This document shows, in pieces, positions 1 to 64,000 of a stretch of 64,000 nt of DNA. The stretch is from contig OZ024741.1 in NCBI GenBank assembly GCA_964016885.1, positions 29,326,001-29,390,000 on the forward strand, read 5' to 3'. The stretch's first letter is position 1. Each line of letters opens with the position of its first letter. The position numbers and the translations under genes were made by a program. The notes below the pieces were generated by a model, which was not told where the DNA came from, did not search any database, and saw only the letters and a program-made list of their open reading frames with translations. The stretch comes from Eledone cirrhosa. Taxonomy: Eukaryota.

Positions 1-630
1 GCTTAAAACGGATCACCTTTCTTTTTAAATAAAGACAGTAAATCAAACGACGATAATGTGAGTTCAAATAAAAGAACTGGTATCTAAATTAAGATGAAAG
101 AGTTTAAAGGGCAGTGTGTGTGGTGATATGAGACTATTTGCAAACATGAGAAAAATCTCATTGAGGTTTCGCTACATTAGTTTCCCGCCCATATCGATGC
201 AGGAACAGAGTTCTATTATAGAAGAGGTTGCGAAATCGGATTGCTAACGTACGCTTTGTGGGATCGTGACCTTTCTGGCTTCATGTAATCGAACCTTGAG
301 TTGTTCTTTCAAGTTGAAAAAACCAATGTCTATTCCTCAATTTGTCGGGAAGATAATACTAGGTTGATATCGAAGTAAAGCTATTGGCTTTTGTGTGCAA
401 TTCCAAGTAGAATGTCCATCTGCAACTGTTTGAGTTGCACGCCGAGTCTCGGGGCTTGCATTCTGAAAGCTATTCCGCTATATCAACACTAGTTGTGAGT
501 GAAAGGGACAGAACTATCTCGTTATATCACACATAAACCAATTTGCATATCTATGTTTTGTGTGAAAATACAATTTGGAAATGTTTGTGGCTATGTGTTA
601 GTGCATGTGCGCACATGTGTATACACATAT

Positions 631-811
631 AATTGTTTCTACTTTTGGCACAAGACCAGCAATTACCCAGTGCATTACTGGTACTTTATTTTATCGACCC
701 CGTAAGGATGAAAAGCAAAGTAAACCTCGGCGGGATTTGAACTCAGAATGGCAAGGACTGTAACTCTATGCGTCAAAGCATGGCGTCCAACCCTCTACAG
801 ATACTGCCAAT
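631..811 (-). mobile_element. tRNA-derived SINE (family S1)
   Basis: Homologous to 1091-1278. Minus-strand B box GTTCAAATCC, body GCTTTTCATCCTTACGGGGTCGATAAAATAAAGTACCAG, end GTGCCAAAAGTAGAAACAATT. Confidence 0.85.
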
Positions 812-1090
812 AATACATAAATTTCATGCACGAGATAATGAGCCCATCACCCTCTTCCCTTTGCCCCCCTTTCTCCTGTGGTCCAAGAGTCCTTGCCTTT
901 TTCCCTCCTTTACCTCTCATTTATAGCATTAATAGACCTTTCATCTTCTTTCCCATACAGCCAGATCTGCCCTTCTTTACTCCTTCCACTTTTTCTCATT
1001 ACTAAATTTTGTTTTTATCTGTTTTTCATATTTATGTAATTATTAATGGTTTTTAAGCCAACTTTGTGATATATTACAGTTATAAATAAT

Positions 1091-1278
1091 TGTTTCTACT
1101 TTTGGCACAAGGCCAGCAATTACCCAGTTTATTACTGGTACTTTATTTTTATCGACCCCGTAAGGATGAAAGGCAAAGTTAACCTCGGCAGGATTTGAAC
1201 TCAGACCATAAAGGACCGTAACTCTATGCTGCAAAGCATGGCGTCCGACTCTCTACCGATACTGCCAATCCACCGCCA
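1091..1278 (-). mobile_element. Full-length tRNA-derived SINE (S1) with target-site duplication
   Basis: Minus-strand A box TGGCAGTATCGG and B box GTTCAAATCC. Flanked by direct repeat TTACAGTTATAAATAAT (1074-1090 and 1279-1295). Confidence 0.9.
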
Positions 1279-2292
1279 TTACAGTTATAAATAATGAAGC
1301 TATAAAGAATAATAATAAAAAAAACATATATACATCTATTTGAAATATAACTGAAGGTTGAAGAAAAACAAAATATCAAATTGATTAAACTGCAAAACAT
1401 GAATGTGTGTGGAAGTTATAAAAAGGGAACAGCTAGAGTTCGTGATCGAAGGTTTGTTTTATAGGATGAAAAAACAGTTGTAAACAGTTAGAGTTCATAC
1501 AGTTCTTGTGTGCGTATGTGTGTGAGTGAGTGTGTGTATGTGTATGCGTGTGTGAGTGTGTGTGTGTGTGCGTGCGTGAGTGGTTTTTTGTGAATAACTG
1601 TTGTCGTTGCCATGGGCCAGAATTTGATTTTTTTGGTCTGCTTGTTGTTGTTGTAACGGAGTTTGGTATTGAAAACGTTCCTGTTATTGTTGTTGCCTCA
1701 TGGTGTTGTTGTTGTTGTCGTTATTGTTGTTGTTGTTGTTGCGGTGATATTGGCGTGGGGAAGACTATTTACTCCAATCACATTGATATTTATTTCCAAA
1801 TGAACAAAACACCGTTAAATTCATGTGTTTCTGGGTGGCTTAATTTATTTCAAATCACGTGCAGTAGAACAACAGAAATATATGTTTTTATATATGGTAC
1901 ACGTATAATTGTGGCGTGTTAAGTTGGTAGGAGTGTGTCTGTGAATATTGAATCTAAAATTCTATTAACCTTAGTTGATTGAGGTGGCTATGTGTAACCA
2001 GAACAGCCGACCACAACAGTCAGAACTGCCCGACCAGCTTGGAAGCGGGCGAGTCAGGCTGACTGTACTGAGTGGGGTTAAAGTGTTTTGTACATATAAT
2101 GACAGCATCACCAGAAACATAAAACAGATGGCCTTTCCTTTTAAACAAAAACAGTAAATCGAACGAAAACAATGCGAACTCAAACGAAGGAATTATCTAA
2201 TTTAGGCGGACTGTGTTTAAAGGTCATATGTGTTAATATGTGACTATTTGAGAACATGGGAACAATCTCATTGCAGTTTCGCTACACACACG

Positions 2293-2415
<123 letters not shown>

Positions 2416-2421
2416 ACACAT

Positions 2422-2501
<80 letters not shown>

Positions 2502-2508
<7 letters not shown>

Positions 2509-3422
2509 GACGTAAAATAAGAAAATTATAAAAATTAACTTACTAAAATTTCACCCCAACTAATTACTTTCTGAAAGGGAATAAACATTAGTTTCTGAAA
2601 GGGAATAAACATGGTTTCCGAAGAAACGCACGGAGAGATCCTTTCGTCATCAGGGAAGTCTATTCTCAGCTAAGTTTCCAGACAATGCGTGGACACAGGG
2701 AACTCATACACAAATAATTCACTGGATGTAAGTAAGTAAGTTAATTTTTATAATTTTCTTATTTTACGTCTTTCATATTATTGTTCTGCATCCTCTTGCA
2801 TTGAACCACAAAGTTACTAAGACAAAACCAATATATTTGCTAGCATAGGTATGCATCTGTATATATATGTTAGTAGATATACTAATTCTTTATAATTATC
2901 TCCAAATAATTTTGTTGAGCAAAAATTTGCCAAAGCTGCTACTATAGCTCATAGTAATGGTTCGGCTGCTGTCTTCTTAACACACCACTCCTCACTGATT
3001 AACCTCGATGTCACGTGATTGATTCTTTTGAATTTGCCACCGACCGAGTAGGCAGTGATTTCTTCAATGTCTTGGAACTTAGTCCACGCTTTGCTTTTTT
3101 CCATCCACTGAATTATTTTTGTATAAGTTCCCTGTGTCCACGCATTGTCCGGAAACCTAGCTGAGAATAGACTTCCCTGATGACGAAAGGATTTCTCCGT
3201 GCGTTTCTTCGGAAACCATGTTTATTCCCTTTCAGAAACTAATTAGTTGGAGTGAAATTTTAGTAAGTAAGTTAATTTTTATAATTTTCTTATTTTACGT
3301 CTTTCATATTATTGTTCTGCATCCTCTTGCATTGAACCACAAAGTTACTAAGACAAAACCAATATATTTGCTAGCATAGGTATGCATCTGTATATATATA
3401 TTAGTAAATATACTAATTCTTT
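2502..3422. mobile_element. Non-coding (TA)n-inserted element, family A (partial tandem plus inverted segment), with atypical HHR core
   Basis: Direct repeat with ~535-bp period (2730 vs 3265) and inverted segment 2502-2730. Homologous to 27290-28140 and 57212-57806. CTGATGA...GAAA core at ~3177-3215. (TA)n on both sides. Confidence 0.8.
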
Positions 3423-3458
3423 ATATATATATATATAGATATATATATATATATATAT

Positions 3459-3635
3459 AACGAAGGCAGTGGGGTAAGGAGCCAGATGGACCATAAGGCA
3501 CCAGAGTACTCAATACTTAGGGTAGTAGAGTGGGTAATAGGAAAACATTCAAGACCCCGAAGGCTATTTCTGTACTCAGAAATAGCCGTCGAAACGGCTT
3601 GAGCTCTGCCGTCGGGGTTTTGAACGTTTTCCTAT
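3459..3635. mobile_element. Short fold-back PLE-terminus stub, family D
   Basis: ATAGGAAAACATTCAAGACCCCGA is inverted against TCGGGGTTTTGAACGTTTTCCTAT. Homologous stubs at 10020, 18672, 25500, 29474 and 36455. Confidence 0.7.
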
Positions 3636-3639
3636 ATAT

Positions 3640-4092
3640 ATATAAGTATGTATGTACACGTACATACATATTTGTATACAGACGTACAGTAGTATGTATA
3701 TATATACATACATGCACACATATATAAATGCACGTATCGTTTTACCGAACATTTATTATAATGCTCGGTTTGTTTGTTTGTAAACAAACAAACAGCCCGA
3801 ATTACACCGTACAGTGTTTAGGCAACCACGTCACCTTTTTGTTCAACACTGACACAGGAAAGATGTACTAGTTTCAAGCTTATTAGCTATCGTCAGCATC
3901 GTAGACATTCCTGCCAGATGGTTGAACGTCTGAAAGTATATAATTTCCTTATGCATATTAACGGCTGAGCAGCCTAATTTGCATATCGAGTGCGCTCAGT
4001 CGGTCGGGCGCACCGAAAACGATAAATGGAATAGAATGAAGTAAGTGCCGTACTAAGAGTGAGAATGAAATTTCGTTTCTTTCTATTCCATA
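3640..4092 (-). mobile_element. Retrozyme-like non-autonomous element, family B
   Basis: About 450-bp non-coding unit in (TA)n with a short terminal inversion (4041-4090) and a minimal HHR. Copies at 25820, 28700 and 39972. Confidence 0.8.
3862..3900 (-). ncRNA. Minimal type I hammerhead ribozyme (family B)
   Basis: Minus strand reads GATG CTGACGA tAGCTaataAGCTt GAAA CTAG TA CATC: stem I GATG/CATC, palindromic CTAG in place of stem III. Confidence 0.85.
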
Positions 4093-4104
4093 TATATATA
4101 TACA

Positions 4105-5203
4105 TGATAATCAAAAGCTCACACTCAGGAAAGTTGCCCAGCAATACAGCAGCGAATGAAAAACTGCATGCTTATCAGCAAAAAGTTATGCATAGGAATG
4201 TTGCCAGGAACTCCAGAGTGAGAGTAATATAGATAAGGAAAGTAGTCTATCTTGGACAACAACCGCTATATTGGCTCCCACTTTCAAGAATACGCTTTTG
4301 CAATCCAAGAACAGGAAATGAACATGAAATACCTGTTTCACAAAAGAGATAAGGATGCAGGCAAAACACCTAGATGTGATAACAAATGCAGACTCTGCAG
4401 AATTAACATCGAAGATTTCACCCATGCCATAAGCAGCTGTCAAAAGATGTCATCACGGTACTATCTACCCATGAGGCATGATGTGGCCAACACACTATAC
4501 AATGCAATCCGTAGAAAAGGTAGCCCCGATAATAAACACATTAAAACTACAACAATGTGGAAGACATACATATACATAATATGAAAGAGTACTGGTGGAA
4601 TGTTCCAGTAAAAACCCCAATAAAATGTAGGCTTAACAGACCAGATATTATGATATGGGACAGGGAGAAGAAGGCATGCACAGTAGTGGAAATTAGCTGC
4701 CCAGCAGATGCCAATATAATATCAAAGATTAGTGAAAAGGAGAATATTTATGCAGAACTAATGAGAAATCTGCAGATACTCCACCCTGATTACACCTTCA
4801 GATTTATGCCTGTGATTATTGGGGCACTGGGATATGTTAGTAACTGCCTCAATACAAATCTTGAGAAGCTGGGCTTCACCGAAACACAAAGAACACGACT
4901 AGTTAGGAAATTGCAAGTACAATCCATTAATGGCATAATTAATATATATAAAACATTCCAAAAATTCTGCATCTAATTACTGCATATACACATGTACAGA
5001 TACAAAGCATATGCACATACACACATATAACTAAAATCATCCACATCCACACATACAATAACATCCATAACTGCACACACACGCATGCATGAATAATCTA
5101 CCTAGTTGATGTGTAAATTTTAATGAGAGAGCCTTGTGTCTATGTTAGAACCGACTCTCTCTCTATTGGAAAGCATTTGTGAAATTATAAAACCAGAAGA
5201 ACG
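4105..5203 (+). mobile_element. Dong/R4-type non-LTR retrotransposon, 5'-truncated (CCHC + RLE endonuclease)
   Basis: ORFs 4252-4584 and 4557-4976: CRLCRINIEDFTHAISSC knuckle, RHD, NRPDIMIWD, VVEISCP. Frameshifted. The 3' end abuts (CATA)n. Confidence 0.9.
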
Positions 5204-5229
5204 TACATACATACATACATACATACATA

Positions 5230-5347
5230 CATGATGATGGCTGCCCCCTCGTTATCGAGTATGGCCATTGCACGAGAAGAAAAAAAAAAAAAAATAAATA
5301 AAATAAAATAATAATAATAATAATAATAAATAAAAAAAAAAAGAAAA

Positions 5348-5392
<45 letters not shown>

Positions 5393-8110
5393 CATACATA
5401 TATACATACACACATACATACACATACACATACACACACATATACACACACACACACATACATTAATAACAATAATAATAATAATAATAATAATATGTGA
5501 CCCAGGTCTCGCAGGCATAAAGAAGACAAGAGAGTACACATGCCCTGTACACCTTTACCTTTGTCCTCCTGCATATGTCTCGCCGACCCCAGAGTCGCCT
5601 TTCTAGCTTTCCGAAAGCATCACTTGCTTTCCTAATCCTAAGTGAGATTTCACCGTCAAGGTTGCCGTATCGATTGACAGGTAGACAAACTGATCAACCA
5701 CTCCAAGTCGTTTGCCATACACATAGATGTTTGGTTCAGTGTACTGCTTACTAGGGGCAGGTTGGTACATGACGACGGTTTTCTTGAGACTGACAGTCAA
5801 ACCCAGGGCAGTGCAAGCGTCAGAAAATGCATTCAAAATGTGCTGCATATCACTCTCTGTGTGCGCTACAAGATCGCAATCATCTGCATACAAGAGGTCT
5901 CTTATGATTGATGTAAATACTTTTGTCTTCGCAGCAAAGCGCCTGATGTTAAATTTGCTGCCTGAGGTTCGATATCGGATGTAAACACCATGCTCGCAAT
6001 TCCTGAATGCAATACAGAAAACCATTGCAAAGTATATGGCAAACAGGGTCGGTGTTGGAATATCCCCCTGTTTCACTCCATTTTTTACTGAGATAGGCTC
6101 CGACATGTTACCTCCGACATTAACCCAAGCCTTCATGTCGTCATGTAAAGACCTAACTAAAGCAAGGAACTTATCAGGGCAACCAAGTTTCTGGAGAACC
6201 TTCCATAATGCCTCTCTGTTGACAGTATCGAAAGCCTTTGTCAGATCGACAAAAACCTGATACAGATCCAAGCCTTGTGCAATGCACTTCTCCTGGAGCT
6301 GTCTAGCTGAGAAGATCATATCAGTAGTGTCGCGTCCAGCACGAAAACCAGATTGACTTTCAGGAAGAACACAATCTGCAATGTGTGTCAGCAGACGGTC
6401 CAGAAGCACCCTACATAAAACTTTCCCTACGACAGAAAGCAATGATATACCTCTGTAGTTCCCACAATCATTCCTGTTACCCTTTCCATTGTACAAGACC
6501 ACCATTACTGCATCTCTCCAGTCATCAGGTACGGATTCATATCCTTCCAAACAAAGAGTGCAGATGTTGCAGGAGTCTCTCACCACTATATTGTAGGAGC
6601 TCAGCATGTATGCCATCCATACCTGGAGATCTTCCACTGTTCAGCTTCGAAATAGCCACTGCAACCTCCACAAGCGTCGGAGGTTCTGCGAGAGCTACTT
6701 TCAAAGGAATTTCTGGAATGAGATTGAGGAAATCTTCACTGACGACAGACGGCTGATTCAAAAGATCATCAAAGTGCTCTCACAACCTTCGTAGAATTCC
6801 CTGTGAGTCACGAAGAAGTTCTTTGCCATCGTTGCTGCGAAGCGGTGTCACCAGAAAAGAAGACGGTCCATAAACCTCACGCAAGAGATTGTACAACAGC
6901 TTTGTGTTATTGGAATCAGACGCAGTTTGTATCTCACCAGCCTTCTCACTCCACCACTGATCCTTCATCTGAGAAAGACTCCGCCTAACACGTGAGTTTA
7001 CATCCCTGAGTTCCTCATGCAACGTATTCCTCTCCTGTGGTTTTGCCGTCAAGTAGCGTGACAGAGCACGCCTCTTATCAGCCAACAAGTCTTCTATATG
7101 TACATCCTTCTCATCAAACCAGTCCTGATGTTTTCTCTGCACCAATCCCAGAACACGCCTGCCTGCATCATAAACCGACTTTTTAAGGGTCGACCAATCC
7201 TCACCAAGATCTGCAGCCTGCATCTCTTCTTCCAATGTCCTCTTCACATTTTTATCCTTAAGACGAGCAGCATTCAATCTTTTGGGCAGGGCAACACCAG
7301 GAGCCCGGATTTTACGTTTGGTGATTAGTTTCACTTTTGCGCGTACCAGGCGGTGGTCCGTCCAGCACTCAGCTCCACGAAGAACACGAACGCACTGCAC
7401 ATCCTGTCTGTCACGCATCCTGACTAGGACGTAGTCCAAAAGATGCCATTCCTTAGATGCAGGATGCATCCATGTGGTCTTGAATTTGTTCTTTTGTTGG
7501 AACATGGTGTTGGTAACACACAGATCCAGCTCCTCACACATCTGCAGCAGGAGCATACCATTGCTGTTACACTTTCCCACCCCATGCCTTCCGATTACAT
7601 TCCGTGTGTTAAAATCCCTACCCACTCTAGCATTAAAGTCACCAAGCACGATGACTTTGTCTGCCTGAGGGATATTTCTTAGAACACCTTTCAACGCATG
7701 GTAAAAGGACACTTTTCCTCATTGACAGAACTCATAGTTGGAGTATACACACTCACCAGGGTAGCATATCTTCCCTTGTCCAGCGGAACTCTCATGGACA
7801 TAAGACGCTCACTATTAATAATTATTAATGCACTCGTGCAATGCCTGTGCGTGACGAATATTTTTAAAGTGAGGAAAGACTGTGCACAGAGCCAATCCCA
7901 CTCTCTGAGCGACAGTAGCTATAACCCGAAACGAAGAAAAGATTAACATCATCGGTAACTACGGAGCCGCAGGTTTTATATCGGTGTTAACCCAGTTTCC
8001 TGAGATGCCTTCTCCTAGAAGAATGCCCTGACAAGGGTTAGGGGTTCTTCACTCCCAGTGGTTTAACTGCGCGATAGGGCATCCAGCCCGATTATTTCTA
8101 TGTCCCCGCG
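5230..8110 (-). mobile_element. RTE-clade LINE, internally deleted copy
   Basis: ORFs 6780-7712 (APE: LGDFNARVG, LDYVLV, TDHRLV) and 5603-6637 (RT: NYRGISLL, FVDLTKAFD, GVKQGD, LYADD). Near-identical to 44825-49320 but missing the equivalents of ~45125-45630 and ~47975-48865. Confidence 0.95.
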
Positions 8111-8384
8111 CGCAAAAAAAAAACAAAAAAAACTCACTTATTGACACTTATACGTACGACATACACACACACGCATACATATGCGCGCACACAGCAACAC
8201 ATACATACAAACAAACACACACACACGCTACTCTACTCACTTACACACACATATATATATATATTACCGTCATTACTGATACAAGATTACAAGATTATGT
8301 CAACTGTTGACTTTCAAGAGTTTGTATAGTTGAAGCCGATCGTATTACAGTCCAGTATTATTATAATTGCTTTACAGCATAGAG

Positions 8385-8520
8385 TTATGGCTTTCCACGC
8401 TCTGAGCTTAAATCCTGCCGAGATCAACCTTGTCCTTCATCCCCACGGAGTCAACAAAAGAGAGTACCAGTGATGCGGTGGTCCAGTCGCTGGATCCGTG
8501 CCAAAAGCAGGAAAATTATT
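8385..8520 (+). mobile_element. Older S1-related SINE remnant
   Basis: CTGAGCTTAAATCCTGCCGAGATCAACCTTGTCCTTCATCCCCACGGAGTC...GTGCCAAAAGCAG. Reverse complement of 44408-44555. Confidence 0.75.
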
Positions 8521-8807
8521 ATTAAAGTTGTTTTCTTAAGGCCCGGTCGCTGGTGATGGTGATGGCGGCGGCGGTGGCGGCGGTGGTGGCAGTTGATGTT
8601 GTTGTGTGCGTGTGTGTTTTGTTATTTTGAGTTTTTTTTTTTTTCATACATACATACATACATGCATACATACATACATGCATACATACATACATACATG
8701 CATACATACATACATACATACATACATACATACATACATACATACATGCATACATACATACATACATACATGCATACATACATACATACATACATACATA
8801 CACATAG

Positions 8808-8948
8808 TGAGAGCGCATGGCTTAGTGGTTAGAGCATTGGACTTGCAAGGTTGTAAATTCAATTCTCGGACCGAGTGATGTGGTGTTTCCTTGAGCAAGA
8901 CACTTTATTTCACGTTTCTCCAGTTTACTCAGCTGTAGAAATGAGATG
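8808..8948 (+). mobile_element. tRNA-derived CORE-like SINE (S2)
   Basis: A box TGGCTTAGTGG. The segment CCTTGAGCAAGACACTTTA...CAGTTTACTCAGCTGTAGAAATGAG resembles the CORE domain. Confidence 0.75.
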
Positions 8949-9041
8949 ATAGGACTGGGGTCCCTATCATTAAATCCCCAAGACACCTCCAACGAGATAT
9001 ACCTTGGAGGAGGTCATCTGAACCTGCATAGGTGTGAGCTA

Positions 9042-9134
<93 letters not shown>

Positions 9135-9540
9135 CTAAGATAAGGTCTGCAATGCTGTTTATGTCTACTGCGAAGTTTTCATTCACTAATTTTTATTCTA
9201 GAAGTGTATGGATAAAAATATGGCAACGTCAGTCGAGTGGCTTTTAATGTTATGTCAGTAGGACAACTTACACGTTCTTTTGTCGAATGAATTATCTTCA
9301 GATATGTTGGAAATATATTTCATTGAACGTGACATCTAGACTATTAGCTTTGGTCGAGTTAGTTTCTATGGTGATCTTGAATATGTGTTTCTGAAAAAGA
9401 TAAGAACTTCATTAAAAATATTCTCTCTATAATTTTTATGTCGCAATCATTAACATGCAAGCAGCTATTTTTCTCGATACGATTGTCAATTGAAACGTTC
9501 ATAGGCTAAGATATTCCCATAGACTTACTAAATAAGGTTT

Positions 9541-9790
9541 ATTTCTCAACATAGTCCCTAGAAACTGAAAACAATGTAGTTATTAATAAGAAGAAATGAA
9601 ATTAATGCATACACGATTTCACAACCCTAGCATCACTCCCTCATAGGCAGACCAGGACACTCCCATGAAACGACCAAATATGATATATTTTTCAACATAT
9701 TCCCTGGAAAGAAAAATGTAGTTATTAATAAGAAGAGTTGAATTAATGCAAGGTTTCACAGCTCTAACTTTACTCCTTCATAGTCAGCCT
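9541..9790 (+). repeat. Diverged tandem duplication (~147-bp period)
   Basis: TCAACATA.TCCCT.GAAA...AATGTAGTTATTAATAAGAAGA..TGAA.TTAATGCA occurs at ~9546 and ~9692. Confidence 0.75.
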
Positions 9791-9827
9791 ATGAACTTTT
9801 CAGCTCAGATTTTATATATATATATAT

Positions 9828-10145
9828 GTAAAAGTAATAACAAAAATAACAAAACAAACGGCAAAGTAAATGGAAGAAATATATTAGTTTAACGCTTGAA
9901 ATAGAAGGAAGAGAGTCTTAACGTTTCGAACACTAGTCCTTTATCAGAAGATAGATTTGGGAATAGAGGATAAATAGAAAGTAAAGAGTGATGAGAAGAA
10001 TGAACGGGGAAAATGAAAGAGTCGGGGCCCGATGGCTGAGCTCTTGCCGTTTCAACAGCTAGTTTCAGTCAGAAACTAGCTATTGAAACGACAAGAGCTC
10101 AGACCTTGGGCTCCAGCTTTTTCTATCCTAAGTTTCGAGTACTTG
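9828..10145 (-). mobile_element. PLE-terminus stub (family E) with degenerate HHR, joined to a D-like hairpin
   Basis: 9916-9951 minus strand: TCTT CTGATAA aGGACtagtGTTC GAAA CG TT AAGA. Homologous to 18458-18630 and 59730-59800. Confidence 0.6.
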
Positions 10146-10559
10146 ATATATATACTTATATATATATATATGAGAGGATGTTTGTATGAATGTATGTATA
10201 TATATATATGTACACACATTTATAAATGTATGTATGTAATTGAAACATATATTTCAAACGTATGTGTAACATGTCAAGAAATAAGACAACCAAATCTAGA
10301 CGTTACAATTTATAAAAAAAAAAAAATATGGAAAAAGCTATCAGAGAATTTTAAAAACGACGCCACACAAATATTGAAAAAACGTAGAAAACAATATTAA
10401 AAACATTTAGAGTGAAAAACAATGGAATTGTTAAAAGGAATTTAAAGACAAATAATCAACGATAACAGAATTTACTTGAAATTGTTTTCTTTTATTCCGA
10501 GGAAAGTACTTTAAAATATTGTTTGATCTGTTTACCCCCCCCCCCCCCCCCCACACACG

Positions 10560-10598
<39 letters not shown>

Positions 10599-10842
10599 TA
10601 GATGTTGGTTTAACAATGATAATAACAACGAAGGCAGGCAAGTTATTTTACATATTCATTTCATTGTTTTACGATCGTTTCAGAGGGTTTATCTTATTGA
10701 TATATAGACATATCTATAGCTGTTAGAGAACTGTATACTATCAGACATTACTTGCCAACGGGTTATATTGAGTTCTAACTACAGTATAGACCCTACCACG
10801 AAAGGTAGACCACATTGTGTGTATATATATATATATATATAT

Positions 10843-11072
10843 ATGAAAAAATGTTGTCCTTCATCAGTGATCTTCCAACTATCATAGGCATTTCATCGCT
10901 TTAAAGACCATATACCTCCGGTTGGTGCAAGCAACGGCTAAAAAAAGTCGTTGGGGTGTCCGAACGACTTTTTTTAGCCGTTGCTCGCACCAACCGGAGG
11001 TATATCGTCTTTAAAGCGATGTGTGCCTATGATAGTTGGAAGATCACTGATGAAGGACAAATTTTTTCATAT
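10843..11072. repeat. Near-perfect ~230-bp palindrome (family C fold-back) in (TA)n
   Basis: Arms of ~108 bp centred on ~10953-10960. A further arm copy lies at 28585-28685. Confidence 0.9.
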
Positions 11073-11127
11073 GTAACCCATTTTCAACTCCGCAGCGCCC
11101 TTAGTATCATATATATATATATATACT

Positions 11128-11536
11128 TGGCATAAACAGTTATCGTTATAGGTAATCCAGTTAGAGGCTGTGAGTACTCCGTGTCGTGGATAGTTTTTAC
11201 GTGGGACTTTGTTTAACTCAACAAGATGTTTCCATCGTTAGGCAGCGAGTTCGCGGTAATTCCTATGTAGGTTATACTTGCAGTAATAATAGTGACAGAT
11301 TTAAGAGTAACATGGTTGGCAATACAAGAAGGACCTTTATTTCAGGTATTAACAATTGTTTCATTGATCAGGTGAGTCTAGATGTCGCTAATCGCTCAAA
11401 GCTGCGTCACTCGACCTCCAATATAATTCGAGCGATTAGCGGCCTCTAGACTCACCTGATCAATGAAACAATTGTTAATACCTGAAATAAAGCCCCAAGT
11501 TGTACAGCCGACCATGTTACTCTTCAATCTTTCACT
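11128..11536. mobile_element. Fold-back element, family F
   Basis: 11313-11397 is inverted against 11429-11535. Homologous to 63636-63915. (TA)n flanks. Confidence 0.7.
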
Positions 11537-11562
11537 ATATATATATATGAAACGAAACTACA

Positions 11563-11633
<71 letters not shown>

Positions 11634-11769
11634 CATATATATATATATATATGTATGTAGTACATATATATATTCATATATATATATATAGTAATAATAA
11701 TAAATTTGAAGACTAAAATCCAAAGAGGCCTCGATAAGGATAAATATATATCAAATATATAAGAACCGT

Positions 11770-13490
11770 AGAGCAAATATTTATTAAAATAACAGATTAA
11801 AGTTTAAGCAAAGAATCGCTGCTTTCACCCTTAACAGGATCTTCTGAAACTAACAAAGTCAATCTGTAAACGCAGAAGTGGATATTTCAAGAAACGTTGA
11901 AACCGGAGGAAGACAGGAAGACGATACTTTGGTTCGTGGAAACGTTCCCTCGCAAAGAACGGGAAAACACGAATATAATTGTTTCTACTTTAGGCACAAG
12001 GCCAGCAAATACCCAGTACATTACTGGTACTTTATTTTATCGACCCCGTAAGGATGAAAGGCAAAGTTAACCTCGGCGGGATTTGAACGAATATAATACG
12101 TCATTAATAAGAGCGGTGAAAAACAATTACGCGCAAAGACAGAACCACGTTTATGGTATAAAAGAGGTCGTAGACTAATGTTCTCTTAGGTGGTTCATAG
12201 AGACGTTCTCTGGCAATGAACGAAAAAAAACGAAGATAATACGTCATATGTGTAACGTGGAGAACAATTGCACGCAAAGACAAAACCACGTAAATGGTAT
12301 AGCAGAAGTCGTAGACTAAAATTCTAACTAGGAGACCGAATGAATCTCCGCTTCAGAGTTAAGAATAAAGTAAATAAATACAATACAGAGGTAACAGAAA
12401 TTAAATAAATACATACCCGCATACAAATACGTACATACACAAGCATACGCGAAAACACTTACCATATGGTATACAAAACCACGCACATATAAATATGTGT
12501 GTGTGTGTGTGTGTGTGTGTATACAAATAAATAAATAATTAAATAAACGTATATAAATAAATAAATACGTATATAACAAGCGCACACACATACCTACATG
12601 TAAATACACAAATGTTCGGAGATGTAAGTCAACCAAAACATGAAGTACACATATACACACACCCTACATACGTACGAACCTGCATACTCACACAGACGCA
12701 AAACTCCCGTATACACATAACCAAACCATATGTACCAGAATATATAAAAATTATACGCCATAACATATACAATCAAATATACGTACGAGAAAGTATACGT
12801 ACCTTGACAAAACAAACAGGTAATATATACTTACCTATGCAAATAACTAATGGTATAAATAAAACATATACTTAGCTACCACATCAAGACGTAAAATATC
12901 CACGTATAGATCGTACTATCCGTTAGGGTATAACGTGGGGCTGTAATACAGGAAAGTTTTGTGCAATTTATGTTTACAAGCCGAAATTGCCTCAGATTTT
13001 TTGTTTAAGATCTGGTCTGTGGTGTAGAGTATTTCCAGGGCCTCAGCGGCGCAGACGTTACAAGGTCTTTTATTTCCGTTATACGATCTAGCCCTAGCTA
13101 GGATCTCTCAGTGTAACTTATATTGGGTGTGGTTGTTTTTTAGACTCCAGATATAAGCTGAAAGTGACGTCATATTCCTTTTTAGCGGGTAACGAAAAGA
13201 ATGGGTATGCATATAAAGACGCTGCTTGAATCTATTGGCGGTTAACCCTATGTAGGCCCTACGGGACGTGGGTGTTTCAACCTTTCATTTGTAGACAATG
13301 TTACTAGAGAGGCATTTCCCGGAAAGGGGGCAATCAACCCTATTCCTACAATTACAGTTATTACTAACTACAGGGTTGCACGTGTTCCTATACGGCTAGG
13401 TAGTTTAGCTAAATTTGAAGCTGTGATCTTATGTGCAAGGTTAGGAGTCGTAGAGTAAGAAATTTTAATAGATATACTATTAAATACTAT
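11770..13490 (-). mobile_element. 5'-truncated Penelope-like element (Hydra-clade-like), GIY-YIG remnant plus 3' region
   Basis: Manual minus-strand translation of ~13360-13020 (with stops and a frameshift): CNCRNRVDCP.SGKCLSSNIVYK...AYIGLTANRFKQRLYMH...SLSAYIWSLK...CNVCAAE. The 3' region is shared with 52595-53320. Short 5' inversion (13423-13490 vs 13513-13561). Confidence 0.85.
11980..12087 (-). mobile_element. 5'-truncated S1 SINE inserted into the PLE 3' region
   Basis: TSD ACGAATATAAT on both sides. The empty site is visible in the paralogous copy near 53115-53135. Confidence 0.9.
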
Positions 13491-13561
13491 TAAATACTAT
13501 TAAATAGAAATACTATTAAAATTTCTTACTCTACGACTCTTAGCCTTGCACATAAAATCAC

Positions 13562-13607
13562 AACCGTCTATGCATTTCAGGCTTAACTGGCCTTCATCAG
13601 GAGGTCC
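13562..13607 (-). ncRNA. Minimal type I hammerhead ribozyme (1-nt deletion in stem I)
   Basis: Minus strand reads ACC-TC CTGATGA AGGCcagttaaGCCT GAAA TGCA TA GACGGT. Confidence 0.8.
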
Positions 13608-13865
13608 CTCCCACCGCTTGCGACTGCTGGACTAGAAGACAGGCGAGAATATATACTTTTCTCGTCTGTGTAAATGAGGTGATTAATCTCATTTGCATAT
13701 GAAGCTGCATACGTTGCTCAACTTACAATAAAAAAGAAAAAGGATTTCGCTTCAAGCATAGCTTTATACAATATGCAAATGAGATTAATCACCTCATGTA
13801 CACAGACGAGAAAAGTATATATTCTCGCCTGTCTTCTAGTCCAGCAGTCGCAAGCGGTGGGAGGG

Positions 13866-13909
13866 ACCGTCCTGACGAAGGCCAGTTAAGCCTGAAATGC
13901 ATAGACGGT
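13866..13909 (+). ncRNA. Minimal type I hammerhead ribozyme, intact
   Basis: ACCGTC CTGACGA AGGCcagttaaGCCT GAAA TGCA TA GACGGT: 6-bp stem I, 4-bp stem II, palindromic TGCA loop III. Predicted cleavage after 13903. Confidence 0.92.
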
Positions 13910-14056
13910 TGTCCCCCCTTGCTTCTGCTGGACATTACCAGAGGGCGTTAGCCCCCCGGTGTTTGCATAGCCACGGCTTCCTAAAACCGTATTTCTTTAG
14001 AGATATAAAATATTTATACATAATGTATAAAGCTATGCTTGAAGTGAAATCCTATT

Positions 14057-14102
<46 letters not shown>

Positions 14103-14104
14103 GT

Positions 14105-14199
14105 GTGTCAGATGGTAGCTTCCATAGGCGGTATGCCGGTTGAGCACTCTATGCTCTTACAGAGCAGAGTATGATATAATATAAAACGAAAAATCAGTG
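14105..14199 (-). mobile_element. Probable DNA-transposon terminus (CACTG end)
   Basis: Homologous in reverse to 33444-33545. The homology stops at CACTG/CAGTG in both copies. Confidence 0.45.
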
Positions 14200-14439
14200 A
14201 TGCATCTGAACTCAATTTATTGTGTGTTACAATTTTTTCGCCGGCGTATATATGTAGATATGACGTGTCTTATGTGCTCATCTGTTACTTCTATTTTTAT
14301 GAAGTATTATTAAAGCAACAAGTGAAAACTTATCTATCTGCAAGCCGGAAACTCTCTGATTAAAGCGTTTCTGCCTCAATTTTATTTATTCAACTAGGTA
14401 AAAAAACTTGCTGCGACATGTTTTAACAAGAACAATGTA

Positions 14440-16100
14440 AAAATGACATTTAAAAACAATTTTCTTCAAACATTTCTCGAAAATGTTTTGCAATATTTAT
14501 TTTTTTAAATCTCATGAAGATATTTTCAAAAACATTTCTCGAAATTTCATATCAAATATTTAAGAAAACTTGTCTCAATTGTTTTTGAAAATTCTACTCA
14601 AAATTTTCCAAAAACTTTTTCTCTAAATTATTAAAAATATTTTTTACAACATATTTTAATTTTTAAAAACATTTTTCTAATATTTTACAGAAAGTTTTCT
14701 CAAACATATTTGACAAAATAAATTATTTTCAAATATTTCCTTTTTTTAATAAGATTTAAAATATTTCCTAAAATTGTTTGAAAAAAATCATCATCAAAAC
14801 TTTCTTAAAAACATTTCTTAAAATCTTCTAAAAGTTTCCCTCAAAATTTTCTTTAAAACTGTTCGCACAATATTTAAAATCTGCCTCCACCCCACTGCCC
14901 CCCCCCCTCCCGAAAAAAATTAAAATTTTCTAAAAAATGTTTCTCGAAAGTAGTTTATCCCCAATTCTTTCTTGAAAATTTTCGGAAAATGTTTTCGAAA
15001 ACATTTCACGGAAAATTCTCCGAATTTCTCAGAAATTATCAGCAATATTATTTTCGAAATTATTTCAAAAATTCTACTCACAATGTTCCCAAAACTTTCA
15101 CAAAAGGAAATTTTTGAAGAATTTTGAGGAAAATTTCAAATAATATGATAATTTTCAGGAAACTTTGTAAATTTAGAAAAAGAATTGGAGTGTTTCATAA
15201 AATTTTGAGAAAATTTTATGGAAAAGTTTAAATATTTTAACTAAAAATATTTGAGAAATTTTTTAGAAAACTTTTTGAAAAACTCTGAAGAAAGTTTTGA
15301 TGAAGTTCTTTGCAAAACTTTGAGCTTTCATCATCAAAACTTTCTTAAAAACATTTCTTAAAATCTTCTAAAAGTTTCCCTCAAAATTTTCTTTAAAACT
15401 GTTCGCACATAATTTAAAATCTGCCTCCACCCCACTGCATCCCCCCCCCCGAAAAAATTAAAATTTTCTAAAAAATGTTTCTCGAAAGTAGTTTACCCCC
15501 AATTCTTTCTTGAAAATTTTCGGAAAATGTTTTCGAAAACATTTCACGGAAAATTCTCCGAATTTTTCAGAAATTATCAGCAATATTATTTTCAAAATTA
15601 TTTCAAAAATTCTACTCACAATGTTCCCAAAACTTTCACAAAAGGAAATTTTTGAAGAATTTTGAGGAAAATTTCAAATAATATGATAATTTTCAGGAAA
15701 CTTTGTAAATTAGAAAAAGATTTGGAGTGTTTCATAAAATTTTGAGAAAATTTTATGGAAAAGTTTAAATATTTTAACTAAAAATATTTGAGAAATTTTT
15801 TAGAAAACTTTTTGTAAAACTCTGAAGAAAGTTTTGATGAAGTTCTTTGCAAAACTTCGAGCTTTTGAGAATATTTTGATAAATGCTTTTTTTCAAAAAA
15901 TATTTGCATAACTTACTTTTGCATAACATGAACAATCGAACTACCCATATTTCCCCAATAATTTCCTTCAAAAGATTTTCAAATATTTGCTTTAAAATCT
16001 ATTTTCTAAGATTTGATTTACTCAAAAATATTCCTGAAAAGTTTTGAAAAAATTTCTTTAAAATGTTTCTCAACATTTTCTATGAGATTCTATCAAGATG
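14440..16100. repeat. A/T-tract low-complexity block containing a 540-bp tandem duplication
   Basis: TCATCATCAAAACTTTCTTAAAAACATTTCTTAAAATC starts at 14788 and at 15328. The two units are near-identical to ~15865. Confidence 0.9.
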
Positions 16101-16499
16101 TTTTATTAAAACGGCTAAATTTGACATATTTCACTTGAGCCTATTCCAAACAATTAATTTGTCTTCTGTTTCTCACCACGACCACCACCAACAGCTCTAC
16201 AACCATCAACGGACCTCCCCATTACCTCCTCTTTAATTACCACCACTACGACGACCGAAAGATATTTTAAACTTTCTATTCAAACGCACATTTGAAAAAG
16301 AAAATTAAAGTCATGGAGTGAAACAGAACAGGCAAATGGTGAAATGAACAATCAAAGAATTCACATGCACAGGCGATTTCTTGACAAATGGCTATTGTAA
16401 GAAGATCAACTCAGTTACATATATTTGCCAAACAAAATGTTTGAAAATGAAACGATCATCCCGTGTTTGATTAGACTGGGGAACATAGTTTTGATGTCT

Positions 16500-17130
16500 T
16501 GTGTTGGAGACGTGTTTCCTTGTAATTTTGGGATGCTGAAAAATGAAATCTATTTTGCTCTATCACATCAAGATTTTTAACAAACTTAAATGTCCATTTT
16601 TCAAAATTTCCATTCTTGTCACCAATTCTAAGAATATATTTGGCTTCACCAAATGCAGATCCATATATGGAGCTTTATACAATTTCGAAAACAGTCTTTC
16701 AATGTGACGTAAGTAAATACATCTACAAAAGTGAAATCAAATGTCCCGATTTAAGTATCTTCAGTAAATAAAAAAGCACCAAACTTGAGCAACTTTCACT
16801 ATTGTCAATCTAATCAGTGTTAAATGCGATGTTAATAACAAAAACGGACTTTTTACAAAGCATTTTTGTGTTTCTTGTCATAATAAATGTCTCATATTTG
16901 TGGAATTTACTGTGTCTATCTGCAGATATACTTACGCTGTCCTTGATTTAGTGTCACTCATTCTAAACAAAGTGAGACATGTTTTGTTGAACCTTTAAGT
17001 ATTTCTTATAGAAATTGGTATTTTGATTACACTTGTAATGTTGTAATTGAGAGGTCACATCGGTCCAGGTCAATTTGGACATTCTGTGACGCTAAAGGAA
17101 AACTACGACTGTATGAATATAGTGCTTGAA
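16500..17130 (+). mobile_element. Possible Chapaev3-like DNA transposon remnant
   Basis: The peptide GHSVTLKENYDCMNIVLE (ORF 17047) resembles a GHSVxLKEtYenM motif recalled from Chapaev3-type transposases. Short and unverified. Confidence 0.35.
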
Positions 17131-17139
17131 ATGCATGTG

Positions 17140-18217
17140 TGTATAGTGTTTGATGTGTGTTCGCGTTTGGGTGACTGTGTTTTGGTTATTGTATTCTATC
17201 TTAGTTTACTAGTGTGTGTTTATATGTGTTTGTTGTTATTGTGCTTCTGTATATATTTATTTATTTATTTATATTTCTCTTAGGTCAGTATTGTTTGTTT
17301 GGGTGTTGTTATTCCATTCATTTTTTCTGTTTAGCTTTGGCCTTCTAAGTTCAATTTCACTGGCCTCTATGATTTGCCTATCTGCTGGGTCATTTCTATG
17401 TTTAGATATTATTTTAATTTCAATGTTGTCTATGTTACCGTCATGTTGTTCTCTGGCGTGTTCATATAGTACTGAACCGTTTTTTCTTCCTTTTAGTTCC
17501 TCCCCGGGTTGGTCTATCCTTTCACCTACGCTACGAGCTGTCTGGCCTATGTATGTTGTTGTCATGTTTCTGCAAGTACGCTCTGTACATCTTATGCTAT
17601 AGACTACGTTTATAGTTTTACAGTTTATCCGGGGGTTTACTTTACATATAATACATTTCCTATTAGTACAGTGGGTTTTCTTAAAAGGGTATGTTTTGCT
17701 GATCAGGGATTTTATGGTTCCTGGCTTTTCTACCATCTTAATCTTTAGGTGGGTCTCTCTCGGGGCCTTTCTAAACGGGTTAGCTAATTTCCCTCGAGGA
17801 GTAGCATCCCCGAACATGACCCTCTGGTATCTCTGGTTGTCGTACCATGAGGTGGCTTTCCCTATCTTATGTTTAGTCTTATCTAAGCTATTCCATGATT
17901 TGCTCCTGTATAATGGGCAAATTCCTTTCATGTCCAGTTCTATGAGGGTCTTATACTTCTCCGTGGCTCCTTCGTATACTCTGACTCTGTCTCTTTGGTT
18001 GTAGCCAGAGAACTGCATGCGGTTGATGAAGTGTTGGATGTGTCTTTCCATTTCTGTTGGGTCGCACATGCGGGACTCGTTCTTCATCACTCGTACCAAG
18101 TCTGCGATCAGAATATTAAACTTAGCACTACTGGACATTGTTGAGTGTTTGAGTATTAGGTATTTGGAGGCCATGGGTTTAACGTAGTGTGAGTGGAGAA
18201 TTTGAGGTCTCTCGTCT

Positions 18218-18220
<3 letters not shown>
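17140..18220 (-). mobile_element. 5'-truncated Penelope-like element (Neptune/Nematis-like): RT thumb + GIY-YIG
   Basis: ORF 17269-18333: HYVKPMASK, RMQFSGY, CTNRKCIIC linker, NVVYSIRC, YIGQTARS, EASEI, LNRKNEW. The 5' end joins (CA)n. Confidence 0.9.
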
Positions 18221-18291
<71 letters not shown>

Positions 18292-18457
18292 TCCTGGGTT
18301 CAATCGCGGGTAACCAGTTAGTAAAGTAATCAATACATTACCAGAGTTTAAGCATCAAGTTTAATATAGAAATGTCTTCTACAGGACTGGAACTAGTTCA
18401 TTCAAACGAAATCCTCATTCTCATCATCATCATCATATATATATATTTATATATATA

Positions 18458-18634
18458 TGTAAAAGGTAAACAGAAATAATAACACAATCGGTACAGTATA
18501 TGGAAGGAATATATTAGATTAACACTTGAAATAGCAGGAAGAGGGTTTAACATTTCGGACGCTAATCCTTCATCAGAAGAAAGAATGAGAAATAAGATAG
18601 ATTGAAGGGATGGGCGGGGTGGAATTTGAAAAAA

Positions 18635-18670
<36 letters not shown>

Positions 18671-18834
18671 CAAAGAGGATGTGGTAAGATACCAGGTGGA
18701 CCATAACGCACTAGAGTGGGTAATAGGAAAAGAGTCAGGGCCCCGACGGCTGAGCTCCGGCCCTTTCGACAGCTAGATCATATCTAGCTGTCGAAACGGC
18801 TGGAGCTCAGCCGCTGGGGTCCTGACTATTTCCC

Positions 18835-18835
<1 letters not shown>
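18458..18835. mobile_element. PLE-terminus stubs (family E with HHR core, family D fold-back)
   Basis: 18546-18580 minus strand: CTGATGA aGGATtagcGTCC GAAA tgt TA, with a degraded stem I. 18723-18836 is an inverted repeat. Confidence 0.65.
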
Positions 18836-18922
<87 letters not shown>

Positions 18923-18923
18923 G

Positions 18924-19012
<89 letters not shown>

Positions 19013-19748
19013 CATACATATGTGTGTGTGTCAATGCGCGTGTGTTTGTGTGTTTGTATGCGTGCGTGTGAGTTTGTGAGCATATGTGTATATGTATGTG
19101 TGCGCATACTATATTTAGGAAAAGGCAACAATACCAATTGAGTCATTTATTGAAGACGGTGGTGTGTGACCTGGACAAGATGATCTTCAAAGCATCGTTA
19201 TAGATTATTTCTAGCTGAATCATTATCTACCTTCTGTTTCTCTTCTACTTTATTGAATTGCTTATCAACACGTAACACAAGTTATGCCGTCTTAGTCTCG
19301 ACTCAACTGTTTCATTCTCTTTACTAAGCACTCAAATTGATCCTGCATTCATTTACTATATTGATCCTAACTTACCCTATGAATAATATATATTTTTAAT
19401 GTAGGATCATTAGATACGCGAGTATATTAATTACGGAGAAGGAATAATCTAAGCTTAGAGTAATAAAATAAAAGCACACTTATTTGTATTCAGAACATAT
19501 ATTTCATGTTTGTACAGTCACACAAACACACAGACACATATCTCTCTCTGTCTCTCTCTCTCTCCCCTTCACATACACACACCCTTTCTCTCATGCACAC
19601 ACACTTTCTCTGTGTGCGTGTGTATATATATATATATACACACACACGCACACGCGCGCACACACACACGCGCGTGCGCGCACACACACACATATATATT
19701 TATATAAATATGTATATACACACATACACGCGCACACGCACACACACA

Positions 19749-19856
<108 letters not shown>

Positions 19857-20349
19857 ATAAACAACATCGCTAGGTTCGCTCTGCCAAGACAGGCTATATG
19901 TTAAATTCATGAAGAAGGTAGAATGTAATATGTTTCACGCGATATAAATACACTTTCTGGATGTACTGTTCCACACGGCTGATTATGACATTCACTGAAT
20001 TTATTTAGAAACTTCATAATGATTAAAATCAATGAAGCATTAACATTTACACATTCTAACTTATAAAAAGCCCCACGCATATATACAAAGTATAAACACT
20101 ACACATGCGAAAAATGCGAGAACCCACCATGTATAAATATAAATACATATATATATATATATGAAAAAAAGAAATAAAAGGTATTTTCCACTAATATTTC
20201 TCAATAAAATAACAGAAACACATTTAAACATGATTTAACATGCAAAAAAGGAGGGATACAAACTAGACAAATAAATACAAGAGAGTTTCGCTCGTATCTT
20301 CTCCCTAACTGCAGTTTTGGGATTTAAGAAACAATATCAATTATCTTAA

Positions 20350-20570
20350 CCCTTTAGCATTTAAAACGGCCATATCCGGCCAAAATTCTCTCACCTTGTT
20401 CTGTTCAAGCCAGCTGTAACCAGCTGCTCATACTTAGGTTAAGGTATCGTTCTCAAAATAAATAATATGAAAATCTCATAGATTCGATACTATGTGAGAT
20501 AATTATGTAAGGTAACGCCTTTACCATGAAAATGATATAGTAAATATAGAGTAATGTAAATGCTTAATAA
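20350..20570. mobile_element. piggyBac-like MITE (one end degraded) inside a fold-back
   Basis: TTAA CCCTTTAGCATTTAAAACGGCCATATC matches the terminus of 51623-51842. Flanks 20281-20338 and 20704-20760 are inverted repeats. Confidence 0.6.
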
Positions 20571-20947
20571 ACTAAAACAACCAACATTGAAAGAAAATAC
20601 CTTCTCTCCGTATACTATCTATTGAATATTATTTTCTACTTCCAAGAAGCCCTCTGGTCAAGGAGCTTTCTCCCAATGCTGGTTGTCTTAATGTACTAAG
20701 ATAATATTGTTTCTTAATTCCAGAAACTGCAGTTAAGGGTAAGATGCGAGTAAAACTCTCTCACATTAGTTTGTTTAGCTTGTACACCCCCCCCAATGGA
20801 TGTTCTAGAACTACTTAAACTGTGTTTTGATTATATATTTTTAGATTATCTTTCTATTAAGGTAACCTGAGCATTACTGGCAAACAACTTTTTAATTTTC
20901 ATTTTGATATATATATAAAATCTCGCTCTCCATTGTTGAATATAATA

Positions 20948-21262
20948 AATGTAATCTGAGTTTTTCGAATATTAATAATTGTTTCTACTTTTGGCACAAG
21001 GCCAGCAATTTATCAGTGGTTTACTGGTACTTTATTTTATCGACCCCGTAAGGATGAAAGGCAAAGTTAACCTCGACGATATTTGAACTCAGATCGTAAA
21101 GGGACGTAACTACGCTAGAAAGCGTCCCTTTAAAGTCTGAGATCAAGTCTCTTCGAGGTTAACTTTGCCTTTCATCCTTACGGGGGTCGATAAAATAAAG
21201 TACCAGTAATGCACTGGGTTTTGCTAGCCTTGTGCCAAAAGTAGAAACGCTTATTAATATTC

Positions 21263-21302
<40 letters not shown>

Positions 21303-21455
21303 AAATGAAAATTAAAAAGTTTTCCAATATTAATAGTAATATTCGACTCGTTTGCAATTATTCTAGTGACATGGCTTTAAAAATGAGGCTTGTTTGCATA
21401 ATTGCAAACGAATCGAATATTATTATTAATATTCGTAAAAGTCAGATTACATTTA
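20948..21455. repeat. Head-to-head inverted S1 SINE pair forming a ~300-bp hairpin, with inverted flanks
   Basis: 20965-21107 pairs with 21123-21265. 20948-20979 is also inverted at 21424-21454. Confidence 0.9.
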
Positions 21456-21475
21456 ATATATATATATATATATAT

Positions 21476-21878
21476 GTAAAAGTTCTATTTAAATTGTTGG
21501 GATACAACAAGCAAATATTTTTATAACTGATATAAAGCCCTCAACAAATATTTGGAGTAAAAATACGATATTAACAAATGGATACTATATTTATAAAACC
21601 ATATTTATTTCATTATACATATGTCAAGGACACCAAGTTAAATTATGGTGTGCTTTCATCATATAAAATATAATATTGATTAGTTTTATAAATAAATATT
21701 GACATACCCTTAAAGAATGCAACCATTGCTGTTGGAAGCAATATGTCAATATTTATTTATAAAACTGATCAATATTATATTTTATCTGATGAAAGCACAC
21801 CATAATTTATCTTGGTGTCCTTGACATATGTATAATGAAATAAATATGGTTTTATAAATATAGTTTCCATTTGTTAAT
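21476..21878. mobile_element. Fold-back element, family G, with two HHR motifs (GAAA mutated to GACA)
   Basis: 21571-21705 is inverted against 21743-21877. 21778-21842 reads TATTTTAT CTGATGA AAGcACACCA...TGGTGTcCTT GACA TATGTA TA ATGAAATA. Confidence 0.75.
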
Positions 21879-21934
21879 TACATATATATATATATATATA
21901 TATATTTGTGTGCATGTATGTGTGTGTGGATATG

Positions 21935-21978
<44 letters not shown>

Positions 21979-22096
21979 AAGTGGATGGATACTTCAACAG
22001 GTACAATGTACTTGTAGAAATATTCAAGTTGTTTGTGATTATTTAATCATTTTTTAATTTATTTGGAAAATTGTTTAATAACCGTTTGTTTCGCTA

Positions 22097-22156
<60 letters not shown>

Positions 22157-22292
22157 AGCATGTATATACACATATATATATATATATGTAAGCATGTATG
22201 TGTTTATGAATGTATATGTATATATATATATATATGTGCGTGCATGCATATGTGTGTGTTGTGAGTGTGTGTATGTGAATGTTGGATGCACG

Positions 22293-22392
<100 letters not shown>

Positions 22393-22589
22393 TGTATGTA
22401 TATATCTATATATGTGACATGACTAACTACTATAATTATCCACATCAGATGTTTTATACTTATATAACTTCATATAACTAAACACTTCTATTTTGCTGTA
22501 ACTGACTTTAAATTACATTTAGTTCCTACTTGTAGTAAATGTTGTTCCTTTAACTGAATGATAGCTTCTTGAAATAACCGCTAGATGGT

Positions 22590-22870
22590 TTGAGGCAGTA
22601 GTAGTGGTGTTGGTGGTGTTGGTGGTGGTGGTGGTGCTGGTGGATGTTTGAGGTAGTAGTAGTGGTGGTAGTAGTAATAATAATGGTGGTAGTAGTATCA
22701 GTTGTACTAGTAGTAGTGGTAATAGTAGCAATAGTAGTAGTAGTGGAGGTGGTGGATGTTTGAGGTAGTAGTAGTAGTAGTGTGGTAGTGGTGGTGGATG
22801 TTTGAGGTAGTAGTAGTAGTAGTGGTAGTAGTAGTATAGTAGTGGTGTTAGTAGTCTTGTGATAGTGTTG

Positions 22871-22913
<43 letters not shown>

Positions 22914-23205
22914 AAGAAGAAGAAGAAGAAGAAGAAGAAGGAGAAGAAAGAGATGAAAAAAGGAGAAGAAAGAAGACCAATACTAACACCACCACCACCA
23001 CCACCACCACCACCACCACCACCACCACCACCACCACCACCACCACTACCACCACCACCAAAATATTTGAACAACTTATCTTGGATATATTATGAAATAG
23101 CAGAGCTGTCAATTATTATGTCAATTGATGTATCGGTAAGATATCGAAATTGTTATTTAGATCTAACCTTTATTTGATCATGGTACATATATTTACACAT
23201 GTCTC

Positions 23206-23237
<32 letters not shown>

Positions 23238-23450
23238 CTTCTTCTTCTTCTTCTTCTTCTTCTTCTTCTTCTTCTTCTTCTTCTTCTTCTTCTTCTTCTT
23301 CTCCTCCTCCTCCTCCTCATCACCCCTCCTCCCCCTCATCCCCCACCTCCCATTCATCCCCCTCCTCCTCCTCCTCCTCCTCCTCCTCCTCTTCTTCTTC
23401 TTCTTCTTCTTCTTCTTCTTCTTCTTTTTCTTCCTCTTCTTCTTCTTCTT
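22590..23450. repeat. Compound trinucleotide microsatellites (GTA/GGT/GAA/CCA/CTT/CCT)
   Basis: Read directly. They account for the homopolymeric ORFs in this region. Confidence 0.95.
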
Positions 23451-23790
23451 GAGAGGGTCGTGGGGTCGGAGTCCTCACACACGTCCTGTTAAAAGCAACC
23501 GATTCTTTCCTGAGACATTCTAACCACATTCCCATACTATCGGAGTGGTGATCTCTCGGAGGAGTAGCGGCTCTACCTGGAATGACTCGCTGATTTCCGA
23601 GCTACAAACTCAATCGAGTAACATTACTCCAAAGACCCCGCGGAGGAACCGCATCTCGGCCACTTTTCACCCAACCAGAATGCTCCCGTCTGAGACACAA
23701 GCCTGGGAAATGTGTGTTTGAGGAAGACCAGCAGTCACCCATGCACAGTAGTTTCCCCTCTCTACGACACAAATGTTGTTCAAGTGCAAG
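23450..23790 (-). mobile_element. Degraded RTE-like LINE 3' fragment with (AAG)n tail
   Basis: Minus-strand translation contains AEMRFLRGVFGVMLLD*VCSSEISESFQVEPLLL, typical of an RTE post-RT region. Confidence 0.65.
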
Positions 23791-23827
23791 GCAGTGGCCG
23801 ACATAATTCGGAACCAATGACGTCGCA

Positions 23828-23970
23828 ACTGATTTCTACAGCTGAGTAAACTGTAGCAACTCAATATAAAGTGTCTTGCTCAAGGACACAATGCATCACC
23901 TGGTTCGAGAATCGAACTCACAACGTCACGATTGTAAGCCCAATACTCTAACCACGAAGCAATACGCCTT
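23828..23970 (-). mobile_element. CORE-like SINE (S2)
   Basis: Homologous in reverse to 8808-8948. Minus-strand B box GTTCGATTC. Confidence 0.75.
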
Positions 23971-24009
23971 CACACACACGCACAAAGACACACATACACA
24001 CACACACGT

Positions 24010-25501
<1,492 letters not shown>

Positions 25502-25627
25502 CGAAGGAAATGTGGTAAGGAACCAGGTGGACCGTAACGCACCAAAGTACTCAATACTTGATTTTTTTTTTAGTCCAGAATTAGCCGTCGAAACGGCTTG
25601 AGCTCAGCTGTCGGGGTCTTACTGGTT

Positions 25628-25751
<124 letters not shown>

Positions 25752-25819
25752 GTATAGTAATAATAATAAATGTGAAGACTAAAATCTTTATCTAAATAAA
25801 TAAATAATTATATACATAT

Positions 25820-27025
25820 ATATATAAGTATGTACACGTACATTCAAATATGTATACAGACGTACAGTAGTATGTATTTATATATAGATACATGCACACA
25901 TATATATATGTACGTATGGATTCACCGAACATGTATTATAATGCTCGGTGTGTTTGTAAACAAACATCCCGTATTAAGCCGTAGTGTCTAGCAACCATCG
26001 TTGCTCGTTTGTTCAATACTGACAAAGGAACGCTGTACTAGTTTCAAGCTTATTAGCTATCATAAGCAACGTATACCTTCCTGCCAGATTTTTGAACGTC
26101 TGAAAGTATATACTTACCTTATGCATATTAACGGCTGAGTAGCCCAATTTGCATATCGAGTGGGTTAATCGGCCGGGTGCACCGAAAACGATTAATGGAA
26201 AAAATGAAACGAAATTTCATTTCCCACTCTTAGTACGGCTGTTACTTAAATATAAGTATGTATACGTACATACTTATATGTATACAGACGTACAGTAGTA
26301 TGTATATATATATATATACATACATGCACACATATATATATATGTACGTATGGATTCACCGAACATTTATTATAATGCTAGACACTACGGCTTAATACAG
26401 GATGTTTGTTTACAAACACACCGAGCATTATAATAAATGTTCGGTGAATCCATACCTACATATATATGTGTGCATGTATATATATATACATACTACTGTA
26501 CGTCTGTATACATATATGTATGTACGTGTACATACTTATATTTAAGAAACAGCCGTACTAAGAGTGGGAAATGAAATTTCGTTTAATTTTTTCCGTTTAT
26601 CGTTTTCGGTGCACCCGGCCGATTAACCTACTCGATATGCAAATTGGGCTACTCAGCCGTTAATATGCATAAGGTAAGTATATACTTTCAGACGTTCAAC
26701 AATCTGGCAGGAAGGTATACGTTGCTGACGATAGCTAATAAGGTTGAAACTAGTACAGCGTTCCTTTGTCAGTGTTGAACAAACGAGCAACGATAGTTGC
26801 TAGACACTACAGCTTAATACGGGATGTTTGTTTACAAACACACCGAGCATTATAATAAATGTTCGGTGAATCTATACGTACATATATATGTGTGCATGTA
26901 TGTATATATATATTCATACTACTGTACGTCTGTATACATATATGTATGTACGTCTACATACTTATATTTAAGTAACACCCGTACTAAGAGTGGGAAATGA
27001 AATTTCGTTTCATTTTTTCCGTTTA
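25820..27025. mobile_element. Family B partial-tandem plus inverted array
   Basis: Direct period ~428 bp (25825 vs 26253) and inversion point at ~26378. HHRs at 26031-26071 (-, core mutated to CTTATGA) and 26720-26760 (+, CGTTG CTGACGA...GAAA CTAG TA CAGCG). Confidence 0.9.
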
Positions 27026-27202
27026 TATATATATATATACAGTAATAATAATAAATGTGAAGACTAAAATCTTTATCTAAATAAATAAATATATACATAT
27101 ATATACACACATTACATTTATATTTGTATGTATATATATATGTGTGTATGTGTGTGTGAATATATATACATATGTATATATATGTATATGTGTATGTGTA
27201 TA

Positions 27203-27289
<87 letters not shown>

Positions 27290-27293
<4 letters not shown>

Positions 27294-28139
27294 AATTAAT
27301 ATATCTAGTAACATATATATATACATACAGATGCATATCAATGCTAGCAAATATATAGGTTTTGTCTTAGTAACTTTGTGGTTCAATGCATGGGGTTGCA
27401 GAACAATAATATGAGACGTAAAATAAGAAAATTATAAAATTAACTTACTTACTAAAATTTCACTCCCAACTAATTAGTTTCTGAAATGGAATAAATATAC
27501 TTTCCGAAGAAGATATAGAGAATCATTTCGTCGTCAGGGAAGTCTATTCTCAGCTAAGTTTCCAGGCAAAGCGTGGACTCTGGAAAACTTATACAAAAAT
27601 AATTCAGTGGATAGAAAATAGCAAAGAGTGGACTGAATTCCTAGCCATTTAGAAAATCACTGCCTACTGCGTCGGTGGCAAATTCAAAAAGAATCAATCA
27701 CGTGACATCGAGGTTAATCAGTGGAAATTGGTTTGTTAAGAAGATGGCGGCCTGCCTGCTACCATAGCAGCAGTCTTGGCCAATATTGCTCCAAATAATT
27801 TGGAGATAATTATAAAGAATTAATATATCTAGTAACATATATATATATACATACAGATGCATATCAATGCTAGCAAATATATAGGTTTTGTCTTAGTAAT
27901 TTTCTCAATGGCTAGGAATTCAGTCCACGCTTTGCTATTTTCTATCCACTGAATTATTTTTGTATAAGTTTTCCAGAGTCCACGCTTAACCTGGAAACTT
28001 AGCTGAGAATAGACTTCCCTGACGACGAAATGATTCTCTATATCTTCTTCGGAAAGTATATTTATTCCATTTCAGAAACTAATTAGTTGGGAGTGAAATT
28101 TTAGTAAGTAAGTTAATTTTATAATTTTCTTATTTTACG

Positions 28140-28140
<1 letters not shown>
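27290..28140. mobile_element. Family A partial-tandem plus inverted array
   Basis: Direct period ~523 bp (27290 vs 27813) and inverted segment 27900-28140. CTGACGA...GAAA cores at ~27500-27540 (-) and ~28019-28055 (+). Confidence 0.85.
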
Positions 28141-28213
<73 letters not shown>

Positions 28214-28699
28214 TGAGTTGGTTTTCATGTTGCTTTGGTCCTTGTGGCTGGCTCACCGGTCGCAGTCTTCAATTGTCAAACTGTCTAAACGTATGTTACT
28301 ACTCTAATGTAGAACTACATTATTGAGTACTTAGCTGCACATTCCAGTTTGTATTCGTTAGTTTGGCCGCAGCCAGGGCTTCGATCTTACTGAACTTCCA
28401 ATTCCTTCCTTGCTCACATTTCAACCATGTTTGATGGTCTTTATTCTCTCTCGTTCACGATTTCACCGAATTTAAATTCATAGAAATTTGGGACTTGACT
28501 CCTTCTTCCTCACTTTTCGTTGCTTCACCATTTGTGTTTGTTTACACTCGTGTCCCCTTTATTTACGTATCCCAACGGCTAATTTTTAGCCGTTGCTCGC
28601 ACCAACCGGAGGTATATGGTCTTTAAAGCGATGAAATAGCAATGATGGTTGGAAGATCACTGATGAAGGACTAACTTTATTCATATATATATATATATG

Positions 28700-28750
28700 T
28701 AGGTATGTATGTATACGTACATACATATATGTATAAAGACGTACAGTAGC

Positions 28751-28801
<51 letters not shown>

Positions 28802-29431
28802 CAGGCACACATATATATATGTACCTATCAGTTTAGCGAACATTTATTATAACGTTCGCTTTGTTCGTTTGTAAAGAAACGGACAGCCTGATTTATGCCG
28901 TACGGTGTTAAGGCAACCACGTCACCTTTTTGTTCAACACTGACACACGAACGATGTACTAGTTTCAAGCTTGTTAGCTATCGTCAGCACCGTATACCCT
29001 TCTGCCACATGGTTGAACGTTCGAAAGTATATACTTTCCTTATGAAAATTAACGGCTGAGCAGCCTAATTTGCATATCGAGTGAGTTCAGTCGGCCAGGC
29101 GCACCGAAAACGATAAAATGGAATAGAATGAAATGAAATTTCATTTCTCACTCTTATTACGGCACTTACTTAAATGTAAGTATATATGTATACGTACATA
29201 CATATATGTATACAGACGTACAGTAGCATGTATATATATATATACATACAGGCACACATATATATATGTACGTATCAGTTTAGCGAACATTTATTATAAC
29301 GTTCGCTTTGTTCGTTTGTAAACAAACGGACAGCCTGATTTATGCCGTACGGTGTTAAGGCAAACACGTCACCTTTTTGTAAGTAAGTGCCGTACTAAGA
29401 GTGAGAAATGAAATTTTATTTCATTCTATTC

Positions 29432-29435
<4 letters not shown>
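28700..29435 (-). mobile_element. Family B partial tandem (~1.4 units) plus short inversion
   Basis: Period ~477 bp including a (TA)n expansion. Intact HHR at 28951-28993 (-): ACGGTG CTGACGA tAGCTaacaAGCTt GAAA CTAG TA CATCGT. Confidence 0.9.
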
Positions 29436-29473
<38 letters not shown>

Positions 29474-29475
<2 letters not shown>

Positions 29476-29655
29476 CAAAGGAATTGTGGTAAGGAACCAG
29501 ATGGACCATAACGCACCAGAGCACTCAATACTTAGGGTAGTAGAGTGGGAAATAGGAAAAAGTATGACCCCGACGGCAGAGCTCAAGCCGTTTCGAACTG
29601 AAATAGCCGTCGAAACGGCTTGAGCTCTGCCGTCGGGGTCATACTTTTCCCTATA
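29474..29655. mobile_element. Family D fold-back stub
   Basis: ATAGGAAAAAGTATGACCCCGACGGCAGAGCTCAAGCCGTTTCGA is inverted around ACTGAAATAGCCG. Confidence 0.75.
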
Positions 29656-29683
29656 TATAGTGTGTGTGTATGTACATATATAT

Positions 29684-29742
<59 letters not shown>

Positions 29743-29746
29743 TACA

Positions 29747-29838
<92 letters not shown>

Positions 29839-30364
29839 AGTGTCCGTATGTATATACGTGTCTATTGGTCCACGTGTGTGTGTGTGCATGTATGTGCGTA
29901 TGTGTTATTGTGTATATTTAGGTGTCTAGTAACAGTTCCTTTGAGACACAAAGTATCTTTTGAGACCATAGAATTACTATTATATTTCATATTTTCCAAT
30001 TACACATTTATAAGATATCAGATATTTTTTCACTCTGTGTAACATCATTATTCTATCAGGTATTTCAAATATTTTATTATGATGTTTTCCATGGCGCTAT
30101 TCATCAGAATTCATCCTGATTTATTGAAAAGTCCTTCTCTCTTGTTTTGAGGCGATGCACATTGCAAGAATAGTTTTAGGCAGATATATACACACACATA
30201 TATATACACATATATAGATATATACATATATATATACATACATATAGATACGTACATATGGATATACACATTTATATACATACACATAGATACATACATA
30301 TAGATACATATATATAGATACATATATATGTATATATACATATAGATATACACATACAGATACA

Positions 30365-30463
<99 letters not shown>

Positions 30464-30589
30464 GACATACTCCACTTACGTAGCAGAGTGTGTATATATC
30501 TGTCTAAAATGTATATATATATATATATATTTATATTAAAAACGACATATTCTGCAAAACTGACTCCGGTTTAACTTTCTTCCCCCACC

Positions 30590-30643
<54 letters not shown>

Positions 30644-30771
30644 TTATTAAAATAACAGATTTATTATTATTACTATATATATACATATATATACATATTA
30701 CTATATATATACATATATACACATATATATATATATGTATGTATGTATATATATATGGATATATATATATG

Positions 30772-30802
<31 letters not shown>

Positions 30803-30858
30803 TTATATATATATATACAGATATATATATATATACATATATATAAATACATATATAC

Positions 30859-30894
<36 letters not shown>

Positions 30895-30915
30895 ATATAT
30901 ATATGTATATATATA

Positions 30916-31016
<101 letters not shown>

Positions 31017-31409
31017 CTGTGTGTGTGTTCGTGTTCAGAAGAGACAGGACCAGTATTGAAAAGGCTATAGTAGTGTTGTTACTTGAATAAAGCCCTCATT
31101 GATAAACTATACAATACTTCACATCTATACAAACGTAAATGGTTATAATACAGCATACAATTACAGTAAAACAAATAATAAAACAAGCAATAAAACAAAC
31201 CAAAACACAACAAACAAATTAATTACAAATATACGGACGTATATGGAAATATTCAGTCAGACTCTCCTACTGGAGAAGTCTGCTTTAAAAAGGTAAAAAA
31301 ATAGAATTATTCAGAGAAGCATAGATAGAAGCCCAATAACAGACTATATATTTAATAAAACAGCATTCATGACATACATATATACATTGAAAGTAATGGA
31401 GATATAGGG

Positions 31410-31960
31410 AGGAGGTGGTGGTGGTGGTAGTGGTGGCGCAGGTGGTAGTGGTGATGCAGGTACTGGTAGTAGTGCAGGTGGTGGTGGTGGTGGTGGTGGT
31501 GGTGGCGCAGGTGGTAGTGGTGATGCAGGTACTGGTAGTAGTGCAGGTGGTGGTGGTGGTGGTTGTGGTACAGGTGATGGTTGTAGTGGTGGTGCAGTTG
31601 GTGGTACAGGTTGTGGTGGTGGTGGTACAGGTGATGGTAGTGGTGCAGGTGGTGGTGGTGGTGTTGGTGTTGGTACAGGTGGTACAGGTGGTGGTGGTGT
31701 TCCGGGTGGTGGTGGTGGTACGGGTGGTGGTGGTAGCGGTGGTCGTGGTGGTAGCGGTGGTCGTGGTGGTAAATGTGGTACATGTGGTGGTGGTGGTGGT
31801 GTTGCAGGTGGAGTGGGTGGTGGTAGTGCAGGTGGTGGTACAGGTGGTGGTGGTAGTGGTAGTGGTGGTGGTACAGGTGGTGGTGGTAGAAGCGGTGGTG
31901 GTGGTACAGGTGGTACAGGTGGTGGTGGTAGTGGTGGTAGTGGTGGTGGTGGTGGAGCAG
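31410..31960. repeat. Degenerate (GGT)n/GCAGGT minisatellite
   Basis: Repeating GGTGGT...GTACAGGT/GCAGGT units with an internal ~72-bp duplication (31434 vs 31503). Confidence 0.85.
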
Positions 31961-32311
31961 ATGGGGAGATATTTAATTTTAAAAAATGATAGGATTAAGT
32001 GAAAGATATAGTGAGTTGTGAAGAGAAAATCGTGTACACACACATACACACACACACACACACACACTCACACACACTCACACACACTCACACGCACATA
32101 TATATGTGTAAATGTATATGTGTATGTACCAATATATATATATACATATATAGATATACATATAAATATATATACATATAAATTATATATATATACAAAC
32201 ACACGCACATCTGTGTGTATGGCTGTCATGTTTCTATGTGTCTATTTTAAATTATATCTTTTACTTAATTTTTCTTGACTTATAAAAGTGATTGCATAGA
32301 AGCGATTCCAT

Positions 32312-32745
32312 GTTACATGGTGGCTGCCAACTCGTTTTCGAGTACGGCCACTACTTTATATCCATGTAGGAGAACTCCTACCGATGCGCTGAACGAGTGT
32401 GACTTTTTAGTTCAGCCAGCGACTTGAAAACTCTGGTACAAACACTACACTTGTGACAATTATTGACACATAGTGCTAGGCCCATGGTACCATGTGACGA
32501 CAAGTGCAGAGAGATCTCCATATATGCCTGTGCCGTGAAGCTTTTATAGTGAGCAAAGGCACTGCACAAAGCCAGTCCCACTCTCTTAACCAAGATGATA
32601 TTTACCTAAAAGAAGAACAAGTCAACATCATTGGATACCATCAGGGTTGCAGGTGTTATATCAGAGTTTTCCTTCTCCTAGAATTCTGCCTTGACAAAGG
32701 CTAAGGGGTCATCTCTCCCGGTGATTTTGGATGGCCATTGACTCT
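32312..32745 (-). mobile_element. Bipartite non-autonomous RTE derivative (5' UTR + last zinc finger + 3' tail)
   Basis: 5' motif CCCCTTAGCCTTTGTCAAGGCAGAATTCTAGGAGAAGG, then CSVCTRVFKSLAELKSHTRSAH, then tail GCCGTACTCGAAAACGAGTTGGCAGCC. Confidence 0.75.
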
Positions 32746-32869
32746 TAAGAGCTCCTTTTCCCTTTTTACATATGTGCATAAGAACACACTGAAGCACATA
32801 TACACACATATGAATGTATGTATACACACAGCCAAACAGACACACACACCTCACATATACATACATACA

Positions 32870-33184
32870 TACATGATGGCTGCCCTCTCGTTATCGAGTA
32901 TGGCGATTATATATACCATTATTAACAATTATTAATTAATTCTATCGTGCAATGCCTGTGCGTGAAGATATTTTTTAAAGTAAGGAAAGACTGTGCACTG
33001 AGCCAATCCCACTCTCTGAGGGACAGTAGCTATAACCCGAAAAGAAGAAAAGATCTACATCATCGGTAACTACTGAGTCGCAGGTTTTATATCGGAGTTA
33101 TCCCAGTTTCCTGAGTTGCCTTCTCCTAGAAGAATGCCCTGACAAAGGCTAGGGGTCCTTCACTCCCAGTGTTTTAACCGCGCA
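32870..33184 (-). mobile_element. Bipartite non-autonomous RTE derivative (5' UTR fused to 3' tail)
   Basis: 32946-33184 matches RTE 5' UTR 44863-45101. 32872-32905 matches the RTE 3' tail CCATACTCGATAACGAGxGGGCAGCCATC, followed by (TATG)n. Confidence 0.85.
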
Positions 33185-33256
33185 GAAATGTGTATATACA
33201 TATTTACACACTTTCCGATGGCCATTGACTCTTATGAGTTCTTCCGCCCTTTGTAA

Positions 33257-33317
<61 letters not shown>

Positions 33318-33344
33318 CATACATACATACATACATACATACAT

Positions 33345-33445
33345 AGAGGCCTAACATCAGTCCAGACAACATTTGAGTGTCGCATCATATCTCTCCGACA
33401 ACATCTACGAACCTCGAAGCGTAGGAGCCCGTTTCTCGAGCACCA
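33345..33445 (+). mobile_element. Dong/R4 internal fragment interrupted by a CACTG-ended element
   Basis: GAGGCCTAACATCAGTCCAGAC...CAACATCTACGAACCTCGAAGCGTAGGAGC matches the reverse complement of 50436-50503. The 5' junction is in (CATA)n. Confidence 0.75.
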
Positions 33446-33818
33446 CTGATTCTCCGTTTCTTATGTGATATTATACTCTGCTCTGTAAAAGCATCGAGTG
33501 CGCAAACGGCCTACCGTATACGGACGCTTTAAGCATCCCACACCAATTATATATTTATATATATATATATGTATATATGTTTATATATATATGTTTATAT
33601 ATATATATACAAATATTCAGATATGTACAAACATATTTTCCATGTTTCGACAATGAAGTCATAGAGCCAATCCGTATCACACAGAAGTAGTTACATAGAT
33701 ACATATGTTGAATAAACTATTATAGAAACCAATGTAGGCGCACTCTCACATACTCACAGTACATCATAAGTCAAATACACAGACAGAGCTGCATTCCTAC
33801 ATATAGAATACACACACA

Positions 33819-33849
<31 letters not shown>

Positions 33850-33860
33850 GCGCACACACA

Positions 33861-33962
<102 letters not shown>

Positions 33963-34226
33963 CGTATATAGAATGCTTTACAAATAAAACAACACAGAAT
34001 AGTTGTTCTCCAAAACATGAATGCAAGGAATGTGTATAGATGTATAAAAATAGATTACATATATGAATCTATGTTATATATATATATATATATGTATATG
34101 TGTGTTGATATATATATATATAAATATATATACGGCATATATATACCTATATAGCTGTATATATATATGTATATATACGGCATATATATACCTATATAGC
34201 TGTATATATAAATATATATATATATA

Positions 34227-34320
<94 letters not shown>

Positions 34321-34775
34321 TATAGCTATATATATATACAGTATATATACGAATCTATGCTATATATACGGCATAAATATAGTTTTATATGTGTGTTATA
34401 TATATGTATATATATATATACATATATATATACACATATATGTATATATACATACATATATGTATGTATATATGTATGAATGCATATATAGAGTCAATAC
34501 ATGAAATATAAAAATTGATAAATTGGAACAGGATAACGAATTGAAATAGAATAAAACTATAAATACAAAGTAAATACATCACCCCTCTCCCCCACACACA
34601 TGTATGTATATATGCATATATGTATATATATATATATATATGCATGTGTGTGTGTGTATATATATGTGTGTATGTATATATATATATATGTGCGTGTATA
34701 TATATGTGTGTATATATATATATACATATATATATATTTGTATATATATATATATACGTATATATATATATATAC

Positions 34776-34815
<40 letters not shown>

Positions 34816-36338
34816 CTGTGTGCGTGTGTATATATATATATATACATACATATATATACCATAACAAATCAGAGTTTGTGATATAAAATAGAAAATAATA
34901 CATATAAATAAGGCCAAAGTAACAATATATAACATAACATATATGAACATATTAATAAAGATCAAAAACTAATTCATGAATGAATTAAATAGAATAGCGG
35001 GAATATTGATAATAATGAGTATTTCTTTACAATGGTAGAAGGGAAGGAGAGGGGGAGAGCAAAGTGCAAGTGACGTGTAATATAGTGTAGTATAATGTAG
35101 TAGATTTAAAATACCTTCGTGTTGATCGGTACTTAATTTTAGGAATTTGGAAAATATATAGTAAGCGGAAATATAGAGTTGACCCTCACTATATTTGAAT
35201 TAAAATGTGTTGAAATCTCATGACAGATTTTTTCCAGTTTTACTTCACTTCTTGCCACTCTTATACACATTTTAACAAATGTTTTATTTCGTAGGAGAGT
35301 TATATAAACATACAGGAAAAGAGAGCAGCATTGGAAATGACTATAAATGCCATAAATGTAAAGGAAAGGAGAGGGAGGGGCAAGTACTACTAGAAAAGGA
35401 AAGAAAGAAAGAAAGTAAGTAGGGGAGAGGGTGACAGACTCTACATCTACGTGAGAATGGTGATTCAGCTGCGCCTCACGGACAAGATGGTAAAGGCTTT
35501 TGCTTGGACAATGGTTACCAAATTAGCTGGGAGGCAATATTTCTCTTCAAGGGAACTTTGATTGAGTTAATGAGTTAATTGGTGAAAGAGAAATGTCTTT
35601 AGCTTCAACCCTCCGCAGTTATGTCTACCATGCAATCTCTTTTCGCAATGGCCACCCGGCGTATAACATCTGCCTGTCTAAAGGAAGGTGGCGAGGCAAT
35701 CTTCACGATTGACTTAACTGATAGCTTGACCCATCTAGAACATGGCTGCAGCTGTTCTACATAAACTCACGAGTTAGTAATGCTGTGGCACCCGCATTTC
35801 AGAAATGCTTGGCTGACGGCACTGTAGAGTTTATCTCGAACTGGCAATCTTTCTCAGTAGCACTTACCAGGCCACTGACAAGTAGAACCTGTCCTTTCCA
35901 CAAAAAGCAAATGAATAACCGCCCCAGTGCAGTCAGACGTGGAATACGACAAATGCCAGGTGTTAGTAGATGACGGATACCCTGTACACATTCACTACCT
36001 ATACCCGACCTTTCAGAGATAGCCTCTTCAACCCCATTTCTGGATGAGAGTGGCCATCCTACTCATTACATCGTCTCAGTTTTTATCCACACGGAGGTCT
36101 GGATCAAACCAGACTCTGAGCAATTTAACCGGTCCGCCCGTCGATCACCAGATGACGCAGCTGGACAGCATGGAGTCGCCCCTCCAGTTGCCAACATATA
36201 CATATACATATGTGTAGGCACATGATTATCCTCGCATCATATGGTGATGCGGGGATGCGCATGTCTCTCCCGCTCCCTCTGTCAATCTCTGTCTGTCTGA
36301 TGTCTGCCTGTCTATTTCATTCTCTCTCATCCTCTCGC

Positions 36339-36419
<81 letters not shown>

Positions 36420-36557
36420 CGAGAGCGAGAGAGAGATAATTTAATTACTTATATATAGTAGAGTGAGTAATAGGAACATGTTTAGCCCCGAGAGCAGAGC
36501 GCAAGCCGTTTCGACGGCTATTTCAGAAAATTGCTTTTTGTGATCCAGTTCGTGTGA

Positions 36558-39500
36558 ACTGTGAACAACAATTATAATTGAGTGGCTGCTATTTGCAGTA
36601 TAGCAATATAAGGTTGCACTTACCAATGAAACGGTCGTAAATACCTGGATAAAATCCTTCTCTTAATGTTTACCTGTGTTTTCTCTTTTATACTTTATAC
36701 TCCAAGATTAAACGGAATTCTTACAAACTTGTGGAGTTACCCCTAACCGTACGTTGAAACCATCCATGAAACTGGCTTTCTTAACCACGAACTGGATTAC
36801 AATAAGCAATTTTCTGCTTCCCTAACTACAGGCTCCTTATCGGTCGAGCAACCACCTAAACATACGGTACTACTATGGAAAAGCATTACATAGGTATGTC
36901 CCTAAAGAACATTCCTATACCTTTGAGAAAGGATTATACCCTCGGGATGATACAGCGAACAAACGACTTTATACGCAGAGTTAGATGGAAAACTTTCCAT
37001 TTCGACAAAGGACGTAATGGTTGCACCGTGGAATACAACAAGGAAACATACGGCTTCAAATCGTGTAAGAACCCATCTACCAACCCTCAACTTGATGCCT
37101 TTGAACAGGACTTACTGAAGATCATTATAAATATCAAATTCAAAAAGCGGAGGAATAATAAACTCCAGAATGACATAAATACATTCCTAAAAAAGCTGTG
37201 AACCACCAATGGAAATATTGTCAAAGCGGACAAAACATCAAATGTGTATACGATGGATGTTAATACATACAATAGTTTCATACGGAAGGAATTACATAGG
37301 AAATACAAAAAAATAATGAGGCGGCACTGATAAACATCAACAACGAGGCACACAATATAGTCAAACACATAGGAACAGACGACAGAACGGAGCCACTTAG
37401 CCCATGTACCCCCACATTTAATCTCAAGGACCACAAGGTAAATTTTGATTATAACCTCACAATTAGACTTATATGCCCGTCCAAATCGGACATCGGGAAA
37501 ATTAGTAAAAATATATTAGACAGAGTGATAGCACAAATGAAGAATAAACTAGTGATTAAACTATGGGTTAACCCTACCGAAACAATTAAGTGGTTTAACA
37601 ATATAGCTAACAAAGAAGTATCTAAATTTATACAATTTGACATTAACGACTATTACTCCGCTATATCCCCAACACCTTGGATAAAGCCTTAGCATTCGCC
37701 AAAGCCAATTCTGACATAACAGACGACGAGATAAAAATTATATTAGCTGCTAGGAAAACAATAATTAAATTTGAAAACGCCTATTGGGAACGTAAGGATA
37801 GATTCAATAAGTTTGACATCACGATGGGGGCTAACGACTCGGCTCAAGTCACAGATTTAGTATGTATTTACATAGCCCATAGTTTACAAAGTGAGTTTAG
37901 CGACCTTCACGGTGGAATCTACAGAGACGATGCCCTTCTCCTAGTTAAGAACCTAAATAACCAGAGCATAGAAAGACTCCGTAAGAATATTAGAAAGACT
38001 CTCGGAAACTAGGCCTTAGCATAACGTATGAGTATAGCACTAAAACAGTTAACTTTCTAGACGCGACGCTTAACCTAAATTTCACAAGATTAATGAAAAC
38101 TTAGCATACATCAACTGTAACTCAAACCACCCACTAACCATGATTAAATCCATTCCACGCAGCATATCCCTTAGGATCTCCCGCCTCTCGTCTAACCGAC
38201 AAATCTTCGAAGAACATGCAGAATACTACAATACCGCATTAGACAAGGCAGGCCACTTAGATAGAGTAGAATATATAGATGAAAGCCTCCGTAAAGCGCA
38301 CACGAACACGCATAACACAAACTCCAGAAACACACGCACACACGCACTTACGCATAGAACTACAAAGTATACGGTAAATAGAAATACAACATCGAAATCA
38401 AACAAGTCACGCAGTAGAAAATATATTTGGTATAACCCCATATTTAACACCTCTATTAGTACTAACCTACCCTCTACCTTCTTTAGAATAATAAATAAGC
38501 ACTTTCCAGATTCACATAGATACAGCAAAATCCTTAACACTAAATCTATTAGACTATCTTACTCCACGGCACCAAATATAGAGGCACACATTAAGATGCT
38601 TAACGCTAAAAAGATACATAACAACACCAGAACACAAATTTACAACAATAACAATCCAATCACCATTGAACACAACAGAATATCTAATACACAACCACCC
38701 ACTAATAGGCAAACAAAACGTAACACACTTGTACAGGCACCGCAGCCCACCAATAATGTCAAAGTTGCCCATGACAATAATTGTAACTCCCACCTACCTG
38801 AAACCTGTCTATTACATAATGAATGTATGCAGTCTAACCTGGTTTACCAATGCACAGTGGAGTCAGACAAACAGAAATGGTATTACATCGGAGCGACTGG
38901 GAATACATTTAAAGCCCGTTGGTATACACACCGTTACGCAATGAAACATTCCCAACATCGTTATGTAACTACCCTTGCAAACAAGACCTGGCAACTGAGG
39001 GAAAGTAACCATCAATACACCCTGAAGTGGAAAAAATTATTGAACGCGCCCCCATATCGGAGTGGTATGAGAAGCTGTCAATTATGCGACCTTGAGCTGT
39101 TCCACATCTTGAGTTCGAAGAATAAGTTACTCAACAATAAAATCGAAAGATCAATTTATTGTAACCATAGACTCAAAGAGAAGTTTTCGCACTACAAGTG
39201 CAAATCGAACCCTTAAACTCTTACTACCAACTGACAAACTGCATATACTTAGACTTTATACCTTCTTGTTGTATTTAAATCCTTTTAAGTACCCACAAAA
39301 ACAAATACCTATATTCCCCCTTCTCCTTCATTCCTCTTCTATTTCTTCGTTTTCTTCCTTCCTTCCCTCCCCTTCTTGGCTATCTTTTCTTTTCTTCTTT
39401 CTCCCCCTTCTTTGCTTTTATTTTTGTCATTATTATTTTTATCTTTATTTTTTTTATTTATATTTATCCCTTTATATCTCCCCCCCCCCCTCTCTCTATC

Positions 39501-39925
39501 CACCCCTCCCACTATGATCAATTTAATTCTCTTTAACTCACTACATTCCACGACATGAAGTCTACTTATCAAAACTGATCAAGGAATCCTTCCACCTCTA
39601 CCCTCCCTCCATCTCAGTTTGTCACCCTACTTCCTAACTCTCCCCCCTTCCTCTCTCTATCTATACTATTCCGTTTATCCCCTCACCTTCTGATTCCTCT
39701 CTCTCTATGCTAGTAAATACAATTTCAAATAAATGTTTTTCTCTATATATTAAGAATTATTTCAAGAGTAACTCACTATTTTGAAAACTTGGACTGTGAA
39801 CAACAATTATAATTGAGTGGCTGCTATTTGCAGTATAGCAATATAAGGTTGCACTTACCAATGAAACGGTCGTAAATACCTGGATAAAATCCTTCTCTTA
39901 ATGCTTACCTGTGTTTTCTCTTTTA

Positions 39926-39928
<3 letters not shown>
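36558..39928 (+). mobile_element. Near full-length Penelope-like element (Hydra-clade-like) with direct pseudo-LTRs, inactivated
   Basis: 136-bp direct repeats 36558-36693 and 39793-39928. Broken ORF 36875-39216: RVRWK, KADKT, FIQFDI, TMG, GIYRDD, CNSHLPETCLLHNEC, NLVYQC, YYIGAT, CQLCDLE. Ends in (TA)n. Confidence 0.95.
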
Positions 39929-39971
<43 letters not shown>

Positions 39972-39975
<4 letters not shown>

Positions 39976-40892
39976 GGAAAAAATGAAACGAAATTTCATT
40001 TCCCACTCTTAGTACGGCTATTACTTAAATATAAGTATGTATACGTACATGCATATATGTATACAGACGTACAGCAGTATGTATATATATATATATATAT
40101 ATATATACATACATGCACACATATATATATGTACGCATGGATTCACCGAACATTTATTATAATGCTCGGCGTGTCTGTAAACAAACATCCCGTATTAAGC
40201 CATTGCTCGTTTTGTTCAACACTAACAAAGGAACGCTCTACTAGTTTCAAGCTTATTAGCTATCGTCAGCAACGTATACCTTCCTGTCAGATGGTTGAAC
40301 GTCTGAAAGTATAAACTTTCCTTATGCACATTAACGGCTGAACAGCCTAATTTGCATATCGAGTGAGTTAATCGGCCGGGGTACCGAAAACGATAAATGG
40401 AAACGATAAATAGCCGTACTAAGAGTGAGAAATGAAATTTCGTTTCATTTTTTCCATTTATCGTTTTCGGTGCGCCTGGCCAATTAACTCACTCGATATG
40501 CAAATTAGGCTGCTCAGCCGTTAATATGCATAAGGAAAGTATATACTTTCAGACGCTCAATCATCTGGCAGGAAGGTATACGGTGCTGACGATAGCTAAT
40601 AAGCTTGAAACTAGTACATCGTTCCTTTGTCAGTTTTGAACAAAAGGGCAACGATGGTTGCTAAACACTACGGCTTAATTCGGGATGTTTGTTTACAAAC
40701 AAACCGAGCATTATAATAAATGTTCGGTAAATTCATACGTACATATATATATATATGTGTGCATGTATGTATATATATACATACTACTGTACGTCTGTAT
40801 ACATATATGTATGTACGTATACATACTTATATTTAAGTAACAGCCATACTAAGAGTCAGAAATGAAATTTTGTTTCATTTTTTTCCATTTAT
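39972..40892. mobile_element. Family B inverted dimer
   Basis: 39972-40400 is inverted against 40411-40890. HHRs at 40233-40275 (-) and 40581-40621 (+). Confidence 0.9.
40581..40621 (+). ncRNA. Minimal type I hammerhead ribozyme, intact (family B)
   Basis: CGGTG CTGACGA tAGCTaataAGCTt GAAA CTAG TA CATCG. Confidence 0.9.
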
Positions 40893-41110
40893 ATATATAT
40901 AAGTAATTATATTATTTTTCCTCTCTCTCCTAAAGACATGCAGATTTGAATGTTTGTGTATGTGTGTGTCTGTGGGCGAGTGTTCACATTTCTTCTATGT
41001 GTGCGTTCTATTTGATTGTGTTTCTCTGCGTGTGTGTGTGTTTCTGTGCATGTGTATGTGTGTATGTGTGTGTACGTGTGCGTGTGTATGTGTGTGTGTA
41101 TATATATATA

Positions 41111-41143
<33 letters not shown>

Positions 41144-42137
41144 CAAGCGTATTTTCAGCTACGTTTCTAATATTTTATTTACATACTGAATACTTGTATA
41201 CCTTTACTTATTAATAACGGTAAGATGTTAGAATTTCCATGCTGCTTGGCGATCCGAACACTTCAAGCTAGAAAATTTTACGTCGTTCTACCTAACGAAT
41301 TTTATCGATTAAACTCTAGAGGAAGTTGAACAGAATTCTGTCATGTAAGAACGGTTCTACACATTTCAAAGAAGTTATATCACGTGTAGTTATAATATGA
41401 AAGTCTTGCAGTGAATAAACCTACTCTTGTTAGTTCATGCACCTATAATAAATCGATAGATCATATTCGATTGCATTTATACTACGGTCTTTGTAGCAGA
41501 GAAGTTTGGGAGCTGAAATAATTCCTTTAATATTGCATATTTAATATTAATTTCTAGTGTTTGCTTCATACCTAAAAATTGTACAGAAAAGTGATGTCGT
41601 ATAAATCGATACCAAGTACTAGATGAGTACCTATTTTATTGAATTGTGGATTAATAAAGGACAAAAACACATCTAAATAAGAATAGAATTCAACCTATTT
41701 TATACCACATGTAATTTTATCTCGCATCGCTCTACCGAATCTGCAAGAATTGGAAGATTGTAAAATTTATTAAAACAAATGCAGCAGATGATAGGTTCAT
41801 TATTTAACGAACTGCATTATGATCAGAGATGAAGTTCAAGACAGGTGGAGTTTAAACTCTAAAGTTGAAGCGACTAACAAGATACAGAGACACATCCTAC
41901 CAGATACCTTATTTATTCTCCTACTATCTGTTCTAACCATATTAATGAAGTTGTCAGTGTTTTTTGGCGAAGGGATCTTTATTTGACGCGGTTTCGTCTA
42001 GAGAATGAAAACATTTAACAGTACTTACACTGTAGTTCGGGCCATAAGGTAGATATGAACGTCACAACAATACGAAACCAACTGGTTTTGGGTGCCAGCC
42101 CATTGCATAAGTGAGAGTTATACCATATATGTATGTA

Positions 42138-42806
42138 TGTTATCTCTTTCTCTTAATTTCGAGTATATTTTTTTGACCGGCCACCTTCCTTGTGGCAAGG
42201 TTGTAAAAGAAAATAAATTGTTATCCCTTGAATCGCAAGAAAGTTTTGCAAATTTTGAAGGTGCCAGCTGTCGCAGCCATTTGTAGACTATGAATTAGGG
42301 AGCTGCGCTCTTTGTCCGCAAATCCAAATTCAGTCATACTTTGGTCCAAGCGGGTTGGTATATAACCCGTAGCTCCAATAATGCTGGGTATGAAGTTAAA
42401 GGTGTATCTTGGATACTGGATTTGTAAACTCCTCATCAATGGTCCGTAGATGTCCTCCTTCTACTGTATTTTTCTGACAACGTTTATATCAAGTGGGCAG
42501 CTGATCTCCACAACAGAACACGTTTTCAATGTGTGGTCCCAAACAACAATATCAGGTCGGTTGTGCTTTAATTTGGTGGCAGTTTTTATTTTCAGTTTCC
42601 ACCAGTATTCCTTAGTGACATCTGTCTCAATATATTCTTCCTCGTTTGTTGTTAATTTTGTTTTCCGAAGTGTGTTCCAGATGGTTCTAGCTATCCCATC
42701 GTGTCTCATGGGGAGGTAGTAGCGAGATGACATTCTTTTGCAGTTGGCAACAATGTGGCTTACATCCTCGATCTTTGTTTTACATATCCTACATTTATTG
42801 TCAGCT
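42138..42806 (-). mobile_element. Dong/R4-type LINE 3' fragment (second subfamily)
   Basis: MSSRYYLPMRHD, HNRPDIVVWD, VVEISCP, PSIIGATG. (TATG)n on both sides. Confidence 0.9.
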
Positions 42807-42949
42807 GTATGTATGTATGTATGTATGTATGTATGTATGTATGTATGTATGTATGTATGTATGTATGTATGTATGTATGCATGTATGCATGTATGTATGT
42901 ATGTATGTATGTATGTATGTATGTATGTATGTATGTATGAATGTATGTA

Positions 42950-43321
42950 TGTTATCTCTATCTCTTAATTTCGAGTATATTTTTTTTGACCGGCCACCTT
43001 CCTGGTGGCAAGGTTGTAAAAAAAAAGAAATTGTCATCCTTTGAATCGCAAGAATGTTTTGCAAATTTTGAAGGTGCCAGATATCGCAGCCATTTGTAGA
43101 CTATGAATTAGGGAGCTGCGCTTTTTGTCCGCAAATCCAAGTTCAGTCACACTTTGGTCCAAGCGGGTTGGTATATAACCCGTAGCTCCAATAATGCTGG
43201 GTATGAAGCTAAAGGTGTATCTTGGATACTGGATTTGTAAACTCCTCATCAATGGCCCGTAGATGTCCTCCTTCTCCTGTATTTTTCTGACAATGTTTAC
43301 ACAAGTGGGCAGCTGATCTCC
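42950..43321 (-). mobile_element. Dong/R4-type LINE 3' fragment (second subfamily, shorter)
   Basis: Near-identical to 42138-42510. Flanked by (TATG)n. Confidence 0.9.
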
Positions 43322-43352
<31 letters not shown>

Positions 43353-43441
43353 TGTATGTATGTATGTATGTATGTATGTATGTATGTATGTATGTATGTA
43401 TGTATGTATGTGTGTATGTATGTATGTATGTATGTATATAT

Positions 43442-43691
43442 GTAGCATCTCCAACAGCAGCCTGGTTGACTACCAGGCTGCTGTTGGAGATGCTACTCAT
43501 CATGCTTGCCAAACATGTGGTAGAGAATGTAAATCAGCAGGAGGACTCAAGCGACATGCAAAAGTACACGAACTCCAACCACAGCCGACTATTCCCAGTA
43601 AATGTTTTGGTTGCCGACTCTGTGCAAGACATTTTGGATCATTGGCTGGGCTAAAAAGCCACATTCGATCGCAGCACTGTTAGTTGCTATC

Positions 43692-43731
<40 letters not shown>

Positions 43732-43810
43732 GCTTATGTGCGTGCGTGTGTGTGTATATATATATGAATATGTATATTGTTATTGTTGTTGTCGTTATTA
43801 TTATTATTGC

Positions 43811-43865
<55 letters not shown>

Positions 43866-43930
43866 TTTTTTTTTTTTTTTTTTTTTTGTGCAATGGCCAT
43901 ACTCGATAACGAGGGGGCAGCCATCATGTA
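43442..43930 (+). mobile_element. 5'-truncated RTE 3' fragment with fold-back 5' end
   Basis: Matches 48531-48765 ([34 protein letters not shown]), then the SSR cassette and 3' tail. 25-bp perfect inverted repeat at the 5' end. Confidence 0.9.
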
Positions 43931-43964
43931 TATATGTATATATATACACTCTACTCTCTGTTGA

Positions 43965-44066
<102 letters not shown>

Positions 44067-44407
44067 GTGTGTATATACATCACTCAGTCAAACGACCAGA
44101 TTTCAACCCCAACATCTACAACAACCAACAACACCGGCACTAATGTTTACAGCAACAACACCTTCAGAATGAACTGAAATGAACATTTACAACAACAACA
44201 ACAACAGCGGCATCAAAAGATAAAAAAAAAAAGAAGAAAGTGAAGGGAAAAAAAAAAGGAAAAAAACAACAAAAAAAACACAAAATAACAAAACACACAC
44301 ACACACACGCACACAACACAACAACAACATCAACTGCCACCACCACCACTACCGCCGCCGCCATCACCATCATAAGCGACCGGGCCTTAAGAAAACAACT
44401 TTAATAA

Positions 44408-44555
44408 TAATTTTTCTGCTTTTGGCACGGATCCAGCGACTGGACCACCGCATCACTGGTACTCTCTTTTGTTGACTCCGTGGGGATGAAAGGCAAGGTT
44501 GACCTCGGCGGGATTTGAGCTCAGAGCGTGGAGGGCCGTGACTCTATGCTGTAAA
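44408..44555 (-). mobile_element. Older S1-related SINE remnant
   Basis: GGGGATGAAAGGCAAGGTTGACCTCGGCGGGATTTGAGCTCAG. Paralog of 8385-8520. Confidence 0.75.
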
Positions 44556-44824
44556 GCAATTATAATAATACTGGACTGTAATACGATCGGCTTCAACTAT
44601 ACAAACTCTTGAAAGTCAACAGTTGACATAATCTTGTAATCTTGTATCAGTAATGACGGTAATATATATATATATATATATATGTTTGTGTGTGTGTGTA
44701 AGTAAGTAGAGTAGCGTGTGTGTGTTTGTTTGTATGTATGAGTGTTGCTGTGTGCGCGCATATATATGCGCGTGTGTGTGTCGTACGTATAAGTGTCAAT
44801 AAGTGATTTTTTTTTTTTTTTTTG

Positions 44825-47800
44825 CGCGGGGAGATAGAAATAATTGGGCTGGATGCCCGATCACGCAGTTAAACCACTGGGAGTGAAGAACCCCTAGCCC
44901 TTGTCAGGGCATTCTTCTAGGAGAAGGCATCTCAGGAAACTGGGTTAACTCCGACATAAAACCTGCGGCTCAGTAGTTACCGATGATGTTGATCTTTTCT
45001 TCTTTTCGGGTTATAGCTACTGTCGCTCAGAGAGTGGGATTGGCTCAGTGCACAGTCTTTCTTCACTTTAAAAATATTCGTCACGCACAGGCATTGCACG
45101 AGTGCATTAATAATTATTAATAGTGTACTATTATTATTATTATTATTATTATTACTATTATTATTACTTTTTATTATTTTTTTTTATTAATTCAATGATG
45201 TTCCAGAACAATATAAAAGAGATAATTGGCAATTTAGGTTCTGGAACAAAAAATATCATTGGCAATAAGGGCAGGGGACCCAGGTTATCACAGCCTGGGC
45301 CCGCTCGTCATCGTGCCATTGTAATAGAGCCAAACAAGGCATTTAGTCTTGGCTGCTGGAACGTACGGACGCTGCTTGACATGGATTCCTTGAGGCGTCC
45401 TGAACAAAGGACGGCTCTTGTTGCAAAGGAGCTTCGACGTTACAATCTTGACATCGTGGCTTTTTCTGAGACGAGGCTAGCTGGAGATGGTCTTCTTACG
45501 GAATTTTGTGGAGAATATACATTCTTCTGGAAAGGAAGAGATGAAGGAACTAGAAGAGAGGCTGGGGTAGGATTTGCTGTTAAGACTGTGCTTGTGAACA
45601 AATTAGAAGAATTCCCAGTAGGGATTAGTGAGCGTCTTATGTCCATGAGAGTTCCGCTGGACAAGGGAAGATATGCTACCCTGGTGAGTGTGTATACTCC
45701 AACTATGAGGAAAAGTGTCCTTTTACCATGCCTTGAAAGGTGTTTTAAGAAATATCCCTCAGGCAGACAAAGTCATCGTGCTTGGTGACTTTAATGCTCG
45801 AGTGGGTAGGGATTTTAACACATGGAATGTAATCAGAAAGCATGGGGTGGGAAAGTGTAACAGCAATGGTATGCTCCTGCTGCAGATGTGTCAGGAGCTG
45901 GATCTATGTGTTACCAACACCATGTTCCAACAAAAGAACAAATTCAAGACCACATGGATGCATCCTGCATCTAAGGAATGGCATCTTTTGGACTACGTCC
46001 TAGTCAGGATGCGTGACAGACAGGATGTGCAGTGTGTTCGTGTTCTTCGTGGAGCTGAGTGCTGGACGGACCACCGCCTGGTACGCGTAAAAGTGAAACT
46101 AATCACTAAACGTAAAATCCGGGCTCCTGGTGTTGCCCTGCCCAAAAGATTGAATGCTGCTCGTCTTAAGGATAAAAATGTGAAGAGGACATTGGAAGAA
46201 GAGATGCAGGCTGCAGATCTTGGTGAGGATTGGCCGACCCTTAAAAAGTCGGTTTATGACGTAGGCAGGCGTGTTCTGGGATTGGCGCAGAGGAAACATC
46301 AGGACTGGTTTGATGAGAATGATGTACATATAGAAGACTTGTTGGCTGATAAGAGGCGTGCTCTGTCACGCTACTTGACGGCAAAACCACAGGAGAGGAA
46401 TACGTTGCATGAGGAACTCAGGGATGTAAACTCACGTGTTAGGCGGAGTCTTTCTCAGATGAAGGATCAGTGGTGGAGTGAGAAGGCTGGTGAGATACAA
46501 ACTGCGTCTGATTCCAATAACACAAAGCTGTTGTACAGTCTCTTGCGTGAGGTTTATGGACCGTCTTCTTCTCTGGTGACACCGCTTCGCAGCAAGGATG
46601 GCAAAGAACTTCTTCGTGACTCACAAGGAATTCTACGAAGGTGGCGAGAACACTTTGATGATATTTTGAATCAGCCGTCTGTCGTCAGTGAAGATTTCCT
46701 CAATCTCATTCCAGAAAGTCCTGTGAAAGTAGCTCTCGCAGAACCTCCGACGCTTGTGGAGGTTGCAGTGGCTATTTCGAAGCTGAAAAGTGGAAGATAT
46801 TCAGGTATCGATGGCATACATGGCATACATGCTGAGCTCCTACAATATGGTGGTGAGACACTCCTGCATCATCTTCACTCTTTGTTTGGCAGGATATGGG
46901 CTAATAAATCCGTGCTAATGAATCCGTACCTGAGGACTGGAGAGATGCAGTAATGGTGGTCTTGTACAAGGGAAAGGATAACAGGAACGATTGTGGGAAC
47001 TACAGAGGTATATCATTGCTTTCTGTCGTAGGGAAAGTTTTATGTAGGGTGCTTCTGGACCGTCTGCTGACACACATTGCAGATTGTGTTCTTCCTGAAA
47101 GTCAATCTGGTTTTCGTGCTGGACGCGGCACTACTGATATGATCTTCTCAGCTAGACAGCTCCAGGAGAAGTGCATGGAACAAGGCTTGGATCTGTATCA
47201 GGTTTTTGTCGATCTGACAAAAGCTTTCGATACTGTTAACACAGATGCATTATCGAAGGTTCTCCAGAAACTTGGTTGCCCTGATAAGTTCCTTGCTTTA
47301 GTTAGGTCTTTCCATGACGACATGAAGGCTTGGGTTAATGTCGGGGGTAACATGTCGGAGCCTATCTCAGTAAAAAATGGAGTGAAACAGGGGTATATTC
47401 CAGCACCGACCCTGCTTGCCATATACTTTGGAATGGTTTTTTGTATTGCATTCAGGAATTGCGAGCATGGTGTTTACATCCGATATCGAATCTCAGGCAG
47501 CATATTTAACATCAGGCGCTTTGCTGCGAAGACAAAAGTATTTACATCAATCATAAGAGACCTCTTGTATGCAGATGATTGCGATCTTGTAGCGCACACA
47601 GAGAGTGATATGCAGCACATTTTGAATACATTTTCTGACGCTTGCACTGCCCTAGGTCTGACTGTCAGTCTCAAGAAAACCGTCGTCATGTACCAACCTG
47701 CCCCTGGTAAGCAGTACACTGAACCAAACATCTACGTGTATGGCAAACGACTTGGAGTGGTTGATCAGTTTGTCTACCTGGGAAGCACTGTCAATCGATA

Positions 47801-48943
47801 CAGCAACCTTGACAGTGAAATCTCACTTAGGATTAGGAAAGCAAGTGATACTTTCGGAAAGCTAGAAAGGCGACTCTGGGGTCGGCGAGATATATGCAGG
47901 AGGACAAAGGTAAAGGTGTACAGGGCATGTGTGCTCTCTTGTCTTCTTTATGCCTGCGAGACCTGGGTCACATATCGAAACCACCTTAAGCAATTGGAGC
48001 GTTTCCATCAGATGTGTCTCAGACGGATCCATGGCGTTCACTGGAGGGACCACATCAGTGATATCGAGATTTTGGAAAGCTCTATGTGTGACAGTATAGA
48101 AGCTCTTGTGCTTAAGCAACGACTCCGTTGGAGTGGTCACCTTGCCAGGATGAAGGATTCTAGAATACCAAAACAACTCTTTTATGGAGAGTTGGTTAAA
48201 GGAAAACGACCGCCACATAAACCAAAAAAGAGGTATAATAGTTCCTTGAAAGCCTCTCTGAAAGACGCTAACATCTCTGCTGATACATGGGAGAATATTG
48301 CTGCTGATCGTAATAAATGGAGAAAGACTGTATATGAGGGAAAAGTTGCCTTTGAGGCATCTCGAATCGCATAAGGAGAAAGTAAAGCGGGATGTGAGGA
48401 AGGGCATTGCTGTTGCACTTCCGGACGGCGAGGGTCCTCCTATGGTGCTGACATGCAGCGTATGTGCGAGACTCTGCCTAAGCAAAGCTGGACTCGAAAG
48501 TTATCTTCGCAGTCATAAAGTAAGACCAGTGGTTGACTACCAGGCTGCTGTTGGAGATGCTACTCATCATGCTTGCCAAACATGTGGTAGAGAATGTAAA
48601 TCAGCAGGAGGGCTCAAGCGACATGCAAGAGTACACGAACTCCAACCACAGCCGACTATTCCCAGTGAATGTTTTGGTTGCCGACTCTGTGCAATACATT
48701 TTAGATCATTGGCTGGGCTAAAAAGCCACATTCGATCGCAGCGCTGTTAGTTGCTATCGTGTGTGTGTGTGTGTGTAGATATGCTTATGTGTGTGCGTGT
48801 GTGTATATATATATATGTATATGTATATTATTATTGTTGTTGTCGTTATTATTATTGTTGTTATGATTATTATTATTATTATTGTTATTAATGTATGTGT
48901 GTGTGAGTGTGTGTATATGTGTATGTATATGTATATATATATG

Positions 48944-48974
<31 letters not shown>

Positions 48975-49025
48975 GTATATGTATATATATATATGTCTAT
49001 ATCTATGTATATATATATGTATATG

Positions 49026-49056
<31 letters not shown>

Positions 49057-49170
49057 GTATATATACATACATATATATATATGTATATATATATATATGT
49101 ATATGTATATATATATATGTATATATATATGTATATGTATATATATATGTATATGTATATATATATGTAT

Positions 49171-49224
<54 letters not shown>

Positions 49225-49320
49225 TATTTATTATTATTATTATTATTACTATTATTTTTTTTTCTTTCTCCTCGTGCAATGGCTATACACGATAACGAGG
49301 GGGCAGCCATCATATATGTA
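44825..49320 (+). mobile_element. Near full-length RTE-clade (BovB-like) LINE
   Basis: 5' UTR, single APE-RT ORF, SSR-rich 3' UTR, terminal GATAACGAGGGGGCAGCCATC followed by (TATG)n. Confidence 0.95.
45195..48750 (+). pseudogene. RTE polyprotein (APE endonuclease, RT, three C2H2-like fingers) split by three frameshifts
   Basis: WNVRTL, SETRL, GVGF, GDFNARVG, TDH, NYRGISLL, DLTKAFD, YADD, LRWSGHLARM, then CSVC/CQTC/CRLC fingers. Frameshifts at ~45710, ~46915 and ~48370. Confidence 0.95.
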
Positions 49321-49326
49321 TGTATG

Positions 49327-51200
49327 TTCTGGTTTTAAAATTTCCCAATATGTGTCAATACGGCGAGAGTGGGTTTATAACATAGTTACAAGTCTCTCTC
49401 ATGGGAATTTAAACAACATCAACTAGCTAGATATGTCTGCATGTCTGCATGCATGTGCATGTGCTTTGTATCTATACATGTGTATATGCAGTTATTAGAT
49501 GCAAAACGTTTGGAATGTTTTACATATTTTTACTGTTCCATTAATGGATTATATTTGTAATTTCCTAACTAGTTGTGTTCATTCTGTTCCTATGAAGCCC
49601 AGCTTCTCAAGATTTGTACTGAGGCAGTTACTAACATATCCCAGAACCCCAATAATCACAGGTATAAATTTGAAGGTATAGTCAGGGTGGAGTATCTGCA
49701 GATTTCTCATTAGTTCTGCATAAATATTCTCCTTTTCGCTAATCTTTGATATTATATTGGCATCTGCTGGGCAGCTAACTTCCACTACTGTGCATGCCTT
49801 CTTTTCCCTGTCCCATATCATTTTATCTGCTCTGTTATGCCTGCATTTATTGGGGTTTTTACTGGAATGTATATGTATATGTATGTCTTCCACATTGCTG
49901 TAGCTTTTAATGTGTTTATTATCGGGGCTATCTTTTCTACGAATTGCATTGTACAGTGTTTTGGCTACATCATGCCTCATAGGCAAATAGTACCGCGATG
50001 ACATCTTTGGACAGCTGCTTATGACATGGGTGACATCGACGATGTTAATTCTGCAAAGTCTGCACTTGTCACATCTAGGTGTTTTGCCTTCACCCCTATC
50101 CCTTTTGTGAATCAGGTATTTCGTGTTGATTTCCTGTTCTTGGATTGCAAGAGCGTATTCTTGAAAGTGGGAGCCAATATAGCGGTTGTTGGTCCAAGAT
50201 AGACTACTTTGTTTATCTATATTACTCTCACTCTGGAGCTTCCTGGCAGCATATCCATGCATGATTTTTTGCTGATAAGCATGCAGTATTTCATCCATGG
50301 ATTCTCTGCGATACTGCTGAGCAACTTCCCTGGGTGTGAGATTTTCATTATCACACAGGGAATATCTTTTAAGGAGTTCCTGCCCAACTCTCATGACCTT
50401 ATCTGTTTCATGCAGATATACTTGCTAGAGAAACTAGCTCCTACGCTTCGAGGTTCGTAGATGTTGCGACATTCAAATGCTGTCTGGTCCGATGTTAGGC
50501 CTCTGCCTCCCTGCTCACGTTTCAAGTAGAGGCGGTCTATGTCACTGTTGATGTAGAAGTTTCCGGTGTTGTTTAGTATTTTTCGAGTTCTAACATCAAT
50601 TGCTCGGATTTCATCTATCGTCCAATTGAGTATTCCAAACGTTGGTGTTAGGACAGGCACATCAAACATATTGAGAGCCACTGTTTTATTGTGTGCAGAG
50701 AGTTCCAATGACCGAATCTTTCTTAATCGGGTATAGTATTCCTTGGTTACGCGTTCTTTATTACAGATACCATTATAGGATATGTTCTCATCTATCCCCA
50801 GGTATCTGTAGCAGTCCTCATCAGATATCGGTGAAGCAGTTAGGCCATTGATGACAATGTTGCTAGATTGGGTTGTTGTTTTACTCCGCTTTACAGTCAT
50901 ATATGAACATTTATCTTGGCCAAACTCCATTCTTATATCCTTTGAGAATGTTGTAACCAGGTCAAGATTTTCCTACATCCCATCTATGTTCTTGGCATAG
51001 AGTTTAGATCATACACAAAAAAATTATGGGTTAGGTTCATATTTCAGTCCTCCTGTGAGTCAATGATGTATCATTGACATTTCTTGAGCAGAAAGGACAA
51101 GGGGTTTAATGACATGATAAATAATATCACAGAGGGAGAGACTGTCTCCTTGAAATATGCCCATGTGATATCCTATTTTAGAGTCTTCCTTCTCGCCCTA
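49327..51200 (-). mobile_element. Dong/R4-type LINE, 5'-truncated (RT C-terminal half + CCHC + RLE)
   Basis: IFQGDSLS at ~51135-51158, MEFGQDKC, YRYLG, RLYLKREQGGRGL, CRLC..H...C, RHD, VVEVSCP. The 3' end abuts the RTE (CATA)n tail. Confidence 0.92.
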
Positions 51201-51222
51201 GTATGCATACATACATACACAC

Positions 51223-51347
<125 letters not shown>

Positions 51348-51392
51348 CATGCAGGCATGCAAGAATTAGGGATATTTTGGAAAGCATATAGT

Positions 51393-51472
<80 letters not shown>

Positions 51473-51622
51473 GAAAAGAAATCATAAATGAAACTGGAGT
51501 CTTTTTAAGAAAATGTATTTGTTTCCTTTACCGGTTTCACAGTTCTTATACTTTTCAAAAGTAGAATTGAGAGAGAGGGTTTGTGGTTTTTCTCGCATCT
51601 GGAAACAAATAAATATTCTTAA

Positions 51623-51842
51623 CCCTTTAGCATTTACAACACTCGATATATATCATTGTATTTTTGTGACAAAGACTTTATCTTACATACTATCTGACAT
51701 AATATCGAATGTACGAGATTTTAATATTATTTATTTTGAGAACAATAACTTAACAGGAGTAAGAGCGGACTGTTACTGCTGGTTTGAACAGGACGAAGTG
51801 AGGGAATTAAGGCCTGATATGGCCAGTTTAAATGCTAAAGGG
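51623..51842. mobile_element. piggyBac-type MITE
   Basis: TIRs CCCTTTAGCATTTA / TAAATGCTAAAGGG with TTAA on both sides. Confidence 0.85.
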
Positions 51843-51937
51843 TTAAAAAGACTCCAGTTGCATTTTCGATTTCTTTTCCTTATACTTTCACTCGTGTAGG
51901 ACATCTCGTCTTTGTCATTTAAAAAACCCCTCATTTT

Positions 51938-52082
<145 letters not shown>

Positions 52083-52515
52083 GTATATATATATATATAT
52101 ACATATGTATGTAAGTATTTATCTTTATCTATCTACCTACCTACGTATTAATCTCTCTCCCTCCCTCCCCCTCTCTCTCTCTGTATATATATATATATGT
52201 ATGTCTGTGTATGTGTGTTTGTGTGTGTGTGTATTCGAGTATATTCGAATATGCGTGTGCGTGTGTTTATGTACGTGTTTGTGTGTAAGTATCTATATAG
52301 ATATGTATGGGCAACAGCTTTCATTTAGACATGTATTGAAAAGACAGCGGCGTTCTAATTTTATCTTCCTTGTCTAAAGTTTCTCATGGAAATACATATG
52401 TGTCGTATACAGTTTGTAAACATAAATATCTGGAAAAATGAAAATAAAAAAAAATAACACTAACTGGAACACGTCCTGACACCAGAGTGATCTGATAGCA
52501 TAGACAGACTTCAGT

Positions 52516-52553
<38 letters not shown>

Positions 52554-52594
52554 TTTAACATACAGGAGTAGTTACATAGTTACACATACGTAGT

Positions 52595-53312
52595 ATGAAT
52601 GAACGAAAAAAACGAAGATAATACGTCATATGTGGAGCGTGGAGAACAATAGCACGCAAAGACAAAACCACGTAAATGGTATAGCAGAAGTCGTAGACTA
52701 AAATTTTAACTAGGAGACCGAATGAATCTCCGCTACAGAGTTAAGAACAAAGTAAATAAATACAATACAGAAGTAATAGAAATAAATAAATACATACACG
52801 CAAACAAATACGTACATACACAAGCATACGCAAAACATTTACCATAGGTGTACAAAACCACGCACATATAAATATGTGTGTGTGTTTATGCGTGTATACA
52901 AATAAATAAATAAATAATTATATAAACGTATATAAATAAATAAATAAATACGTATATAACAAGCGCGCTCCACATATGACGTATTATCTTCGTTTTTTTC
53001 GTTCATTGCCAGAGAACGTCTCTATGAACCACCTAAGAGAACATTAGTCTACGACTTCTTTTATACGTGGTTCTGTCTTTGCGCGTAATTGCTTTTCACC
53101 ACTCCTATTAATGACGTATCTTATTCGTTTTTTCCCGTTCTTTGCCAGCGAACGTTACCACGAACCAAAGTATCGTCTTCCTGTCTTCCTCCGGTTGCAA
53201 CGTTTTTTGAAATATCCAGTTCTGCGTTTACAGATTGACTTTGTTAGTTTCAGAAGATCCCGTTAAGGGTGAAAGCAGCGATTCTTTGCTTAAACTTTAA
53301 TCCGTTATTTTA

Positions 53313-53320
<8 letters not shown>
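52595..53320. mobile_element. Solo inverted PLE terminal region (family of 11770-13490)
   Basis: 52595-52965 matches 12216-12585. 52965-53320 matches the reverse complement of 11775-12262 without the SINE. Confidence 0.85.
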
Positions 53321-53371
<51 letters not shown>

Positions 53372-53376
<5 letters not shown>

Positions 53377-54101
53377 AGATTTGAATGGATACAGTTTAGT
53401 TGAAAGGAGTTTATTGACACGTGTTTCTATAACAGTTACATAACCTGAAAACAGCTGCTATCTACAAAGTATTAGTTATGTAGACATTCAATATTTCAAT
53501 GTTATTATTTACTGTCATTTCATCAGAATAATATTACTGAGGACCTGTTTGGTTTTTATAGAGAATATTAGGAGAGAGGGGTGAAGTTGTTAGAAGAATA
53601 GTTGAGGGAGTGGTTTTTTGATAGCAGTGAGAATTTTTGGTGGCAGTGAGTAATTAGATTCCCATCTGTTGTTTTGACATTTTTATAGAATATATTATTG
53701 GTTATTTTTCTAAATCTATAGAGGGATTAGAGATAGTAAAGATATGCGTGGTTGGTTTTGTGTTTGCACTTAATTAACATTCAGACTTAAATTTTTCTTT
53801 CAAGTGTACATATCCTTTCACCTACGCATTCACACACAAACATATTTGCACACCTCTACAAAATACATATACTCACATTCACATAGTAACATGTTCATAC
53901 TTACATACATATACACATGCATACATATATATATACACACATGTATTCGTGTACATACATACGCGTTCATGTGTATACATTTTCATACTCAACTTATCTT
54001 TATATACACACGTATAGACACACACATATATACATTCATACTCTAGTCTATGTGTATATATATAAATATACATACATATCTCTCTCTCTCTCTCTCTCTC
54101 A

Positions 54102-54177
<76 letters not shown>

Positions 54178-56588
54178 GCACTTTAATACATGAATACACT
54201 TACATCTAACTATACACATCAAACATATATATATATTTACTTATTTATATACATTTTCACATATATATACATACTTATAGTCGCTTTTAGACACATTCAT
54301 TATCGCATTTTTGCACCTATTCTCATCGGCATATCTTTCCATTATTAGTGTGGTAATTTGAGGTTATTAATATACATATATATGTTGAGAAGAAATTGTT
54401 TTTATATTTTTCTAACTAGATTGAGGTTTATATAGTTGGGGGGATGTCCCTTTTTTATGTAATATTCGGCTTGTACTGGGAAAAAAGGGTTTTAGTTCGG
54501 TGACGGCAGAATAATGTTCGTTCAATTCTGTTATTCAGCAATTTCTTCTTGTGTGTGATTATGTAATAAATCTCAAGATTACACAATTTGCAGAAATTTT
54601 GGCTCCTGGAAAAGCTTTGGGTTTTAGCTAATTTCTCCCATTTTAGGATAAACTTTTGATCGCTATCCCTGAGCGTCCAAGCTTTTTCTGCTAAAGTTGT
54701 TACATTTCTTTGGCTCTGGTGTTTTATTGAGTAAGAATGCCTATATAATCGAGATTTAAACGATGTTGCCGTTGATCCCACGTAATACCACTCGTTGCCT
54801 CCGGATTTAATGGTACACTTATAAATAATATTTTTTTCCAGGCAGTTATTGCTGGGGGGGGGGGGGCAGTTGTCAGGATAGGTGCAGTTACAGTTGTGTA
54901 CGTTGGGTTTTCTCTGGAGTAGTATTGCGGACGAACTTAGGTGTGGTTTATTTATGTTCTGTAGTGTATTATCTACTGTTTTTTTTTGTGTTCTTTGTAC
55001 TTAAGTTTTTAGTGTTTTCGTTTAGCCTTCTAGTATTGATCTTTTTTATGTGTTGTTCAAGGTTTAACGCTGTAGAGTATGACAGTCTTATAGTGGTATG
55101 GTTTAGGATTTTGTGGTATTTGTGTGATGTAGGAAAATGTCTCTTAATTATTTTAAAGAAGAGTACTGGTAAATTTGTACTAATGGAACTATTGTATTCG
55201 AGGTTATACCATAAGTACTCTTTGCATCGCTTTCTATTAGTTTTGTTTGTTGGTTTACTGGTGTGCATACTATGGTAGTAAGTGTGGTTTGGTGTTGTGT
55301 TATTATATCTACCTATGTGGGATTTATTTTGGGTGTTTTGATTGTTCCCATCTATATACTCTATTTTGTTGAGGTGGCCTGCTTTACTAAGGGCGTTATC
55401 GTAGTATTCGGCGTGTTCCTTATATACTTGTATGTTAGAAGATAGACCCGAGATTCTAAGGGAAATATTTTTAGGGATAGATTTAATTATAGAGATGGGG
55501 TGGTTAGTCCCAACATTTACGTATTTGAGATTTTCATTCAATTTATGAAACGGTTTAATCAAACCAGAGTTTAAATTGAGTCTGACATCCAGGAAGTTAA
55601 CTACTTTAAGGTTGTATTCATATGTTATAGTTAGTCCTATTTCGAGTAGTAGTTTTCTTATATCTTTGCGTAGTTTTTCTAGTTTTTGGTTATTTAGGTT
55701 TTTAACTAGGAGGAGAACATCATCGCGGTATATTCCGCCTTGGAGATTGCTGAATTTTTCCTGGAGTCTAAAGGCGATAAATAACCCCACAATATCAGTT
55801 ATTTCCGTCGAATAGTTAGAGCCCATTGCTATGTCAAAGTTAGAGGGTCTATCTTTACGTACCCAATAACTGTTCTCAAATTTGACTATAGTTTTCCTAG
55901 CTTCTAATATAATCTTAATTTCATCATTTGTAAGGTCAGAGTTATCCTTAGCAAACTTAATGGCTCTATTCAAAGTTTCAGGTGTTCTCAATGAGTAATG
56001 TTCATCGATATCAAACTGGATAAACTTAGATTTATTCTTATTGCTAATGCTATTAAACCATCTTATTGCTTCTTGGGTCTTCCCCCAGAGTTTAATGTTA
56101 ACCTTAGCCTTAATTTGGGGGATGATTCTATCTAAGATATATTTGCTTAGTTTACTTATATCTGATTTAGAGGGGCAGATTAATCTAATTTTAGGGTCAT
56201 TATCAAAGTTTACCTTATGGTCCTTAAGATTGAAGGTGGGTACCGCCGGTAAGAGTGGTCTTGTCCTATCTTCGATTCCGAGATTTTTCACTATTTCGCA
56301 TGCCTCTTCATTGATGTGTTTAAGAGTTACTTCATTCGTTTTTCTATATTTTTTATGTAATTCTTTTCGAATGAAGTTGTTGTATGTAGTGCAATCCTGT
56401 TTTCAGGTTATGTAACTGTTATAGAAACACGTGTCAATAAACTCCTTTCAACTAAACTGTATCCATTCAAATCTTTCTATTTTTCTCCGGATTACTTTTG
56501 GAATTACAACTGGAACCGTCGAGCAAACTCTACGTGAGCTGTCAATCTACTGTGGTGTAATATTTATATTTCAACACAACGGAAAATA

Positions 56589-56590
<2 letters not shown>
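53372..56590 (-). mobile_element. Penelope-like element (Hydra-clade-like), 5'-truncated, with inverted partial pseudo-LTR
   Basis: ORFs 54969-56291 (LKDHKVNF, FIQFDI, AMG, GIYRDD, FLDV) and 54455-54781 (GIY-YIG, CKLCNLE). CNCTYPDNCP linker at ~54865-54895. 53372-53454 is the reverse complement of 56397-56479. Confidence 0.95.
53411..53531 (-). ncRNA. Hammerhead ribozyme with ~90-nt stem II domain
   Basis: TTATT CTGATGA aATGACAGT...ACTGTTATa GAAAC ACGT GTC AATAA. Confidence 0.8.
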
Positions 56591-57897
<1,307 letters not shown>

Positions 57898-57924
57898 GTT
57901 GTGTGTGTGTATTTGAGTGTATTC

Positions 57925-58324
57925 CATCAGCTTAGCCCAAATGATGTTGGCATCACCTTTAGAGTACACCCAAGGCTTGAGCCCCGTGCTATCAGCCCAC
58001 GACAATAATCCCACTCGCATCACATAACAACAATACGGCACCATTATTTCACCTCAATTGGCCCTGCACTCTTTAACATTACACCAAATCACACCAAAGA
58101 AGAGACAGACCCCATCAAGTTCAAGAAGTCTTTGGATAAATTCTTTCAAGGAAATCCCGGATAAGCCTCCTACACCCGGATATGCCTCCGTAAACAATAA
58201 CTCTCTGCTCGAGTTGGCCATGGTGCCCAAACACTGATTTGTAAGGCTTCGCCAGGTGGTGCTATTAAGTTAGACTTGGCCTGGGCCAATACTGGCCGAA
58301 ACCTATCAAAGTTATCAAAGTTAT
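57925..58324 (+). mobile_element. CR1-like LINE 3' fragment
   Basis: Translation FTSIGPALFNITP...FKKSLDKF..IPDKPPTPGY..NNNSLL. Short tandem tail (TATCAAAGT)2. Confidence 0.7.
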
Positions 58325-58332
58325 ATATATAT

Positions 58333-58443
<111 letters not shown>

Positions 58444-58465
58444 TATATATATATATATTATATAT

Positions 58466-58533
<68 letters not shown>

Positions 58534-58534
58534 T

Positions 58535-58735
58535 GATTGCTACTTCTTGTCAGAAGAGTGCCATCCCTTCATTGAACATTGCATGGTCATGTGCACGAAG
58601 GTGACTTTTCAAACTCGCTTTTGTTTTGCAGATGCGACACATGAACTGTCTGTCTACTGTCATACCGGCCAGGGGTGTGTTTTCATGCATTTTACTATGT
58701 CTGGTCAGACCACCCACTGACTTGCATTTTCTTAT
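58535..58735 (-). mobile_element. Old RTE 3' zinc-finger fragment
   Basis: Minus-strand translation RKCKSVGGLTRHSKMH...CRICKTKASLKSHLRAH. Confidence 0.65.
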
Positions 58736-58813
58736 TCTAAATATACTCCCTCATTCCTATGTGGAAAAAGCAGGTTGAGTGCTTGAATTAAATTGCATCA
58801 ATATCTACCGTAA

Positions 58814-58947
<134 letters not shown>

Positions 58948-58972
58948 ATTGCTATATTTGAAGATAGTCATT

Positions 58973-59572
58973 CACACGCACTATCCATGTTGACTTCAGC
59001 TTTATTGTTAGTTAGTTCGTCAAAGCTCTTTCGTCACACATTCTCTGACCTCCTCAATGACGAGATTGAGTGAACCAATTAATACCAATAAGACGACAAG
59101 ACACAGAGAAGAAATGTCATTAAGGAGGTCACTGAATGTGTTACGAAATAGCTTTCATGAACTAACTAATATGTAGTAATAAAGCTGAAAGAAGAATCGA
59201 TAGTGCGTGTGTTTTTGGTAAAATTGATAAAGTTTTCACAATGACCACCCCAAAATAAACAAATTCCAGCAGAGCAGGATAGAGAAATCACTATCTTGAT
59301 AACGACCACTAACCAGAAATCATGATCGATAGTTATCCTCTGCAGCTTCTGCTGGAATCTGCTAGATGGCGTTTGCCTCCAGCTTCCAACATATATAGCT
59401 AAAATGCTTCCAAATGTTTGTTCGCAAACATACTGTATATATATATTGGATATGCAAATTTCACATATTTATATGTATACAGCTACGGCACAGCGAAAAC
59501 TTTAATAACAATATCTGTTTCAACACACGATTTCACATCAAGAATCTTGTAAAACAAATTCATAAACTCGTA
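58973..59572. mobile_element. PLE terminal fold-back related to 25080-25340, with degenerate HHRs
   Basis: 58973-59062 is inverted against 59115-59212. 59018-59062 (-) reads CGTCA TTGAGGA gGTCAgagaatgtgTGAC GAAA GAGC TT TGACG. 59505-59565 matches 25274-25337. Confidence 0.7.
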
Positions 59573-59577
59573 TGTGG

Positions 59578-59608
<31 letters not shown>

Positions 59609-59625
59609 TATATACACATACACAC

Positions 59626-59713
<88 letters not shown>

Positions 59714-59837
59714 ATGTATGTCTGTATTATGTAAAAGGTAAACAGAAATAACAACACAATCGTTACAGTATATGGAAGGGATATATTAGGTTAACGCTTG
59801 ATATTATACACACACATGCACACACACACACACCACA

Positions 59838-59940
<103 letters not shown>

Positions 59941-60211
59941 CGCCATATTATTCGAACTATGCCAGCATGTAAAACATATATTACTATTATATACCATACG
60001 ATAATTACATAAATACAAGCAGGTATAATCTGATACATGTTCAAGACATAATTTGATTTCTATTTCAATAATGTATCATTAGATCTCTCTCTCTCTCTCC
60101 CTCCCCCACTGTCTCACTTTCTCACTTTCTCCCTCCCCTTACTCTCCCCCTCTCTCTCCCCCTTCTCACTTTCTCTCTTTATCTTTCTATACGCGCACAC
60201 ATATATCTATC

Positions 60212-60248
<37 letters not shown>

Positions 60249-60295
60249 AATGAATAATAACAGGTAGACATCATAAAAAGGTAATTTATTCCAAG

Positions 60296-60408
60296 TGCTT
60301 ACAAATGTTTCAACAGTAGTTATACAGCCTAGTCACGCTACGTGAAAATTGGTAATTATTTGCAGAAACTCAATTTTCAAATGCTGCTTCTACTGTTTCC
60401 TCAGAGCA
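60296..60408 (-). ncRNA. Hammerhead ribozyme with ~86-nt stem II domain
   Basis: TGCT CTGAGGA AACAGTAG...CTACTGTT GAAAC ATTT GTA AGCA, about 50 bp from a (TA)n junction. Confidence 0.8.
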
Positions 60409-60513
60409 GAATGGTTAAAATGTAAATACCCTTGTATTTCTTAAAGGAAGTTATTGGGGAAGATAGAGTATAAAAGGAAGAGAGAAAGAGGAGGAGAGGG
60501 AGAGAGAGAGAGG

Positions 60514-60578
<65 letters not shown>

Positions 60579-61598
60579 TTTATGGGTTGGAGAAATGGGA
60601 GAGAGTGGTTTGAAGAATACAGATAGCTTAATCAAAATGTTGTGGTAGGGGTTTTATTATACTGTTTACTCTCAAGGTGGCAGCCCTAAGGCATTGTATT
60701 GATGTAGTCAAGATTGGGATTATTTATTACCACAGAGAGCAGGTTCATAGATGTGGAGAGGGAGGAAGGAAGACCGAGAGCGAGAGAGAGATAGAGATAG
60801 AGAGAGAGAGAGCGAGAGAGAGGGAGAGGGAGAGAGAAAGAGAGATAGAGAGGAGACGAAGGCTACGAGATGGGGGATACATCGAATTCATAGTTGTAGT
60901 CTACAAATCGCACTCAAGTATCCATTTATAATGATAAGCAAGGTATTGTCTTGTAGTGTGGGTCTGTGTATTATACAAATTATATTAATTATTTTATTAT
61001 ATTATTTATTTATTTTCTGTTTTCTTCATTTATTGCCATATATTTCTTCATATACATGGAAGAACCCCTCCCCCACCACCACCACTATGATGGTGGCAGG
61101 AGGGATGAAGAAAAAACACACACTGGATACTTATAAATTGTTAGCAGCAGCAAGATATAAGCTGACCACAACACCAACAACACTACCAGAATAATGGTAG
61201 AGGTCAAATATACTGAACAATAGCAAGCAAAAACACTACAGGGAGCCTCACCCCAGAAAGAATTCTATAGACTTCTGACTGAGTAATGCTTTCAGAACTG
61301 ACCAATGGGAAGTTTGACACTTTTTTTGTTATTTTGTTCCTTTAACACCTTGTCCCTTCTACCATTTTATCAATTGTTTAAGCTAACTCCAACAATAACA
61401 ACACTTAGAATGAGGAATGTTCTAATAACTGACCAATGAGAGGAGAAGAGGACCTTTGACACTGAAATTCGTTTGTTTGAATTCATATGACTCCAGTTCC
61501 TCAGTGAAATAACAACCCAACAAGGAACTGGGCATATCAGAGTATTGACAATATACACCTCAACAACATATGTACTTGTCTATACCATACTAATTCAA

Positions 61599-61653
61599 AC
61601 TGCCTGAAGAGGTCACAGCCAAAGATGGCTGTCACTGAAATATATATAACAGT
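61599..61653 (+). ncRNA. Hammerhead ribozyme motif
   Basis: ACTGc CTGAAGA GGTcACAGCCAaagaTGGCTGTcACT GAAA TATATA TA aCAGT. One stem I mismatch next to the core. Confidence 0.7.
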
Positions 61654-61947
61654 AATAAACGAAGCTAAATTTTAATCATTTGACTTTTATTTAACTGTTT
61701 TTTATATATAGTAAAATATTTAACAAACACACTATAACATTTTCTTATTCGACATCCTCCAACATTTCCAACATTATCTCTAAACACAACAATAAAATAC
61801 TAAATACTAAATCTCTTCCTTCCAACACTGAATATCATAATAATAGTAATAGTACTCCCGACGTCATTGTAAACCCTAGGCTAATTTCTGCAAACCCAAA
61901 TATAACGTCAAACACAACTTCGCTAAATGTTCTTAATCCCATTCTAA

Positions 61948-62457
61948 ATCAAGAAACTATTATTCCTATCGCAAATAACTTCTATAGATAACACTAGGTC
62001 ACTCGTTAATAATCTCTCTAATTGCAATTGCAATTGCCCTGCTAAAAATAAATGTCCTCTCAACAACCATTGTCTTGATAAAAACTTAATTTACGAATGT
62101 AAAGTTATAACTGACACCAATTCCTTCACCTATTTTGGCTCCACTTCCACCTCCTTTAAAGCTCGTCTTTATAATCATCATTCGTCTTTTAAATATAAAC
62201 TTAAAAGAACCAACACGGCTCTCTCAGAACTCATATGGTCCTTGAAAGACAAAAATATTAAATATAACATCTCTTGGAAGAAGGTTTCCTCTGCTTCCAC
62301 ATACTTGAACAGTTCTCTATCCAAGACTTGCAATCTCTGTCTGAATGAAAAATTTACCATTATATCTAATTTAGATTCTATAATAAATAGACGCACTGAC
62401 TTGTTTTCTATCTGCTTGCATAAATTCCACAGAACTTTCCATAAAGTATACAGCTAA
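61948..62457 (+). pseudogene. GIY-YIG endonuclease domain of a 5'-truncated Hydra-clade-like PLE
   Basis: Open frame without an ATG: CNCPAKNKCPLNNHCLDKNLIYECKV...TYFGSTSTSFKARLYNH...TALSELIWSLK...CNLCLNEK...CLH. Confidence 0.85.
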
Positions 62458-62497
62458 TATCCTAAAGTTTATCAATTCAGAATCCTTTTCTCAAAGG

Positions 62498-62536
<39 letters not shown>

Positions 62537-62893
62537 TTCTTTAAAAATATACCCATCTTTCTACCTTATTTCAAAGTTATTTATCATATTCTTTATCATT
62601 CCTATTCATCACTTCTCTTTCTTCCTTTTCCTTTTCTTTTCTTTTGCTTTTTCTTTTAATTTCTAACCCCTAATCTGTACCCTTTCTCACTGTGCCTAAC
62701 ATAGAAACAATTATTACACATACACTATATTCTTACTTTATATCACCTTGAAAAAATCCTTCGTAAATATAAACATTTTTTTGACGTTAGATTATTCATC
62801 CTCTATTCATTATTTTTTTCTCACTTTCATCTAACTTATTCATGCTCATCTCACAATATATCCTTACTTACATTACTTCTGTGTTTTTTTTAA

Positions 62894-63060
62894 TAATACA
62901 TATCAACATTTTCTTTCCATCGCACATATTAAACCCTTAAAATTATTCTTAATACATATTAACATTTTCTTTCCATCGCACATATTATTAAACCCTTAAA
63001 TATTATTCTTAATACATATTAACAATTTCTTTTCATCGCACATATTATTAAACCCTTCAA
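62894..63060 (+). repeat. Three tandem ~56-60-bp units in the PLE 3' region
   Basis: TAATACATAT.AACA.TTTCTTT.CATCGCACATATTA repeated three times. Confidence 0.9.
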
Positions 63061-63419
63061 TATACAAACCTTAACTTTACATTATTTTTCTCTTCGTCAA
63101 TTTTCAAATTCTTTTAATTTATACATTATCTTCCAACGGTTTTTCAACCTCTCTATGTAAAACAATACATTTTTCTCAGTTATAAAAGCTATCTCTCTGT
63201 CTCTCTATCACCCATCTCTCCTCCTATCTCATCCTTCCTCATTATATTCCTCCCCCTCCACTTTTTACTCTCATCTCCTCCTCTTTTTCATCCTTTCCAA
63301 CCTGCCCCCCCCCCCCCCAATTTTTTTTCCCCAATATCACACATCAATCTAAAACTACTTTTCAAATGTTGATTTAAAACTGCACTATCCACAAGTGTTT
63401 TTAACCTTCATATCATGTC

Positions 63420-63492
63420 CTATTTTATCTGATGAAAACACAAATGTCATTGCATGATGATATTTGTTTATGATATACGCATAATAAAATAG
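63420..63492 (+). ncRNA. Hammerhead ribozyme motif at PLE 3' end (GAAA mutated to GATA)
   Basis: CTATTTTAT CTGATGA...CAAATGTCAT...ATGATATTTG...GATA TACGCA TA ATAAAATAG, with a 9-bp stem I. Confidence 0.7.
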
Positions 63493-63521
63493 ATGGAACT
63501 CATTTAACCATCTTTTGATCT

Positions 63522-63610
<89 letters not shown>

Positions 63611-63635
63611 TATATATATATAATATATATATACA

Positions 63636-64000
63636 CGGGATAACAGGTTATCGTTATGGCAGTCCACTTAGATGTAGTCCAGTTGGAGAAGTTCTTGTAG
63701 TGGATAGTATTAACGTGTGGCTTACAAGACGTTTCCATAGTGATGCTGCGAGTTCGCGGTGATTTTTATGTAGTTTATACTTGGAGTAATAATAGATTGG
63801 CGCAAAATCAGGCGTATAGCGAACTCTAGACCTGCCAGATCAAAGAAACAATTGCCAGCAATGTGAATAACGCCCTTATTGTATAGCGAACCATGTCAAT
63901 CTTCTTTCTTGAATTATATATATATATATATACAATATATTAACAAATGGAAACTATATTTATAAAACCATATTTATTTCATTATACATATTTCAATTAT
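63636..64000. mobile_element. Family F and family G stubs
   Basis: 63640-63795 resembles 11130-11315. 63935-63995 matches 21568-21626 and 56652-56712. Confidence 0.7.

Follow-up and report, generated by a model that had tools for sequence, protein, structure and literature searches.

Organization of the locus

The region from 13560 to 14062 of the window, i.e., of the whole 64-kb stretch of DNA analyzed here, is occupied by a head-to-head pair of arms, in which we distinguished the blocks A, HHR (hammerhead), D, B, and C, named in the sense of the element. The window itself is animal DNA that is rich in microsatellites and contains fragments of LINE-like and Penelope-like ORFs. The parts of the locus are the following.

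13771 to 14062, plus strand: plus arm, 292 nt, with the order A-HHR-D-B; 5' truncated at the inversion point, its 3' end running into (TA)n
13771 to 13864, plus strand: block A, containing the 5' strand (13839 to 13864) of the long stem that bears the hammerhead
13865 to 13910, plus strand: intact type I hammerhead, by motif scan and folding
13911 to 14023, plus strand: block D, the 3' strand of the long stem plus two small hairpins
14024 to 14062, plus strand: block B, the 39-nt overlap by which the unit is closed, with a small hairpin ahead of a T-run
14063 to 14102, no strand: (TA)n microsatellite, the likely insertion target
13771 to 13775, no strand: microhomology, 5 nt common to both arms at the inversion junction, by arm alignment
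13732 to 13770, minus strand: B', 39 nt, the 5' start of the minus arm
13701 to 13731, minus strand: block C, 31 nt, occurring once in the window and connecting B to A
13607 to 13700, minus strand: A', the inverted copy of A (99% over 98 nt)
13560 to 13606, minus strand: damaged hammerhead copy with one stem I base missing; the arm ends 9 nt past the cut site

Read from 13770 down to 13560, the minus arm has the order B'-C-A'-HHR'. The four anchors proposed in the sequence-only reading, namely, the start of the plus arm at 13771, its B block at 14024, the B' copy at 13770 and, 70 nt later, the A' copy at 13700, were all found in place. In the alignment of the two arms, mismatches occur at 3 of 142 positions over A and the hammerhead and at 4 of 48 positions between B and B'; the match score of B with B' (76) exceeds the maximum obtained in 1,000 dinucleotide shuffles (26), so the match is not due to chance. 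As had been proposed, a repeat unit can be rebuilt from this single fold-back insertion: the series A-HHR-D-B-C measures 253 + 70 = 323 nt by coordinates, with a GC content of 43.7%, and the period of the family is about 324, block C in the window being about 1 nt short. Since the family reads T at 14023 (54,779 of 55,030 depth in the run contigs mapped on the unit), both arms share the 5 nt from 13771 to 13775 at the inversion point.

No other copy of the 323-nt element was found in the 64-kb window, and no target site duplication could be discerned at the locus, whose right flank is (TA)n. The minus arm stops neither at B nor at (TA)n but against a hairpin, 9 nt after the cut site, and the left end of the locus has likely been rearranged. 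The hairpin adjoining the left side of the element (13422 to 13562) is imperfect, 141 nt long, with 87% complementary arms and a loop of short tandem repeats; it overlaps the end of the minus arm by 3 nt, has no other copy in the window and, as far as tested, lies outside the 323-nt unit. On the right side, a repeat of about 89 nt occurs just beyond the element (14117 to 14203) and again at 33440 to 33528, the two copies being 81% alike and each lying beside (TA)n. Further on, there is an AT-rich tandem duplication (14788 to 15865; period, 537 to 540 nt; 95 to 97% identical).

Hammerhead motif and RNA folding

The core of the plus-arm hammerhead is complete, with CUGA-C-GA at 13872, GAAA at 13894, and an AUA triplet, and the predicted cut falls between 13903 and 13904. 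Stem I has 7 bp, stem II has 4 bp with a 7-nt loop and an A-U pair at its base, and stem III has 1 bp with a palindromic tetraloop. The minus-arm copy, which lacks one base of stem I, did not fold as a hammerhead, in agreement with the earlier statement that the unit contains one intact ribozyme.

A strict hammerhead motif occurs 4 times in the 64-kb window and in none of 20 shuffles. With a relaxed scan, we obtained 7 matches, against 0 to 1 in 30 shuffles, and 5 of the 7 belong to two retrozyme-like families. Two lone hammerhead-like motifs with variant cores, at 59057 and 9947, both on the minus strand, also came from the relaxed scan and may be due to chance. Rfam gave no gathering-level match in the 64-kb window. 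At an E value of ≤10, 22 matches were obtained, all below the gathering score and tracking hairpins and the (TA)n tract; between 13200 and 14300, they are generic hairpin matches only. The hammerhead was thus identified by the motif scan and by folding, the Rfam models having given no score.

When two copies of the hammerhead are cofolded, the structure of minimum energy is that of a dimer whose stem III is intermolecular and 6 bp long, and a dimer is also the predicted working form of the plus-arm hammerhead. Activity may be reduced by the AUA triplet and by the A-U pair at the stem II base; in one preprint, 8 of 9 Xenopus retrozyme dimers gave no cleavage in vitro (bioRxiv 10.64898/2026.07.22.740005). 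The copy in the window carries no more than one intact hammerhead on either strand, and the prediction is that no monomer can be released from it.

The circular fold of the unit has an energy of -101.1 kcal/mol (z = -5.7 against 200 dinucleotide shuffles) and is 60% paired, with the hammerhead helices free. In the circular ensemble, stems I and II are formed at probabilities of 0.62 to 1.0, and the outer stem, pairing 13839 to 13846 with 13926 to 13933, has a probability of 1.0. The hammerhead variants among those listed, which are unphased, fall on N7, in loop 2, or where pairing is kept (13876, 13887, and 13906), and two further variants among those listed (13881 and 13891) would be compensatory if phased.

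The repeat family in public sequencing runs

Of the nine listed public runs, four were mapped on 13701 to 14060, at a likeness of ≥85%. In run X1, 3,502 of 17,142,217 contigs match the unit and cover the plus arm over its full length; their summed depth over 13773 to 14036 is 6e4 to 1.6e5, against 7 to 17 for single contigs. Run X7 contributed 1,479 matching reads at the same likeness (≥85%). The 323- to 324-nt family likely comprises thousands of copies, the depth not being a true copy count. In a metagenome scan, a 21-mer of the element had no match; a 16-mer gave 119 loci, with a best alignment of 50 nt at 78%, which we took as chance.

The head-to-tail junction, which had previously only been deduced, could be read within individual contigs of two public runs, each belonging to a different study. 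In particular, the order D-B-C-A is found in one X1 contig, where 35 C-like letters lie between 14059 and 13771 (depth, 16), and in record 9 of run X4, one of the two matching contigs of that run, which consists of 13975 to 14060, 34 C-like letters, and 13771 to 13797, i.e., 86 nt of D-B, the C-like stretch, and 27 nt of A. Both contigs lead to a period of 324 if the remainder equals the window. Run X4, with its two matching contigs at low depth, may represent trace DNA of the same animal rather than a second species. Furthermore, C-like loose ends precede 13771 in at least 40 X1 contigs, the B-C-A joint occurs in at least 23 raw X7 reads with 6 starts, and B is directly joined to C-A in the window, X1, X5 (a run not counted as RNA), and X7. 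TA-rich loose ends follow B in at least 25 X1 contigs (median length, 15 nt; agreement, 0.64). The contigs over the repeat are short, and an array of two complete hammerhead units was not found among the listed pieces. A separate observation in run X7 is that at least 107 reads, likely from one locus, join the start of B, at 13773, to a foreign sequence, which we take to resemble a Helitron 3' end (a hairpin followed by CTAG).

From the table of joints, called at 85% likeness with short sides of 28 to 51 nt, we read 6 head-to-head joints, all in X1, among the 15 listed for X1, X5, and X7: 13758/13827, 13763/14028, 13772/13825, 13821/13917, 13841/13882, and 13862/13921. In three of the six, one arm starts in the first 13 nt of B. 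A further fold-back is represented by X4 record 10. Two other joints, 13773/13955 and 13957/13743, were excluded as fold-backs, being same-sense D-to-B joins through the B' copy. Taken together, the joints are suggestive of folding back as a trait of the family.

Inverted chimeras are a known artifact, and none of the listed pieces of the four public runs spans the inversion junction at 13770/13771; the fold-back could then be a chimera of assembly or library preparation, and the repeat family alone would be real. We consider this explanation very improbable, given that 7 of the 190 positions compared are different between the arms, each arm having its own departures from the family majority, that the 70-nt spacer is true family sequence, and that fold-backs recur both as joints in short-read contigs and at four loci of a second family in the window (see below).

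Coding potential

The longest Met-initiated frame on a concatemer of the unit has 59 amino acids and starts from an ATG within the hammerhead; no ORF of 100 amino acids overlaps 13200 to 14300. The 55-codon part of this frame runs from the ATG through D and B; none of 9 candidates was a homologue of it at an E value of ≤10, which is weak evidence. In X1, a 1-nt deletion at 13913, accounting for 49,683 of 112,755 depth (44%), shifts this frame, the only open one. The unit is non-coding, and the sequence-only reading was correct in recognizing no coding region.

The same frame enters into a rival explanation, in which the locus would be the remnant, consisting of pLTR plus tail, of a coding Penelope-like element (PLE); the 323-nt unit would have no life of its own, and either B would recur inside the coding element or deletion would account for the junction contigs, as infrequent products. 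An inverted 5'-truncated copy, a tail, and a (TA)n target are indeed traits of PLEs, and the hammerhead ATG opens its 55 codons through D and B much as the ORF of the anole element is reported to start at the hammerhead, with the tail within the ORF start (PMC11167929). In Schistosoma, close pairs of opposite-strand hammerheads have been attributed to truncated PLEs (PMC4209133), and D-B-C-A is seen in only 2 contigs among those listed. Against this, B runs directly into C-A in the window and in X1, X5, and X7, D-B-C-A is continuous in two runs, the loose ends before A among those listed for X1 are C-like, and the frame is shifted in 44% of the depth and found, as weak evidence, no protein match among the 9 candidates. 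On balance, we regard a coding-element remnant as unlikely.

Penelope-like footprint and a second hammerhead family

PLE insertions are described as often carrying an inverted 5'-truncated copy at the 5' end and a tail of 30 to 40 bp, with a bias toward microsatellites (PMC8557442); two sites of internal priming delimit the tail, and cutting and extension by the protein involve both strands of the DNA (PMC11167929). At the locus examined here, an inverted 5'-truncated partner arm adjoins the 5' end of the plus arm, and an AT-rich microsatellite target is present at the right end, (TA)n at 14063 to 14102, and absent at the left end. The end of B is also the end of the plus arm, which there meets (TA)n, and the start of B opens the minus arm; the 39 nt between these two points have the size of a tail, a role that block B may play. 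Copies of the 323-nt family ending at the start of B were not found among the listed pieces, while a second family in the window shows both ends.

3637 to 4095, 25819 to 27026, 28704 to 29436, and 39970 to 40892: 430-nt hammerhead repeat family with its own hammerhead, unrelated to the 323-nt unit

This family is folded back at all four loci, and three of its arms are well over one unit long (567, about 650, and 679 nt). The eight arm ends are all confined to two sites separated by about 55 nt, three at unit positions 421 to 427 and five at unit positions 51 to 53, each next to (TA)n. The first site is where one arm begins at three of the four loci, and at two of these three it is also where the partner arm ends. 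Such a geometry is what would be expected from two priming events on one RNA. The locus at 39970 to 40892 has the same plan as that at 13560 to 14062, and stem II of the family's hammerhead has a U-U mismatch at its base. The Penelope footprint is seen more cleanly in the 430-nt family than at 13560 to 14062.

Moreover, a similar small hairpin precedes the terminal T-run in both families. The corresponding tail pattern matched 5 sites, each of them at a 3' end of one of the two families; having been written from those sites, it represents a lead and not a test. We consider the footprint of the two families to be structural support for the proposed partnership between retrozymes and Penelope-like elements. 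As a separate observation, a third fold-back family (11777 to 12592 and 52598 to 53320) carries a hammerhead-like motif, at 11846 on the minus strand and at 53251 on the plus strand, with one core substitution and a longer stem III.

The footprint also bears on an explanation that dispenses with any RNA step, in which the repeat would be a satellite spread by recombination at the DNA level and the fold-back would come from template switching in DNA repair. The microhomologies of 5 nt and 3 nt at the two junctions fit repair as well, and Li et al. discuss unequal crossover as a way in which pLTR-derived units are amplified locally in tandem (bioRxiv 10.64898/2026.07.22.740005). What such recombination would leave unexplained is that an isolated copy abuts (TA)n, that arm starts recur at B, that the 430-nt family has two fixed 3' ends in 8 of 8 arms, and that the conserved hammerhead is among the deepest-covered parts of the unit in the run depth. 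We judge this origin quite improbable.

Penelope-like ORFs in the window

For the PLE-like ORF at 17269 to 18213, the best named relative is a predicted Octopus vulgaris protein, with 57% identity, which makes a host among the octopuses or other cephalopods likely. Decayed PLE-like ORF ends at 17269 to 18354 (minus strand) and 23870 to 24800 (plus strand) show a cysteine-rich linker before a GIY-YIG-like region; judged by the description in PMC8557442, their sequences look Neptune-like and suggest a candidate type of partner. In the window, no sequence link was found between the 323-nt element and the flanks of five PLE ORF regions, and the relaxed scan tied no hammerhead to a PLE ORF. Pfam returned no family at an E value of ≤0.01 for 8 PLE-like ORF fragments, whose identity as PLEs rests on homologues, one of them with PF01541. 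A second group of decayed ORFs, PLE-like by eye, lies at 36860 to 39216 (plus strand), 54455 to 56402 (minus strand), and 61948 to 62457 (plus strand); its members share about 68% DNA identity with each other, have no Pfam match, and have one homologue at 33%. The window also contains two copies of a LINE-like element, RTE-type by eye, at 5493 to 8642 and 44268 to 48500, which are about 91 to 95% identical.

Proposed origin of the locus

The reading that we prefer, with a probability of roughly three in four, is that the locus is a fold-back copy of a high-copy, 323- to 324-nt non-coding hammerhead repeat, likely an animal non-LTR retrozyme, which the reverse transcriptase/endonuclease of a PLE would have copied from an RNA longer than the unit into (TA)n. 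According to this proposal, tandem arrays elsewhere, of which stretches of more than one unit were seen, would likely be transcribed into multimers. On the basis of the folding model and of analogy with known retrozymes, pairing of neighboring hammerheads would take place through the palindromic stem III, with one cut in each unit, and the monomers may be ligated to circles. A PLE protein would then cut an AT-rich target and start cDNA synthesis internally on the RNA, where block B ends, and the other DNA end would serve as primer for a second cDNA. Head-to-head joining of these two products would have used the microhomology observed at 13771 to 13775. Later, the left arm likely lost its D-B end (about 150 nt), and both arms presumably decayed after that; the damage itself is visible at the locus.

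Since both arms extend across the cut site, a linear monomer left by cleavage could have been the template only with a jump; what was copied was either a multimer that had not been cleaved or a circle closed again by ligation. The circular or concatemeric template of the sequence-only reading holds to this extent, and a read-through transcript of a genomic tandem array explains the locus as well as a circle does. Between multimer and circle, which look the same at this locus, we lean only slightly toward the former. It has been reported that a purified Penelope-like protein, from the anole, used uncleaved RNA in vitro (PMC11167929), that circles are the main form of retrozymes in coral, mussel, and axolotl, and, in a proposal of 2014, that a circle may be copied over more than one unit.

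It is possible to hypothesize, as a more specific and rather doubtful version of the proposal, that the fold-back loci of the window record the way in which retrozymes move: a dimeric PLE protein would start cDNA synthesis at both ends of the tail on a single retrozyme RNA, circular or multimeric, the hairpin and U-run shared by the tails of the two otherwise unrelated families would act as the cis signal read by the enzyme, and the 324-nt RNA circle would be abundant. Animal retrozymes are said, in the available text of PMC7761336, to show no conserved motif pointing to their partner; if the hypothesis were true, the shared tail hairpin and U-run would be that missing motif.

Comparison with known hammerhead elements

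The metazoan non-LTR retrozymes described in PMC7229834 resemble the unit in being non-coding, 150 to 450 nt long, with a GC content below 50% and one type I hammerhead, and resemble the family in their head-to-tail arrangement and, likely, in having thousands of copies; they also form a self-paired circle with the hammerhead free, which here is a folding prediction. The same 1-bp helix III with a palindromic tetraloop is found in the axolotl HHR_Amex1, with a unit of 330 nt, which cleaves well only as a dimer (PMC7229834). Different from the present locus, no inverted partner arm, tail, or cephalopod example is described in the available text of that source. The "canonical" metazoan type I hammerhead, with 6 bp in helix I, 4 bp in helix II, 1 to 2 bp in helix III, and a palindromic loop (PMC4209133), is matched in geometry by the plus-arm motif, and this form has been tied to retrozymes (PMC7229834). 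The min-HHR of PLEs, in contrast, is described as having no loop 3, a long helix II, a short helix I, and an extra base before the G-C pair 10.1-11.1 (PMC4209133), whereas here helix II has 4 bp with an A-U base, helix I has 7 bp, and a palindromic loop 3 is present; some PLE hammerheads are reported to have a small palindromic helix III.

With PLEs, the locus shares the inverted 5'-truncated copy at the 5' end and the AT-rich or microsatellite target, and its block B has the size of their 30- to 40-nt tail (PMC8557442 and PMC11167929); internal priming downstream of the hammerhead, as in the anole element (PMC11167929), is probable. The anole protein primed at a site nonhomologous to the cut DNA (PMC11167929), whereas here the 3' end is at a T-run with TAT-like similarity to the target. 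An autonomous PLE has an RT plus GIY-YIG ORF between pLTRs; the locus has no such ORF, and B joins C-A directly. The plant LTR retrozyme differs in having type III hammerheads in LTRs, a PBS, a PPT, and a 4-bp duplication, whereas here the hammerhead is of type I and there is no LTR pair. In the features open to checking, the 323-nt element agrees with an animal non-LTR retrozyme, and it departs both from an autonomous PLE and from the LTR retrozymes of plants. The sequence-only reading, which set a retrozyme against the LTR of a coding element, named the right family but drew the contrast too sharply, because the fold-back, the tail-like segment, and the (TA)n target are Penelope-like marks and because retrozymes are argued to derive from pLTRs (bioRxiv 10.64898/2026.07.22.740005).

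A link between retrozymes and PLEs has already been proposed (PMC7229834; PMC7761336; bioRxiv 10.64898/2026.07.22.740005), and the last of these sources, by Li, Clavereau, and Pollet (2026), makes the same proposal as ours in treating vertebrate retrozymes as non-autonomous PLE derivatives. The average units given there (313 to 342 bp in insects, amphibians, and Anthozoa) are close to the unit described here, and monomers, dimers, and multimers coexist there, as they may do here. Differences concern the basis of the proposal, which in that preprint is co-occurrence and pLTR similarity and here is an insertion footprint; the classes covered, which in its available text include no mollusc; and the rule for an "active" retrozyme, i.e., two consecutive intact hammerheads, by which the locus at 13560 to 14062 is not "active" (bioRxiv 10.64898/2026.07.22.740005). 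Non-autonomous Chlamys elements such as MRC1 are alike in being non-coding PLE dependants with pLTRs and insertions of multiple copies arranged head to tail, and unlike in occurring in green algae and in mostly having no canonical hammerheads (PMC8557442).

A literature search, with subscription papers, Repbase, and several supplements largely outside its reach, found no cephalopod retrozyme, and Octopus had no match in one supplement file of PMC4209133. Priming of retrozymes at two points, for which the term "twin priming" is in use, was likewise not found in this literature, subscription papers again lying largely outside it.

As an element, the 323-nt repeat is ordinary and of a known kind, and it would add a likely cephalopod family to the known retrozymes. 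In the available literature, the borrowing of PLE enzymes by retrozymes has so far been based on co-occurrence, shared hammerheads, and pLTR similarity. The occurrence of two non-coding hammerhead families with a Penelope insertion footprint makes this partnership testable in the published in vitro Penelope assay, and the footprint points to the tail as the likely recognition signal.
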